Origin: an uncultured delta proteobacterium
Lineage (GTDB): Bacteria; Myxococcota_A; Polyangia; Polyangiales; Houyiibacteriaceae
NCBI GenBank assembly: GCA_963786865.1
Contig: CAWBAV010000011.1
Location: 258,173-322,172, forward strand
Length of the DNA stretch: 64,000 nt
Direction of reading: 5' to 3'
Position 1 is the stretch's first letter. Each line of letters starts with the position of its first letter. The position numbers and the translations under genes are program-made. The notes below the pieces were generated by a model. That model did not search any database. It was given only the letters and a program-made list of their open reading frames with translations, and was not told the origin of the DNA. Positions 1 through 64,000 of the stretch are shown one piece after another.

Positions 1-851
1 ATGACGTGGCCCTGTGCGGAGAAGCTCGGGTCGCAGCCGACCGGAGCCGTGAGGCTCACGCCGACCTCGAGGTCGCGAACCAGAGATCGATGTCGCTCTA
101 GCTTCTCTCGATCGGAAGCGTTGAGCTTGGGCAGCACCGCGGCGAATTCTTCGCTCGCCATGTCGAGGACGCTCGCGCGAGCAGCTTCGAGCAGGTCTGC
201 GCGGGTTGGCTCTCCGGGGTCGCTCGGCGCGGGCGCAAGGCCGAGAATGTCGTTGAAGGCGGCCCGCGGATCCTCCTCGCGTGGAGCCGGTTGGTTGGCG
301 CCGACGTAGTTGTACGCGTGCTGATGATTGAACCCGTAGACGCGGCTATTCCAGCGACCAGGCTGACCGATCGCGTTGCCGATCTCCTGATCGATCGAGT
401 GGGCGCCGCCGCGCGCGGTCGAGGCGCCCTGGAAAGCCCATGTGCTAGTGAGCAGGTGCGCTTGGCCGATGTGATGCCGGTTGATGTCGCCCGAGTACCC
501 AAGCTCTGCGACTCGGTATTCTTCTGCGTACGTCACGAGTCGTGCGAGTCCATCGACGACCAGCAGATTGCTACGGTGGCGGTGCAGTGGACGGAGGATG
601 TCGCTGAACTCCGATTCGCCGAGCGAGCTGAGAGAATAATCGTATTCCTGGTTGTCTTTTCCCGGCTGGCGCATGTGCCAACGGCCTGGGACGGTTCCGT
701 GCGGCGTGATGTAGAAGACTACGCGCTTGGGAGCTCCGCCCTGTGCGCGCGCCCGGCGACCCGGCAGCGAGGGAAGGCAAAGCGAACCGGCCGACAAGCC
801 GAGTGCGGTCAGGAAACGACGACGATCGAGAATCATGGGGCGTCGGCTCAT
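1..851 (-). CDS. DUF1552 domain-containing protein, N-terminal 283 codons; the C-terminus lies beyond the left edge
   Basis: Hand translation from ATG at 851-849 gives MSRRPMILDRRRFLTALGLSAGSLCLPSLPGRRARAQ... (Tat-like RRxFL signal), later ...GGAHSIDQEIGNAIG... I checked every minus-strand codon from 851 to 3 and found no stop. It is absent from the ORF track only because no stop lies in the window. It starts 4 nt after the DUF1592 stop, the usual DUF1592/DUF1552 pairing. Confidence 0.75.
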   Translation of the reverse strand, partial: MSRRPMILDRRRFLTALGLSAGSLCLPSLPGRRARAQGGAPKRVVFYITPHGTVPGRWHMRQPGKDNQEYDYSLSSLGESEFSDILRPLHRHRSNLLVVDGLARLVTYAEEYRVAELGYSGDINRHHIGQAHLLTSTWAFQGASTARGGAHSIDQEIGNAIGQPGRWNSRVYGFNHQHAYNYVGANQPAPREEDPRAAFNDILGLAPAPSDPGEPTRADLLEAARASVLDMASEEFAAVLPKLNASDREKLERHRSLVRDLEVGVSLTAPVGCDPSFSAQGHV

Positions 852-855
852 GGGA

Positions 856-2547
856 TCAGTCCTTCACCTGGCTTCGGAGCCTGAATTCGGGACGCGTGAC
901 GATGGCGATCAAGAGCTCGACGAGGTCGCCGCCGCTCGCTGCAAACGCCGCCTGAATCGCTTCCAGCTGGCACGTGTCGGTGGGTTCGATCGGCCGGCCA
1001 TTCGCATAGGTGAACCACTGCTTCGCCACGCAATCGCGTACCACATCGCTTCGTGCCAAGAGCCCTTGCAGCTCGACGGCTCCCTCATACTGCGCGTCGT
1101 TGCCAATACCATTCGCATAGCCGCTTGCGTCCACGGGCAGCCCATTGTCCTCGGCGCGGAACTGGCCCGCCGCGTCATAGCTCTCGAAGCCGTACCCAAA
1201 CCCGTCGATTCGCACGTGACAGCCCTGACAGGTCGACGGCGCGACGCGCTGCTCGAAGAGATCGCGGTTGGTCATGGGGCCCTGAGTCGGATCGGCCACA
1301 ATCGGCGACAGGTCCGCGTTCGCAGGCGGTGATGGGCGTGGCTCGCACAACAACCTCTCCATCACGTACACACCGCGGAGCGGAGGCGAGCCGTTCGCCT
1401 CGTGGGCGTTGCCCGCCAAGAACGCGATTCGGCTGAGAAGCCCGGCGCGCTCCGCCGGATCGAGCTCGACCTCCGACCAAGGCTCCGGCGGCGAAGGAAC
1501 GTCGTAAAGCTCGGCCATCGCGTCGTCGACGTATGCGACATTGCTGGTGAACAGGTCAGCGACGGTTCCGCCGTCGAAGAAGGTATTTTCGATGAACTGG
1601 AGGGTCTCTTCTTTGGCAGACTCACGAACCGGGCCGGTCCACGCGGGGAAGAGCTCGGGGACCTTGTCCTCGTTGAGGACCCGATCGAGATAGAGCCACT
1701 GCCGGTGGAAGTTTCGCACCGCGTTTCGCGCGCGAGCATCGGCCAGGAGCCGTCTCGCCTGTGCTTCGAGCTGCGTGTCGGTTCCTAGCTCGCCTGCATC
1801 GGCAGCCGCTAGAAGATCGTCATCGGGCATCGTCTCCCACAGGAAATACGAGAGGCGGCTCGCTAGCTCGTGCTGCGTGAGCTCGAGTTGATCCGGGCTG
1901 ACGGCAGACCCTTGGTTCTCGAGTCGGTAGAGGAACTGGGGCGTCTGCAACATGGCGCTGATCGTCAGCTGCACCCCGGCGTCGAAGTCGATTGCGACTC
2001 GCTGCGATTCGAAGAAAGCAATCCAGCGGTCGAGCTCGTCACCGGTGAGCGGACGGCGGAACGCGCGCTTGCCGAAGCTCTCGACGAACTGCTCGCCACA
2101 GTCCGCGTTCGCGGTCGCGCACGGCAGTACCCGATCGCGCGCCAGCGGACTGCTGATCGCATGCTCAGCGAGACGTATCGCCGCGTCTTCATATCGGGCA
2201 ATGCGAACGTCCGACGGCCCTAGCGACAAGGCATCATTCTCGAAGGACCCTTCCAAGACGGCATCGCTCGGCTGCTCGGGGAGCGCTGGGACATCGCCAC
2301 CGATGAGGTCCCGGACGGTGTTCTCGTACTCGACATTGGTCAGGCGCCGCACGGGGGCGGAGCCCACGGTGATCACGCTAGGGTCTTGGCAAACGAACGC
2401 TTGCGCGCCGCCCGCGCGGTCTCCGCCGGGTCCGTCACCGCCAGGCCCATCGGCGCTGCCAATCAGGCCCTCGCAGGCCGCCACGAGCGTCAGGGCACTC
2501 GCGACCGCGAATGTCCACAAGACGCTTTGCCTACCCCCACGGCCCAT
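856..2547 (-). CDS. DUF1592/DUF1588/DUF1595-family protein, probable lipoprotein
   Basis: 563-aa ORF. The N-terminus has a lipobox-like LTLVAAC. Family-typical blocks are present: VRRLTNVEYENTVRDL, FRRPLT..E, LQTPQFLYR, and a C-terminal CQGCHVRIDGFGYGFESYDAAGQFR. Confidence 0.85.
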   Translation of the reverse strand: MGRGGRQSVLWTFAVASALTLVAACEGLIGSADGPGGDGPGGDRAGGAQAFVCQDPSVITVGSAPVRRLTNVEYENTVRDLIGGDVPALPEQPSDAVLEGSFENDALSLGPSDVRIARYEDAAIRLAEHAISSPLARDRVLPCATANADCGEQFVESFGKRAFRRPLTGDELDRWIAFFESQRVAIDFDAGVQLTISAMLQTPQFLYRLENQGSAVSPDQLELTQHELASRLSYFLWETMPDDDLLAAADAGELGTDTQLEAQARRLLADARARNAVRNFHRQWLYLDRVLNEDKVPELFPAWTGPVRESAKEETLQFIENTFFDGGTVADLFTSNVAYVDDAMAELYDVPSPPEPWSEVELDPAERAGLLSRIAFLAGNAHEANGSPPLRGVYVMERLLCEPRPSPPANADLSPIVADPTQGPMTNRDLFEQRVAPSTCQGCHVRIDGFGYGFESYDAAGQFRAEDNGLPVDASGYANGIGNDAQYEGAVELQGLLARSDVVRDCVAKQWFTYANGRPIEPTDTCQLEAIQAAFAASGGDLVELLIAIVTRPEFRLRSQVKD

Positions 2548-2556
2548 CGACGTTCA

Positions 2557-2592
2557 CTATTGCGACAGACGCGCATGGGTGGCCAATACACA
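2557..2592 (-). promoter_or_regulatory. conserved promoter-like element upstream of the DUF1592 gene
   Basis: The minus strand reads TGTGTATTGGCC-N18-CAATAG, with the ATG 9 nt downstream and no Shine-Dalgarno sequence. The same geometry occurs at 3983-4018 and 7438-7473. Confidence 0.35.
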
Positions 2593-2643
2593 GGGGTTAA
2601 TCGGCGCAGCGCGACGACGAGATTAGCTTGCCCTTTCCACCCT

Positions 2644-3548
2644 TTAGGGCGGAAGTAAAACATTGTCGCGAGGGGCGCGGAGCGCGGACGAAGGTTCGCT
2701 CAACGAAGTGATGCGCGACTCGGCCTCAGTGGAATCTCGGACCGTCGGTGATCTGATAGTTGCGGATGTACTTCACGACTGGGTCGGCTGCCCAGGGCGA
2801 CCCCTGCGGCTCGGTGTAGACCTTGATGTAGGTCTCGAAGTCGGTGATCGCGCCGCCGTTCGGTGTGGTCTTCACGTTCTTCTGGGTCGTCGCGAGCTGC
2901 CCGTCGATCCAAGTGCGGACGGTCTTGTTGGACCCGCCCGCCCACTCGATTTCCAAGGTGAACCACTTGCCTATCGGCATCTGCACGTTGGAGTACGTCT
3001 CAGCGTCCGTGTCCTTCCTTCCGGCAAGAATGCTGTTCGAGCCGTCCTCTGCCCATCCGAGCATCCATCCCGGGCGCCAGATCCCGCCCGCTGTTGGATG
3101 GATATCGTACATCGACAGCCATGGAACATCGTCGGGTGGGCTCGGCTGCGTGTGCGCTGGCAAATACATCTCCATGGATATGAAGATCGGCGCGCCGGTT
3201 CGAAGGTGTGTGCGTAGAGCGGAATTGGCTCCGCCGAGCGTCCACACGCCGAGCTCCGATCTTCCGCCGCCAGGCCCATTCGCGTGAACCGCCTGCCGAA
3301 TCGCATAACCGCTGCCTCCCGGGGCCGGGTCTGCGACCTTGCTGAGGTTGGCTTTTGCATCGCTCCGCGATCCAGCGGAAAGGAAGCTGCCCACCGGGTA
3401 CTCGGTCAACGCCTCGTCAAAGCCCCAAGGTTCACCGGCCGTTTGAATCTTGTCTTTGAAGAAGACCGTGACCGGTGGCGCCGTGATGCACGTGTAGTTG
3501 GTCCCACAAACATCGGGCAGCGTGCACGTGCCGCAGCTTCCGCCGCAG
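2644..3548. repeat. copy 1 of a 905-bp near-identical direct repeat (partner 4070-4974, offset 1426 bp)
   Basis: Base-by-base and three-frame ORF comparison found only 4 mismatches (2789, 2799, 3132, 3474). The repeat covers 82 nt of 3' flank plus the C-terminal ~274 codons of the lyase-like gene. Confidence 0.95.
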
Positions 3549-3973
3549 TCATCGTCGCCACACTCCTTACTCGTGCAGTCCGGGACGCAGATTGCCGGCT
3601 CGTAGCAGGCTCCAAGATCGTCGCAGAGATCTCCGTCAGCGCAGGTGCCGCAGCTTCCACCGCAGCCGTCATCGCCACACACTCGATCGGCGCAGTCCGG
3701 GACGCAATCCTCCGGGTCGTAACAGGCCCCGAGACCATTGCAGAGCATTCCTCCGACGCAGTCGCCGCAGCTCCCACCGCAGCCATCGTCGCCACACTCT
3801 TGGCCTGAGCACTCGGGAGAGCAGAATTCCAAAGCTCGGTCGTCACCGATCGTTGCGCTGCCGCAAGCAGTCATGAGAGTGACGGCCAGAACGATAGAGA
3901 GCCCCGGCAACGCGGCGAACCCGCTTTGCAAGGCCAATCGCGAAAATGTACTAAGCTTCCCCCAAGGGCTCAT
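2726..3973 (-). CDS. secreted or lipoprotein with three Cys-rich modules plus a C-terminal polysaccharide-lyase-like (PF14099-type, concanavalin-like) domain
   Basis: 415-aa ORF with signal and lipobox-like LMTAC. It has 3 copies of C.P.C....CGDDGCGGSCG.C. The C-terminal domain shows the pattern GYAIRQ...GGGRSELGVW...WLSMYDIHP...GKWFTLEIEW...VRTWIDG...YIKVYT. The family assignment is from memory of the PF14099 pattern. Confidence 0.6.
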   Translation of the reverse strand: MSPWGKLSTFSRLALQSGFAALPGLSIVLAVTLMTACGSATIGDDRALEFCSPECSGQECGDDGCGGSCGDCVGGMLCNGLGACYDPEDCVPDCADRVCGDDGCGGSCGTCADGDLCDDLGACYEPAICVPDCTSKECGDDDCGGSCGTCTLPDVCGTNYTCITAPPVTVFFKDKIQTAGEPWGFDEALTEYPVGSFLSAGSRSDAKANLSKVADPAPGGSGYAIRQAVHANGPGGGRSELGVWTLGGANSALRTHLRTGAPIFISMEMYLPAHTQPSPPDDVPWLSMYDIHPTAGGIWRPGWMLGWAEDGSNSILAGRKDTDAETYSNVQMPIGKWFTLEIEWAGGSNKTVRTWIDGQLATTQKNVKTTPNGGAITDFETYIKVYTEPQGSPWAADPVVKYIRNYQITDGPRFH

Positions 3974-3982
3974 ACGCGAACA

Positions 3983-4018
3983 TTATTGCGAGAGATTTCC
4001 CATCGCTGCCAACCCACA
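3983..4018 (-). promoter_or_regulatory. conserved promoter-like element upstream of lyase-like paralog 1
   Basis: The minus strand reads TGTGGGTTGGCA-N18-CAATAA, with the ATG 9 nt downstream and no SD. Confidence 0.35.
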
Positions 4019-4069
4019 AAGGTTAATTCCTACCGGGCACCAAGGCGAAACCCGCATTCTTTCCCGCCG

Positions 4070-4974
4070 TTAGGGCGGAAGTAAAACATTGTCGCGAGGG
4101 GCGCGGAGCGCGGACGAAGGTTCGCTCAACGAAGTGATGCGCGACTCGGCCTCAGTGGAATCTCGGACCGTCGGTGATCTGATAGTTGCGGATGTACTTC
4201 ACGACTGGGTCGGCTACCCAGGGCGAGCCCTGCGGCTCGGTGTAGACCTTGATGTAGGTCTCGAAGTCGGTGATCGCGCCGCCGTTCGGTGTGGTCTTCA
4301 CGTTCTTCTGGGTCGTCGCGAGCTGCCCGTCGATCCAAGTGCGGACGGTCTTGTTGGACCCGCCCGCCCACTCGATTTCCAAGGTGAACCACTTGCCTAT
4401 CGGCATCTGCACGTTGGAGTACGTCTCAGCGTCCGTGTCCTTCCTTCCGGCAAGAATGCTGTTCGAGCCGTCCTCTGCCCATCCGAGCATCCATCCCGGG
4501 CGCCAGATCCCGCCCGCTGTTGGATGGATATCGTACATCGACAGCCATGGAACATCGTCGGGTGGGCTCGGTTGCGTGTGCGCTGGCAAATACATCTCCA
4601 TGGATATGAAGATCGGCGCGCCGGTTCGAAGGTGTGTGCGTAGAGCGGAATTGGCTCCGCCGAGCGTCCACACGCCGAGCTCCGATCTTCCGCCGCCAGG
4701 CCCATTCGCGTGAACCGCCTGCCGAATCGCATAACCGCTGCCTCCCGGGGCCGGGTCTGCGACCTTGCTGAGGTTGGCTTTTGCATCGCTCCGCGATCCA
4801 GCGGAAAGGAAGCTGCCCACCGGGTACTCGGTCAACGCCTCGTCAAAGCCCCAAGGTTCACCGGCCGTTTGAATCTTGTCTTTGAAGAAGATCGTGACCG
4901 GTGGCGCCGTGATGCACGTGTAGTTGGTCCCACAAACATCGGGCAGCGTGCACGTGCCGCAGCTTCCGCCGCAG
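4070..4974. repeat. copy 2 of the 905-bp near-identical direct repeat
   Basis: See 2644-3548. Identity drops sharply beyond 3549/4975. Confidence 0.95.
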
Positions 4975-6236
4975 CCATCGCTACCACACTCCCTCGAGCC
5001 ACCACCGCAGTCGGGAATGCAAGCAACACAAACGCCGCCGTCGCACGTATTGGTGCCGCCACAGCCACCGCAATTCAAGGAGCCGCCGCAGCCATCACTC
5101 CACGCGCCGCACTCGGCGCCCAAGCCCTGACAGGTAGCGGGTACGCACCCTGGCGGAGGAGGCGGGGTTACCGGTTGATCGATGCAGAGGCTGTCAGTGC
5201 AGATCTGACCGGTGCCACAGCCACCGCAATTCAAAGATCCGCCGCAGCCGTCGCTCCTCACGCCGCAGTCGGCGCCGAGGGTTTGACAGGTGGTGGGTAC
5301 GCACGCCGGCGGAGGAGGAGGCGGGGTCGTCGGTTGATCGACGCAGACGTTGTTGGTGCACAAGCGGTCGGCGCCGCAGCCACCACAAATCAACGTGCCA
5401 CCGCAGCCATCGCTTGGCCTACCGCACTCGGCGCCCAGGGACTGGCAGCTCGCCGATGTGCAACTCAGCGGAGGCGGAACGCTCAGCGGCTCATCGACAC
5501 ATGCGCCGTTCGAGCAGAACTGGCCGCCGCCGCAGACGCCGCAATTCAAGGTGCCGTTACAGCCATCGCTCGGCTGGCCGCACTCCGAGCCCAAAGCCTC
5601 GCAGGTGGCAGGCGCGCAGGTTCCGGATGCTATCCACGTCGGTGTGGAGACCTCCAGCGATGCGAGTCGCGAGGACCAAACCCCCCAGGTGTTGAGCTGA
5701 TCGTACACGTTTGCCGCAGATCGAAATCTGGCGCCCCGAATGACATTGCGACGCTTCTCCCCACAGCGGCCCACTTCGACGTCATACGTTCGTGCGATTA
5801 CGTCAGCGGAAATCGCAATGTTGTACCAAACTCCCGGATCATATTCGAACGAACCATCGCTACTGTATTCAAGGTCGTCCATCACATCGACGAGGCCGGT
5901 CTCCGAGAACCGAACCGTAATGGCAGCATCGGAAAGATCTTGGATGTCCTGGGCCCCGACAGCCACCAAGGCGTCGACGTTCGCCTCGGCAGGACGCGCC
6001 ATGACCTCAAAGTAGAGCGAGTCGGGTGCCGATTGTGACGCCTCTTTGCTCTCCCACCCGTCGCTTGCGCTGACGTCGGCGTTCACGCCGGGGCAGCTCA
6101 GCGCAGCGTCATTGGAGCCCACATCAAATCTCGGGTCTCCGGCAAAATCGCCGATCTCCCCTCCTGCGCAGGCGTTGATAAGGGCCAGGATACCGAGGAA
6201 AAGGCCGATCCGGCTGAACGAGTTATGCTTAAACAC
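4152..6236 (-). CDS. secreted protein: N-terminal beta-sandwich-like domain, four Cys-rich/Pro-linker modules, one CGSDGCGGSCG module, and a lyase-like C-terminal domain
   Basis: 694-aa ORF with a GTG start and a GGGGGG SD-like run about 9 nt upstream. The signal ends in LINAC. The C-terminal ~274 aa are identical to paralog 1 except for 2 residues. Confidence 0.6.
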   Translation of the reverse strand: MFKHNSFSRIGLFLGILALINACAGGEIGDFAGDPRFDVGSNDAALSCPGVNADVSASDGWESKEASQSAPDSLYFEVMARPAEANVDALVAVGAQDIQDLSDAAITVRFSETGLVDVMDDLEYSSDGSFEYDPGVWYNIAISADVIARTYDVEVGRCGEKRRNVIRGARFRSAANVYDQLNTWGVWSSRLASLEVSTPTWIASGTCAPATCEALGSECGQPSDGCNGTLNCGVCGGGQFCSNGACVDEPLSVPPPLSCTSASCQSLGAECGRPSDGCGGTLICGGCGADRLCTNNVCVDQPTTPPPPPPACVPTTCQTLGADCGVRSDGCGGSLNCGGCGTGQICTDSLCIDQPVTPPPPPGCVPATCQGLGAECGAWSDGCGGSLNCGGCGGTNTCDGGVCVACIPDCGGGSRECGSDGCGGSCGTCTLPDVCGTNYTCITAPPVTIFFKDKIQTAGEPWGFDEALTEYPVGSFLSAGSRSDAKANLSKVADPAPGGSGYAIRQAVHANGPGGGRSELGVWTLGGANSALRTHLRTGAPIFISMEMYLPAHTQPSPPDDVPWLSMYDIHPTAGGIWRPGWMLGWAEDGSNSILAGRKDTDAETYSNVQMPIGKWFTLEIEWAGGSNKTVRTWIDGQLATTQKNVKTTPNGGAITDFETYIKVYTEPQGSPWVADPVVKYIRNYQITDGPRFH
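5019..5621 (-). repeat. four tandem ~45-aa coding repeats (C.P.TC..LG.ECG..SDGCGG.L.CG.CG....C....C.D.P) joined by poly-Pro linkers
   Basis: Read from the translation of 4152-6236, aa ~206-406: TCAPATCEALGSECGQPSDGCNGTLNCGVCGGGQFC..., SCTSASCQSLGAECGRPSDGCGGTLICGGCGADRLC..., ACVPTTCQTLGADCGVRSDGCGGSLNCGGCGTGQIC..., GCVPATCQGLGAECGAWSDGCGGSLNCGGCGGTNTC... Confidence 0.9.
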
Positions 6237-6487
6237 TGGTCTACCCCCCTATGGGTATTTATTAGCCTTCAAGGGTGTAGTTTGCTATGCACCTCTACAC
6301 TTGCAGACAATAAAATACACCTTTAAGGCCTAGTTCCAGGTGTCGTGGGGTGCTGCTCTGGCGCACCCATGTGGCTTGGTTTGTGAGAACCCGCCGGGGC
6401 GCAGCTGGCATCCGCAGCGTCTCCAAGTGTCGATGTCCCACGCTCTGCGCCGATGGAGTCGTGGCGGCGAAGAGTGTCGCTAGTGGC

Positions 6488-7438
6488 TCAACGCCAGATT
6501 CGCTCGCCTGCGATGCGGACGTTACGGACGTACTTGATGGTAGGGGTTGGATTCCAAGGTGTGTGGCCCTGGTCGTCTCCGTAGTGCTTGATGTAGAGTT
6601 CGACCTCGGTGTGCTCTGGGAGCGCGGTCACCACGCCGACCTGCTCCAAGGCCAACTCACCGTTGATCCACGCAGAAACGGTTGCGGTCGGGCCTGTCGC
6701 GAACTGCCACCGCACCTCGATGTCGAACCACTCCCCTACGGGCATGCCGATATGCGACCAGCCGGAGCCGTCGCCATTGGTCTCTCTGGGACCATCACCC
6801 CAATTGAACTCGAACGTCATCGAGCCATCTTCGTTGAGCACCATTCCCGGCGAGGTATTCCATCGGGCCTCGCCGTTGGCTGCTGTGGTGTGCCAATCGA
6901 GGAAAGAGAGCCAAGGCCATTCATCCGCGTTCGCATCAATCGTTTCCGGGAAATACCACTCCTGCGCCACGTAAATGGGCGCGCCGCTCAGCGCGAGCGC
7001 TCGAAATGCGTCGTTTGCGAAGCTCCACACGCCCAGTTCCGCGCGCGCACCGCCCTGACCAAACTCGCCGTACTGGCGGATCGCATACCCCGGACCCCCG
7101 AGAGGGTCCCGCACGCGCGAAAGGTTGGCGCCATTCGCATCACTTGGTGTCACCACGTTGTCGATTGGATGTTCGGTCAGAAACTCGTCGAAGCCATATG
7201 GCGAGTTGCCCGTCTGAATCGAGTCCGTCCAAATCACGTTGCTGCAACCATCGTCGCTGCACTCGTTGTTCGTGCAGCCCGGGGTGCAGCTCTCCAAGCC
7301 ACCGTTCGCCACCCCGTTACACCCAGGCGTGAGGCCGGTAGCAAAGACCAGCGATAACCCCGACAACATCGCCCACCGGCCGGAAAAGCCCAGGCGCGTC
7401 GAATCATTGAGCGCTTCTACGCGGTTCATACGCTTCAT
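6488..7438 (-). CDS. third lyase-like paralog, secreted, with a single degenerate Cys module
   Basis: 316-aa ORF. Its C-terminal domain aligns with the other two (GYAIRQ, RAELGVW, WLSFLDWH, GEWFDIEVRW, VSAWINGE, LYIKHY). The start may be the second ATG at 7429; see the promoter-like element. Confidence 0.6.
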   Translation of the reverse strand: MKRMNRVEALNDSTRLGFSGRWAMLSGLSLVFATGLTPGCNGVANGGLESCTPGCTNNECSDDGCSNVIWTDSIQTGNSPYGFDEFLTEHPIDNVVTPSDANGANLSRVRDPLGGPGYAIRQYGEFGQGGARAELGVWSFANDAFRALALSGAPIYVAQEWYFPETIDANADEWPWLSFLDWHTTAANGEARWNTSPGMVLNEDGSMTFEFNWGDGPRETNGDGSGWSHIGMPVGEWFDIEVRWQFATGPTATVSAWINGELALEQVGVVTALPEHTEVELYIKHYGDDQGHTPWNPTPTIKYVRNVRIAGERIWR

Positions 7439-7473
7439 TCTTGGGGCAGATCGACGGATCCGGCCACTTCACA
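7438..7473 (-). promoter_or_regulatory. conserved promoter-like element upstream of lyase-like paralog 3
   Basis: The minus strand reads TGTGAAGTGGCC-N18-CAAGAA. The second ATG (7429) lies 8 nt downstream. Confidence 0.3.
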
Positions 7474-7712
7474 ATGCAGGACTGCCGAGCGAAAAGGGCT
7501 CCCCAAGCTTCGCTCTTTCGCCCGTTTTGGGTCTACGAGGACGTCATCGTCGCGCGATGCCTCACCGATTTGGCGTTCGGCCCTTTCGGTCTGCTAAGAA
7601 CTCTGAGGCACCCATACCCTGGACAGGCTCAGATGAAGCTCACGCCTCCGACAAATCACAGCTCAAAGGTCATCGACGCGTGACGGCTAGCCGTACCCAG
7701 GGGAGCTGACCG

Positions 7713-9620
7713 ATGTGCGGGATTGCAGGCGCCATCGGCTTCGTGGATGACGGCGTGATCGAGGCGGTCGGCCGCGCACACGAGGCGTTGCGTCACCGCG
7801 GGCCCGATGCCGAGGGCGTTTGGCAAGACGTTCGAGGGCAGCGCGGCGCGGCGCTCGCGCATCGAAGGCTTGCGATCATCGACCTGTCGGCAGACGGCGC
7901 CCAACCCATGCGTGACATCGAGACTGGACTCACGATCGTTTTCAACGGCGAAATCTACAACTTCGCCGTCCTACGGGTCGAGCTCGAAGCGCTTGGGTAC
8001 GTGTTCCAGACGCGCACCGACACGGAAGTGCTTCTCAAGGCCCACGCCGCATGGGGTGACGATGCCGTCCGGCGGCTCAATGGGATGTTTGCGTACGCGC
8101 TTTGGGATAGCGAGAGACGGCGCGCGTTGCTGGTTCGCGACCGAATGGGCATCAAGCCCTTGTACTTCGCCTGGTCCGGAGGGACGCTGCTTTTTGCATC
8201 CGAGGTCCGCGCTCTCTTGGCCACGGGTCTCGTGAAGCGGACGCTCGATCGCCGCGCTCTCAGTAGCTACTTGTGGAACGGCTTCGTCGTCGGGCCGCCG
8301 ACGATCATCGAAGGAGTCGACCTTCTACCGGCGGCGTCGACGTTGGCGGTCTTCGACTCTGGTGAGCGGGAGCCTACCAGGTACTGGCGGCAGCCTTCGG
8401 CCGACGGAGCGAACGACGACACGAGCGAGCTCCGCGAACGCCTTCTGCAATCCGTGCGCATGCGTCTGGTCGCAGACGTGCCACTCGGGGTCTTTCTCTC
8501 TGGGGGGATTGACTCGAGCGCCCTCGCCGCGCTCGCGTCCGAGGTGTCCGAACAGCCTGTCCAAACCTTCAATATCAGCTTTGACGAGACCGAGTTCGAT
8601 GAGTCGCCCTACGCGAAGCTCGTGGCCCAATCGATTGGCAGCGAGCATCACGACATTCGTCTCACCCAGCAGGGCTTTGCGAGCCAACTCGACGATGCGT
8701 TGGCGAGCATCGACCAACCCACATTCGACGCAATCAACACCTATTTCGTGAGCCGAGCGGTGCGCGAAGCCGGTCTCACGGTGGCGCTGGCGGGGACCGG
8801 GGGAGACGAGCTCTTCGGGGGGTACGCGAGCTTCCGGGAGCTACCCAGCGCGATCAGGTGGAGCCGCCTGGCCGCGATGGCGCCTGAGGCATGGCTGCGC
8901 GCTGGCGCCGCGGCGTTCACGCGCTTGAGAACCGGGCGCCCTGGCGAGGTCCAACCCCAGACGCGCTGGGGCAAGCTTGGAGACGCGCTGGCGACCCGAG
9001 GTGATCTGTTGAAGATGTATCAGGTCGCGTATGGCCTGTTCACCCAGGCCTTTCTCGAAGAGCTCTGCACCACCGAGGCCGACGATGTCGAGTACGGGCT
9101 GCCGGTCGGTAGAGCGCGGGAGCTCGAGCGGGAAGCGTCGAAGTGCGGACTGCTCGGCGCGATTTCTCAGTTGGAGCAGGGATTGTTTCTAGGCGAGCGT
9201 CTTCTTCGGGATACGGACGCAGCGAGCATGGCGGTTGCGCTCGAGGTTCGTGTTCCCCTGCTCGACCACAACGTCGTCGAGGCGCTCGCGGCGCTTCACG
9301 AGGGGACGAGATTCGTGCCGATCGGCCAGAAGCAACTTCTCCGCAAGCTCGGCTTGGGCGGGGTCGATCCCGCGCTGTTCGACCGTCCCAAGAGCGGCTT
9401 CGTCCTCCCGCTGGATCTGTGGTGCCGCAGACAGATCAAGGGCGTGATCGATTCGACCTTTGCTGATCACGAGCTGTGCACCGCCGTTGGCTTGAGGCCC
9501 GATGCCGTCGCTCGATTGTGGCGTAGCTATCGAGATGGTGCCCCGGGCTTGTACTGGTCCCGTGTCTGGTCATTGTTCGTTCTGCTAAACTGGTGCCGCG
9601 AGCATGGAGTGACCCTGTGA
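7713..9620 (+). CDS. asnB: asparagine synthase (glutamine-hydrolysing), AsnB family; EPS-locus amidotransferase type
   Basis: 635-aa ORF with an MCGIAG Ntn-amidotransferase N-terminus and the SGGIDSS PP-loop motif. Confidence 0.9.
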   Translation: MCGIAGAIGFVDDGVIEAVGRAHEALRHRGPDAEGVWQDVRGQRGAALAHRRLAIIDLSADGAQPMRDIETGLTIVFNGEIYNFAVLRVELEALGYVFQTRTDTEVLLKAHAAWGDDAVRRLNGMFAYALWDSERRRALLVRDRMGIKPLYFAWSGGTLLFASEVRALLATGLVKRTLDRRALSSYLWNGFVVGPPTIIEGVDLLPAASTLAVFDSGEREPTRYWRQPSADGANDDTSELRERLLQSVRMRLVADVPLGVFLSGGIDSSALAALASEVSEQPVQTFNISFDETEFDESPYAKLVAQSIGSEHHDIRLTQQGFASQLDDALASIDQPTFDAINTYFVSRAVREAGLTVALAGTGGDELFGGYASFRELPSAIRWSRLAAMAPEAWLRAGAAAFTRLRTGRPGEVQPQTRWGKLGDALATRGDLLKMYQVAYGLFTQAFLEELCTTEADDVEYGLPVGRARELEREASKCGLLGAISQLEQGLFLGERLLRDTDAASMAVALEVRVPLLDHNVVEALAALHEGTRFVPIGQKQLLRKLGLGGVDPALFDRPKSGFVLPLDLWCRRQIKGVIDSTFADHELCTAVGLRPDAVARLWRSYRDGAPGLYWSRVWSLFVLLNWCREHGVTL

Positions 9621-10549
9621 CCTCTCATCGCCACTATTGTTTGATCAGCCCTTGCCGTGACGAGGCGCAGTACATGGTTCGCACCTTGGAAACCGTCACG
9701 AGCCAGTCGGAGCCCCCCGCGCTCTGGGTGATCGTCGACGACGGGTCGACCGATGAGACCCCCGAGATCCTTCGAGATTGGGCATCACGTTTCGACTACA
9801 TCCGGGTCGTCACTCGCGCCGATCGCGGATCCCGCAAGGTCGGGCCGGGCGTCATCGAAGCGTTCTACGAAGGCTACGGCACGATCAGGCCGAGCGAGTT
9901 CGAGTTCGTCTGCAAGTTGGATCTCGATCTCGATCTGCCGCCGCGTTACTTCGAGATCCTCATGGACAAGATGGCGGCGGACCCTCGTCTCGGAACCTGC
10001 ACGGGGAAACCCTACATGCTTCTGAACGGCAAGCTCGTGAGCGAGAAGTGTGGCGACGAAAACTCCGTCGGCATGACCAAGTTCTACCGAGTCGCGTGTT
10101 TCGAGGAGATTGGGGGCTTCGTTCACGAGGTCATGTGGGACGGCATCGACGGGCACCGATGCCGGATGCTCGGTTGGGTTGCGGCGAGCTAGGATGAGCC
10201 TGAGCTTCGTTTCATCCATCTCCGCCCCATGGGGTCCAGCCACAAAGGCATCGTGACCGGTCGCCTGCGGCATGGCTTCGGACAGTACTTCATGGGCACG
10301 TCGCCGATCTACATGACGGCCAGCGCTCTGTTTCGGATGACCCGGCCGCCTTTGCTCGTCGGCGGGATGGCGATGTGGTGGGGGTACGTCAAGAGCATGC
10401 TCGACGGGAATCCCCGGTATGGCGATGACGAGTTCCGGCGCTTCCTGCGCCGCTACCAGTGGAGCTGCCTGTTCCTCGGCAAAGCTGAGGCCACGCGACG
10501 ACTCAATGAAGCGCAGCGAGACGTGTGGCGGGCCACACGAGCAAGCTAG
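9617..10549 (+). pseudogene. family-2 glycosyltransferase interrupted by an in-frame TAG at 10190-10192
   Basis: ORFs 9593-10192 and 10229-10549 are in the same frame. The read-through text ...MLGWVAAS*DEPELRFIHLRPMGSSHKGIVTGRLRHGFGQYFMG is continuous. The GT-A motif VIVDDGSTDET is present. The GTG at 9617 overlaps the asnB stop (GTGA); 9593 is an alternative start. Confidence 0.7.
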
Positions 10550-10573
10550 CTGGACCGCCGTTCGAATCGCTTC

Positions 10574-10783
10574 TCAGAACAGAGTGTAGATGAACGGAGC
10601 AGCAGCGGTTCCGCCGAAGACGACCAGCAAACCGAGCAAGAGAATCGATATGATGATGGGAGCCAACCACCATTTCTTGTTGGCCTTCAGGAAACCAATG
10701 AACTCCGCGACGAGCCCGGTCTGCTTACCGGACGCTTGGGTCAGAAAGTCATCGTCCTTCTTGGGGTCGTTGCTGTCTGGCAT
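10574..10783 (-). CDS. small membrane protein, DUF5989/SxtK-like
   Basis: 69 aa, with a basic/acidic N-terminus and then one TM (WWLAPIIISILLLGLLVVFGG). Its position downstream of SxtJ-like and carbamoyltransferase genes matches the conserved triad. Confidence 0.6.
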   Translation of the reverse strand: MPDSNDPKKDDDFLTQASGKQTGLVAEFIGFLKANKKWWLAPIIISILLLGLLVVFGGTAAAPFIYTLF

Positions 10784-10792
10784 GGCAGTCTC

Positions 10793-11239
10793 TCAATACT
10801 GATGGAAGTAGCTCTCTTTGTCCCGCGGGGGGCGCGCCGCCGACCAGTAGGTGGGCGCGCTCGGGTCGTAGGCTCGGTGCATGGGGTCCTTGCCGAAGAG
10901 CCGCATGGCGACTGCAATGGGCCCGATAATCAGGAAAAAGAGCGTCCCCATGATCACGTAGGACAGCACGAAACCGATGGGAAACGCCAAAAGGCTCAGC
11001 CCCACGTAGAGGACGCGGTTCGCCTTCGGGGCGACCAACGAGAACAGCAGAGCGATGGTACCGAGAGCTCCAAACGTCGCCACCAGAGGGATGCGCGCGT
11101 CGCCGAATCCGAACGAGAAGACGAGCTTCTCGTAGTACGCCAGGGCGGCCAGGATCCCGAAGCCAATGAATGCGATCACGCCGAATTGACGCAGCGTCTT
11201 GGTGTCCGGATTGAAGTTGATTTCGACGAGCTTGCTCAT
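10793..11239 (-). CDS. SxtJ-family membrane protein
   Basis: 148 aa with 3-4 TM segments. It begins 2 nt after the carbamoyltransferase stop. The family call rests on size, topology and synteny. Confidence 0.6.
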   Translation of the reverse strand: MSKLVEINFNPDTKTLRQFGVIAFIGFGILAALAYYEKLVFSFGFGDARIPLVATFGALGTIALLFSLVAPKANRVLYVGLSLLAFPIGFVLSYVIMGTLFFLIIGPIAVAMRLFGKDPMHRAYDPSAPTYWSAARPPRDKESYFHQY

Positions 11240-11241
11240 GA

Positions 11242-13069
11242 TTAGTCCAGTGCGAACTGACTGAGGTAGGCGTCGCGGTCGATGGTCTGGGCAGCCGGCT
11301 GTTTGGATTTCTCGAGAACGAAGTTATCAATCACCAGGACATCCATGTTGGTGCCCAAGAAGCAACGATAGGCGTCCTCTGGCGTGTTGACAATCGGCTC
11401 TCCGCGCACGTTGAAGCTGGTGTTGATCAAGATCGGGCAACCGGTTCGCGCTTTGAACGCTTCGAGGATCCCGGCAAAGCGGGGATACCGCTCGCGGTCG
11501 ACGGTTTGGACGCGCGCAGAGTGGTCGACGTGCGTGATCGCGGGAACGACGGATCGCTTCTGATGCAACTTGTCGAGACCGGTGGCCGTGTCGTCGATCG
11601 GAAGACGCTTGTCTTGTCTTACCGGCGCCACCAGGAGCATGTAGGGACTGTCTTCGTTCGGGCGCATCTCGAAGAACTCGTCCACGTGCTCACGCAGGAT
11701 CGCCGGCGCGAACGGCCGGAACGACTCGCGGAACTTGATCTTGAGATTCATCGTCGACTGCATCTCAGACGAACGCGCATCACCGAGAATCGAGCGGCTA
11801 CCGAGTGCGCGCGGCCCGAATTCCATGCGGCCCGCCATGTGACCCACTACATTCTGCTCGGCGAGCAGATCCGCGACCGCGTCGCAGAGCTCTTCTTCGG
11901 TCTCGTAGTGCTCGTAGACGGCGCCTTGGGAGTCGAGATAGGCGCGCGTTTCCTCGTCGGAGGCGTGCGGTCCGAGGAGCGAGCCGTGCTGCACGTCCTT
12001 GCCTCGATTGTCCCGAGGCATGTCGAGCAGCTGGTGCCAGGCGAACAGCGCCGCCCCGAGCGCGCCGCCTGCATCACCCGCGGCAGGTTGAATCCACACC
12101 TCATCGAACGGGCCTTCGCGCAGCACGCGACCGTTGGCGACACAGTTTAAAGCGACGCCGCCAGCCATGGTGAGATTGGAGGATGCCGGTGAGCTCGTGC
12201 GCGTGACGCGCCATCCGCAGTACGACCTCTTCGGTCACGGCTTGAATGGACGCCGCGATGTCCATCTCTCGCTGGGTGATGTCGGTTTCGGACGTTCGCG
12301 GGGGCCCATCGAAGAGCTCGTTCATCTTCGAGGACGTCATCCTGTCGTTGTAGCAATACGCGAAGTACTCCATGTTCATCCGGAAGGACCCGTCTTCCTT
12401 GAGGTCCAACAGCTCATTCATGATGCGATCACGGTAGATGGGCTTGCCATAAGGCGCGAGGCCCATGAGCTTGTACTCACCGCTGTTCACTCGGAATCCA
12501 GTAAAGTAGGTGAATGCCGAGTAGAGAAGACCTAGCGAGTGTGGAAAGCGCAGCTCCTTCAGCATCTCGATCCGGTTGCCGCGCCCGCTTGCGATGCTTG
12601 CCGTCGACCATTCGCCCACGCCATCCATCGTGAGGATGGCCGCTTCGTCGAACGGTGAAGGAAAGAACGCGCTCGCCGCATGCGATTCGTGGTGTTCTAG
12701 GAATACGAAGCGACCCTCGTACTCGCCGCCCAAGCCCTTCCGCAGCTCGCGCGGCGTGTATAGCTTTTGCTTCAACCAAAGCGGAAGCCCCATCAGGAAC
12801 AGCTTGAATCCCGACGGGGAGTACGAAACGTAGGTCTCGAGAATGCGCTCGAACTTCAGCAGCGGCTTGTCGTAGAACACCACCAAATCGAGCTCATTGC
12901 GTCCGATTTCGGCCTCTCGAAGGCAGTAATCGATTGCGTTCTGTGGAAACGAATAATCGTGTTTCTTGCGTGTGAAGCGCTCTTCTTGCGCCGCAGCAAC
13001 GATCACGCCGTCTCTGACGAGAGCGGCCGCACTATCATGATAATACGCTGAGATTCCGAGGATGTTCAT
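11242..13069 (-). pseudogene. NodU/CmcH/SxtI-type carbamoyltransferase, one frameshift near 12170-12200
   Basis: The N-terminal ORF reads MNILGISAYYHDSAAALVRDG...HHESHAASAF... up to HAHELTG. The text then continues in another frame as (SSNLT)MAGGVALNCVANGRVLREGPFDEVWIQPAAGDAGGALGAA... The start ATG is at 13069, since the upstream 40 codons of the ORF are non-homologous. Confidence 0.85.
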
Positions 13070-13163
13070 GCGATGTTTGCCGCAGATCAGGCTAGCGGAT
13101 TGCGAGAGGCCGCGCCAGCTATCTCCGTCTACCAGCGTTGGCCGCGTCTGCGATGTGCGGGGT

Positions 13164-14282
13164 TCAATCTGCCGTAAGTAGCCGGGCATCCAAGATCAGC
13201 CTGGCTAGCGCCCGACCGGATTTGTCGTGAGCGAAGGGGGTCCAGTGGAAATGCGACTGGTGCCAGTACAGCGGCTCCTGACCGACGTACGGGCGCAGCT
13301 CGTCGCGCATCGATAAGAAGTAGACGCCTGGCTGCTCCAGGTCGAAGTGCTCGCCCGGAAAGCTCTCGACCAGATCTTCCCCTACCTCCGTGGGGATGCT
13401 TTGGATTACGAAGGGGATTCCGCGCGCCCGAAGCTGCTCGTAGGTGCGTTCTAGAATGGCGGCTGCCAGCGCGCGCTCCGGATCGCGTTGTTCATCCTCC
13501 AGCTCCGCCGCGGTTTCGCCAGCGCCGGTTGCTTCCCGAGACTCCAATCCGGACTGCTGGTCGTCCAGTAGGTTTTCCTCGTTCGCACGAACCATCTCGG
13601 CCTTCACGATGGAGGTCGCCCGCTCCTTGATGAACGCGAAGGCATTCGAGCGCTCGGAGAGCAAATTGAAGAACCAGCTACTATTCAAGAAATTGCCGAG
13701 TCTGCCCGCTGGGACGTAGGTCTCCGCCGCAGTCTCCAGGCGCCCATCCTGGAGTTGAAACAATCCGGTGCGCACGTTGTCGGTCAGATCGTTGATGAAG
13801 TAAGACAACACGACTACGTCAGGCTCGTACTTCAATAGCTCTCGCTCCAGGTAGAGCGCCTCCTCCGCGGTCGAGAAGCCCGAAACGCCGGCGTTGAGCA
13901 CCTGAACCTGGTAGCCGGCGTCTTCTAGTTGCTTCTCCAATACCATCGAGAAGGTCTGACCGACGTCGACCTCGTAGCCGATCGTGAACGAGTCGCCCAG
14001 TGAGATGATGCGCTTGACTCTCGGTGGCTTCTCGTAGTCGAAGTCCCGGTCGTCGCGCATGCCCTGCTGGTTGATGTGGAATCGCCAGCTACCGTCCGCC
14101 GATTGGTGCCGATAGTCGGAACCGGGATCGTTGTAGCGGAGCCCCCAGGGGGCCTCGACCACGTGACGAGGGAATTTCACTTGCTCGCCGTAGAGAAGCA
14201 GGACTGCTCCCTCGAGGACCGCAAATGCCAGCAGGCTCCCGAGCGCCAGGGCCACGAGGGCCATCGGCCAAGATTTTTTCAC
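13164..14282 (-). CDS. membrane-anchored SGNH/GDSL hydrolase-family protein
   Basis: 372 aa with an N-terminal TM, block I ISLGDSFTIGYE and block III FINDLTDN. Confidence 0.65.
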   Translation of the reverse strand: MKKSWPMALVALALGSLLAFAVLEGAVLLLYGEQVKFPRHVVEAPWGLRYNDPGSDYRHQSADGSWRFHINQQGMRDDRDFDYEKPPRVKRIISLGDSFTIGYEVDVGQTFSMVLEKQLEDAGYQVQVLNAGVSGFSTAEEALYLERELLKYEPDVVVLSYFINDLTDNVRTGLFQLQDGRLETAAETYVPAGRLGNFLNSSWFFNLLSERSNAFAFIKERATSIVKAEMVRANEENLLDDQQSGLESREATGAGETAAELEDEQRDPERALAAAILERTYEQLRARGIPFVIQSIPTEVGEDLVESFPGEHFDLEQPGVYFLSMRDELRPYVGQEPLYWHQSHFHWTPFAHDKSGRALARLILDARLLTAD

Positions 14283-14371
14283 GCGTTCGTACCCTCTAAC
14301 GATGACGCCGACAGCATAGCAGAGAGAGAGTGTGGCAGGTGGGGGGCCTCATCGACTAATCTCTTAGAGCG

Positions 14372-15481
14372 GTGAGAACCCCCGGTGCAAAGCTGGTGCT
14401 CGAGGATGGCACCGAAATGCGAGGCGAGGCCTTTGGTGTGCATCGGCCGGTGGCAGGAGAGGTCGTCTTCAACACCGGAATGACGGGATATGTGGAGACG
14501 CTCACGGACCCTTCGTACAAGGGCCAGATTCTAGTGATGACCTATCCGCTGGTCGGCAACTACGGTGTCCCGCCGCGGCGCGCTACTGGCTCGATCGATC
14601 TTCCTTACGAGTCGAGTAGGATCCAGGTTCAGGGTTTGGTCGTTCAACGGTACGTCGATCAGCACAGCCATCGTGGTGCCAGCCGCTCTCTCGACACCTG
14701 GCTCCAGGAGGAGGAAATACCCGCGGTGTATGGGATCGACACGCGAACGCTAACGCGGCGCCTGCGCGAGCATGGAACGATGCGCGGCTGGCTCGTGCCG
14801 GACGGGTCAAGCCTGGAAGATGCGAAGAAGGCTGCGGCATCGGTCGACATGACCCAAGAAGTGTTCCGGGCGGTCGCTCCAAATGAGCCCGTTCGATATG
14901 AGGGCGGGCATCTGAAAGTCCTCGCCGTGGATGTCGGCATCAAGGACAACATCATTCGCTCGCTGCTCACGCGCGGTGCAACCGTGACTAGGGCTCCCTG
15001 GCATGCGGAGCTCGGCAAGCTCGCAGTGGAGGCCGACGGGATCGTGATTGGCAACGGGCCGGGCGACCCGAAGGACCTGGGACCGTTGGTCGAGCAGATT
15101 CGTCAGTTGCTCGGTCACTTCGACAAGCCGATCTTTGGCATCTGTCTGGGCAACCAAATTCTCACGCTCGCTGCGGGCGGCGATACGTACAAGCTACCCT
15201 ACGGACATCGGGGCGTGAATCAGCCAGTGCAGGACTTGCTGACGAGGCGCTGCTACATCACGAGCCAGAACCACGGTTATGCCGTCCAGGATGCAGCCCT
15301 TCCGTCCGACTGGGAACCCTGGTTCGTCAACATCAATGACGGAACCAACGAGGGCGTTCGCTCGCGTATCCGTCCGTACTTCAGCGTTCAGTTTCATCCC
15401 GAGGCCAATCCGGGCCCCAAGGACACCGGCTTTCTGTTCGACGACTTCCTCAGGCTGGTCGGAGCCTCGGCACGGCGCTAG
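14372..15481 (+). CDS. carA: carbamoyl-phosphate synthase small (glutaminase) subunit
   Basis: 369 aa with a GTG start. It has FNTGMTGYVETLTDPSY and the glutamine amidotransferase triad context GICLGNQ ... FHPE. Confidence 0.92.
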   Translation: MRTPGAKLVLEDGTEMRGEAFGVHRPVAGEVVFNTGMTGYVETLTDPSYKGQILVMTYPLVGNYGVPPRRATGSIDLPYESSRIQVQGLVVQRYVDQHSHRGASRSLDTWLQEEEIPAVYGIDTRTLTRRLREHGTMRGWLVPDGSSLEDAKKAAASVDMTQEVFRAVAPNEPVRYEGGHLKVLAVDVGIKDNIIRSLLTRGATVTRAPWHAELGKLAVEADGIVIGNGPGDPKDLGPLVEQIRQLLGHFDKPIFGICLGNQILTLAAGGDTYKLPYGHRGVNQPVQDLLTRRCYITSQNHGYAVQDAALPSDWEPWFVNINDGTNEGVRSRIRPYFSVQFHPEANPGPKDTGFLFDDFLRLVGASARR

Positions 15482-15484
15482 ACG

Positions 15485-18400
15485 ATGTACGGATCATATC
15501 TACCAAAGAAACCGAAACGAGTCCTGGTCTTGGGTTCCGGAGCCCTTCAAATCGGCCAGGCCGGCGAGTTCGACTATTCCGGCTCGCAAGCGATCAAGGC
15601 GCTCAAGGAAGAGGGGATCAAGACCGTTCTGGTCAACCCCAACATCGCGACGATCCAGACCAGCGCAGAGCTTGCGGATCGAATCTATTTGGTGGCGGTG
15701 ACGCCCGAGTTCGTCGAGCGAGTCATCGTGCAAGAAGAGGTCGATGCGATCATGCTGTCCTTTGGAGGGCAGACGGCCTTGAACTGCGGCCTTGCCCTTC
15801 ATGACAGCGGGGTGCTCGAGAAGTACGGGATCCAGGTGCTCGGGACACCGGTGGAGTCGATTCGCGATACTGAAGACAGAGCGCTCTTCATTCAGCGTTT
15901 GTCCGAGATCGGTGTCAGGACGGCCCGAAGTAGGGCTTGCGAGACGCCAGACGAAGTTCGCGCTGCGGCTGCCGAGATCGGCCTCCCAGTCATGCTCCGT
16001 GGCGCGTTTGCCCTGGGCGGAAAAGGAAGCGGAATCGTCGAGAGCCAGGCGGAGCTGAATGACGCGATTCGAAGGGCATTTTCCGGAGAGCAATCCCAAG
16101 TTCTCGTCGAAGAGTGCCTCCGAGGCTGGAAAGAGATCGAGTACGAGGTCGTACGTGATGCCCGAGACAACTGCATCACCGTCTGCAACATGGAAAATCT
16201 CGATCCGATGGGGATTCACACGGGCGAGTCCATCGTCGTTGCGCCTTCGCAAACCCTGAACGACGAGGAGTATCAGTTTCTCCGCGAGATCGCGGTTCGC
16301 ACCGTTCGGCATCTAGGCATCGTCGGGGAATGCAACATCCAGTACGCGCTCGATCCCGACAGCCTCGAGTATAGGGTGATCGAAATCAACGCGCGCCTGT
16401 CGAGGTCGAGCGCGCTGGCGAGCAAAGCCACTGGATACCCGCTTGCCTATGTCGCTGCGAAGATCGGTATCGGCTACACGCTTCCCGAAATCCCGAACTC
16501 GATTACGCGGCGAACGACCGCGTTCTTCGAGCCAGCGCTCGATTACATCGTCTGCAAAGTGCCTCGCTGGGACCTCAGCAAGTTTCAGGGCGCTGCCATG
16601 GGCATCGGCAGCGAGATGAAGAGTGTCGGGGAAGTGATGTCGATCGGACGAACGTTTCCCGAGGTGATTCAGAAGGCGCTTCGCATGCTCGACATCGGCG
16701 TCAACGGCCTGGATCCGACCGCCTTCGAATTCGACGACATTCGCGCCTCACTCAAGAACGCGACTACGCATCGAATCTTCGCGATCGCGCGCGCGTTTCT
16801 CGATGGACTCACTGTCGACGAGATCCACGAGCTGACCGACGTCGATTGCTGGTTTCTGAGCCAGATCGAAGCAGTCGTGCGAATGCACGTGAATCTGGGA
16901 CGAAGCGAGCGTCCATTGTCTGCATCATCGCTCCGCGAGGCCAAGCAGTTGGGCTTCAGCGACCGAGCGATCGAGCTTCTGGTCGATGCGCCGTATGGTT
17001 CGATTCGACAAGCGCGCAAGGAACACGGGATCATGTCGCATACCGCGCAGATCGACACGATGGCGGCGGAATTCCCAGCGGACACCAACTATCTCTATAC
17101 CTCGTACCACGCGCACCACTCGGACGTGAGCCCATCGTGGCGGAAGAAGATTCTCGTACTGGGCTCGGGCCCGTACCGCATCGGTTCCAGCGTCGAATTC
17201 GACTGGTGCTGTGTGAATGCCGTTCAAGCAGCAGCCGACGCCGGCTACGAGACCATCATGCTGAACTACAACCCCGAGACGGTGAGCACCGACTACGATA
17301 TTTGCGACAAGCTCTACTTCGAAGAGATTTCGTTCGAGTCGGTGATGGACCTCTGCGAGCGAGAGAAACCCGAAGGCGTCATCGTCAGCATGGGCGGTCA
17401 GATTCCAAACAATCTCGCCTTCCGCCTGCACCAGCAGGGCATCAAGATTCTCGGCACGAGCCCCGAGGACATCGATCGCGCAGAGGACCGTAACAAGTTC
17501 AGCGCGCTTCTAGATGCCATCGGGGTCGACCAGCCCCGATGGATGAGCCTCACTGACGCAAATGATGCAGAGAGCATAGTCGAGCACCTCGGTGGCTTCC
17601 CGGTCTTGGTCAGGCCGAGCTACGTTCTCAGTGGCGCAGCGATGAGCGTCGCCCACGAGCCGCAGGAGCTGAGCCGCATCCTGTCCCGCGCGGCGAGGAT
17701 CAACCCGGATTATCCGGTGGTGGTTTCGAAGTTCGAGGTGCACGCCCGCGAGATCGAGATCGATGCGGTCGCGGATCAGGGCGAGATCGTGTTGTGGGCC
17801 GTCAGCGAGCACATCGAAGACGCCGGCGTGCACAGCGGCGACGCGACGCTGGTATTGCCGCCTCAGACCTTGTACATCCGAACCATACGGCAAACGCGCC
17901 GGATCGCAGCCGCGATCGCGCGAGAGCTGAAGATTACGGGGCCTTTCAACATACAATTCTTGGCCAAGCTAGGAGCCGTCAAGGTCATCGAATGCAACTT
18001 GCGCGCTTCGCGTAGCTTTCCGTTCGTCTCCAAGGTCACGGGAACCAACTTCGCGGCTGAGGCAACCAAGCGAATGTTGGGATTGAAGCGAGAGGCCTCG
18101 AACGAGACGCTCGCACTCGACTACGTAGGCGTGAAGGTCCCCGATGTTCTCCTTCTCACGGATAGTGGGCGCCGACCCTATGCTGGGCGTGGAGATGACC
18201 AGTACCGGCGAGGTGGGCTGTCTCGGCGCCGATCTCGACGAAGCACTCTTGCACGGCCTTCTTGCCACCGGCTTCCGCTTCCCGAGCGCGGGAGTGCTGC
18301 TTTCGCTCGGTCCCATAGCCGAGAAGTACAGCTTCGCGGATGAGGCCAGGTTGATCGTCGAGGAGCTCGGGCTCCCGATCTACGCGACCAAAGGAACAGC

Positions 18401-18713
18401 CGAGCGCCTCGTCGAAGTCGGCGTCGATTGCATCGCCGTCGAAAAGGATGTCGGTGAGGGCCTCAGCGCGTTCGACTTAATCGACGACGGCCGCGTCGAC
18501 CTCGTTATCAACATTCCGAGAGAGTACGACGAGCAAGGCCGCCCCGACGGCTATCTGATCCGCCGGCGTGCCGTGGACGCGGGCATTCCGCTCATCACGG
18601 ATCTCAAGCTCGCTGGGGCAGTCGTGGAGGCGTTGAGGGCGAGGCGGCCCCGCGAGCTCGGCGTGGTCGCTTGGGACGACTACATTGGCCGGAGGTCCAC
18701 GCCTCTGAGTTGA
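15485..18713 (+). pseudogene. carB: carbamoyl-phosphate synthase large subunit, single frameshift at the C4 run 18139-18142
   Basis: The 952-aa ORF is canonical CarB up to ...LDYVGVKVP. The remaining MGS-like domain ([28 protein letters not shown]...) is in the next frame from 18144. Removing one C restores [10 protein letters not shown]. Confidence 0.9.
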
Positions 18714-18740
18714 GCGGCCTTCGGAACGCAGCCTGGAGCG

Positions 18741-20036
18741 TCACCACCCGCGTCGATCGATTTCGCGCCGAATCCAATCGGCCACGATTTGATTCCCTTC
18801 CACCGAGTAGTGGAAGCTGTTCTTGAACCAGGAGCGGGGATCCGCTTCGTATGGTTGCGCGAGAAACGCGTCCTTCACGTCGATGAAATCCAGGCCCGCC
18901 TCCACACAGAACTCGCGGACCGGATCCATGATACCGCGTTCGCCTCTTCGCATGCGCTCGACCGCGAATCCGTCCGGCAGAATGAGCACGACTGGACGCA
19001 TGTCCCAGTCTGCGGCTGTCGCTGCGAAGCCCTTCAGTATCAGCGTCAAGATCGTGAACCCGGGTGAGGACTCGTTGTATACGCCGCTACCCCTCGGGCC
19101 GATCAAGGGACGTTCAGCATCGATCAGACGGCGGTTGAGCTGCGCCCATGCAGCTATCAGGAGGCGAGCTGCGTGGGAGTGCTCGAACAGCCAGCTTTCG
19201 TGCACGAGAGGCTCGTACCAATAGTCGTGCGCACCGAGCTCGCGAAACGAAGAAGGATCTTCCACATAGCGCTGAAAATCACTCAGCTGGCGCAAGTCGT
19301 TCGGTGCGAGGGACAGAGCATCGTCATCGAGGAGAAAGCGAGGCTTCTTGACGAAGTCGTAGGCAGGAGCTCCAGGTGATCGAAACACCGCTGAGATCAT
19401 CATCAATCGCTCGAGAGTCGGTGTGGCAACTCCGAAGAGGACCACCTGTGGCTCGAGATCCTTTCCTTCGGCCAGAAAGCGAAGGTAGATTTGGTCCTGT
19501 CCGTAACCGGGAACCCCATAGTTGAGCACTTCGGTATTGGGACGCGATCGCTCGAGGACGGTGGGCCACGCCTCATCGGTGAGAACCTCGGATCCGTATA
19601 CGAACGAATCTCCGAAGGCTGCGATGCGCAGGACACCTGGCAATCGGCGTTCGGGGTAGCCGTGACGGCTGCGCAGGCCTTGGCTGTTGATGATGTCGGG
19701 ACCGTTGTCCAGATTCGGCCGTGGCCGCCAACCCAAGTGGCCGTCAAACTCCGCGAGTGAGTCGGGACGTCCATCGAGCATGTCGGTGATGCTCGCGACA
19801 AGGCGCGCGTCACGGTCCTCGAGACTCGTCGCATGACCTCCGAAGATATTCGGCTGAATCATCAGAACCACGGCCGCCAAGAGCTCGATGACACCCAGCG
19901 TCATGGTCATCATGATCAGCCAGAGCAAGGTACGGCGCCTTGAATTCTTCTCGCCGCCCGACGGCTCAGGTTCCGTGGCTTGCGACATCCCAGTGACTAT
20001 ACTCAGATGGCACCCGATGAGATACTTCCCGAGCAT
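18741..20036 (-). CDS. membrane-anchored SGNH/GDSL hydrolase-family protein
   Basis: 431 aa with a TM near the N-terminus. Motifs are IAAFGDSFVYGSE, GVPGYGQDQ and a C-terminal FHYSVEGNQIVA. An alternative start is at 19988. Confidence 0.6.
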   Translation of the reverse strand: MLGKYLIGCHLSIVTGMSQATEPEPSGGEKNSRRRTLLWLIMMTMTLGVIELLAAVVLMIQPNIFGGHATSLEDRDARLVASITDMLDGRPDSLAEFDGHLGWRPRPNLDNGPDIINSQGLRSRHGYPERRLPGVLRIAAFGDSFVYGSEVLTDEAWPTVLERSRPNTEVLNYGVPGYGQDQIYLRFLAEGKDLEPQVVLFGVATPTLERLMMISAVFRSPGAPAYDFVKKPRFLLDDDALSLAPNDLRQLSDFQRYVEDPSSFRELGAHDYWYEPLVHESWLFEHSHAARLLIAAWAQLNRRLIDAERPLIGPRGSGVYNESSPGFTILTLILKGFAATAADWDMRPVVLILPDGFAVERMRRGERGIMDPVREFCVEAGLDFIDVKDAFLAQPYEADPRSWFKNSFHYSVEGNQIVADWIRREIDRRGW

Positions 20037-20186
20037 TCCGCTGGCCCGAGGCCGGTAGGATGGCCTGCTAGGGACCTTGCTTCAATGGCACGATCGCAAA
20101 CAAGAACAGGCGAAGCAGGCCAGCAGGAGGGCCTGATGCACAGCGCGTCGCTGACGCCGCGCCTGCGCGGGGTTGGTGAATAAGGC

Positions 20187-23100
20187 GTGACTTACTTCAG
20201 CAACGGCAACATCTTCAGCATTCTCGCATTCTTCATTTGGATCCCGATCGCGCTCTATGGAATGCGACGCTGGCCTCCCGCGAAGGCCATGGCCTTCCTT
20301 TTCTTCGGTGGGCTCCTCCTTCTTCCACAGGTCGTCTTCTTCAAGCCACCAGGGCTTCCCGAATTCAGGAAGCTCGACATCATCCTGGTTTGGATCTTAG
20401 TAGGGGCCCTGATCTTTCATCGCCAACGCTTGAAGTCGGCGCCCAAGAGCGGGTGGTTCAGATTCTGCCTTGGGCTCCTCATCGCCGGATCGATCTTCAC
20501 CGTTTTCTTGAACGCCGATGGATTCAGGGTCGGGTCCCGACATGTCCCCGGGCAAGTCCCTTACGACGCTGTTCACTTGGCAATCATCGCTCTGCTCAAC
20601 TCGGTCCTTCCGTTCTACCTGGGCGCCGTCATGTTCAGGAGCTCGAAGGATCTTCGAGTGCTCCTGACGACGATGGTGGTGGCGTCGCTCCTCTATTCTC
20701 CCCTTCAATTTCGTGGAGCTGATCCTCAGCCCACAGCTGCACCGTTGGGTATATGGATTCCACCAGCACGGCTTCTCACAGACAGTTCGCGACGGCGGTT
20801 ATCGCCCGATGGTGTTCATGGCGCACGGGCTCGCGGTCGCGCTCTTCACCTCGCTGACGGTCATGGCAGCAGCGGCCTTGACGAAGACCAGGGCTAAAAT
20901 ACTTCGATTCCGCCCTCTTTGGGTCATGGGGTATCTGTGGCTGGTTCTGTTCCTGTCCAAGAGTGTCGCATCTTTTCTCTACACCGTAATGGCCGTGCCA
21001 CTCGTGTTCCTCGCGTCCCCCCGAGCTCAAGCTCGCGCTGCCGCCGTCCTGGTGTTGATCCTATTCCTCTATCCCGCAGTGCGGGCGAGCGACCTGATCC
21101 CATTGGAGGCAATCAAAGAGCTCTCCGAGGAACAATTCGGGCACGAGAGGGAGGAGTCGCTGATGTTTCGTCTGGAGAACGAAGGGGTCCTGCTCGATCG
21201 AGCCTTGGAGCGCCCCTGGTTCGGGTGGGGAGGCTACTGCCGGGCTTGTTTGTTCGACCCCTGGACCGGGGACATGGCCCTGGAATCGACACGTGACGGC
21301 GACTGGATCATCCAACTCGGCGACGCAGGGATCGTTGGCTTCCTCGGCAAGTTCGGACTTCTGCTATTCCCAGTCCTCGCTCTGCGGAGGCGAATGAAGT
21401 ATTTGCCGCGTGGATCCGATCGGCGCCTCATCGCCGGGCTGGGGCTCATGATCGGCTTTGCCAGCTTCGACCTGATCCCGAATGGCGACTTCACTCGGAT
21501 CGTCTTCGTTTTGAGTGGGGCGCTCTGGGGCTGTCTGACGGGCATTTCGCAGCAAGCAGCCGTAGTGCGAAGCAGACTGAGGTCGGAACGCATCGCGGCT
21601 GCGAACGAGGAGAGAGGCGCCCCCTCGGTCCCTTTGGCGAGCATGGCCGGGCTTTGCGCTCTGCTGGTCACGGCGCCCGCCGCGGCTGCCATTCCTGATG
21701 CACTCGGTGGTGGGTTCGCCGGGCCAGGCGTCGAAGGGGCTTACTATGCGAATCCCGACCTCCAAGGCACGCCCTCCTTCACCCGCCGCGACCTTCGAAT
21801 CGACTTCGACTGGGGCGAGGTGCGACCCGTCGGCGGCTCCACGGCGGAGCCGTACCGGTCGTTTCCCCGTGATGGGTTCTCCGTCCGCTGGAGCGGCCAG
21901 GTCATTCCACGGTTCAGCGAAGCCTATACGTTTCTCGGGGAAGCCGATGATGGCGTTCGCATCCGAGCTCGCGCGTCGGGGCAGTCGAATTGGAGCACCT
22001 TGGTCGATCGCTGGAATGAGAGTGGCGCTTTCGAATCCAAGCCGTTCACGATGCGCGCGGGCGAGCTCTACGATATCGAAGTCGAATATCGCGAGCTCGA
22101 CCAGACCGCGCAGTGCCGTCTCATGTGGAAAAGCGCCAGCACGCCGAGCGAAGTCATTGATCCCGTTCGCCAGCAGGGGATCAACCTCGGCCGCTATGTT
22201 TGGGCGGGTTATCTCTGGGCCGACTTGATGAAGAGTGCGCGATACGGTCAGCGAGCCGAAGAGACGGGTCCGCAGGGATGGCCGAAGGCATCAGGGGTCG
22301 AGCTCGTCGTCAGTGAGCGAGAGTACGCCAGTGATCCTGAGATGTCGGGCACCTATCTCCTGCGCTTCGAGGGTCAGGCAGAGGTTCGCCAGGAGTGTTG
22401 CGACCAGCCCGTCTTCCAAGCAGGCGGGGGAACGTTCGAACGGAACCTACCGAGAGGAGCCGGATACGACGCCTCCACCAACACCACCACGTCGTTGATG
22501 ACGCTTTCCGGCTCGAGGACGTTGGTCACATTCGAGGATACACGACGAGGCCCAGATCACAGCGGTGACGGAGTCGGCCGTATCCAGCTCATGCGGCCTA
22601 TCGCACAAGGCAGCGCGGAACATCATCGGATCGATGAGATCGGCTATCGTCCATTCAAGCAAGCCATCGAAGACAATTTCACCTTGCTACGCTTCGTCGC
22701 ATCTGCCGACAATCGCGGTGAGGATTGGTCCGAGCGAACGCTTCCTGATTATGCATTCTTCGTAGGTCCGACGGGGCAGCTGAACTGGGAGTACATGGTC
22801 ATGCTCGCCAACGAGACGGGCAGGGACCTGTACATCACGATCCCGATCGGGGCGAACGATTCGTATTTCGAGAAGCTCGCCATGCTGATGCGCTATGGAT
22901 CCGACGGGCGCGAGCCGTATCGGGGTCCAACCGCAGATCCGATCTACCCCCCTCTCAATCCCAACGTGCGCGTCTACGTCGAGGTGGACAACGAGATTTG
23001 GAATTGGGCCTTCGAAACGACGGATGCGGCTCAACGCTTGACCGAGGCCGAACACGACGCAGATTCGGCCATCTGGAAAGCGATCGACTACGACGCTCAG

Positions 23101-24670
23101 GCCGGTGATCCCACGGGCATCAAGGCGATTCGGCGCTGGCATGCGCTTCAAACGGTGCAAGCCAGCAATGCGTTCCGGCGCGTTTGGGGGGACGAGTCCA
23201 TCGGTCCGAGGGTCAGACCGCTCGTCGAGTACCAGTACGACAACTATCAAGACACCGCGCTCTCGTCTCTCGACTTCATCGACGGCTACTACAACAACCG
23301 ATCGAGCGTGAACGTCAGCGATCCGCACCCCGTCAGCTACTTTCTCTGGGGCGCCGGGGGAGCGGCGTACTACGGCCTCGACAACCGTACCGGACAGCAG
23401 GATCACACGCTCTTCCGAGACGCCGGCTTCGAGGACAGGTCGGTCGAGCCAAAGACCTTGCGATTCAGGCCATCAGGCACGGCTTGGACCTTCGAGGGCA
23501 AGGCTGGGCTGATTCGCCCTGACGGTGAGGATGAAATCGAGGGGCTCAGCAACCTACCGACGCCGACTTCCGGCAAGCAGGCCGCCATCCTGCTCCAAGA
23601 TGGGTCGATTAGCCAAGATGTACGATTCGCAATACCGGGGACCTATGCCATCGGCTTCAACGCTGCCGGCTCCGGACAAGACTGGCCCGGCTACCAGCGT
23701 TTCGACATTCTGTTGGATGGCCGCAGAGATCAGTCCGCGGGACCAGGTCGACTATCGTGTGAGCCCTCGCACGGCATCCATCGGAGGTTGGTCGCGAAGT
23801 CTCAATAGCCTCGACGAGGAGTGGGGCAGTGCGGTGTTCCAGATCGACGAGCCGGGCTTGCATACGGTGAGCTTCGTAGCTCGTGGAGAATCGGTCGACT
23901 ACTTGTTGGTCGACAACGTCCGGATTGCGAGCGCCGACGCGATCATGACCAGCGGGTTCCACAAAGGGGAGGCACTCGGTCAAGAGGCCGCGTCCGACTT
24001 TGCCTATCAGCTCAGGACCCAAGCGAAGTACGCACGGGCATTCGGACTTCAGGTTGTTGCCTATGAGTCCGGCTGGTCGCTCGGCGGCGACTTCAACCAG
24101 TTGCCAATTCAGAATTGGTGCAAGCTACGCGACCCCAGGGCCACGGCAATCAATGATCAGGCGATCAACTGGTGGGACCAGTCGGGGAGCTCCTTGACCG
24201 TCTGGGGTGTCTACGAGTACTGGCCCACGCATGATTTCGCCGGCGCGGGAAGCTATGCGATCATGCGGAGTATCCACGGAGCGGGGCAACGGCTCCGGGC
24301 CGAGCCGACGTATGGACGATCCCTCCCTACGACTCTGCGACTCGACGAGGCCGATTGGTCGCACCGCCACGAGACGAACGGGCCTTGGTGGCGTCAGTAC
24401 ATTCCTTGGCTGAACGATCCAGCGGACCAATGGCACGCCTGGATGCTGATCGCCCCAACGACGCGGAGCTACTCGTTCGGCCTGCAAGGTCGAGGAAGCG
24501 GTCGCGTCGTCGTCGAAGTCGACGGCGAGCCGATCGGCGAGCTGAGCTCTCTGGAGCAGACGGCGAATGCGCCGCTGACCGTGAAGCTCACGCAAGGGGC
24601 ACACGCATTGCGCATCGTCATGGTAGGCACTCGGCTCGAGCTCGATCGGATCGAAGTCAGAGCGGACTAG
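20187..24670 (+). pseudogene. O-antigen-ligase/Wzy-like polytopic membrane domain fused to PA14, clan GH-A-like and CBM-like domains; two frameshifts (20709-20712, 23721-23722)
   Basis: Three ORFs join as ...LLYSPLQF|VELILSPQ... and ...FDILLDG|AEISPRDQVDY... The Wzy_C-like block is RLENEGVLLDRALERPWFGWGG. The PA14 domain lies at about 21724-22146 (GAYYANPDLQG...FSVRWSGQ...GDDGVRI...YDIEVEY). YVEVDNEIWNW (the NE lies at 22990-22995) is a clan GH-A-like acid/base motif. The C-terminal beta-sandwich-like region reads LTVKLTQGAHALRIV...LDRIEV. Confidence 0.6.
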
Positions 24671-24773
24671 GGTGCTCCATTGATCGGGTCATCTTTCCAA
24701 GCACCTCGTTTGTGCTAATCCAAGCTCGCGCGTTCGACCCTGGAGCGATTGCACCTCCCGGAAGGGGCCTAGG

Positions 24774-26021
24774 TTGGAGTCCGAGCTCATGGCTGCCCCC
24801 GATTTCCTTTACAGGTCCCTAGATGCTTCCGACGACGAGGCTTCCGGAGCCAACTCGGAGGACCGGGTCTACCTGCAGCGCATCAGCGTTCCCTTCGAGT
24901 ATCCGGTGCGGTTCACTCGCGGGGTGTTCAAGACCGGCAACCCGGCGCTGCACGAGGTCATCAGCCGCCTCGAGCCGGACCGCCGACACCGGGTGTTCCT
25001 CGCGATGGACAGTGGGGTGGCCGACGCCTGGCCCGATCTCGGCCAACAGATCGAGGACTATTTTCGTTGCCATTCAGACAAGCTCGAGCTGCTCGCACCG
25101 CCAGAGATCCTACCGGGCGGGGAGCGCGCCAAGCAGATGCCCGAGCTCGTCGACCGCCTGTATAAGCGAATCCACGACCTCCGCCTCGATCGGCACTCTT
25201 TCTTTGTAATCGTCGGTGGCGGCGCGGTACTCGACCTGGCCGGTTACGTGGCTGCCACCACGCACCGCGGTGTTCGCACCGTTCGCATCCCGAGCACGGT
25301 GCTCGGGCAAAACGACACTGGAATTGGCGTCAAGAACGGCGTCAATGCGTTCGGCAACAAGAACTACATCGGGACCTTCGCTCCGCCCTTTGCCGTCATC
25401 AACGACGGTGATTTCATTTCCACCCTGTCCGATCGGGATGCGGCTGCCGGAATCGCAGAATCGATCAAAGTCGCGCTGGTCCGCGATTCGGAATTCTTTG
25501 TCTGGCTCGAAGCCCATGGGCGGGACCTGGCCCAACGGAGACCCGACGCGATGAACTACATGATCCGTCGGGGGGCCGAGCTCCACATGACGCACATCGC
25601 AGAGTCCGGCGATCCCTTCGAGCGCGGGAGCGCGCGACCTCTGGATTTCGGCCATTGGGTGGCGCACAAGCTCGAGACGATGAGCGGCCATCGCTTGCGG
25701 CACGGTGAGGCGGTCGCCATCGGAATGGCTGTGGATAGTCGCTACAGCGTCGAGGCCGGTCTGCTCGAGGAAGCCGCGCTCGACCGCATTTGTAATGTGA
25801 TCGATCGCATTGGTCTTCCACTATGGGACGAAGCACTGATGTCCACGAAGGATACCGATCAGCGAGTGATTCTCGACGGCCTCGAAGAGTTTCGTGAGCA
25901 TCTGGGAGGACGCTTGACGGTCACGCTGCTGAGAGACATCGGCAAAGGCATCGAGGTGCACGAAATGGATCGGGATCGAATCCTGAGCGCTCTGCGTTGG
26001 TTGGAAGACAAATGGAGCTAG
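24774..26021 (+). CDS. eboD: 3-dehydroquinate-synthase-family sugar-phosphate cyclase (EboD)
   Basis: 415 aa with DHQS-like motifs (GGGAVLDLAGYVAAT, RIPSTVLGQNDTGIGVKNG, HG.AVAIGM). It is adjacent to the other five ebo families. The start is uncertain (TTG 24774 or ATG 24789). Confidence 0.7.
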   Translation: MESELMAAPDFLYRSLDASDDEASGANSEDRVYLQRISVPFEYPVRFTRGVFKTGNPALHEVISRLEPDRRHRVFLAMDSGVADAWPDLGQQIEDYFRCHSDKLELLAPPEILPGGERAKQMPELVDRLYKRIHDLRLDRHSFFVIVGGGAVLDLAGYVAATTHRGVRTVRIPSTVLGQNDTGIGVKNGVNAFGNKNYIGTFAPPFAVINDGDFISTLSDRDAAAGIAESIKVALVRDSEFFVWLEAHGRDLAQRRPDAMNYMIRRGAELHMTHIAESGDPFERGSARPLDFGHWVAHKLETMSGHRLRHGEAVAIGMAVDSRYSVEAGLLEEAALDRICNVIDRIGLPLWDEALMSTKDTDQRVILDGLEEFREHLGGRLTVTLLRDIGKGIEVHEMDRDRILSALRWLEDKWS

Positions 26022-27220
26022 CGTCCTCGGACGCTCATTTGACTTATTGCACGAACATTCATCCGGGCGAGCGCTGGGATGAAGTGTTTGCCAATCTGCA
26101 GCGACACGTTCTGAGGGTGAAGCAGGCGTGCGCCCCCAATGCAGACTTCGGCGTTGGCTTGCGGCTGTCCGCGCAAGCAGCGCAGAGCCTTCGCGAACCC
26201 GAGGCATGCGAGGAGCTCGCAGTGTTCTTGCAGGCCAACGACCTCTACGTCTTCACGATCAATGGCTTTCCGTACGGTGAATTCCATCAGACCCGGGTCA
26301 AGGAGCAAGTGTACCGTCCGGACTGGCGCGATCCCCGAAGGCTCGCCTACAGCAATTGCTTGGCCGAAATTCTGGCGAAGCTTCTCCCCAACGGTGAGCT
26401 ACAGGGCAGTGTCAGCACCGTGCCCGGTGGGTTTAGGCCGGAGATACAGAGCGAGTACGACGTCAACGCGATCGTCGGGCACCTGCTAGATCATGCCGCA
26501 CACCTTCACCGCATCCACGAATCGACGGGCCGGATCATTTCCCTGGCTTTGGAACCCGAACCGTATTGCTTCATCGAGACGATCGAGGAGACCTGTCGCT
26601 TCTTCGATCGTCAGCTGTTCTCGGACACCGCGGTCAAGCGGTTTGGGAACATCGCGGGGTTGAGCGTTGCGGAAGCTGCTCTAGCGTTGCGCCGTCATCT
26701 GGGCGTTTGTTTGGACGCATGTCATGCGGCGGTGGAATTCGAGGACGCCAACGGATGCATCGAGTCACTACGCCGGCATGAGATCGACATCAAGAAGCTT
26801 CAGCTGAGCGCTGGCCTTCGGATTCCCAACCCCGAGAGGATCCCGATCGCGGTCCTCGAGCGTCTCGTCGACGATGTCTATTTGCACCAAGTCGTCGAGC
26901 GCACAGACGAGGGAACCCTGCGACGATTCGTAGACCTGCCGGGGGCCTTGGAATCATTGCGTGCCGGTCGTTCCACCGGCGGCGAGTGGCGCATTCATTT
27001 TCATGTTCCCATCTTCCTCGACGAGCTGGAACCTTTCGAAAGCACGCAAGACTTCTTGCGTGAGCTTCTTGTTCTTCAGGCATCGGTAGGCATATCGCGA
27101 CATCTCGAGGTGGAAACCTATACTTGGGAAGTGCTGCCGGCGGCTTGGCGTCAGACGGACTTGGTTGGTGCAATTGCCCGAGAGCTCTCCTGGGCCAAGA
27201 GCTGTCTCGACGCTCCGTAG
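26012..27220 (+). CDS. eboE: xylose-isomerase-like TIM-barrel protein (EboE)
   Basis: The ORF begins at 25997, but the likely start is ATG 26012 (MELASSDAHLTYCTNIHPGE), which overlaps the eboD end. Size and context fit EboE. Confidence 0.65.
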   Translation: MELASSDAHLTYCTNIHPGERWDEVFANLQRHVLRVKQACAPNADFGVGLRLSAQAAQSLREPEACEELAVFLQANDLYVFTINGFPYGEFHQTRVKEQVYRPDWRDPRRLAYSNCLAEILAKLLPNGELQGSVSTVPGGFRPEIQSEYDVNAIVGHLLDHAAHLHRIHESTGRIISLALEPEPYCFIETIEETCRFFDRQLFSDTAVKRFGNIAGLSVAEAALALRRHLGVCLDACHAAVEFEDANGCIESLRRHEIDIKKLQLSAGLRIPNPERIPIAVLERLVDDVYLHQVVERTDEGTLRRFVDLPGALESLRAGRSTGGEWRIHFHVPIFLDELEPFESTQDFLRELLVLQASVGISRHLEVETYTWEVLPAAWRQTDLVGAIARELSWAKSCLDAP

Positions 27221-27231
27221 TCGTTCAGGCT

Positions 27232-28101
27232 TCACGTTCCGGGAACATAGCGATGAAGAAGCAGCGTTGTGCCGAAGCCGCCGAAGGCCAGGAGCATAGG
27301 CACGCCTCCTCCGTGCATTCCGATCAGGAGCGCATCGACCAGGGAGATGCCTGCGATTAGCCCCCCCACCGCCCGCGGGATCTGCACGCGCGATGTCACG
27401 AACAGGTACGAAAGGGCGTAGCCGCTCCACGCGGCCAGTGCGATCAGTCCCAGAAGCACGGGCGTCTGGGTCGATTCGGTCAAGCCATAAAAGAGCGGTG
27501 CAGCCAGGAATGCCAGCGGCCAAGCATCCTTCACGCGTCCCCGGTTCTCGTGTTTGGCCACTTGGGTAAGCCCCATCAGGTAGCTCAGAAGCACGGCACA
27601 CCCCAATGCCAAGTCCAGAGTGAATGCGGGTCGAAGCGCCCACGCGGCCATGACGTAGAGCAAGATCCGGCACATGCCCATCAGCAATGGACTCAAGGGA
27701 TTGGTCTTGTGGTACGCGTCATAGATCAGCACCAACAAAGCCAGGACCAATCCCGTGCCGACGGTCGGCCAACTTGCTCCATCTCGCGGCAATGCTGCAA
27801 GCACCGTGAGCAGGCCGATCCCAGCAAGCAGCATGGCAAATCCGAGAGCGAATACGGCGCGCTCGGTCACTTCGCCCGAGGGAATGGGGCGCTCCGGGCG
27901 CTCGTGCTGATCGAGCTCAGCGTCGAACGCGTCGTTCAGGTACATCCCGCCTACGTAGAACAAAGACCCTGCGAGCATGAGAATCGACAAGTCGAGGACG
28001 CGGTAATTCACGCCGGCAAGCACGACCCCGGTCAGGACGTTGGTCCAGACGGTCGGCAGGTTCGATACCCGCCCGAGCCTCAGGGCGACGCGCAGGTTCA
28101 T
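27232..28101 (-). CDS. eboC: UbiA-family prenyltransferase (EboC)
   Basis: 289 aa and polytopic, with LRLGRVSNLPTVWTNVLTG and the Asp-rich NDAFDAELD motif. Confidence 0.8.
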   Translation of the reverse strand: MNLRVALRLGRVSNLPTVWTNVLTGVVLAGVNYRVLDLSILMLAGSLFYVGGMYLNDAFDAELDQHERPERPIPSGEVTERAVFALGFAMLLAGIGLLTVLAALPRDGASWPTVGTGLVLALLVLIYDAYHKTNPLSPLLMGMCRILLYVMAAWALRPAFTLDLALGCAVLLSYLMGLTQVAKHENRGRVKDAWPLAFLAAPLFYGLTESTQTPVLLGLIALAAWSGYALSYLFVTSRVQIPRAVGGLIAGISLVDALLIGMHGGGVPMLLAFGGFGTTLLLHRYVPGT

Positions 28102-28120
28102 GACGCCTTGCCCGCAGATC

Positions 28121-29503
28121 TCATGGACGGCCGAATACGTGATCCAAAATCAACCCCTTGATGTCGGTTGCCGCGACGGGACCGGCGGGAAGCATCTCGG
28201 GATCTGATGTGATGATGAGCGGCCCCGCGTCTGGATCGTCGGTCACGCGGCCATGGCTGCCTTGGACCATCGAGGCATCGAGCGGAATGACGTCCATCAG
28301 CATGCGAAACCCCAGGCGCTTCTTCAGTAGGCGCCAGCCGATTCCAAGCCTCGGAAATCGCAACCCCGGATCGACGAACATTTCGACCGGGTCGTACCCG
28401 GGCTTGCGGTGGATGTCTACGCATCGGGCGAAATCCGGCGCTCGGTCGTCGTCGAGCCAGTAGTAGTACGAAAACCACCGATCGGCCTTGGCGATGGCCA
28501 CCAGCTCTCCCGAACGCGGATGATCCAGCCCGTACGCCGCCTTGCCAGCGTCGTTCAAGACCGCCTCGACACCATCGAGCGCCAGCAGCAAGTCCCTCAC
28601 CTCCGTCACACGTGCCGGGTCGCGTACGTAGACGTGCGCGATCTGATGATCGGCGACGGCAAATGCGTCGCAGGCCCCAGCGTCCAGCAACTCGCGCCTC
28701 CGTTCCTCGCGGACTGCGATGAGACCCGCTTCGCGCAGCGCTCGGTTGATGTGAATCGCGCCGGTCACCCGGGTAATCCCGTACTCCGAGAGCACGATCA
28801 CTTTCGTCCCATCGCGTTGCACGTGGGCGATGAGCTCACCTGCAACTTCGTCCATTTGGCGGAGCTCTGCGGCGATTTCGGGTGCGTCGGGTCCGAGCTT
28901 CTGCAGGCAGTAGTCGAGATGCGGCAAGTACACCAGGCTGAGGCTGGGACGATGCTTGTCGTGCACGTATCGGGCGCAGTCGGCTATCCAGCGGCTCGAG
29001 GCGATGTCGGCATTGGGACCCCAGAAATTGAAAAGCGGGAACTGACCGAGGTGTTCCTGCAACTCGTCCCGCAGCCCCGACGGGTGACTGTGGATGTCGG
29101 GAAGCTTGCGTCCGTCGGCGAGATACATCGGTCGCGGGGTGACGGCGAAGTCGACTGACGCGTACATGTTGTACCACCAGAAGAGCTTGGCGCAGCTGAA
29201 GCTCGGGTCGCGTCGCTTGGCGGCCTCCCAGACCTTCTCTCCTCCGACCAGGTGATTCGACTGCCTCCACAACCAGACTTCCGCCAAGTCGCGGAAATAC
29301 CATCCATTGGCCACGATGCCGTGATCGCGTGGCAGCGCGCCGGTGATGAAGGTCGACTGGGCCGCGCAGGTGACGGCGGGTGTGACGGTTTGCAGCTGGC
29401 GCAAACCTCCTCGATTCGCCAGAGCCCGCAGATGTGGCGTGTTCGGCCCCAGGAGCTTGGGCGTCAATCCGACCACGTTGAGGACCAAGGTGCGATGCAT
29501 CAA
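28121..29503 (-). CDS. eboF: nucleotide pyrophosphatase/phosphodiesterase, alkaline-phosphatase superfamily (EboF)
   Basis: 460 aa. LVLNVVGLT...TPAVTCAAQSTFITG (nucleophile Thr context), PHLDY and SEYG are typical of the AP/NPP family. Confidence 0.75.
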   Translation of the reverse strand: MMHRTLVLNVVGLTPKLLGPNTPHLRALANRGGLRQLQTVTPAVTCAAQSTFITGALPRDHGIVANGWYFRDLAEVWLWRQSNHLVGGEKVWEAAKRRDPSFSCAKLFWWYNMYASVDFAVTPRPMYLADGRKLPDIHSHPSGLRDELQEHLGQFPLFNFWGPNADIASSRWIADCARYVHDKHRPSLSLVYLPHLDYCLQKLGPDAPEIAAELRQMDEVAGELIAHVQRDGTKVIVLSEYGITRVTGAIHINRALREAGLIAVREERRRELLDAGACDAFAVADHQIAHVYVRDPARVTEVRDLLLALDGVEAVLNDAGKAAYGLDHPRSGELVAIAKADRWFSYYYWLDDDRAPDFARCVDIHRKPGYDPVEMFVDPGLRFPRLGIGWRLLKKRLGFRMLMDVIPLDASMVQGSHGRVTDDPDAGPLIITSDPEMLPAGPVAATDIKGLILDHVFGRP

Positions 29504-29515
29504 CCCGCCTGCGAT

Positions 29516-30400
29516 TCAACCTTCCACCCGTGGAGACTGCCCGCGTAACACCGAATTTTCCTCGAAAAGCTCGCGCTGATCCACCTTTGGCCGCCCGCTA
29601 TCGGCACCCAGATCGAGACGACCGCTCTTGCCAAACAGCTCGATCGGATTGTGCCATACGATCTTCTCGATTTGAGCTTCATCGATACCCGCTAGCCGCA
29701 TCGCTTTCACGGTCTTGGGAACCTTGATCGGGTCGGAAACACCCCAATCGGCAGCGCTGTTGACGATGATTCTCTCCGACCCGTACTCTAGGACCAGCTG
29801 CGCCATGCGGTTCTCGTCCATCTTGGTGGATGGATAGATCGAATGGCCCGCCCAACATCCGGTGCGGAGCACCAAGGGAAGTGTCTCCTCGTTGTTGTGA
29901 TCAATCAGCACCATGTCCTCCGCGATACCGACATCGCGCACCAATGCCAGCGAACGCTCGGTGCCCTTCTTCTTGTCTCTGTGCGGAGTGTGAATCAAAG
30001 CCGGCATGTCGAACGACATGGCAAGCTCCAACTGAGCCGCAAAGTACTTCTCTTCGGCGCTGGTCATGTCGTCGTAGCCGATCTCCCCGACAGCCACGAC
30101 GCCGTCCTTCTCCAAATAGCGAGGCAACAAGTCCATGACCCCGTCGGCCAGGTCTGCGTCGTTGGCTTCCTTCGGGTTCAAGCCGATCGTGCAGAAGTGG
30201 CGAATGCCAAACTGACTCGCACGGAAACGCTCCCAGCCGCATAGTGAAAGGAAGTAATCTTCGAACGTGCCGACGTGCGTGCGCGGCTGACCGAGCCAGA
30301 AGGCTGGCTCGACGATCGCCACGATGCCCGCGTCCGCCATCGCCTCGTAGTCGTCGGTGGTCCGGGAGGTCATGTGGACGTGGGGGTCGAACATCTTCAT
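29516..30400 (-). CDS. eboB: TatD-family metal-dependent hydrolase (EboB)
   Basis: 294 aa with MFDPHVHM (HxH), EIGYD and IHTPH. Its start overlaps the eboA stop by 4 nt. Confidence 0.8.
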   Translation of the reverse strand: MKMFDPHVHMTSRTTDDYEAMADAGIVAIVEPAFWLGQPRTHVGTFEDYFLSLCGWERFRASQFGIRHFCTIGLNPKEANDADLADGVMDLLPRYLEKDGVVAVGEIGYDDMTSAEEKYFAAQLELAMSFDMPALIHTPHRDKKKGTERSLALVRDVGIAEDMVLIDHNNEETLPLVLRTGCWAGHSIYPSTKMDENRMAQLVLEYGSERIIVNSAADWGVSDPIKVPKTVKAMRLAGIDEAQIEKIVWHNPIELFGKSGRLDLGADSGRPKVDQRELFEENSVLRGQSPRVEG

Positions 30401-31104
30401 TGATTGCTCCTCATGCCTAGGGCGTTGATTGCGCCCCGTAACTCCTCGATGTCGGTCGGAACCGTTCTGCCCGCAGCGATACGCTCAGCTTCGTAGTCGG
30501 AGACCATGCGGCCCAAGTCTGGATTGCAGCGAGGGCGCCATTCATGAACTCGTGCCAGCGGGATTCCGAGAAACAGCGCCTTCAGCACGAGTTGATTGAA
30601 GTTCAGCTCTGGGAACTGGGCGGCTGGGTAGGCGTTCTCGCAGGCGATGGCCTCGAAGACCTCCTGCACTTGCGTGCGGCTGGCCTCGGTCGCCGTCTTG
30701 AGGAACCGCTCAGGCTCCGGCAGCAAGGCTAGGCTCTTGAGCAGCGCACAGCGCTCTGCGTTGTCCCCCTTGCGAAACGCTTCTTCAACCAGGGCCGTAT
30801 GCTCTTCCGTGGGCAGAGTCTCGCCCGCCGCCAGGAGCATGAAGGCACGCGCCAGCTCAGCTGCAGACCAACGCGCCGGATCGATCGCGCCGACCTCCCG
30901 AAGCGCGTCGAAATCCTCTCGTTCGAGATGCCAATCGAGCTGTCGCACGCGGCGACCGGCTGCTGCGTACGCTGCAAAGTATGGAATGCGCTGAAACGGC
31001 TGGTTTGGCAACGGCAGGGCCCGGACCAACCAGTCGATCGAAGCGCGCTCCGCGTGTCGCGCCAGTACGCCCAGTAGGATTGGTGCTCTCGACTCCCGTG
31101 CCAC
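30397..31104 (-). CDS. eboA: EboA-family protein
   Basis: 235-aa helical protein with no other recognisable domain. It occupies the first position of the eboA-B operon half. The call rests on context plus remembered family features. Confidence 0.55.
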   Translation of the reverse strand: MARESRAPILLGVLARHAERASIDWLVRALPLPNQPFQRIPYFAAYAAAGRRVRQLDWHLEREDFDALREVGAIDPARWSAAELARAFMLLAAGETLPTEEHTALVEEAFRKGDNAERCALLKSLALLPEPERFLKTATEASRTQVQEVFEAIACENAYPAAQFPELNFNQLVLKALFLGIPLARVHEWRPRCNPDLGRMVSDYEAERIAAGRTVPTDIEELRGAINALGMRSNQ

Positions 31105-31161
31105 GGAAGGAGGCTAGCCTGCCCGCCTCCGGCAAGCCATTGACGGGCGCCGATGCTCCGG

Positions 31162-31782
31162 TTAGCGGCTGCTCTTTCCGAAGAAATGCTCGATACGCAG
31201 TCGATCGAGCTCCGGTTCGAGGGCCGGATCCTTTTCACCACTTCGCTTGGCGATCAGTGGCGCCCAGGGCAAGTTTTCGAACTCATCCTTCCAGCGTCTG
31301 ATCAGCTCATCGAGCTTCGCGACCGGCTTGGCGGGAACGCCGGCGACGACGGTGTTTGCCGGGACGTCCCGGCTCACGACGGCCCCGGCTGCCACGATGG
31401 CGTTCGGCCCGATGCAGACATTCGGAAGGATCATCGCGCCCTCTCCTATGAAGACGTTGTCGAAGACGTCGATCTTACCGACGCGATCGAGGTGGAGGCC
31501 CAACGCGCGGTTGAACACATGGACCGATCCATCGTGGCAAAGAAACGTAGCGGTGCCGATCCGGATGTTGTTTCCCAGGCGGATGAACTTGGGGTTGCTG
31601 GCTTCCTTCATCAGCGCGCTCGGCAGGATGTAACAGTCCTCGCCCTGTGCGTAGAAGGTATTGCGATGCTTGAGGTAAGCCGCCCATTCATAACCGTTCG
31701 GTCCGGTGCGTCGATAGAGCCACTCGAAGCGGCCATGCTCCCACGCAAACCAGCGAATGAGCCTGTTGAAAAGGCGTCTCAT
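31162..31782 (-). CDS. hexapeptide-repeat (LbH) O-acetyltransferase
   Basis: 206 aa with a run of [LIV]G..xx hexapeptides: IGNNIRIGTATF..., VFIGEGAMILPNVCIGPNAIVAAGAVVSRDVPANTVVAGVPAK. Confidence 0.85.
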   Translation of the reverse strand: MRRLFNRLIRWFAWEHGRFEWLYRRTGPNGYEWAAYLKHRNTFYAQGEDCYILPSALMKEASNPKFIRLGNNIRIGTATFLCHDGSVHVFNRALGLHLDRVGKIDVFDNVFIGEGAMILPNVCIGPNAIVAAGAVVSRDVPANTVVAGVPAKPVAKLDELIRRWKDEFENLPWAPLIAKRSGEKDPALEPELDRLRIEHFFGKSSR

Positions 31783-31906
31783 AGTAGTCTCCTAACGGGG
31801 TCTTCCCGCCACGATACCTATCGCTTCTCCCAAGAACCATGGCGGAAGCTCAGCGACCGCGCCAATCTTTCAGCTCGAGGGAGAATGCCTTGGCTCTTTG
31901 CCACGG

Positions 31907-33167
31907 TCAAAGCGCTCCGCCGACCACGTCCGGTGAGTTGAGCGCGGGGGCAGCATGCCTCTCATTTCCAATCGCCAGTATTTCGGATATTCGGTCAGCC
32001 AGGAGCTCCCCCAGGCGGCGGTGACCATCCGGGTTGAAGTGACAGAAGTCGACGAATACGCCTGGATGCTCCTCCAGCACCGCCGCACCGTCGAGAAGCG
32101 CGACATGGCTCTCAGCGGCCACCTCACGCATGATCTCATTGTACGCGGTGTCCAGACGAATCAGCGTCCCGCCGGAAAAAGAACGGTAGATTGATGGAGC
32201 GAGCGAGACTTCGGCCGCCTTCGCATCGTCACCTTTCGCTTCGTACGCCTTCACGAGATACAGGCGTGCCAAGTCGCGGAACATCATCTGCGATTGCGTG
32301 GCGGAGCTCAGGTATGCGATCGCAGTGTCGTAGTCGCCGCTCGCCAGGCTTGCGATTCCCCTCTTCAAGTGATCGGACTGCATCGGGTCATCGCGCAGAA
32401 GAACGAAGAGCACCGGAATGTTCAAACGTCTTGCGCTCCGCAGCGATCCGAGAAAGGTTGCTTCGGTAGGAGGCCTCGTCGACGCGCGGTTCCAGTCCTG
32501 TAACGTCCACCTCGCCAACGTACTTTGGAACCAGTCCGACCTTTCGCATGACGCGACGCAGACCCCGATAGAAATGTGAGATCTCCACGAGTCTTGCAAT
32601 TCTCCCCATCGTACTTCGAGAGGCTTCGTAGGCGCGTTTGAACTCTTCCGGGCCGTCCATGGACTCCGGCGGCAAGACGTATCGCCGGTCGTTGAAATTG
32701 AACGAGACAACGAGGAGATCTGGTTTGAGAATCGGAAGATACCGCTCGACGACGACACGTCCCTGGTACGAGCTGTAACCGGCGACGCCGAGATTGATCG
32801 CATCGACATCCGGCAGAAGATTCTCCGTAACTTCGACAAAGGAGGCTGGGGTCGGAGCGCCCCAGCCGGAGGTGTTGGAGTCGCCGACGAACACGATCTT
32901 CTTTTTGCCGAGCGAGCCGGTGATCTCATCCGAGTCGACGGTCAAATAGCCTTCGGCGTCAAACTCGCGATCGTCCAGTCCGACGCGACCCGCGTAGCCT
33001 GGTCTCCTCTCCCAGCCTACGGCAGGGGAGTGGATCATCCACGGCTCAGAGCTCGCCAGCGCGCTCCCAGCGATGTCCTCATCGATGGTGCCCGCGATGC
33101 GTGCAAGCAACTCGAGCATGACAAACACGGCCGCGAAGACAAGCGCGGTGAACAACAACTTCTTCAT
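31907..33167 (-). pseudogene. membrane-anchored SGNH hydrolase-family protein with a TPR-like insert; one frameshift near 32437-32450
   Basis: It starts with MKKLLFTAL.. at 33167. Motifs are IVFVGDSNTSGWG, NLGVAGYSS and VSFNFNDR. The text continues in another frame as ARRLNIPVLFVLL...GDYDTAIAYL...VDFCHFNPDGHRRLGELLA. Confidence 0.65.
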
Positions 33168-33187
33168 TCGAGCTCTTCCATTGGGAC

Positions 33188-34186
33188 TCAGGAGCCTTTG
33201 TATTCGATGAGTGTGGAGCGATTGCCAGTGAGCCTGCCCCACTGAAAGCGGAGCCAACCCACGGCCTCGGGCAGCTTGGCGAGCATCAGGAAGAAGGCCA
33301 CGGTCCACGGTCGGGATTGGCCTTCGCTGCGCAGGCGGCGCGCGATTCGGATCACGTTGACTGGGTAAGCGAGCAGCAGCAGTAGCGAGACCCCGCTAGT
33401 GAACGGTGCCCCGGCGATTGCGAGCACGGGGAGAAGCAGACCCCAGGCGACGATCCGCCTCGACTCCGGTACCCCCATTCTCTCGGGCGGAGCGCCGTGC
33501 AGCCACGCCCCCTCGGCGTAAGCGTGTCCTGCCCGCGTCGCGCGCTTCCACCATTGAGAAAAGCGCGTCATTGCGACGTCGTGGAGCGCCATGTCGGCGT
33601 CGAGCCGTCGGATCTTCCAACCGCTTTGACGTAGGCGCACACAGAGCTCCGGCTCCTCGCCTGCGATCAAGCCGGGCAGGAAACCGCCAACCGCCTGGAA
33701 CGCCCTGACGCGCATCATCGCGATCCCGCCGCAGCTGTCGGCATCGCCAACGGGCGTATTCCATTCGACGTCGCAGAGGTAGTTGTAGACGCTCCGATGC
33801 GGAAACCGTTCCCTCAGGCGGCCAGCTGCGGCGGCGTATTCCGGGCTCCTCTCGAGGAAGCCCACGGCGCCTTCGATCCAACCATCGACGAGCTCGCAAT
33901 CTCCATCGATCAGCTGCGCGTATTGCACCTCCGGGGCGACCCGCGCTAGCCGAGCGACGCCTGCATTTCGCGCGCGTGCTGCCGTAAAGGGAAGCTGAGG
34001 ATCGAGCTGCACGACGTCGACGCCGATCGTTCGCGCGAACTCCACGCTTCCGTCCGACGATCCGGAGTCGACATACACGAGATGAGATGCCTGTTGCCTC
34101 AGCGAGCGCAAGCATACCTTGAGTCTTTCGCCCTCGTTCTTGCCGATGGCTACCGCACCTACCAAAGGGAGTCCCGCCGAGCTCAT
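33188..34186 (-). CDS. family-2 glycosyltransferase
   Basis: Motifs are VAIGKNEGERLKVCLRSL, YVDSGSSDGS and ARARNAG. The ATG at 34186 overlaps the upstream stop (ATGA). Confidence 0.8.
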   Translation of the reverse strand: MSSAGLPLVGAVAIGKNEGERLKVCLRSLRQQASHLVYVDSGSSDGSVEFARTIGVDVVQLDPQLPFTAARARNAGVARLARVAPEVQYAQLIDGDCELVDGWIEGAVGFLERSPEYAAAAGRLRERFPHRSVYNYLCDVEWNTPVGDADSCGGIAMMRVRAFQAVGGFLPGLIAGEEPELCVRLRQSGWKIRRLDADMALHDVAMTRFSQWWKRATRAGHAYAEGAWLHGAPPERMGVPESRRIVAWGLLLPVLAIAGAPFTSGVSLLLLLAYPVNVIRIARRLRSEGQSRPWTVAFFLMLAKLPEAVGWLRFQWGRLTGNRSTLIEYKGS

Positions 34187-35142
34187 ATCTCGAACCCCTT
34201 CACGAGTGTGCTGTTGCGAAGAAAATCCCACCAGAAACGAGGCGGTTCGACGTTTGGTTTCCTCTGGATGACGCGACGAATTCGAAAGGTCGTATAGCCC
34301 GCCAGAAACGCGAGGTCTGCAAGCATGGCTTGCAACTTGCCGCGATTTTTCACGAAGAAGCGGCGTCGCGATTCGAACCAGTAGTCTGGGTACCGATGAG
34401 GCTCTTGTCGCTCGTCCGTGATGCCGGTCGCCTGCGCCGCGAGGTGCGTGACGACACTATCGGGTACATAGTGCGCGGGCCAGCCGGCTTGCCGCGCTCG
34501 AAAGCAGAAATCGACTTCGTCGAAGTATAGGAAGTACCCGTCGTCGAGGAGCCCGATCTCATCGAAGACCTTCCTTCGGATCATCATGGCCGAGCCGCTG
34601 ACCCAGTCCACCGGCATTGGCTCGTCACCCAGGTCGGGTTGGAGCTTTCGTTTACTCAGGAGCTTCGTGAGGACGCCGAGCTTGAAGCCATCGACCAGCT
34701 CGCTCGCGGCGCTTGGGAATCGAAACGCGGAATGGACCTGCTGGCCGTCGCCGTCCAACACCCGTGCACCGGCAATGCCGACGTCAGGCCGGCCCTCCAT
34801 GAACTCGAGAAGCGCGCTGATGGCACCTTCATGCACGTAAGCATCGGGGTTCAAGAGCATTACGTAGTCCAGACCCTCGCTGGTATGAAGGTAGGGCTGA
34901 ATGCCGGCGTTGTTGCCAGAGCTGTATCCGCCATTGTCTGGAAGGGGCATCAGTGTGCACCAGCTCCATTGGCCGGCCTCGATTGCGCTGCCGATGATTT
35001 CGACTGAACGGTCTCCCGAAGCGTTGTCGGTAACGACGACGTGCATCGAGCCTATCCGTTCGACCTCGTGCCTCAGTGACTCGAGACAACGGACCACCAG
35101 GTCCGGTGTCCGGTAGTTCAAGACGACGACGAGAACCTTCAT
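34183..35142 (-). CDS. family-2 glycosyltransferase (rhamnosyltransferase-like)
   Basis: It starts MKVLVVVLNYRTPDLVVRCLESL at 35142. Motifs are VVTDNASGD and DNGGYSSGNNAG. Confidence 0.8.
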   Translation of the reverse strand: MKVLVVVLNYRTPDLVVRCLESLRHEVERIGSMHVVVTDNASGDRSVEIIGSAIEAGQWSWCTLMPLPDNGGYSSGNNAGIQPYLHTSEGLDYVMLLNPDAYVHEGAISALLEFMEGRPDVGIAGARVLDGDGQQVHSAFRFPSAASELVDGFKLGVLTKLLSKRKLQPDLGDEPMPVDWVSGSAMMIRRKVFDEIGLLDDGYFLYFDEVDFCFRARQAGWPAHYVPDSVVTHLAAQATGITDERQEPHRYPDYWFESRRRFFVKNRGKLQAMLADLAFLAGYTTFRIRRVIQRKPNVEPPRFWWDFLRNSTLVKGFEI

Positions 35143-35182
35143 TCGACTGACATTATCGGAAACGATTGGACGCGCCGCAAAG

Positions 35183-36200
35183 ATGCGCCCAATTTGTCCC
35201 GCAAAGAGCTTGGCGCCCCCCGTTGGAATGCTAAGCTTTCTCACAAGGACTCATTCGATCGTCATGCTTTTCGACGCTAGGCCAGGTGTCTACATCGCGG
35301 TTATCGTAGCGGTCGTGGGTGGGACGCTCGTATACAGCGTTCGATTGGATGGCCTCTTTGCCTGTCAGGCCTCCGGATACGGGTCTGACCGCTACGCGGC
35401 CTATTGCCAGGCGACGAGATACGGTGACTACGACCACGGCGCGTTCTGGTTCGGACTCGAACCCGCGGCAATCGCCGCGGCAACGAACGCGGAGGTGCTC
35501 TTTCTCGGGAACAGCCGCATGCAGTTCGGGTTCTCGACCGAGGCGACGTACGAGTGGTTTTCGTCATTGGCCGCGCCCTACTTCTTGCTGGGCTTTTCAC
35601 ACAACGGCAATTACACTTTCGCGGCGCCACTTCTGAGAAGCTCGACCCGCAGGCCAACGTCTACGTGATCAATGTCGACCTCTTCTTCGAGCAAGCAATG
35701 ACCCAACCCGCCAAAACGGTCATGCGGGATCAGCGGAGCGAGGGCCGATACGAGCAGAAGCGCGTGTGGCAACGCTTCCACGAGCCGCTGTGCAGAAGCT
35801 TTCCGTCGCTCTGCGGGGATGAAATCGCTTTCTTCCGATCGCGAGCGACCGGCGACTGGCTCCTCACGGGGGGCGATTCGAGAGCGAGCCGGTGACGTAC
35901 GACGATCAGGTCGACCAGGATCTCCTGAGAACCTACGTCGCCGCGGGTAGGGAGTTCCTGACCGATCTGCCCGTCGGTCGCGAATGCGTCATCATGACCA
36001 TCGTACCGACGCTGGCGACAGGCATCGAGACGGCAAGGGCCGTCGCGACGGCTCTCGGGGTGAATCTGGTTGCACCGGAGCTGGATGGGCTCATCACTTT
36101 CGATGGATTGCACTTGGATGAGTCGAGCAGCGAACGCTGGTCTGCGGCTTTCATCGACGCCGCGGGTCCCCAGATCCGGACATGCTTGAGTGAATCGTGA
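35183..36200 (+). pseudogene. membrane-anchored DltD/SGNH-like protein; two frameshifts (about 35635 and the G6 run 35868-35873)
   Basis: Three ORFs join as ...NGNYTFAAPLL|EKLDPQANVYVINVD... and ...WLLTGG|RFESEPVTYDDQVD... It has an N-terminal TM, a VLFLGNSRMQFGF Ser motif and a C-terminal DGLHLD (DxxH). The start is ambiguous (35183, 35228 or 35264). Confidence 0.45.
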
Positions 36201-38202
36201 GCGTCAGCTTCGCGACTTTGGGAGCGCTGATCATGTCAGCTACCATCTTGGATAGCCCGATCGCGCGATGTACGGCAACCCAGATGATGATGAACTGGCT
36301 TCCGGCCCCTTCGGATTTCCGCGGTGACCTGCACGCTGCGCTGGAGGCCCCGGATGCAGCGGATCGCCTCGAGAAGCTCACGGCGCTTTCTCGATGCCGA
36401 CTCGGCTATCTCGAGACGATTCAGCTCGAACGCGCTCTGGGCCGCGGGTCCGGCGAGGAGGCGCCGGGATTTGCGCGCGCTCGGCTCGCCATCCTCGCAT
36501 CGTCGACGGTCGACCACCTCGTGCCGGCCATTCGCGTCGCGGGTCTGCGCCGGCGACTGCTGATCGACGTTTACGTCGGCAGCCTACGGGCAATACCGGC
36601 AGGAGCTGCTCGACGAGGCTCGCCGCTCCACCGCTTCGGCCCGCAGATCGTCTTGTTCTCGCTCACGGCACACGAAGCGATCGCGCGGCGCTCCGCTGAC
36701 GGCCACCGCGGCCGAGGCGGACGAGATCCTGGGTCGGTTCATCGCCGAGTTGCGCGGCTCTCTGGCGCAAGGCCCGGGAGACCCTGAACGCCACCGTGAT
36801 CCAACAGACCTTCCTCAACGTCGCCGAACCACTCTTCGGCAGCTACGACCGCCTCGTTTCCGGGGCGCCGGCACAGTTGATCGCGCGCCTCAACGACGAG
36901 CTGTCGGACGCCGCCGGAGAGGATTCGGCTCCTGCTGCTCGATGTCGCCCGAGCCAGCGAGCGGGATGGGCTCGATGCCTGGTTCGACGTCGAGCGCTGG
37001 CTGCAGGCGAAGTTCGAGATCGCACCCCAGGCGGCCACCAATGTACGGCGACCTCGTCGCCCGCAGTCGTCGCGGCCCAACGCGGCCTCTCCCGGAAGTG
37101 CCTCGTCCTCGATCTCGACAACACCCTGTGGGGCGGTGTGGTCGGTGACGACGGACTCGAAGGAATCGTGCTCGGGGAAGGCAGCGCTCGCGGTGAGGCA
37201 CACCTCGCCCTCCAGCGCTACGCGAAGCAGCTGAGGCGACGCGGGGCGTCATCCTGGCCGTCTGCTCGAAGAACGACCCCGAGACTCGCCGAGGCGGTCT
37301 TCCGCGAGCACCCGGAGATGGTCCTGAAGCGCTCCGACATCGCGGCCTTCGTGGCGAACTGGAACGACAAGGCGGCCAACCTCGAGAGCGATCGCGAAGC
37401 CAGCTCAACATCGGCATCGACAGCCTCGTCTTCGTGGACGACAACCCCGCGGAGCGAGCACGCATTCGGCAGAGCCTTCCGATGGTCGCCGTTCCCGAGC
37501 TACCGGACGATGCCGGCGCAGTACGTGCGCTCGTCTCGCCCGATGCCGGCTATTTCGAGGCGATCGCCTTCACCGACGATGACCGACAGCGCGGCGAGCA
37601 GTACGCCGCCAACGCATCACGCGAGGCCTCGCTTCGCGTCGTCGGAGAGCATCGACGATTTCCTGTCAGGGGCTTGGAGATGTCGGTCGAGGCCGGACCG
37701 TTCGGCGCCGTCGACCTCCACGCGTCGGCGCAGTTGATCAACAAGACCAATCAGTTCAACCTTACGACGAGACGCTATCCCGTCGAGGAAGTGGAGCGAT
37801 TTGCGGCCTCAGACCGATGTCTCACCCTGCAGTTCAGGTTGTCGGACCGATTCGGCGACAACGGCCTCGTCAGCGTGATGATTCTGCGCCCGGATGCAGA
37901 GGACAGCGATGTCCTCGAGATCGACACATGGGTCATGAGCTGCCGCGTATTCGGCAGGCAACTCGAGCTGGAGGCGATGAACATCGCGGTCGAGGCCGCG
38001 CGGGAGAGAGGCACACGGATGTTCTGTCGCCGACTACATCCCGACTTCAAAGAACGGCGTAGTCAGAGAGCTGTACCCGACGCTAGGCTTCGTGCGTTCG
38101 CCGGAAGCGCTCCCCTCCGAAGGCGCCAGCCGCTGGGTTCTGCCGCTGGTTGACTATGCGCCTTCCCGAAACCCACATCAGCCGGAGATCGACGTAGCAT
38201 GA
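36197..38202 (+). pseudogene. FkbH-like HAD-IIIC family protein with about 13 frame changes
   Basis: The text was pieced together across frames. It includes YGQYRQELLDEA, SPLHRFGPQIVLFSL, KCLVLDLDNTLWGGVVGDDGLEGI (HAD DxDxT), VILAVCSKNDPE, HPEMVLKRSDIAAFVANWNDKAANLE and IGIDSLVFVDDNPAERA. It also includes QLINKTNQFNLTTRRY, EIDTWVMSCRVFGRQLE and GDYIPTSKNGVVRELYPTLGF. The GTG start overlaps the upstream stop, and the stop at 38200-38202 overlaps the next ATG. Confidence 0.75.
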
Positions 38203-38445
38203 CGGATCAAGACATTCTGAAAGCACTTCACCCGCATTCTCCGCGATCTCCTGGCGGACGACTCGATCGTTCTGACTATGGAAACTAGGCGTGACGACGT
38301 CGACAGACTGGGATTCGTTCACATACGTCAACTTCATCGCCGTAGCGTCGAGATGGAATTCGGCGTGAGGTTCAGCGTCACGGACGTCGAGTCGTTCGAC
38401 AACGTCGGTGCCATCGTCCGTCAAACCCAGGCCCTGTTGGCGTAA
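38199..38445 (+). pseudogene. acyl/peptidyl carrier protein (DltC-like) with three frame changes (about 38227, 38305, 38347)
   Basis: The reconstructed 82 aa read MTDQDILKAL|TRILRDLLADDSIVLTMETRRDDVD|DWDSFTYVNFIAVA|VEMEFGVRFSVTDVESFDNVGAIVRQTQALLA. DWDSF is the phosphopantetheine-Ser motif. Confidence 0.65.
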
Positions 38446-38482
38446 GCGCCGCACTGTTCGAAAGAATGGGGCGACCCCAGCC

Positions 38483-40113
38483 ATGCTCTTCAACTCCTAC
38501 GAATTCATCTTTGTCTTTCTCCCGGCGACCATGGCGGTTTTCTTCCTGCTGGGAACCATCTCGCGCAGCTGGGCGCTCAGCTCGATCATCGTTGCATCCA
38601 TCGCTTCTATGCTTGGTGGCGCCCGATCAACCTTCTGATCATCTCACCGGCGCTTCTGTTCAATTTCGCCCTCGCATCGTCGCTACAGAGCCTCAGCGGG
38701 CAGAAAGAAAAGCGACGCCTATCTAGGGCGGTTCTGGTCACTGGGATCTTGTTCAACGTCGCGTTCCTCGGCTACTTCAAGTACGCGAACTTTGCGGCGA
38801 CCGTGGCCCACGACGTCTTCGGTCGCGATCTGGTGCTGACGGAGATCATCCTCCCGCTCGGAATTTCCTTCATCACGTTCCAGATGATCGCCTTTCTGAT
38901 CGACGTGCACGGGCGCCGAATCGCGTCGTTCACACTGCGCGATTTCTTCTTGTTCGTGCTCTTCTTTCCGCAGCTCATCGCCGGGCCAATCGTCCACTAT
39001 CGCGAGATGATGCCGCAGTTTCATCGAGCTTCTTGCCGGGTCGACAAGGAGAACATCTCCGTTGGCTTGACGCTCTTTGCGTTCGGATTGTTCAAGAAGG
39101 TGGCTCTCGCAGACAGCGTCGGGCCGCTGATCGCTCCGATCTATGAGCAGGCCGCATCAGGCGCCCCGATCTCGCTGATGACCGCCTGGATGGCGGCGGT
39201 CGGTTTCACGATGCAGATCTATTTCGATTTCTCTGGCTACACCGACATGGCGCTCGGTATCGCTCGATTGTTCGGGATTCGCTTACCGCAAAACTTCTAC
39301 TCGCCGCTTCGCACCTCGAGCATCATCGATTTCTGGCTGCGATGGCACATCACGTTGACGCGCTTTTTGACGGCGTACATCTACAATCCCCTGGCGCTCT
39401 GGCTGACGCGGCGCCGTCTGGCAAGAGGCAAGCCCGTATACGGGGGACGCAACACGACGCTCGGCGCATTCGTCGAGTTACTGATGTTCCCGACCGTGTT
39501 CACGATGTTCGTGTCCGGGCTCTGGCATGGCGCCGGTTACACATTCATCGTATGGGGTCTGCTCCATGGTGTGTATCTCACGATCAACCATGGCTGGCGC
39601 CAGGTAGGCCCGAGCCTCTGGCCGGACAAGCAGAGTTACGCACGCTTCATGGAGCCAGTCGGTCTCGTGCTGACCTTCATCGGTGTTGCCGCTTCGATGA
39701 TCATCTTCCGAGCCACAACGATGGGATCGGCAGTCAATTTGCTGAAGGGAATGATCGGCCTCAATGGAGTCGCGCTGCCACGGACGGTGTTCGATCGTCT
39801 AGGCCCCGTGAGCGGGTGGCTGGCCGAAGCCGGCGTCAGCCGGGGCCTGGAACATGGCCTCGAGGTCAACAAGCTGGTGACGTGGATCGTCGTGCTGACA
39901 TTCATTGCGCTCGTCTTCCCGAATACCCTTCAAGTCCTGGCTCCGTATGAACCGGCGCTCGGTGTGAAGCCGCCCTCGGGCAAAACCGGTGCCTGGAGAC
40001 GTGCGCTTACCTGGAGACCATCGACGGCATGGGCCGTTCTTCTGTCCGCAATCGCAGCCGTAGGGGTTTTTCAACTCGGCGGCCAAAGCGAGTTCTTGTA
40101 CTGGCAATTTTAG
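38483..40113 (+). pseudogene. MBOAT-family O-acyltransferase (AlgI/DltB-like), one frameshift at 38605-38606
   Basis: The text MLFNSYEFIFVFLP...IVASIA|FYAWWRPINLL... continues into the 454-aa ORF. MBOAT hallmarks are present: SFITFQMIAFLIDV, FPQLIAGPIV, FWLRWHITLTRFL and the WHG context. Confidence 0.85.
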
Positions 40114-40129
40114 AGAGCTTGAGCGTGCC

Positions 40130-41173
40130 ATGAGTTGGAAGCGAAGAATTCGACGCGCGACGGATCGAATCGCGAAGCGATCAGGTCTTCTGCATGTGTG
40201 CGAGCGAAGCATGCGCTCGAAGATGACCATCCTGATGTACCATCGTGTCCTCGAGGATGCGAAGTCCATCGACTATCCTTTTCCATCCCTCGTGATGCCG
40301 CGCTCCCTGTTCGAGGCCCAACTGGACTGGCTCGCCGAGCACGCACGCGTGTTGCCCGTCGCGGACGCGTTGAGTCAGACCAATGATCCGTCGACCAGCT
40401 CGAAACCGCTGGTGTGTCTCACCTTTGACGATGGCTACATCGACAACTTCGAGATTGCGGCCCCGCTGCTCGAGGCAAGAGGGATCCAAGGAACCTTCTT
40501 CATCACGGCCGGCGCCGTCGAGACCCGAGCTCCGCTCTGGTATGATCGGGCTGCGGCGATGTGGATGTCATTTGGCCGCGACGAGATCCGTCGCAGAGTC
40601 TCCGAGGAGGTCGACGCGGACGTACCCGGCCTTCAGACGCGCGAGGTCTGGATCGAATGGCTCAAGGCGCTTCCCAACCATCGACGAGCGGGGGTCATGA
40701 CGGTGCTTGAAGAGCAAGCGAACGAAGGCGATTCGCCGTGCCCGCTCATGACCGCTGACCAGGTGCGACAATTGGCCGAACGAGGGCATGAAGTCGGCTC
40801 ACACACGCTCTCGCATCCGATACTAACCCGCATGGACGCCGATGAACGCCGACGTGAAATAGAGGGAGCAAGGAAGCTCCTTCAGGAGTGGACGAGACGA
40901 GACGTGATCGGCTTCTGCTATCCGAATGGCGACTTCGACGCCGAGGTAGCTCGCGCGGTAGATGCAGCGGGCCATGGCTACGCTTGCACGACATTGTCGG
41001 GTCGCAATGACGAGGACACGAATCGCTTTCAGCTGCGCCGAATCGACATGACGCCCGACCGCATCGCGACCACCGATGGGCGCTTCGATCCGCTCGGCTT
41101 TCGCGCTGAGATCAGCCTATGTCGCGAGGGACTTCGCCGCATGGCGGAGTTGCCCGGTTGGCGCGGAGAATGA
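40130..41173 (+). CDS. polysaccharide deacetylase (NodB homology, CE4)
   Basis: 347 aa with ILMYHRV, LTFDDGYIDN, HTLSHP and FCYPNG. Confidence 0.85.
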   Translation: MSWKRRIRRATDRIAKRSGLLHVCERSMRSKMTILMYHRVLEDAKSIDYPFPSLVMPRSLFEAQLDWLAEHARVLPVADALSQTNDPSTSSKPLVCLTFDDGYIDNFEIAAPLLEARGIQGTFFITAGAVETRAPLWYDRAAAMWMSFGRDEIRRRVSEEVDADVPGLQTREVWIEWLKALPNHRRAGVMTVLEEQANEGDSPCPLMTADQVRQLAERGHEVGSHTLSHPILTRMDADERRREIEGARKLLQEWTRRDVIGFCYPNGDFDAEVARAVDAAGHGYACTTLSGRNDEDTNRFQLRRIDMTPDRIATTDGRFDPLGFRAEISLCREGLRRMAELPGWRGE

Positions 41174-41199
41174 CCGTTTGGAAGGCAGAGGGTCCTGTG

Positions 41200-42405
41200 A
41201 TGAAAGTGGCTTATCTCGTCAATCTCTACCCGAAGATCAGCCACAGCTTCATTCGGAGAGAGATTCAAGCGCTGGAATCGCAGGGCGTAACCGTGCGGCG
41301 CTTCGCCATCCGTCGGACGTCGGAGCCCTTGGTCGACGCCGCAGACCGCGAGGAGCTCGCCAAGACCGAGGTGATCCTCGAGCTAGGCGCGGTGAGGTTG
41401 CTCCTGAGCTTTCTTCGCGTCGGAGCACGACACCCGGTTCGGTTCCTCCGCACGCTATGCCTCGCAGTGCGAACCGGCATTGGATCGGATCGCGGACTCG
41501 CGCGTCACCTCATCTACGTCGTGGAGGCATGCGCCTTGCTCGAGATCTTGGGGCGCGATCCAGTCGATCACTTGCACGCGCATTTCGGCACCAACGCCGC
41601 CGCTGTAGCCATGTATTGCGCTGCCCTGGGGGGCCCGGGATACAGCTTCACGGCACACGGCACGGAATCGTTCGAGTCACCGCGTCGGGTCCGCTTGGGC
41701 TTGAAGGCAAAGAAGGCGCGGTTTGCCGTGACGGTTTGCGGGTATGGGGCAAGAGAGCTGCTCGCATCGGCTCCGGGCATCGACCCGAGCAAGGTCCACG
41801 TCGTTCGCTGCGGTCTCGACGAGACCTTCTTGTCTGCGCCAGCGTCGGCGAGCATCACAGGTAATCAGCTAGTACTGGTGGGCCGTCTGTCCCCGGAGAA
41901 GGGACACCGGGTGCTTCTCGACGCGGCCGCCCGAATGCAGCGGGATAATGTGGAGTTCCGAATCGTCTTGGTCGGCGATGGCGAGCTCCGCGGGGAGATT
42001 GAGGATCAAGCGGCGACCTCGGGTCTCCGTGATCGAATACAGTTCGCCGGTTGGCAAGATCACGCTGGCGTTCGAGAGATTCTCAGCGCTAGCCGCGCCC
42101 TGGTGCTGGCGAGCTTCGGAGAGGGACTGCCGGTGGTGATCATGGAGGCGATGGCCATGGGTCGGCCCATCGTCAGCACCGACGTAGGAGGCATCGGTGA
42201 GCTCGTCGCGGACGGAGAAACCGGTTGGCTGGTGCCGCCAGGGGACCCGGAACGACTTGCCGAGGCCATGAGGTCAGCGATCGAGGCTCCCGATGCGGAG
42301 CTTGCTGAGATGGGGCTACTGGGTCGCCAGCGAGTCCTCGAAATGCATGATTCGCGCAAAGAGGCAGCTCGACTCAAGGCGCTGTTCGAACGCTACGCTG
42401 GCTAG
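41200..42405 (+). CDS. GT4-family (GT-B) glycosyltransferase, WcaL-like
   Basis: It starts MKVAYLVNLYPKISHSFIRREI. The C-terminus has the GEGLPVVIMEAMAMGRPIVSTDVGGIGELV (E-x7-E) motif. An alternative start at 41170 overlaps the previous stop (ATGA). Confidence 0.8.
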   Translation: MKVAYLVNLYPKISHSFIRREIQALESQGVTVRRFAIRRTSEPLVDAADREELAKTEVILELGAVRLLLSFLRVGARHPVRFLRTLCLAVRTGIGSDRGLARHLIYVVEACALLEILGRDPVDHLHAHFGTNAAAVAMYCAALGGPGYSFTAHGTESFESPRRVRLGLKAKKARFAVTVCGYGARELLASAPGIDPSKVHVVRCGLDETFLSAPASASITGNQLVLVGRLSPEKGHRVLLDAAARMQRDNVEFRIVLVGDGELRGEIEDQAATSGLRDRIQFAGWQDHAGVREILSASRALVLASFGEGLPVVIMEAMAMGRPIVSTDVGGIGELVADGETGWLVPPGDPERLAEAMRSAIEAPDAELAEMGLLGRQRVLEMHDSRKEAARLKALFERYAG

Positions 42406-43445
42406 CTCGCGGCTTTTTCGTTCGACTGCCACCGGAGTCCCGGACCTAGCCGGCCTTCGGCGAGCAGGCGCCGAAGGTGACGTATGCGTAGGTAGCGACC
42501 CTCGAACTCCTCGAGAGTCAATCCGTACTTCTCGTACGCCTGGTAGAGCTCCTTTGCGCCCTTCTCAACCGTCCAACGCGGCTTCGAGGCGGGTAGTGCA
42601 TTGGCGATCTTCGAGAAGTCCACCTGATAACTCCGAGTATCGGGCTCTCCCCCTGGCGCATACACGACCCGGCTGTTCGGCACGATGTTTGCGACCATCT
42701 CAGCGACGGTCGAGATCTGGAAATTCTCGTCGGTTCTCCCGACGTTGAAAGCCTCATTGTGGATGACCTCGCGCGGAGCCTCCAGCGCGGCCAGGAAGGC
42801 TCGACTGATGTCCTCCACGTGGACCAAGGGTCGCCAGGGAGTCCCATCGCTCTTGATCAGGACTTCACCGTTGATGAAGGCGTGGGCGACCAAGTTGTTG
42901 ACGACGATATCGCCGCGCAGCTGCGGGGACCATCCATAGGCAGTGGTGTTTCGCAAGTACGTCGGGCTGAAGCCATCGTCGGCAAGTTTGGCAACCTCTT
43001 GCTCGACCTTGATCTTCGACTCTGCATACGCGGTGACCGGGGCGAACGGCGCGGTCTCGTCGACCAGATCGTTCGTTGCTGGTGCCCCATAGAGCGAACA
43101 AGACGATGAGAACAGATAACGCTCTACACCCGCTTTCTTTGCGGCTTCTGCCAGTCTCACTGAGGCGTGCAGGTTGATGTCGTACGTGTACTCCGGGTTC
43201 AAGTCACCGAGGGGATCGTTGGACAGCGCCGCTAGGTGCAACACCGCGTCAAAGCCGCGCAGATGGTCCTCGGTTACGTCGCGGAGGTCCATGCGCAGTG
43301 CAGGGGGATCTGCGGGCGCCGGCCCTTGGTGGCAACCTTCGAATAGGTACGTGTCTAGGCCGACGACTTCATGGCCTGCCTTCTGTAGAAACGGCACCAA
43401 CACCGCCCCGATGTAGCCGTTGTGGCCTGTGACGAGTACTTTCAT
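42402..43445 (-). CDS. NAD-dependent epimerase/dehydratase (extended SDR)
   Basis: 347 aa with MKVLVTGHNGYIGAVL (Rossmann fold) and YAESK (YxxxK). Confidence 0.85.
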   Translation of the reverse strand: MKVLVTGHNGYIGAVLVPFLQKAGHEVVGLDTYLFEGCHQGPAPADPPALRMDLRDVTEDHLRGFDAVLHLAALSNDPLGDLNPEYTYDINLHASVRLAEAAKKAGVERYLFSSSCSLYGAPATNDLVDETAPFAPVTAYAESKIKVEQEVAKLADDGFSPTYLRNTTAYGWSPQLRGDIVVNNLVAHAFINGEVLIKSDGTPWRPLVHVEDISRAFLAALEAPREVIHNEAFNVGRTDENFQISTVAEMVANIVPNSRVVYAPGGEPDTRSYQVDFSKIANALPASKPRWTVEKGAKELYQAYEKYGLTLEEFEGRYLRIRHLRRLLAEGRLGPGLRWQSNEKAAS

Positions 43446-43495
43446 GGATCTCTATGTACAACAAATTCGGGGCCGCCCCCAAACGACGCAGGACA

Positions 43496-44464
43496 TCAGC
43501 GCCCTAGTGCCGCTTTGACTCTTCGGTAGCCAGGCATCCGCCGAGCTGCCGCTCGCGCCTTGGCGTCGAGCTCAGCTCGCCCTCGGTCGAGATAGAAGCT
43601 TGCAATTGCGTACCTGCAGGCGACCTTCTGAGGCAGCGTCAGCGGGGCGGCGCGCACAAGGTCGTCGTAGTTGGCGCAAAGCCTACTCAAGGACGGTCGC
43701 AGCGCGTCTTCGTGGCCAGGGTTATTGCGTCTGTACAGCAATGCCGGGTCATCGTAGCCCGAGGGAACCCTTCGTCGATGCGATAGGCACTCGGGGATGT
43801 GGCCGACCGGACCGAGAAGAGCCAGCTCGGCAGCGAGAAGAGCATCGGGTCGATATGTAACCCGCAGCATGTGTGTCTTCTGCATCGCCGATCTTCGATA
43901 CAGGTTGTAGTGAGGATCGTAGTAGCGGTAGTCCGAGCGGCTGAACCATAGCATCCGGGCAAAGCGCCGATGCGCCTCGGGGGAGTCACAGCGCTCTCCC
44001 GTGTATTCGGCGTAGAAATCGTTGCCCTCGTCGTCGAAGTACCTGATGTACGTGGACACCGCGATGATGTCCTGGTCGCGGTCCATGTACTCGACACACT
44101 TCGAGAGATAGCTGGGTTCCAGCCAGTCATCGTCCCCCATCCAGCGAAAGAACTCGCCCGCGCCCAGCTCGAAAACGCGATTCATGTTCGCGAGTTGACC
44201 GATGTTGCGCTCGTTCGGATGGAACTTGATTCGCGAGTCGCGGTCAGCGTAGCCCTGGACGACCTCGGCCGTGGCATCATCGGAGACATTGTCGCAGATG
44301 ACCATCTCGAAGTCCGAGTAGCTCTGCGCGAGCACTGACTCGATTGCTCGGCCGATGTGCTCTTGACCATTGCGGACCGGGAGTCCAATCGTGACCCGTG
44401 GCGCCATGTTCGTCATGAGCAATGTAGCATATCGCAGGAGTCCCGGCGGTGAGAGGGCGGACAC
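43496..44464 (-). CDS. family-2 glycosyltransferase
   Basis: Motifs are VTIGLPVRNGQEHIGRAIESVLAQSYSDFEMVICDNVSDD. The start may be 44416 or 44407. Confidence 0.8.
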   Translation of the reverse strand: MSALSPPGLLRYATLLMTNMAPRVTIGLPVRNGQEHIGRAIESVLAQSYSDFEMVICDNVSDDATAEVVQGYADRDSRIKFHPNERNIGQLANMNRVFELGAGEFFRWMGDDDWLEPSYLSKCVEYMDRDQDIIAVSTYIRYFDDEGNDFYAEYTGERCDSPEAHRRFARMLWFSRSDYRYYDPHYNLYRRSAMQKTHMLRVTYRPDALLAAELALLGPVGHIPECLSHRRRVPSGYDDPALLYRRNNPGHEDALRPSLSRLCANYDDLVRAAPLTLPQKVACRYAIASFYLDRGRAELDAKARAAARRMPGYRRVKAALGR

Positions 44465-44543
44465 TTACGCATTGTTTGGGTGGCAGACCCCCTGCCCCAA
44501 ACACGCCTCGTCAATTTGACGCCGACGGTCGAAGTAAGCCAGC

Positions 44544-46058
44544 GTGATCACCGCCGTGGAGGGAGAGAACATCGATTTGGAGGAAAACCAGGCTCCGAGG
44601 GAAGTCTCGAGCACACAAACCATGGGTGACCTTGCGGGGAAGGCGTCGTCCAGCGCGGTGTGGACGATCCTAGGGCACGGCGGCGGCCAGGCCGTTCGGC
44701 TCGTTTCCAACATCGTCGTGACCCGATTGCTGCTCACCGAGTACTTCGGGCTGATGGCCCTGGTGAACGTGTTTCTGATTGGGCTCCAGCTTTTCTCCGA
44801 TATCGGCATCGGCCCCGCGCTCATTCAGAACAAGCGCGAAGACCCAGCTTTCGTGAACACGGTTTGGACCATGCAGGTCTTTCGTGGGCTCGCGCTCTGT
44901 GCGATCGCGATGCCGCTCGCAGGCCCTTTCGCCGCCTTCTACGAGCAGCCCATTCTCGCTTCCTTGATTCGAGTGGCGGCGCTGACGGCAGCAATCCAAG
45001 GGTTCACCTCGACGTCGATCTTCACGGAAACGCGGCAGTTGCATCTCAAGCGCCCGGTTCTCGTACAATTCGGCGCCCAGTTGGCGGGTGCGGTCGTCAT
45101 GCTCGTCTGGGCCTGGCTCACCCGCAGCATCTGGTCCCTGGTGGCAGCTGGAATCGTCGCCTCGCTAGTGACAGTAGTGCTGAGTCACGTCTGGCTTCCG
45201 GGGATCCGCAATCGATTCCGATTCGACCGCAAGGCCGCTCGGTCTCTTTTCGCGTTTGGTTCGTGGATCTTCCTGAGCACGGTTGCGTTCTTTGCCTCCG
45301 AGCAGCTCGACCGAATCATCTTCGGAAAGATCACGACGATGGCCACCTTGGGCGTCTACAGCATCGCCGTGATGCTCGCGGCCGCTCCGACTTATGCCTT
45401 GCTGAAGCTGTCTACGAGTGTGCTGTTTCCTCTCTACAGCCGCGTTCAGCATTCTTCGAGCGACTTGGCCGAGGTGTTTGTGAGCGCCCGCTGGCCCCTG
45501 CTCGTGTTTGGCGGATGGGCGACTGCGGGATTGGTGGCCGGCGGCCCGACCATCGTCCGGCTCTTGTACGACTCCCGTTACTGGGAGGCGGGCTGGATGC
45601 TCCAAATTCTCGCGGGCGGCCTTTGGTTCGGGTTGGTCCTCAACGGTACCGCAGGGTCGGTCATCCTGGCCGTCGGTCGAAGCGAATGGACCGCTGCGAT
45701 TGCTCTCGCGAAGGTCGCGGCGATGGTTGCGTTCGTTCCGCTCGGCTACTGGCTCGGAGGCTTTCCAGGTGCGGTCGCTGGCCTTGCCGCCTCGGAGCTG
45801 GTTCGGTACGGGGTTGCTGAGTTTGCCGCCGTCGGCCTTGGTTTTGACGCCCGCAAGCAAGATCTGATGTTCAGCGTTCGAATTGGCGTCTCGGCGTTCG
45901 CGGGGTGGGCTGCCGTTCATGGGTTGGGTGAGCTCGGTATCAGCCATGTCGTACTACACGCGGTGGTCGTGTTCTTGGTCGTCACCGCGTTCTGGGCTCG
46001 CCCGCTCGGGGTGCTGCTCGGTCGTGTTCGGCGTAAGGAAGGGCTCTTTGTGCAATAG
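44544..46058 (+). CDS. Wzx-type oligosaccharide flippase (MOP superfamily)
   Basis: 504 aa with about 12 predicted TM helices and a typical N-terminus ...WTILGHGGGQAVRLVSNIVVTRLL. An alternative start is ATG 44622. Confidence 0.75.
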   Translation: MITAVEGENIDLEENQAPREVSSTQTMGDLAGKASSSAVWTILGHGGGQAVRLVSNIVVTRLLLTEYFGLMALVNVFLIGLQLFSDIGIGPALIQNKREDPAFVNTVWTMQVFRGLALCAIAMPLAGPFAAFYEQPILASLIRVAALTAAIQGFTSTSIFTETRQLHLKRPVLVQFGAQLAGAVVMLVWAWLTRSIWSLVAAGIVASLVTVVLSHVWLPGIRNRFRFDRKAARSLFAFGSWIFLSTVAFFASEQLDRIIFGKITTMATLGVYSIAVMLAAAPTYALLKLSTSVLFPLYSRVQHSSSDLAEVFVSARWPLLVFGGWATAGLVAGGPTIVRLLYDSRYWEAGWMLQILAGGLWFGLVLNGTAGSVILAVGRSEWTAAIALAKVAAMVAFVPLGYWLGGFPGAVAGLAASELVRYGVAEFAAVGLGFDARKQDLMFSVRIGVSAFAGWAAVHGLGELGISHVVLHAVVVFLVVTAFWARPLGVLLGRVRRKEGLFVQ

Positions 46059-46241
46059 GAAAGACCGATGCCGGAAGTCGTTCAGTCGCGAAGCCATTGG
46101 CACGCCGGCGCGCACTTCGATTGGTGGGCCATCCTACAAACAGGTTGCCTTAAAGGGCACAGGCTTGACGGCCTCAACCGCGGAGTCATTATTCATAGGA
46201 CTTCATAGAAGTGTGCTGGCGCTTCGTCCAGCGACAACCGG

Positions 46242-47399
46242 TTGGGTTCTACCTTGAGCGAATCTGTCGTGATCACGAGCAACGCATCACCTCTTCACGT
46301 CGGAGAGCTCGTCGAGGTGCGAAGTAAGGACGAAATTCTCGAGACGCTCGACGAACGCGGTGAGCTCGACGGATTGGTCTTCATGCCGGAGATGCTCGAG
46401 CTCTGCGGCCGCCAATTGCGCGTCTTTCGCAGAGCGCACAAGACCTGCGACACAATCACCGGACAAAACGGTGGCCTACGCATGGAGCACTGCGTTCACC
46501 TCGAAGACGCTCGTTGTGACGGAAGCGTCCACGGCGGTTGTCAGGCCGCCTGCCTGTTCTTCTGGAAGGAGTCGTGGCTCAAGCGCGTGGAGCCCGCCCG
46601 CCCATCGCTCGCGTTGCGACTGCTCGAGGGTAGCAGCGCTTCATCTCCCCTCGAAAGCGCCCATCGCGCGCCCTGCACGGAAGAGACCCTGATTCGGATG
46701 AGCGTGCTGGAGGACGGTTCCGGCTCGGAAGAACCCACCTATCGATGCCAGATCACTCGGTTGCTCGATGCGACCACGCCGCTCCCGTGGTGGGAGCCCA
46801 CGCAGTACCTTCGCGATTGGCTGTCCGGGAACGTGCCGCTATCGCTGCTCCTGCGAGCCGCATTCTTCAGGGTGCTCAACCGGCTGGTACACTTGGGGAG
46901 AGGATACCGCGTCAAAGTCAAGCTATACAACGCGCTAGCCGAGCTGCTCGGCGAGACCCCCTATCCCTACGAGAGTGGCGAGGTCATGGCAAAAACCCCG
47001 TCGCTGCGACTCGACCTTCAACCGGGGGAGCTCGTCAGAGTGCGCCCGGTCGAGGAGATTCTCAAGACTCTCAACGTGCGGCTCAACCGCGGCTTGGGGT
47101 TCTCTCCCGAAATGGTCGCGTACTGTGGAGGCATCTTTCGGGTACGCAGCAGAGTCAAGAAGATCATCGACGAGAAGACGGGCAAGATGATGCACTTCGG
47201 CAACGAGTGCATCATTCTCGACGATGTCATTTGCCGCTCCGAATGCTCGAGCAATCGCCTATTCTGTCCTCGAAGTATCTTCCCTTACTGGCGCGAGATC
47301 TGGTTGGAGCGAGTGGAAGAGAAGCCGGAATCCAGGCCTGCCATCCCCGATTCGTTGGACCCCGACTTTCGTGTTGGTTACTCTCAAAACAGACCGTAG
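46242..47399 (+). CDS. hypothetical protein with two copies of an uncharacterised ~100-aa Cys-containing domain
   Basis: The internal repeat is GELVEVRSKDEILETLD...GLVFMPEMLELCGRQLRV...CVHLEDARC...FFWKESWLKRVE versus GELVRVRPVEEILKTLN...GLGFSPEMVAYCGGIFRV...CIILDDVIC...FPYWREIWLERVE. Confidence 0.55.
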   Translation: MGSTLSESVVITSNASPLHVGELVEVRSKDEILETLDERGELDGLVFMPEMLELCGRQLRVFRRAHKTCDTITGQNGGLRMEHCVHLEDARCDGSVHGGCQAACLFFWKESWLKRVEPARPSLALRLLEGSSASSPLESAHRAPCTEETLIRMSVLEDGSGSEEPTYRCQITRLLDATTPLPWWEPTQYLRDWLSGNVPLSLLLRAAFFRVLNRLVHLGRGYRVKVKLYNALAELLGETPYPYESGEVMAKTPSLRLDLQPGELVRVRPVEEILKTLNVRLNRGLGFSPEMVAYCGGIFRVRSRVKKIIDEKTGKMMHFGNECIILDDVICRSECSSNRLFCPRSIFPYWREIWLERVEEKPESRPAIPDSLDPDFRVGYSQNRP

Positions 47400-47419
47400 C
47401 GACAAGTATCGCCAGGCCG

Positions 47420-48334
47420 ATGACGACGATCTACTTCGATACTCCTCTCAGCGACGATCAGCGCCGGCAGCGCCTCTACGACGGTGATCTGTTCGTCTAC
47501 TCATCGACGCCTGCGACGGAAGAGTTTGCCGGGTTTGCTCGCCAAATGATTTCTCGGGCTTTCGGCGACGAGGACCCTGAGACGGTCCAGGATCGGATGG
47601 CGGTCGACGACTACATCGAAGTACTGAAGGATCTCAAACCGAAGTTCATTCATCATCCGGAGTCGAAGCGATATATTCAAAGGATTCTCGCGGATCTGGG
47701 ATGCGATGCGGATCAAGTTCATTTCGACGTGCCGCGGCTCCGGAGCTCGACCAGCGGTGGCTACCTGACGACGGGTATTGCGTACGCGTGGCATCCTCAC
47801 CGAGACACTTGGTATTCAGCGCCCAGCACGCAAATCAACATTTGGCTGCCGGTGTATGATCTACGTTCTGACAATACGGTGATGTTTCATCCGCCGTACT
47901 TTGAGCGCAAGGTGCCGAACGACTCGGAGCGATACAACTACTATGAGTGGAACACCAAATACAGAGCGGCGGCGGCGGCTCAAGTAGGCAAGGACACACG
48001 ACCTCTTCCCGGCCCTACCGAGGACATCGAAGCGGAGTCACAGATCAGAGTCGTCGTCCCGGTTGGCGGCTTGGTCTTGTTTTCAGCGGCGCAGTTGCAC
48101 TCGTCGGTTCCAAATACCTCGGGGAAGACGAGGTTCAGCATCGACTTTCGAACTGTTCACGCCGGAGATATCCGAGCAGGGAAGGGCGCACCGACCCAAG
48201 ACGTGTATTGTACGGGATCCAACATCCGCGATTTCATGCGGGCGAGAGATCTAGAGCGCGTCGCCGAGGACGTCGTCCAGCTTTTCCACGACGGCACCGA
48301 GGATCGTGGCGAGCTGGTCTACGAGAAGCCCTGA
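47420..48334 (+). CDS. putative Fe(II)/2-oxoglutarate-dependent oxygenase-like (cupin) protein
   Basis: This is the 304-aa portion of ORF 46745-48334 that starts at ATG 47420. The upstream part overlaps the previous gene out of frame. It has a WHPHRDTW (HxD) motif and a distal LHSSVP...RFSIDFR. The family call is tentative. Confidence 0.45.
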   Translation: MTTIYFDTPLSDDQRRQRLYDGDLFVYSSTPATEEFAGFARQMISRAFGDEDPETVQDRMAVDDYIEVLKDLKPKFIHHPESKRYIQRILADLGCDADQVHFDVPRLRSSTSGGYLTTGIAYAWHPHRDTWYSAPSTQINIWLPVYDLRSDNTVMFHPPYFERKVPNDSERYNYYEWNTKYRAAAAAQVGKDTRPLPGPTEDIEAESQIRVVVPVGGLVLFSAAQLHSSVPNTSGKTRFSIDFRTVHAGDIRAGKGAPTQDVYCTGSNIRDFMRARDLERVAEDVVQLFHDGTEDRGELVYEKP

Positions 48335-48365
48335 ACGGAAGGCATCTTGAACCAGAGCGCAGCAG

Positions 48366-49280
48366 ATGACTGAAACGGCGCTGGTCACCGGAGGCGCCGG
48401 TTTTTTGGGCGCACACTTGGTAGAGCGCCTGCTGGCCGAAGGTTGGCAGGTTCACGCCACCAGCCGAAGCGACCGCGAATCCGACTCCGATCAGCTGACG
48501 TTTCATCGCGCCGATCTAGCGGACCTCGATGTCGCGAAGCGCATTCTCCAGACCGTCGAGCCGCAGGTCGTATTCCATCTTGCAGGTTCGGTCGGCGCGG
48601 CGCCCGACCCTGCACTCGTGTTGGATACGTACCATAGTCACGTAACGAGCACGCTGAACCTTCTCAGCTTGGTCGATGATTTCGATTTGCGTCGAATCGT
48701 CTTGGCCGGCTCTTTGCTGGAGCCCACGGGAAGCTTGGCACAGGCGATTCCATCGTCACCGTATGCGGCTGCGAAGATCACCACCACGCTCTACGCACGC
48801 ATGTTTCACCTTCTCTATCAGACGCCCGTCGTGGTCGTGCGGCCGTTCATGACCTTCGGGCCCCGCCAGCATCCCGAGAAGATCCTTCCCTACGTCATCG
48901 ACAAGCTGCTCGCCGGAGTCTCACCGCGCCTGTCTAGCGGCCGTTGGCTCGCAGACTGGATCTACGTGAGCGATGTGGTGGATGGCCTGATGTCCGCCAT
49001 GGAAACACCGGGCGTCGAGGGCGCAGAGTTCGACCTGGGACGGGGTGAGCTGAAATCGACCAAAGAGGTCCTTCTGGAGGTTCATGCACTGATGGGGTCG
49101 ACCGTTCCGCTGCGGTTTGGCGAGCTCGCGGACAGACCGCCTGCGCCTGAAAGAACCGCCGACATTTCGGTTGCCCGTGAGCGCCTGAGCTGGTCGCCGC
49201 GCGTCAGCATCGAGGAAGGGCTAGTCCGGACCATAGAATGGTTCAGGGCCCAAAAAGAGGCGGGCTCGCCCCGCGGCTGA
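48366..49280 (+). CDS. NAD-dependent epimerase/dehydratase/reductase (SDR)
   Basis: 304 aa with LVTGGAGFLGAHL and YAAAK. Confidence 0.8.
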   Translation: MTETALVTGGAGFLGAHLVERLLAEGWQVHATSRSDRESDSDQLTFHRADLADLDVAKRILQTVEPQVVFHLAGSVGAAPDPALVLDTYHSHVTSTLNLLSLVDDFDLRRIVLAGSLLEPTGSLAQAIPSSPYAAAKITTTLYARMFHLLYQTPVVVVRPFMTFGPRQHPEKILPYVIDKLLAGVSPRLSSGRWLADWIYVSDVVDGLMSAMETPGVEGAEFDLGRGELKSTKEVLLEVHALMGSTVPLRFGELADRPPAPERTADISVARERLSWSPRVSIEEGLVRTIEWFRAQKEAGSPRG

Positions 49281-49376
49281 GCCCCGGGACGTCCGCCTGG
49301 GGCTACACTCGTTCTTGCGCAGGACAATCTGCTGGCTACCCTGTTTTCGTAGCGCAACCGTGGGAAGTGAAGAGCG

Positions 49377-50669
49377 ATGTTGAAGCAAGAACGAACCGAG
49401 GGTCCCGAGCACGACGTCGCGATGGCGCGACGACCGACAAAGAGCCGATGCCTCTTTTGTGAAGGCGAGCTTTCCAACGTCGTCGTCGACCTGGGGATGT
49501 CTCCCCTCTGCGAGAGTTTCCTTCCGGAGGCCGAGCTCAACCAGATGGAACCCTTCTACCCGCTGGTCGTATACGTCTGCCCCAGTTGCTGGCTCGTCCA
49601 GCTGGAGAAGTACGTTGCGCCTGCCGAGATCTTTTCAGAATACGCGTACTTCTCTGCATACTCCGACTCCTGGGTCGAGCACGGACGCCGTTACACGGAC
49701 ATGATCATCGAGCGCCTGAAGCTCGATACGAATAGCCATGTGGTCGAAGTCGCCAGCAACGACGGATACCTGCTCCAACACTTCGTGAACAAAGACGTGC
49801 CGGTCCTCGGAATCGAGCCGGCTGCCAACGTCGCCAAGGCGGCCGAAGAAAGACACGTGCCCACACTCGTCGAATTCTTCGGACGGAGCTGCGCCACTCG
49901 GCTGGTTGCCGAAGGCAAGGCCGCCGACCTGATCATCGGCAATAACGTCTTGGCCCAGGTCCCTGATATCAATGACTTCGTTGGCGGGATCAAGCTCCTC
50001 CTGAAGCCTACCGGTGTCGTCACGATCGAGTTCCCGCATCTGCTTCGGCTCATGGCGGAGAACCAGTTCGATACGATCTACCACGAGCACTTTTCCTATT
50101 TTTCTTTCCTATCGGCCACCGGGATATTCAGCGCGCATGGCCTTAGGCTCTTCGACGTCGAGGAGCTTCCGACGCACGGTGGGTCACTACGCATCTATGC
50201 CTGTCACGAGGACGATTCGACGCATCCGACGACCGAACGAGCCTCGAAGCTGCTGGCTCACGAAGAAGCAGAGGGCTTCCGTGACCTCAGACGGTACGGA
50301 GCATTCCAAGAACAGGTCGACGAGACCAAGAGGGGGTTGCTCGAGTTCCTGATTCAGGCGAAGCGGGCGGGGAAGACCGTCGCGGGCTACGGTGCACCCG
50401 GCAAGGGGAACACCCTGCTCAACTACTGCGGAATTCGGACGGACTTCATCGACTACACGGTGGATCGAAACCCCTATAAGCACGGCCGATATCTGCCGGG
50501 CACACACATTCCGATTTTCCCACCCGAGCGCATCTCGGAGACCAAGCCAGACTACTTGCTCATCCTGCCCTGGAATCTGAAGGACGAAATCATGAAGCAG
50601 AACTCCTTCATTCGTGACTGGGGCGGGCAATTCGTCGTCCCGATTCCAGAGGTCCGCGTCTACCCATGA
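49377..50669 (+). CDS. SAM-dependent NDP-hexose C-methyltransferase (TylC3-like)
   Basis: 430 aa with an N-terminal Zn-ribbon-like C.FC...(x)..C..C, a class I MTase core VVEVASNDGY and a C-terminal C-methyltransferase-type domain (GYGAPGKGNTLLNYCG). An alternative start is at 49422. Confidence 0.75.
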   Translation: MLKQERTEGPEHDVAMARRPTKSRCLFCEGELSNVVVDLGMSPLCESFLPEAELNQMEPFYPLVVYVCPSCWLVQLEKYVAPAEIFSEYAYFSAYSDSWVEHGRRYTDMIIERLKLDTNSHVVEVASNDGYLLQHFVNKDVPVLGIEPAANVAKAAEERHVPTLVEFFGRSCATRLVAEGKAADLIIGNNVLAQVPDINDFVGGIKLLLKPTGVVTIEFPHLLRLMAENQFDTIYHEHFSYFSFLSATGIFSAHGLRLFDVEELPTHGGSLRIYACHEDDSTHPTTERASKLLAHEEAEGFRDLRRYGAFQEQVDETKRGLLEFLIQAKRAGKTVAGYGAPGKGNTLLNYCGIRTDFIDYTVDRNPYKHGRYLPGTHIPIFPPERISETKPDYLLILPWNLKDEIMKQNSFIRDWGGQFVVPIPEVRVYP

Positions 50670-51214
50670 TCTTCACCGAGACCCACGTCGTCGGTGGGTT
50701 CCTCATCGACATCGAGGCACACCTGGACGAGCGAGGCTCGTTTGGACGTTCGTTCTGCAAGCGTGAATTCGAAGCCCACGGATTGAACCCAGTGGTTGCA
50801 CAGTGCAATGTGTCGACGAATCGAAAGAAGGGTACGTTGCGCGGCATGCACAGCCAGATCCCAGGACACGAAGAAGAGAAGCTGGTCCGATGCACGCGCG
50901 GGTCGATCTACGACGTGATGCTAGATCTACGCCCCTCGTCTCCTAGCTATGGACGGCATGTTGGCGCAATGCTGACTGCGGACAATCACCGCGCGCTCTA
51001 CATTCCCAAAGGCGTGTTCCACGGGTTCTTGACGCTCGAACACGATTGCGAAGTGTTCTATCAAATGTCGGAGTTCTATTCGCCGACCCCCGGGCGCGGT
51101 GTCCGCTGGAACGACCCGGCGTTCGATATCCAATGGCCCGCCCAGGTGTCTGTTATTTCGGAGCGCGATGCCAGCTACCCTGATTTCGATCGGGTGCAGG
51201 GTTTCACTACGTGA
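50666..51214 (+). CDS. NDP-4-dehydro-6-deoxyhexose 3,5-epimerase family (RmlC-like cupin)
   Basis: 182 aa with DERGSF, GTLRGMH, KLVRCTRGSIYDVMLDLR and ALYIPKGVFHGF. The start overlaps the previous stop (ATGA). Confidence 0.85.
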   Translation: MIFTETHVVGGFLIDIEAHLDERGSFGRSFCKREFEAHGLNPVVAQCNVSTNRKKGTLRGMHSQIPGHEEEKLVRCTRGSIYDVMLDLRPSSPSYGRHVGAMLTADNHRALYIPKGVFHGFLTLEHDCEVFYQMSEFYSPTPGRGVRWNDPAFDIQWPAQVSVISERDASYPDFDRVQGFTT

Positions 51215-52534
51215 GCCGGAATCTCCAAGAGCTCGTTGCAAGTACGGACCCGGCCAAAGTCGGTCGTGGCATGCATGCGCTGGCGACCGAATTGTTTCCT
51301 TTCTGCCGGTCGATCACCGGTGAAGGTGTTCGGCAGACACTGAGACGTTTGCAGAGTGACCTGCCGTTGAAGGTTCATGAAGTCCCTACCGGGACGCAGG
51401 TTTTCGATTGGACGGTTCCGAAGGAATGGAACGTGCGTGACGCGTGGATCAAGGACCCGTCAGGGCGCAAGATCGTCGACTTCAACGAATCGAATCTCCA
51501 CGTATTGAATTACAGCACGCCGGTCCACGGTCGTATGCGGCTGGCCGAGCTCGATGCGCATCTATTTACACTGCCCGCAGCCCGAGGCCATTCCCTACAA
51601 GACCTCGTACTATAGGGAGACTTGGGGATTCTGCCTCAGTCATGCACAGCGTGCATCGCTCCCCGACGGCGAATACGAATACTGCATCGATTCGTCGCTC
51701 GAAGATGGCTCGCTCAGTTATGGCGAAGTCTATCTGCCAGGTCGTCGGAAGAAAGAGATTCTGTTCTCTGCGCACGTCTGTCATCCGTCGCTTGCCAACG
51801 ACAACCTGTCGGGCATCGTGGTGCTGCATCATCTCGCGCAGGCTCTATCGCAGCTGGATACGACTTGGTCGTACCGCTTCATTTTTGCCCCTGGCACAAT
51901 CGGCGCCATCACTTGGCTCGCGCAGAACGAGGGTCGCCTCGGCATAGTCGAGGCCGGATTGGTCATCGCGGGCGTCGGAGATTCGGGCGACTTCACATAC
52001 AAGAGGACGCGACGCGGGGACGCCGAGATCGATCTGCTCGTCAAGCGAGCGCTGCGAGAGTCGGGTTCGTCGTTCGGGCTCGTCGACTTCAGCCCAGACG
52101 GATACGACGAGCGCCAGTACAACTCCCCTGGCATAGAGCTGCCGGTAGGGCGGCTTTCGCGAACGCCGTACGGAACCTATCCCGAGTATCACACCTCTGG
52201 AGACAAGCTCGAATTCATCCGGCCCGACTCGCTCGGCGTCGCACTCGAGGTGCTGCTTCGCGTTTGCTCGCTCCTGGAAAGCTCGCCGCGTTTCCAGAAC
52301 CTGAGCCCGAGGGCCGAGCCTCAGCTCGGGCGTAGGGGGCTGTACTCCGCGCTGGGCGGGCATCGGGACAGCAACGCACGCGAACGCGCCATGCAATGGG
52401 TTCTCAACTACTCCGATGGGGAGCATTGCCTCGCGGACATCGCGGAACGATCGGGATTGAGGCTCCAAATCCTCGAGGAGGTGGCCGCGCTGCTCGAGGA
52501 AAAGGAGTTGCTAGGCCGCATCGGAGAGGCCTAG
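51211..52534 (+). pseudogene. DUF4910/DUF2172 aminopeptidase-like protein with a C-terminal winged helix; one frameshift at 51574-51577
   Basis: The join is ...LDAHLFTLP|QPEAIPYKTSYYRETWGFC... It also has HVCHPSLANDNLSG. The C-terminus NYSDGEHCLADIAERSGL is HTH-like. The GTG start overlaps the previous stop. Confidence 0.65.
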
Positions 52535-52550
52535 AATTGGAGCAAAGAAT

Positions 52551-53321
52551 ATGAAAGTCGTGTTGTTCTGTGGCGGCCTTGGGCTGCGCTTGAGGGATTA
52601 CTCGGACTCCGTGCCGAAGCCTCTCGTCGGTATCGGTCCGCAACCGATTCTGTGGAACTTGATGCGCTACTACGCTCACTATGGCCACAAGGAGTTCATC
52701 CTCTGTCTTGGATACCAAGGCGAAGCCATCAAGCGCTTCTTTCTCGGATACGACGAGGCCATTACGAACGACTTCACTCTGAGCGAAGGTGGCGCATCGA
52801 TCGAGCTCCACAGCAGAGACATTCAAGATTGGAAGATCACGTTCGTCGATACGGGTCTCACATCCAACATCGGCGAGCGGCTCATGAAGGTGAAGGAGCA
52901 CCTCCGCGGCGAGGACATCTTTCTCGCGAACTACACGGATGGACTGAGCGACCTGCCACTCGACGAGTATCTGTCGTTTGCTCTTTCGAAAGACAAAGTT
53001 GCTTGCTTTCTGTCCGTGAAGCCCGCGACGAGCTTTCATGTAGTGCAGAGCAACGCCGATGGGCTCGTAACGGACATCGAGCCGGTCTCGGAAAACATGA
53101 GAATCAACTGCGGCTACTTCGTTCTGAAGCAAGAGATCTTCGACTACATGAACCCAGGCGACGAGCTCGTCGTCGAGCCGTTCGGCCGCTTGATCGAGAA
53201 GCAGCAGCTGGTTACCCACGCGTATGACGGTTTTTGGCAGTGCATGGACACTTTCAAGGACAAGCAACAACTCGACGACATGTACGCCCGAGGGGACACC
53301 CCCTGGGCCGTGTGGAAGTGA
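52551..53321 (+). CDS. rfbF: glucose-1-phosphate cytidylyltransferase
   Basis: 256 aa with MKVVLFCGGLGLRLRDYS..PKPLV.IG.QPILWNLMRYYAHYGHKEFILCLGYQG, which is canonical RfbF. Confidence 0.88.
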   Translation: MKVVLFCGGLGLRLRDYSDSVPKPLVGIGPQPILWNLMRYYAHYGHKEFILCLGYQGEAIKRFFLGYDEAITNDFTLSEGGASIELHSRDIQDWKITFVDTGLTSNIGERLMKVKEHLRGEDIFLANYTDGLSDLPLDEYLSFALSKDKVACFLSVKPATSFHVVQSNADGLVTDIEPVSENMRINCGYFVLKQEIFDYMNPGDELVVEPFGRLIEKQQLVTHAYDGFWQCMDTFKDKQQLDDMYARGDTPWAVWK

Positions 53322-53371
53322 GCGGCGTGCGTTCTCTGAGCTTCCAACCTCCAGCAAAGACCGGCCAAGGT

Positions 53372-53985
53372 ATGCGCGTGCTTTGCCTCGGCGCGCATGC
53401 TGACGACATCGAGATCGGCTGCGGAGGCACCGTGCTGCGCCTTCTCAGTGAGCCACCCGATACCGAGGTCGATTGGGTGGTCTTCACGTCGGGCGCCACC
53501 CGGGCCGGGAAGCTCGGCGCGCGGCCGAGGCCTTTCTCCAACAGGCGGGGAGCTCCAATGTCACCGTGCTCGACTTTGAAGACGGGTTTCTCCCTCACCG
53601 CTGGGAAGCGGTGAAGCGGCATTTCGAAGAGCTCAAGTCCAAGTGTAACCCGGACCTGATTTTCACGCACTGCGAGCAGGACCGCCACCAGGATCATCGT
53701 GTCGTCAAGGAACTCACGTGGAACACTTTCCGGAACCACCTGGTTCTGGAGTACGAGATCCCGAAGTTCGACGGCGACTTGGGCAAGCCGAATCGTGTTC
53801 GTGCCGATCGAAGTCGAAGGTCCATCGAAAAGTTCGGTACTCATCGAGGGCCTATCGGTCGCAGCGAGACAAGCACTGGTTCGGATGACAGACTTACCGC
53901 GCTCATGCGACTCCGTGGTATCGAGGCCAATCGCCCTCGCGGCTACGCGGAGGCTTTCTACGGTCGGAAGCTGGTCCTCTTCTAG
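53372..53985 (+). pseudogene. PIG-L/LmbE-family deacetylase with about four frame changes
   Basis: The pieces are MRVLCLGAHADDIEIGCGG (frame 1); EARRAAEAFL...NPDLIFTHCEQDRHQDHRVV...KFDGDLGKPN (frame 2); VFVPIEVE, then AYRSQRDKHWF, then LTALMRLRGIEANRPRGYAEAFYGRKLVLF, each in a different frame. Confidence 0.7.
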
Positions 53986-54018
53986 AGACCGCTCAGAGGT
54001 CTGATCGGGTGCGTCGCG

Positions 54019-54378
54019 ATGTGCTTCAAAGCTGTCAACATTCTAATGGTGCTTCTCTTCGTGCTTGCGGCATCGGTGCAGCTCAACGACCCGGATCCGC
54101 TCGTTTGGATCTCGGTCTACCTGGCATCGGCTGTCTTCTGCGTTGCTCATGCGTTGGGCAAGCTCCCCCCATATTGGCCGATGGCTTTGTCGCTCGTCGC
54201 AACTCTGTGGGCTCTGACCTTGGTTCCCACCTTTCTCGGGCAGGTGTCGGCAGCCGAAGTGTTCGGGACCGCGCGGATGCAATCTGAAGAGGCTGAAGTC
54301 GCGCGAGAGTTCGGCGGCTTGATGATTGTTTCCGTCTGGATGGGCGCGCTAGGCTTTCGCAAGCCGAAAGGCGCTTGA
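54019..54378 (+). CDS. small membrane protein, TMEM220-like
   Basis: 119 aa with 4 TM. The N-terminal block NILMVLLFVLAASVQLNDPDPLVWISVY matches my memory of the transmembrane-220 family. Confidence 0.5.
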   Translation: MCFKAVNILMVLLFVLAASVQLNDPDPLVWISVYLASAVFCVAHALGKLPPYWPMALSLVATLWALTLVPTFLGQVSAAEVFGTARMQSEEAEVAREFGGLMIVSVWMGALGFRKPKGA

Positions 54379-54518
54379 GCTCTTCGCAACCAGGCCTGCG
54401 ACAAGTGCCGTGGCGGAAGCAGATGCCGTCCGCGATCGTGGCGCGTCTTGCACGAGGATCGGTTCCTGAGTATCAAGGCCAACGCTGACCTTGGCCGCGA
54501 CCCACGGGAGAAAGTGAC

Positions 54519-55995
54519 TTGAACAGCGAAGACTTGTTTGCTCTTCTGGCTGCTTACGCCCTGACGACGTTTGCCGTGCTGATCTTCGAGTCGTTTCATC
54601 GACGAACTTGGTTGAATCTAATCGGGCTCACGACGGCGTTGATTGCGTTGGTGGCCACTGCAGTTCTAGGCGACTACCTGAAGGCAGGATCAGACGGCCT
54701 CGAGGTACTCCTGAGGCTCGTGCGTGAGCATAGCCCGCGGCACCTGGTCGCTGGGGCATTGGGTGCGGCGGCGGCATTTGCCTGGGTGGGTCGGCTCTTC
54801 AGCGCTGCGCCCTCACGCGCATCGACGAGGCTTCAACTGGCAGAGCAACTCGTCATTGCGGCTTCGATCGCCGGTGTCGTCGGTGGTGCCGGGGCGATGC
54901 TTTGGAACGAGCTCTTCAACGTGACGATGGAGTCCGAGACCGAGGCGTTTGCATCTGAGTTCGTGATCGATTCCATTGCTCGCATGGATTTTCTCCCGAC
55001 GCGAGTGGCCGTCGACGCTTCGGGCCACGTGTACGTGAGCCATTTCTGGTCAAAAGAAGACGCGACGCACGGTGGCGCAATCGTGAAGCTCACCAAGGAT
55101 CCCGATACGGGCGTCTTCATCCAGAAGACCGTCGCCAATCACGATCTCCTGTTTCGCGTGACTGGCCTGGCAGAGAAAGACGGAGACCTTTACGTTTCAC
55201 GGTCCGGCTATCACGCCAGGGCAGACGCAGGCAAGATCTCCTACGTGGATTCAGGAGCCGTGACAAGGCTCAAGGACCTCAACCATGATGGGTATTTCGA
55301 CTATTACGACGACATACTCACGGGCATCCCAGGCGCTCGCGGCCCTCACGTACAACACCAGAACAATGGAATCGTCTTCGGAAGTGATGGCAGTCTCTAC
55401 GTAACCAACGGCGTGGCCAGCATCGGACTCGATGAGCACCCCTGGGGTGGCGCTCTTCTCAAGCTCAGCCCCGACTTCGAGAAGACCGAGGTTTTTGCCA
55501 AGGGTTTTCGAAACGTTTTTGGGATCACCATCAATAAGCAGGGTGGGATCTTCGTGACGGACAACGACGTAGAGGAGAATCCCGGAGACGAATTGGATCA
55601 TGTGATCGCAGGGGAACACTACGGTCAACCGTTCTACTACCCCAACCATCCCGGGAAAGACCCTGTTGGCTTTCGAGATCAAATCCTCCTCACGCAGGTG
55701 AGTCAATCCAACTACGTCGGAATGGCCTACACTGACTCCGCGATGCTTCCGGAGGAGATTCCGGGACTGTCTCTATATTGCCGATCTCTCGGCGAACCAG
55801 GTGGTACGGGTCAAGGTCGAACCCGCCGGAGAAACCTACGAGGTAGTCGAAGTCGCGCTCTTTGCCACGATTCCGGCGCCGGTGGACATCGCGATCGCCG
55901 AGGACGGGACGATGTACGTTGCATCTCGGTACGACCAACAGATCTTTCGAATTCGTCTTCGCGATTCCCTCAGTAAACAGGGCGACACTCCATGA
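54519..55995 (+). pseudogene. membrane-anchored PQQ-dependent sugar dehydrogenase-like beta-propeller; one frameshift near 55755-55775
   Basis: It has N-terminal TM helices. Motifs are GIVFGSDGSLYVTNG, GFRNVFGITINKQGGIFVTDND and GEHYGQPFY. The tail LYIADLSANQVVRVKVEP...MYVASRYDQQIFRI is in the next frame (ORF 55801-55995). Confidence 0.6.
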
Positions 55996-56936
55996 CGCGA
56001 GGACACTGGATTTTCGGCATGTTGGTCAAGATGGGCGTGTCGTTGCTGGCGGCCTTCCTCGTGTTGGTCGTCGCGGACAGGGTCGCTATGAAGGCGAATC
56101 CCAATTTGGGTCCCAGTCCCTTCGACGATGCACGCGGATACCAAATCTTCACGAGCCGATGTGAGGTCTGTCATGCGAAGACAGAAGGTGACCTTGGTAG
56201 GACGGGGCCGAATCTTAGCCGCATCGGCGCCGATGCGGCCACTCGCCGGCCAGGGCTGAACGGGCCTGAGTACATCCTCGAATCGGTCATGGATCCGGGC
56301 GCATTCACCGCTCCGACTGCGTCGGGCGCGATGATGCCCGCGGGCTTGCTCGCTGACCTGTCGAATGACGACATCCGGAATCTGGTCGCGCATGTCGCGC
56401 GATTCGGGGCCATTCCGGATCGCAATGAGATCGCCGCTCTGGTCATCCGTGAGGAAACCAGCACCAGCGGGGAAAAACTCGAGGTGCGACGGGATGTGAT
56501 GGAACGTGGCGAACGGATCTTCCGCAACAAGTGCCAGTCATGTCACTCCGTTCACAACGGAGCTGAACACCTCGTCTTCGCTCCGGCCATATTCGGCGTC
56601 GGGTTTGCGGACGAACAGTTGCTCCGGGATTCGATTCTGCACGCGACGAGACCGGTTGCCGACAGGTACCGTTCGACGCGCCTTCAGTTGATCGATGGCA
56701 CCTTGCTCGTCGGTAACGTGATCGAACAGACCAGCGATGAGTTGGTGATTCTCAGCACCAGGCCCCAAGATCGAGGTGAAATCACTACCATCCAGCTGGC
56801 TGACGTCCGCAAGGACGCAGAGGGGAAGCCGATGCTCACCGAGCTCGATCTGCCGCCGGGATTGAAAGAAGTCGTCGCCTCACTGACACCGGAAGAGATC
56901 GAAGCCCTGGTCGCACTGCTCAAAGCATTCAACTGA
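55992..56936 (+). CDS. membrane-anchored dihaem c-type cytochrome
   Basis: 314 aa with an N-terminal TM and two CxxCH motifs (CEVCH, CQSCH). The start overlaps the previous stop (ATGA). Confidence 0.75.
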   Translation: MTRGHWIFGMLVKMGVSLLAAFLVLVVADRVAMKANPNLGPSPFDDARGYQIFTSRCEVCHAKTEGDLGRTGPNLSRIGADAATRRPGLNGPEYILESVMDPGAFTAPTASGAMMPAGLLADLSNDDIRNLVAHVARFGAIPDRNEIAALVIREETSTSGEKLEVRRDVMERGERIFRNKCQSCHSVHNGAEHLVFAPAIFGVGFADEQLLRDSILHATRPVADRYRSTRLQLIDGTLLVGNVIEQTSDELVILSTRPQDRGEITTIQLADVRKDAEGKPMLTELDLPPGLKEVVASLTPEEIEALVALLKAFN

Positions 56937-57004
56937 TGCTGCGCCGCATGTGATACGTAATTCTTGGACTTCGGGTGCCTGATCGACAACAATCAGCCGT
57001 CGAA

Positions 57005-57109
57005 ATGACGATTCGCGTCATCGTGGGCTTGTCGCTTCTAGCCATCCAGATCGTCATGATCGTGGCGGCTCGCTTCCATCCCATGAGGTACTACTGCTGG
57101 GCGCCGTGA
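57005..57109 (+). CDS. short ORF (34 codons, one TM), possibly the 5' remnant of a frameshifted gene
   Basis: MTIRVIVGLSLLAIQIVMIVAARFHPMRYYCWAP*. Third-position GC (29 of 34 codons) is like the confident genes here. Downstream coding signal continues for about 100 nt in another frame. Confidence 0.3.
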   Translation: MTIRVIVGLSLLAIQIVMIVAARFHPMRYYCWAP

Positions 57110-57644
57110 AGCGTTCCTCCATGTCGTCCTGGAATCCGCTTCGGGTCACGGACACGGACCTGCCACCCCAGCTCCTACTGATGGCGTTGCGGAAGCCCAC
57201 TTCCGCCGTCATCGATGCGCGTAGCCTTCCTTCCCACGTTTGTGCATGGCTACAAACACTTGCAAGGCATGCCGCGAGAGGAAGACTCGCATCGCTGTGA
57301 AGGATCGCTTGTCTCAACCCGGGTCAGGTTTGATCGTCTTGATTCGCAGACGTCGGCCAGGGTCCCGATGAGTTGGGCCCAGTCGCCATTGGTTACTGCT
57401 GCGGGGTACTGCGAATCAGCTATATTGGGAGTTGACTATTGGGCGCGTGTTGCGAGTTGCGCTAACAGCCCGAGCGGAGAAAGTAGCAAGTCAATTGCTT
57501 TCCAGAGCTCGGGACGCGAAAAATCGAGTGCCAGCGTGGCGACGAACGTTATCCGTTCGCAGGCGCGCTCTTCCTTTTGGCTATGGATCGAGGGCAACGG
57601 ACCCACCGACAAATCTGAGCAAGCGCAGCCAGCACCGCCCAATC

Positions 57645-58275
57645 GTGAGCGAAGCCCAAGACCAGAGCATCGAAACGGTTCGAGGCATCGCCGTGCTCCT
57701 AATGGTTGCGGCGCATGTAATCGGCGACATGGCCGGCAGCGGGATGGGCGTTCCGGACGATTCGGCCTGGCGCCATGCCTACCCCTCGATTCGCAGTTGC
57801 CGAAGCCTATTACCTGCTGCCCTATTTCCTCCTCGGCCTGGGGCTCCATCGATATGCCTTCGCCTTGAATACGCGTCGCGCTGTCTTTGTCGCTTTGCCG
57901 CTACTGACAATGGGGGTCCTACTCCACCAAGGGAGCCTGTTCGATTTGTGGGAACCGACCGGGCTGCAGCAGTGGCTCCTCAACACCTTACTCGGAATGG
58001 TTGGGGGGGTCGCCTTGGTTGGGATCCGTGTTTCCTGGAGGCCGGTCGCGCGAATCGGCACCTATTCGTATGGTATCTACCTTCTTCACGTTTTCGGTAC
58101 GGCTGGAGCGCGCATGGGACTCACTCGCGTGGGTATCGTTGCCCAAGGCCCGGTATTCGTTCTTGCTCTCGCCTCAGGTCTGGTACTGCCGGTCTTGTTT
58201 GAAGAGCTCGTCGATCAGGTCCCCATGCTGCGCCTTCTGGTGTTTGGAAAGAGCAACCTTGTCGTCGAGACGTAG
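57645..58275 (+). pseudogene. acyltransferase-3 (OafA-like) family membrane protein, short form, one frameshift near 57775-57790
   Basis: SIETVRGIAVLLMVAAHVIG (N-terminal motif) is in one frame. YYLLPYFLLGLGL...IGTYSYGIYLLHVF... is in the next frame. The GTG start at 57645 is a guess. The total is about 210 aa, shorter than the usual ~350. Confidence 0.5.
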
Positions 58276-58365
58276 CTGGTCAGGCTTTGGCGAGCACTTA
58301 CAGAAGTCTTGGTTGAACGGCGAACTAGTCGAGTGGCGCAGTGGTAGCGGATGCGATCCGATAAT

Positions 58366-59730
58366 TTACCGCGCCACCAACCGCAACGGCAAGCTATCCG
58401 CCGGCCTCGTAAACGGAAAGTGCTGCAACTTGGCGGGGAAGTAGTCGTCCTCGACGAACTCGATGCGGTATTTCCCGATCAGCTCTCGGAATGTCAATTG
58501 GAAGAGCATGCGGGCGAAGTGCATGCCGATGCATTTGTGGGCGCCTCCGCCGAAGGGGACCCACATGAAGTTGTGCTTGCGGTGCTCGCTCACTTCTTCG
58601 GAGAAGCGCATCGGTCTGAACGACTCCGGATCCTCCCACCAGTCCGGTAAGCGGTGGATGTAAGCGCCGGGAACGCAGATCATCGTGTCTGCGGGGACGT
58701 GGACGCCGCCAATCTCGCATTCGCGAATGGTGCGGCGCAGGAAGAGTGGCACGGGAGGGTGCAGGCGAATCGTTTCGTAGAAGACGCAGATGAGCTCGTT
58801 CGTCGAATGGAACACCGTCTCGAAGCTGAGCTCTCGCGGCCAAGTCGCCAGCTCGGAAGCCAATCTATCCTGAAGCGGCGGATCGTTGGCGAGGTAGTAC
58901 GCAGCCATGGTCGAAGCGCCGGTGGTGGTGTCGTGCGCTGCGAGCATCAGGAACACCATGTGGTCGGCGATGTCCTCGTTCGAGTAATACTCGCCGTCTT
59001 CCGTCCTTTCACGACAGAAGTGAGCGAACACGTCTTCATCGTTCGACGCTCGCTTCTGGTCCACCAGGTCCATGAAGAAGCGCTTGAGATATCGGCGACC
59101 TTCGAGGCCCCGATGATAGAGAAAACCTGGGACGTCGAGCCGGACGATCCCGAGCGCGCCTTCCATCATGTTGGTGAACGCTCGACTGATCTCAGGGACG
59201 GTGCTCTCGGAGTCATCCACCCAGCAGAACACCTCGAACGCGATGTCGAGCAAGAGCCGCTTTGCCTCCTTGTAGAAGAGAATGCTCTCCTCGGCGGCCC
59301 ATCGCTCGACTGTCTTTTCGACGATCGTTTGAATCTTCGTCGCATAGGCGCGCATCGCAGGGGGCTTGAACGAGCTCTGCATGATGCCCCGATGCAAGCG
59401 GTGCTCGTCGTAGTCGCGCATGACGAGCCCACCTTGAAAGAAGTCGGCCATGACCGACTCCCAGCCCATCTTGATCGAGAAGTTCTGCTCGCGGTCCATC
59501 AGCACGCGCTGCACGTGGTCGGGATGAAGCAGGAGCACGCACTTGTTGCCGGTGATCGAAATGCGACTGACCGGTCCGTACTCGCGGTAGTAGTGGGCGA
59601 AGAGCGCCTGCGGATCCTTGAACATGTCCAAGGTCTTACCGACGAAGGGCCAGCCGTACTCGCCGCGGATGTGGCTGAGGTCGCGATTCGCGGGGCGCTT
59701 GTCGTAAGGAAGCTCTGAGACTTGGTGCAT
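58366..59730 (-). CDS. cytochrome P450
   Basis: 454 aa with ETIRLHPP (ExxR) and FGGGAHKCIGMHFA (the haem-thiolate loop). Confidence 0.92.
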   Translation of the reverse strand: MHQVSELPYDKRPANRDLSHIRGEYGWPFVGKTLDMFKDPQALFAHYYREYGPVSRISITGNKCVLLLHPDHVQRVLMDREQNFSIKMGWESVMADFFQGGLVMRDYDEHRLHRGIMQSSFKPPAMRAYATKIQTIVEKTVERWAAEESILFYKEAKRLLLDIAFEVFCWVDDSESTVPEISRAFTNMMEGALGIVRLDVPGFLYHRGLEGRRYLKRFFMDLVDQKRASNDEDVFAHFCRERTEDGEYYSNEDIADHMVFLMLAAHDTTTGASTMAAYYLANDPPLQDRLASELATWPRELSFETVFHSTNELICVFYETIRLHPPVPLFLRRTIRECEIGGVHVPADTMICVPGAYIHRLPDWWEDPESFRPMRFSEEVSEHRKHNFMWVPFGGGAHKCIGMHFARMLFQLTFRELIGKYRIEFVEDDYFPAKLQHFPFTRPADSLPLRLVAR

Positions 59731-59801
59731 TCAGCTACTATACGACTTGTAAAGTAGCGATGGCAACCCGAATCAGCATCTGGGCGCCCACCCAGCGGTG
59801 A

Positions 59802-60359
59802 CTACCAGTGGCTGAGGGATGCGCTGACCCCAGAGTCGCGAGGCGGGGCAAAGGCGGCGGGCAGGTCGTCCGGCTCGAATCGGGCTGCCCGGCGGGTGAT
59901 CAGCTTCCCGTCGAGCTGCCGGGGACCGAATCCACGGGGCCTCGCGAAACCGGTTCCGATCCCTGGAGCTCTGTCGCCCCGAGGCGTGAGGAGCTGGGCC
60001 TCCCCCACTGGCGGGATGATGTAGGCAAGGCTTTCCCCAACGAAAGCACCGGTGACCGTCCCCTGTTGCACCAGCATCACGAGCGCACTCGTTTCGGTCG
60101 CCTCGGGCTCGCCCAGCACGACGTGGTCGATGGCTTCGAGCACCATGACCCAGTCCACAGGATCATCGGGAAGCGTCCCGCTCCGGAAGCACTTCGCCAG
60201 CTCGTTCACGGTGCGCGCCGCTGCCGTCTGGGCGCCCGCACTCGAATCCGCGCCATCCGCGAGGGCAATGAGGGTTCGATGCGCATCGCGCAGCACCGAG
60301 AGGCGATCGTGGCTCGTGTCGTGACTTGGACGTTGCGACGCGCTGATTTCGAGCTTCAT
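59802..60359 (-). CDS. hypothetical protein, possibly a degenerate PP2C-like fold
   Basis: 185 aa with LIALADGADSSAGAQTAA and AFVGESLAYI, which faintly recall PP2C motifs. The function is not supported. Confidence 0.35.
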   Translation of the reverse strand: MKLEISASQRPSHDTSHDRLSVLRDAHRTLIALADGADSSAGAQTAAARTVNELAKCFRSGTLPDDPVDWVMVLEAIDHVVLGEPEATETSALVMLVQQGTVTGAFVGESLAYIIPPVGEAQLLTPRGDRAPGIGTGFARPRGFGPRQLDGKLITRRAARFEPDDLPAAFAPPRDSGVSASLSHW

Positions 60360-60494
60360 GAATACCCCCGTTGCGAATGCATACTGTTCCTAACCCTCTA
60401 ACGTTACGGACTATTCCGACAAGCATCGGCATCCAGTCGTTGCCAGATTGGCACAACGGCTTCACGACTGAGGACGCGCGCGTCCGAGAGCTTC

Positions 60495-60947
60495 ATGATC
60501 CCCCTACTCATACAAATCATTACAACCGGGTCGATGACCGCGGTGATCTGGTTCGTGCAACTGGTTCAGTATCCCTCGTTCGCAAAGGTTGGTGCCGCAG
60601 GCTTTGCTGATTTTCACGCACACCATTCCGCGCGTATCACGTTGATCGTCGCTCCTCTGATGATCGCCGAGGCGGTTTCCGCGATCGCGCTGGCCTGGCG
60701 TCCCACGAGCGGCATCATGCAATGGGAGGTCTGGGTGGGACTCGGTCTCTTGCTGATCATCTGGGCGTCCACGTTTCTTCTGCAGGTCCCAATGCACACG
60801 AAGCTGAGCTCCGGCTTCGATGCCGAGGCGTGGCGGTTTCTCGTACGGAGCAACTGGATTCGAACGCTCGCCTGGTCGCTTCGGGCAGCTCTGGTGACCG
60901 TCTGGCTTCAACGCGCATTGGACCAGGCTTCACGCATCGGGGGTTGA
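60495..60947 (+). CDS. membrane protein, 4 TM, unknown function
   Basis: 150-aa ORF with four hydrophobic helices. No family is assigned confidently. Confidence 0.5.
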   Translation: MIPLLIQIITTGSMTAVIWFVQLVQYPSFAKVGAAGFADFHAHHSARITLIVAPLMIAEAVSAIALAWRPTSGIMQWEVWVGLGLLLIIWASTFLLQVPMHTKLSSGFDAEAWRFLVRSNWIRTLAWSLRAALVTVWLQRALDQASRIGG

Positions 60948-61057
60948 GGAGGGCAAACGGCATCTCCGGCCCAAGGGCGAGGCCCGCTGGGTGTTGGGGT
61001 CATCCGAAAAGGGGACAGAGTCCTTCCTGCTCGCTAGTCTCGCCCCGAGCTCAGAAG

Positions 61058-62377
61058 ATGATTGAACACGCCAGTCTGCGCGGCGTTCTCAAGCGCAAGC
61101 CCGTCGTCGCATGGGCGTTCTACGACTGGGGCAATTCGGCGTTCGCCACGACCGTGATGGCCGGCTTCTTCCCGGTCTTCTACAGCGCGATCAGTCGAGA
61201 CCTCAGCACCGAAGACTCTCAGTTCTGGTTCAACGTCACGCTCGCGGCTGCCAGCATTCTGATCGCCGCATCCGCTCCGGTTCTCGGAGCCGTCGCCGAT
61301 CGCGGAGGGGCTCGCAAGAAGTTCCTCGTCTTCTTTGCGAGCATCGGCATTCTCATGACCGCCGGGCTCGCATGGGTGCATGCGGGTCACTGGTGGATGG
61401 GCTTGCTGCTCTACGGGCTCGGCACGGTCGGTTTTTCGGGCGCCAACGTGTTCTACGACTCCATGCTCGTCGACGTCGCCGAGGATTCGGAGCTCGACCT
61501 GGTTTCTGCGCTCGGATATTCGATGGGCTACATCGGCGGCGGCCTTCTCTTCGGGGTGAACGTGCTGATGGTTCAGAAGCCCGAATGGTTCGGTTTGGAG
61601 AGCCCAGGCAGCGCCGTCGAAGCCTCCTTCCTGAGCGTCGCGGCATGGTGGGCGCTGTTCACGATTCCGCTTCTGCGCTTTGTCGAGGAAACCCCTACCG
61701 AAAACAAAGCTGCACCGCTTGAAGCACTCGGCGCGGGCCTCCGCCAATTGGTCGCGACGCTGAAGGAGATCCGGAGCTTCAAGGTTCTCCTCCTCTTCTT
61801 GGTCGCGTACTGGATCTACATCGATGGCGTGAACACCGTCATCAAGACGGCGGTGTTCTTCGGCGATCGCGTGCTCGGTCTCGAGCAAGCGGCGCTGATC
61901 ACGGCCTTGCTCCTCACCCAGTTCGTTGCCTTCCCTGCCGCGCTGGCCTTCGGAGCTCTGGGCCAGCGAATAGGCCCGCGTCCCGCCATTCTCATGGGCA
62001 TCGCCGTCTACCTCGCGGCTCTGGTCTACGCATGGCGCTTCCTTCAGGACGAGGGCGATTTCTACGTGCTCGCGGTTGCCATCGGCCTCGTGCAGGGCGG
62101 CGTGCAAAGCCTCTCACGCTCGCTCTATGCGCGCCTGGTGCCGCCCTCGAAGACCGCGGAGTTCTTCGGCTTCTTCAACATGGTGGGTAAGTTCGCCACG
62201 ATCTTCGGACCCATTCTGATTGCGTTCACGCCCAAGTTGATCCCGGGCGCCGCCGATCGTGACGGCATCCTTTCGCTTGCCATTCTTTTCCTCGTAGGAG
62301 GCTTTCTCCTGAGCCGGGTGCGCGTCGCCGAAGGCATCGAGGCCGCTCGACGGTTCGACCAAGAGAGCACGCCGTGA
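61058..62377 (+). CDS. MFS transporter, UMF1/Atg22-like
   Basis: This is the 439-aa portion from ATG 61058 of ORF 60722-62377. It has VVAWAFYDWGNSAFATTVMAGFFPVFY, typical of the UMF1 family, and about 12 TM. Confidence 0.75.
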   Translation: MIEHASLRGVLKRKPVVAWAFYDWGNSAFATTVMAGFFPVFYSAISRDLSTEDSQFWFNVTLAAASILIAASAPVLGAVADRGGARKKFLVFFASIGILMTAGLAWVHAGHWWMGLLLYGLGTVGFSGANVFYDSMLVDVAEDSELDLVSALGYSMGYIGGGLLFGVNVLMVQKPEWFGLESPGSAVEASFLSVAAWWALFTIPLLRFVEETPTENKAAPLEALGAGLRQLVATLKEIRSFKVLLLFLVAYWIYIDGVNTVIKTAVFFGDRVLGLEQAALITALLLTQFVAFPAALAFGALGQRIGPRPAILMGIAVYLAALVYAWRFLQDEGDFYVLAVAIGLVQGGVQSLSRSLYARLVPPSKTAEFFGFFNMVGKFATIFGPILIAFTPKLIPGAADRDGILSLAILFLVGGFLLSRVRVAEGIEAARRFDQESTP

Positions 62378-63669
62378 GCAATGCGACCCGAGTTTACCCA
62401 TACCGCTGGGTCGTGCTCTTCGTGTTCATGCTGATCACGATGGTCATCCAGCTTCAATGGCTTGCTCACGCGGCCGTCGCGAGACCCGCTGCGGTGTTCT
62501 ACGACGGACAGTTCGAGCCCTCGTCCTTCCTCAACATCGACTTCCTCGCCATGGTCTACATGCTGGTGTTCCTGGTGATGAGCTTCCCCGCGTCGTACGT
62601 GATCGATACCTATGGGGTTCGCGTTGGCGTCTCGATTGGCGCGGCGCTCGCAGGTGTTTGCGGCTTGACGAAGGGCGTGTTCGCAGACGACTTCCAGGCC
62701 GTCGTCCTCTCGCAGATCGGACTCGCGGTGGCGCAGCCATTCGTGCTCAATGCCGTCACGGCGCTCTCGGCTCGATGGTTTCCGCTTCGGGAAAGGGGCA
62801 TGGCTGCCGGCCTTTCAGCGCTCGCGCAGTATCTCGGTATCCTCACCGCCATGCTTGCGACCCCGTTTCTGGTCGGTTCTGACCCCAGCCAGCCCGGGTA
62901 CGGAAGCGGATTCGAACGGATGCTATCGACCTACGGGTGGCTCACGTTTGGCGCCGCGGTTCTGGCCTTGCTTCTGCTGAAGGATCGACCTCCGACACCT
63001 CCGGAAATCGAGACTGCAGACACGCAATCGTTCGGAGAAGGAATCCTGCACATTTTGAAACTGCGTGACATGCGGATCATGCTGTACTTGTTTCTCGTCG
63101 GTCTTGGCGTCTTCAACGCGGTGAGCTCGATGACCGATTCGGTCGCAGCAGAGGCCGGCGTCGAGGATTCCGATGGACTCATCGGCGGGCTGATGCTGAT
63201 CGGCGGGATCCTCGGCGCTTCGATCTTGCCCGTGCTCTCCGACAAGTTTCGAAAGCGAAAGCCATTCCTCGTCACCTGCGTCGTTGGAATGGTGCCGGGA
63301 ATCCTGGGTCTCGCGTTCGCAGGAAGCCTCCCGGGCGATCCGGGCACCGTCTACGCGATCAGTCTGGCCTCCTCGTTCGTTTTGGGCTTCTTCATCATGA
63401 GCGCTGGTCCGCTCGGCTTTCAATACGCAGCTGAAGTCAGTCATCCTGCTCCCGAATCGACCTCGCAGGGCATGCTCCTCTGGGTGGGTCAGGTCACGGG
63501 CATGATCTTCGTCGCGGGCATGAGCATCGAAAGCAATCGATACTTGCCGGCATTCATGCTCGCGTTCTCGATTCTCTCGCTGGTTTCGGCACTGGTCGTC
63601 CTCTTCCTCAGGGAGTCTCCGATGATCATCACGGAGCGAGACCGAGTCGCCAGGCTTCACGGAGGCTGA
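62374..63669 (+). CDS. MFS transporter
   Basis: 431 aa with about 12 TM. The GTG start overlaps the previous stop (GTGA). Confidence 0.75.
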   Translation: MSNATRVYPYRWVVLFVFMLITMVIQLQWLAHAAVARPAAVFYDGQFEPSSFLNIDFLAMVYMLVFLVMSFPASYVIDTYGVRVGVSIGAALAGVCGLTKGVFADDFQAVVLSQIGLAVAQPFVLNAVTALSARWFPLRERGMAAGLSALAQYLGILTAMLATPFLVGSDPSQPGYGSGFERMLSTYGWLTFGAAVLALLLLKDRPPTPPEIETADTQSFGEGILHILKLRDMRIMLYLFLVGLGVFNAVSSMTDSVAAEAGVEDSDGLIGGLMLIGGILGASILPVLSDKFRKRKPFLVTCVVGMVPGILGLAFAGSLPGDPGTVYAISLASSFVLGFFIMSAGPLGFQYAAEVSHPAPESTSQGMLLWVGQVTGMIFVAGMSIESNRYLPAFMLAFSILSLVSALVVLFLRESPMIITERDRVARLHGG

Positions 63670-63754
63670 GTCCTGTCGCGCAAAATTTTCGCCGCGAGAA
63701 CGCAGGAAGAATTACGTATTCCGCCACCTGCTGGGGTGTGCAAACGTCTCCCCC

Positions 63755-64000
63755 GTGAAGTCCAGCGTCATCTTGGTTTTACTCTCGAGCACTTTGATGG
63801 CGGTCACGTCCTCAGATTTGCGCACAGGTGCGATCGAGCCGCGGCTCGAAGCTCATCCGCTCATGCGGCATCTGGAAGTGACGATCGCGAAGATGGATCA
63901 AGGGGAACGTTCGCTTGAATACCGGGAAAGCCTGGACTTTCTGAGGGATCACGCCGCAGAAACAGCCGCGGCGCTCACGCCGTTCCTGCTCGAACAACCC
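63755..64000 (+). CDS. 5' part of a hypothetical secreted protein; runs off the right edge
   Basis: Hand translation gives VKSSVILVLLSSTLMAVTSSDLRTGAIEPRLEAHPLMRHLEVTIAKMDQGERSLEYRESLDFLRDHAAETAAALTPFLLEQP. There is no stop to the window end, the N-terminus is signal-like and the composition is Ala/Leu-rich. It is not in the track because it has no stop. The start codon is uncertain. Confidence 0.35.
   Translation, partial: MKSSVILVLLSSTLMAVTSSDLRTGAIEPRLEAHPLMRHLEVTIAKMDQGERSLEYRESLDFLRDHAAETAAALTPFLLEQP

What the first reader, a model, noticed from the sequence alone, without database searches (positions are those of the whole stretch)
24774..31104. Complete six-gene ebo cluster (eboA-F) embedded in a polysaccharide island, split into convergent eboDE and eboCFBA halves
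All six families that define the ebo cluster sit together in 6.3 kb. They are a DHQS-like sugar-phosphate cyclase, a xylose-isomerase-like TIM barrel, a UbiA prenyltransferase, an alkaline-phosphatase/NPP enzyme, a TatD hydrolase and an EboA-type protein. From memory, this cluster was defined from eustigmatophyte plastids and many bacteria. It was linked to periplasmic export of scytonemin precursors in Nostoc punctiforme and to the nematode-repellent EDB locus of Pseudomonas fluorescens NZI7. Its chemical product is still unknown. Here there are no scytonemin genes. The gene order is rearranged (A-B-F-C facing D-E), and the neighbours are a Wzy-like polymerase/ligase, acetyltransferases and glycosyltransferases. 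That context suggests a prenylated cyclitol-phosphate made for envelope or EPS biology, for example a carrier lipid or a substituent.
Basis: partly seen in the sequence, partly recalled or inferred. Interest (0 to 1): 0.8.

Follow-up and report, generated by a model that had tools for sequence, protein, structure and literature searches.

The report
Known ebo cluster in sugar-polymer island
This is an intact copy of the widespread six-gene bacterial "ebo" cluster, recently linked to making the seaweed-growth signal thallusin. It sits inside a polysaccharide gene island only in one small uncultured lineage, so it is a fairly ordinary new member of a known system.

Summary
Six intact genes at 24789-31104 encode EboD and EboE on the + strand, facing EboC, EboF, EboB and EboA on the - strand. 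EboD, EboE and EboA pass curated NCBIfam cut-offs. EboB and EboF are 52-69% identical to their counterparts in other ebo clusters.

EboC belongs to a divergent subclade. It scores 120 bits against the EboC model (cut-off 250), but it always sits beside eboDE and keeps every strongly conserved EboC position.

The flanks are a real Wzx/Wzy-type polysaccharide island.

"Product unknown" is outdated. [quoted passage not shown] A 2026 preprint links the ebo genes to thallusin/saccharoquinoline biosynthesis, with EboC farnesylating hydroxyquinaldic acids.

The polysaccharide neighbourhood is seen in four of five close, uncultured, probably myxobacterial relatives, and it is rearranged among them. 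It is absent from more than 80 other ebo loci, and a related genome has the island without ebo. A conserved leader upstream of eboA persists whatever gene lies upstream.

Best reading: a self-contained thallusin-type meroterpenoid cassette that landed in a variable glycan island. A functional link to polysaccharide remains possible but unlikely, at about 0.1.

Verdict: new member of a known kind, low to moderate interest.

The parts
24789..26021 (+). [quoted passage not shown] The ORF opens at TTG 24774; the likely start is ATG 24789.
   Evidence: PRK06203 scores 555 bits (cut-off 333) and aroB TIGR01357 scores 219 (cut-off 305). EboD from a canonical Bacteroidota ABCDEF operon gives the same pattern, 586 and 248 bits. 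It matches 102 of 106 strongly conserved family columns.
26012..27220 (+). eboE: xylose-isomerase-like TIM-barrel protein. The ORF opens at 25997; the ATG at 26012 matches the 402-aa call in the source contig.
   Evidence: NF035939 TIM_EboE scores 460 bits (cut-off 250). P0001 is 100% identical. It matches 88 of 90 conserved columns.
27232..28101 (-). eboC: membrane UbiA-type prenyltransferase of a divergent EboC subclade. It is inverted relative to the nearest outgroup clusters.
   Evidence: PF01040 scores 62 bits. NF035940 scores 120 bits, below the cut-off of 250. The same low score (102-120) is seen for the UbiA genes next to eboDE in L001, L009, L084 and L085, against 417 bits for a Bacteroidota EboC. 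The NDxxDxxxD and ERPERPIPSG motifs and 26 of 26 conserved columns are kept.
28121..29500 (-). eboF: alkaline-phosphatase / nucleotide-pyrophosphatase superfamily enzyme. The likely start is ATG 29500; the ORF opens at TTG 29503.
   Evidence: PF01663 scores 214 bits. It is 52-68% identical to EboF in other ebo clusters. It matches 152 of 159 conserved columns.
29516..30400 (-). eboB: TatD-fold metal-dependent hydrolase.
   Evidence: PF01026 scores 55 bits. It is 56-69% identical to EboB in other clusters. It matches 77 of 81 conserved columns. The closest solved structure is 3guw, E = 1.6e-28.
30397..31104 (-). eboA: all-alpha helical-repeat protein, probably a non-catalytic scaffold. Its stop overlaps the eboB start by 4 nt.
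   Evidence: NF035938 EboA_domain scores 152.6 bits (cut-off 50). All 120 listed homologues carry PF28008 EboA. The AF2 model has pLDDT 95.3 and 13 helices. No PDB fold match has E < 0.25.
31105..31161 (-). 57-nt spacer between the hexapeptide acetyltransferase gene and eboA. It holds a conserved leader of about 40 nt (...ATGGCTTGCCGGAGGCGGGCAGGCTAGCCTCC...).
   Evidence: The leader is conserved in the window, L001, L002, L090 and L091, although the upstream gene differs among them.
20187..24670 (+). Context only: a roughly 1493-aa polytopic PA14-domain protein with a weak Wzy_C match, upstream of eboD. It is split into three ORFs here by two frameshifts.
   Evidence: PA14 scores 49 bits; Wzy_C scores 27 bits, below the cut-off of 31.7. 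Intact 1493-aa orthologues exist in L001 and L002. It is not next to eboD in L091.
31162..35244 (-). Context only: hexapeptide acetyltransferase (31162-31782), a frameshifted SGNH/GDSL gene (31907-33308), and GT2 genes at 33188-34231 and 34183-35244. All are on the same strand as eboABFC.
   Evidence: Pfam hits are. Orthologues lie next to ebo in L001, L002 and L091.

Best explanation
This is a functional, self-contained ebo cassette in an uncultured, probably myxobacterial ("deltaproteobacterial") genome.

Proposed pathway:
1. [quoted passage not shown] This is shown for other EboDs and inferred here.
2. EboE (TIM barrel), EboB (TatD-fold hydrolase) and EboF (phosphatase/phosphodiesterase), perhaps organised by the helical-repeat protein EboA, convert the cyclitol plus L-aspartate into a hydroxylated quinaldic acid. 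This route is only postulated in the literature, and the individual steps are unassigned.
3. The membrane prenyltransferase EboC farnesylates that acid, and possibly cyclises it, to give saccharoquinoline or thallusin-type meroterpenoids. This is shown in vitro for EboCs from three other phyla and inferred here.

The location inside a Wzx/Wzy polysaccharide island is a lineage-specific accident of a variable genomic island. It is not evidence that the product is a polysaccharide carrier or substituent.
For: Family membership:
- EboD, EboE and EboA pass curated cut-offs.
- The PRK06203 model also captures EboD from canonical ABCDEF operons.
- All six proteins keep 89-100% of strongly conserved family positions.
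- All six are intact although neighbouring genes carry frameshifts.

Co-clustering:
- The six genes cluster together in 80 GTDB loci. Gene orders are ABCDEF in Bacteroidota and D-E-C / F-B-A in proteobacterial and "delta" loci.

Literature:
- EboD is DEI synthase (PMC12904256).
- ebo presence tracks thallusin production in 35 strains.
- Deleting eboB, C, E or F abolishes production.
- Aspartate is incorporated.
- EboC from Bacteroidota, Planctomycetota and Actinomycetota farnesylates 6,7,8-trihydroxyquinaldate.
- A Pseudomonadota producer with a different gene order was confirmed, and Myxococcota carry the core genes (10.64898/2026.05.21.724671; PMC9235831).

Context is not conserved:
- Loci at 58% EboE identity or less have unrelated flanks.
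- phmmer searches with 15 window EPS proteins find only isolated single hits in 9 loci outside the lineage, never an island.
- L087 has the carAB-linked island with GT2 and Wzx orthologues but no ebo.
- Within the lineage the flanks are shuffled (L091, L090).
- The leader upstream of eboA is conserved regardless.
- GC3 of the ebo genes equals that of the flanks.
Against: - The thallusin link is a single, not yet peer-reviewed preprint, and the roles of EboA, B, E and F are unassigned.
- The window's EboC belongs to a subclade that fails the EboC equivalog cut-off (120 against 250 bits). I could not place that subclade relative to the EboCs that have been assayed, so its acceptor or prenyl donor could differ.
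- The ebo halves sit on the same strand as EPS genes with short gaps: 57 nt from the hexapeptide gene to eboA, and 118 nt from the PA14 protein gene to eboD.
- GT2 orthologues lie beside ebo in four of five close relatives, and the hexapeptide gene in three.
- No product or expression data exist for this organism.
Confidence: 0.62

Rival explanations
1. 2018. In this lineage the ebo enzymes make a prenylated cyclitol(-phosphate) lipid that serves the surrounding polysaccharide pathway as a carrier, an anchor or a substituent.
For: - eboABFC is co-directional with GT2-GT2-SGNH-hexapeptide genes, with gaps of 124 nt or less.
- eboDE follows the PA14/Wzy-like gene by 118 nt.
- GT2b and GT2c orthologues lie within 5 kb of ebo in four of five close relatives. 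The hexapeptide gene lies directly upstream of eboA in three.
- Klicki et al. drew a parallel between a putative ebo lipid and capsule-export lipid carriers (PMC6282210).
- The EboC subclade is divergent.
Against: - There is no EPS context in more than 80 other ebo loci.
- L087 has the island without ebo.
- The flanks are rearranged. The GT2 pair is inverted and four genes away in L091, the hexapeptide gene is absent in L001, and a GSDH-PKD gene replaces it in L090.
- The conserved leader upstream of eboA suggests its own transcription start.
- All catalytic family positions are conserved with clusters that have no EPS link.
- Experiments in other phyla point to an aromatic meroterpenoid.
Confidence: 0.1
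2. Same early chemistry but a different end product. The divergent EboC subclade uses another acceptor or prenyl donor, giving a cyclitol-derived meroterpenoid other than thallusin.
For: - The window-type EboC scores 102-120 bits on both the EboC and the SCO3242 models, against 417 bits for Bacteroidota EboC. It is only 28-42% identical to Bacteroidota EboC.
- Accessory genes differ by lineage. GSDH and cytochrome c genes sit next to ebo in Alphaproteobacteria and L090, and a ferredoxin gene in L085.
Against: - EboCs from three phyla, including the equally divergent actinomycete type, accept the same substrate.
- A Pseudomonadota strain with a non-canonical gene order makes thallusin.
- All 26 strongly conserved EboC positions are kept.
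Confidence: 0.15
3. A generic 'metabolite traffic' role. The ebo product helps move some other cytoplasmic metabolite into the periplasm, as proposed for scytonemin monomers in Nostoc.
For: ebo deletion mutants in Nostoc accumulate scytonemin monomer in the cytoplasm (PMC6282210). NCBI names EboE and EboA 'metabolite traffic protein'.
Against: No scytonemin genes or other obvious cargo pathway appear in the 64 kb window. The preprint argues that the Nostoc phenotype is indirect and shows that N. punctiforme makes thallusin.
Confidence: 0.08
4. The locus is decaying or an assembly artefact, given the many frameshifts nearby. Alternatively, EboB acts as a TatD-type nuclease in DNA-damage resistance, like YtkR4.
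For: At least eight frameshifts lie within 30 kb. The yatakemycin paper speculates about ebo-like clusters.
Against: - All six ebo ORFs are full length and conserved.
- The carB frameshift is one extra C in a C-run in an essential gene, so it is most likely a sequencing error.
- The same arrangement appears in four independent assemblies.
- EboB is only about 24% identical to YtkR4 according to that paper.
Confidence: 0.03

Closest known systems
Canonical eboABCDEF operon of Bacteroidota, Cyanobacteria and eustigmatophyte plastids (Yurchenko et al. 2016, PMC5133447)
   Same: The same six protein families are present, all in one locus. EboD, EboE and EboA pass the curated models. Identity to the Bacteroidota proteins is 56-62% for EboB, 50-57% for EboF and 45-52% for EboD.
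   Different: The order is D>E> <C<F<B<A in two convergent units, rather than a single co-directional ABCDEF operon. EboC is only 28-42% identical and falls below the EboC equivalog cut-off.
Proteobacterial / 'delta' type ebo clusters: D-E-C facing F-B-A (L009 MFD05674.bin.2.184, L012), and L005, L010 and L085
   Same: These hold the closest sequences outside the window's lineage (EboF 68%, EboB 69%, EboD 57%, EboC 51-52%). They share the same EboC subclade and the same split into an eboDE-containing unit and an eboABF-containing unit.
   Different: Here eboC has been inverted and joined to the A-B-F unit. This arrangement is shared with L001, L002, L090 and L091. The outgroup flanks carry no polysaccharide genes.
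Thallusin/saccharoquinoline biosynthetic gene set (Kallscheuer et al. 2026 preprint, 10.64898/2026.05.21.724671)
   Same: All four core genes (eboB, C, E, F) are present, plus eboD and eboA. Myxococcota is listed there among the phyla carrying the core set.
   Different: No producer from this lineage has been tested. The gene order and the EboC subclade differ from those of the enzymes assayed.
Scytonemin-linked ebo of Nostoc punctiforme (Klicki et al. 2018) and the EDB cluster of Pseudomonas fluorescens NZI7
   Same: The ebo genes are homologous.
   Different: No scy genes were found among the window's annotated ORFs. The three extra EDB genes were not tested, because I had no reference sequences.

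Membership tests
ebo cluster (eboA-F) | EboA-family protein | tested here: met
   NF035938 EboA_domain scores 152.6 bits (cut-off 50). All 120 listed homologues carry PF28008 EboA. The stricter EboA_family subfamily model scores 147, below its cut-off of 320.
ebo cluster (eboA-F) | EboB: TatD-fold hydrolase orthologous to those in ebo operons | tested here: met
   PF01026 scores 54.9 bits (cut-off 27). It is 56-62% identical to EboB of canonical Bacteroidota operons. It matches 77 of 81 conserved columns. No dedicated curated model is available.
ebo cluster (eboA-F) | EboC: UbiA-superfamily prenyltransferase that passes the EboC equivalog model | tested here: not met
   NF035940 scores 120 bits, below the cut-off of 250. 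The UbiA genes next to eboDE in L001, L009, L084 and L085 also score 102-120, whereas Bacteroidota EboC scores 417.
ebo cluster (eboA-F) | A UbiA-type prenyltransferase positionally linked to the other ebo genes, with the Asp-rich motif intact | tested here: met
   PF01040 scores 62 bits (cut-off 34). NDAFDAELD and ERPERPIPSG are shared with all 18 ebo-linked prenyltransferases aligned, and 26 of 26 conserved columns match.
ebo cluster (eboA-F) | EboD: sugar-phosphate cyclase of the EboD clade, not AroB | tested here: met
   PRK06203 scores 555 bits (cut-off 333) and aroB TIGR01357 scores 219 (cut-off 305). EboD from a canonical ABCDEF operon shows the same pattern. Whether the genome has a separate aroB cannot be seen in 64 kb.
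ebo cluster (eboA-F) | EboE: TIM-barrel protein | tested here: met
   The NF035939 equivalog scores 460 bits (cut-off 250).
ebo cluster (eboA-F) | EboF: alkaline-phosphatase/NPP family protein orthologous to those in ebo operons | tested here: met
   PF01663 scores 214 bits. It is 52-68% identical to EboF elsewhere. It matches 152 of 159 conserved columns.
ebo cluster (eboA-F) | The six genes are co-located and co-conserved in relatives | tested here: met
   All six lie within 6.3 kb. The same set is found in L001, L002 and L091 and in most of the 80 GTDB loci. L090 shows A-B-F-C and the end of eboE before its contig ends.
Thallusin biosynthetic gene set | [quoted passage not shown] | tested here: met
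   The core set is defined in 10.64898/2026.05.21.724671.
Thallusin biosynthetic gene set | The organism or cluster produces thallusin or saccharoquinoline, and EboC farnesylates hydroxyquinaldic acid | not testable with these tools
   This needs LC-HRMS and enzyme assays.
Scytonemin-associated ebo | Adjacent scyA-F genes | tested here: not met
   Pfam scans of ORFs of 180 aa or more across the window show no ScyA-type (TPP enzyme) or ScyB-type (amino-acid dehydrogenase) genes.
EDB cluster (P. fluorescens NZI7) | Three additional EDB genes beside the six ebo homologues | not tested
Wzx/Wzy-dependent polysaccharide locus (flanks) | Flippase, polymerase and glycosyltransferases | tested here: inconclusive
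   A Wzx flippase (PF13440, 181 bits), GT2 x4 and GT4 are clear. The putative Wzy is only a sub-threshold Wzy_C match, 27 or 16 bits against a cut-off of 31.7.

The most novel reading that the evidence does not exclude
In this uncultured lineage the ebo genes have been wired into the transcription units of a Wzx/Wzy polysaccharide locus. The ebo product, a prenylated cyclitol-derived molecule, would then act in glycan assembly or export as a membrane carrier or anchor, or as a signal coupled to matrix production. That would connect the thallusin chemistry with the 'metabolite traffic' and capsule parallel proposed for Nostoc.
Probability: 0.08. Interest if true: 0.7.

Novelty: new member of a known kind. 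Interest (0 to 1): 0.25.

Why it matters
If the mainstream reading holds, this adds an uncultured, probably myxobacterial lineage to the list of likely thallusin-type producers, and it documents one more gene-order variant. That is useful for surveys of this cross-kingdom signal but not surprising, because the 2026 preprint already lists Myxococcota among phyla carrying the core genes.

Two points could be worth following up:
- The proteobacterial/"delta" EboC subclade escapes the curated EboC model, so automated annotation will under-call ebo clusters of this type.
- In this lineage the cassette stays beside GT2 and hexapeptide acetyltransferase genes. This gives a cheap test case for the older, unproven idea that ebo products interact with polysaccharide export.

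Tried and rejected
- The exact-sequence look-up of the 407-aa EboE ORF failed, because the source called a 402-aa product (P0001).
- The genome-contig scan did not recover the window's own genome. The best hit was 55% identical.
- Taxonomy could not be pinned down.
  - CarB hits at 75-77% mix Polyangiaceae, Sorangium and Minicystis with Burkholderiaceae and Gammaproteobacteria.
  - The listing of cluster members returned no names.
  - The best clues are an EboA homologue at 77% from a "Deltaproteobacteria bacterium" MAG and a PSD-domain protein.
- The EboD paper PMC11567786 is not held, so diagnostic EboD active-site residues could not be checked. I used the conserved-column test instead.
- The promoter and terminator scans were uninformative. 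There were 2 promoter-like sites against 3.5 expected, and no terminator at the relevant gene ends.
- No inverted repeats flank eboC that could explain its inversion.
- The window has no Rfam families and no tRNAs.
- The window has no second copy of any ebo gene.
- PDB sequence searches gave nothing for EboE or EboA. Foldseek with a confident EboA model gave only weak HEAT/ARM-like matches, E of 0.25 or higher.
- I considered whether the GSDH-like and cytochrome c pair at 54519-56936 is the ebo-linked GSDH seen in Alphaproteobacteria. It is not orthologous: 25% identity over 168 aa.
- I considered recent horizontal transfer of ebo into the island. There is no compositional signal, with GC3 of 0.70-0.77 in both ebo and flanks.

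Full report
**1. What is there**

Profile searches identify them as follows:

| ORF | Assignment | Key scores |
|---|---|---|
| 24774-26021 (+) | EboD, DHQS-like cyclase | PRK06203 555 bits (cut-off 333); aroB TIGR01357 219 (cut-off 305) |
| 25997-27220 (+) | EboE | NF035939 460 bits (cut-off 250) |
| 27232-28101 (-) | EboC, UbiA-type prenyltransferase | PF01040 hit; NF035940 120 bits (cut-off 250) |
| 28121-29503 (-) | EboF, Phosphodiest/NPP enzyme | PF01663 214 bits |
| 29516-30400 (-) | EboB, TatD-fold hydrolase | PF01026 hit |
| 30397-31104 (-) | EboA | NF035938 152.6 bits (cut-off 50) |

- Likely true starts are ATG 24789 (eboD), ATG 26012 (eboE, matching the source's own 402-aa call P0001) and ATG 29500 (eboF).
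- The two units converge with 11 nt between their stop codons.
- The window holds no second copy of any ebo gene.

**2. Are they real ebo genes?**

EboD from a canonical Bacteroidota ABCDEF operon (L014) gives the same model pattern as the window protein. It scores 586 bits on PRK06203 and falls below the aroB cut-off. So PRK06203 is in effect the EboD-clade model, and the gene is not an ordinary AroB.

I aligned each window protein with 12-17 counterparts from other phyla. The window proteins keep the following shares of strongly conserved columns, and the mismatches are conservative:

| Protein | Conserved columns kept |
|---|---|
| EboC | 26 of 26 |
| EboD | 102 of 106 |
| EboE | 88 of 90 |
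| EboF | 152 of 159 |
| EboB | 77 of 81 |
| EboA | 32 of 36 |

The one membership test that fails is the EboC equivalog cut-off.

- The UbiA genes beside eboDE in L001, L009, L084 and L085 all score 102-120 bits on the EboC model. That is about the same as their score on the actinomycete SCO3242 model.
- A Bacteroidota EboC scores 417 bits.
- The window protein nevertheless carries NDAFDAELD and ERPERPIPSG, like every ebo-linked prenyltransferase aligned.
- I read it as a distinct EboC subclade that the curated model does not cover.

EboA folds with high confidence (pLDDT 95.3) into 13 helices forming a helical repeat. It has no significant PDB neighbour, which suggests a scaffold rather than an enzyme.

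**3. Organism and data quality**

- The window comes from a 411,613-bp contig with no name in the protein collection.
- The closest relatives are all metagenomic.
- CarB is 75-77% identical to proteins from Polyangiaceae, Sorangium and Minicystis, but equally to some Burkholderiaceae and Gammaproteobacteria.
- A PSD1-5 domain protein lies at 856-2547.
- The nearest named EboA (77% identity) is from a "Deltaproteobacteria bacterium" MAG.
- An uncultured Myxococcota-like lineage is the best guess, but this is not settled.

Compared with intact orthologues in L001 and L002, the window carries at least eight frameshifts. They fall in carB, the PA14 protein gene, an SGNH gene, an FkbH-like gene and others. 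A further apparent one splits the carbamoyltransferase, judged from its two overlapping ORFs. The carB frameshift is one extra C in a C-run. These look like long-read indel errors rather than decay. None falls in an ebo gene.

**4. Context**

The flanks are a polysaccharide island. It contains:

- asparagine synthase, GT2 x4 and GT4;
- a carbamoyltransferase next to carAB;
- several SGNH/GDSL genes and a hexapeptide acetyltransferase;
- an FkbH-like gene, MBOAT and a polysaccharide deacetylase;
- a Wzx flippase;
- epimerases, a sugar C-methyltransferase and RmlC;
- a roughly 1493-aa membrane protein with a PA14 domain and only a sub-threshold Wzy_C match.

On the minus strand, GT2c, GT2b, SGNH, the hexapeptide gene, eboA, eboB, eboF and eboC form an uninterrupted same-strand run with gaps of 124 nt or less. 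On the plus strand, eboD follows the PA14 protein gene by 118 nt.

**5. Does ebo travel with the polysaccharide genes?**

Within the lineage, largely yes:

- L001 and L002 (EboE 86% and 80% identical) have carAB-(SGNH)-PA14 protein-eboDE facing eboCFBA-(hexapeptide-SGNH)-GT2-GT2.
- L091 has hexapeptide-eboABFC facing eboED. Its GT2b and GT2c orthologues are 3-5 kb away but inverted, with four unrelated genes between. No PA14 protein gene sits next to eboD.
- L090 has a GSDH-PKD gene directly upstream of eboA instead.

Outside the lineage, no:

- L087 and L088 (CarB 89% identical) keep the carbamoyltransferase-carAB region with GT2 and Wzx homologues (GT2b 64%, Wzx 45% identical). They have no ebo within 10 kb.
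- The next EboE relatives (58% identity or less) have unrelated flanks.
- tblastn and phmmer searches with the window's EPS proteins against all loci give only isolated single hits in 9 loci outside the lineage, never an island.

A segment of about 40 nt upstream of eboA is conserved in all five lineage members, whatever gene lies upstream. This suggests the eboABFC unit has its own leader or promoter.

Gene orders across loci:

| Group | Order |
|---|---|
| Bacteroidota | ABCDEF |
| L009, L012 and some Alphaproteobacteria | D-E-C facing F-B-A |
| Window lineage | D-E facing C-F-B-A (eboC inverted) |

No flanking repeats explain the eboC inversion.

**6. How it most likely works**

- UbiA-297, which is EboC, farnesylates 8-hydroxyquinaldic acid (PMC9235831).
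- The 2026 preprint (10.64898/2026.05.21.724671) reports the following:
  - ebo presence matches thallusin production across 35 strains from four phyla, plus cyanobacteria;
  - single deletions of eboB, C, E or F in Stieleria maiorica abolish thallusin;
  - L-aspartate is incorporated into the quinoline core;
  - EboCs from three phyla farnesylate 6,7,8-trihydroxyquinaldate ethyl ester.
- The preprint also lists Myxococcota among phyla carrying the core genes.

I therefore infer that this cassette makes a thallusin/saccharoquinoline-type meroterpenoid. Only the family assignments are shown here; the chemistry is transferred from other organisms.

**7. Rivals**

- The carrier-lipid/EPS idea has a literature precedent in Klicki et al. 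and some local support from the operon-like layout. It is contradicted by the lack of any wider association and by the shuffled flanks. I give it about 0.1.
- A different end product, because of the divergent EboC, gets about 0.15.
- A generic "metabolite traffic" role gets about 0.08.
- Decay, artefact or DNA-repair roles get about 0.03.

**8. Verdict**

This is a new member of a known kind, with a minor gene-order variant and a lineage-specific neighbourhood. Interest is 0.25.

Noticed in passing
window 12101-12168, 18135-18142, 20701-20711, ~23726, 32424-32437, 35584-35886, ~37038, ~38026: There are at least eight frameshifts relative to intact orthologues in L001 and L002. They affect carB, the 1493-aa PA14 protein gene, an SGNH gene, an FkbH-like gene and a hypothetical gene; the carbamoyltransferase split is inferred from its two overlapping ORFs. 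The carB one is an extra C in a C-run, so these are probably long-read assembly errors rather than pseudogenes.
   Followed up: partly
L004-L007, L084 (12193-15770), L074, L090 (1160-4153): GSDH-type (PQQ sugar-dehydrogenase-like) genes, often paired with cytochrome c genes, sit next to ebo clusters in several Alphaproteobacteria. A GSDH-PKD protein gene lies directly upstream of eboA in L090. This may be a recurrent accessory oxidoreductase. The window's GSDH-like gene at 54519-55976 is not orthologous.
   Followed up: partly
window 31105-31145 (- strand): A segment of about 40 nt just upstream of eboA, containing the palindrome GGCTAGCC, is conserved in the window, L001, L002, L090 and L091, although the upstream gene differs. 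It may be a leader, promoter or operator of eboABFC.
   Followed up: partly
L001 13505-15007; L002 11221-11943: In L001, eboA and eboB are called as one 500-aa fusion. This reflects a frameshift within eboA, not a true fusion. In L002, eboC is 240 aa and lacks about 49 residues (two predicted helices). L007 and L015 show similar gaps.
   Followed up: partly
window 10749-18713: carA and carB lie directly beside a carbamoyltransferase. In relatives this neighbourhood also has SxtJ and DUF5989 genes (L087). That hints at a dedicated carbamoyl-phosphate supply for an O-carbamoylated glycan.
   Followed up: no
window 2726-7438 (- strand) and 856-2547: Three paralogous predicted lipoproteins with weak polysaccharide-lyase-like domains sit in tandem, next to a PSD1-5 ('planctomycete cytochrome/DUF1592') domain protein.
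   Followed up: no
window 20187-24670; L001 4338-8819: This roughly 1493-aa polytopic protein has a PA14 domain, a sub-threshold Wzy_C match and a long uncharacterised C-terminal region. It is conserved next to eboD in the three carAB-linked loci but absent at that position in L091.
   Followed up: partly
L009 16106-17152: The nearest outgroup cluster has a second UbiA-family gene about 1 kb beyond eboA, in addition to eboC.
   Followed up: no
L056, L057, L059, L067 (~4.5-5.7 kb): In several Algoriphagus-type loci a hexapeptide-repeat transferase gene lies immediately upstream of eboA, transcribed divergently. This echoes the hexapeptide-eboA adjacency in the window lineage, but it may be coincidence.
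   Followed up: no
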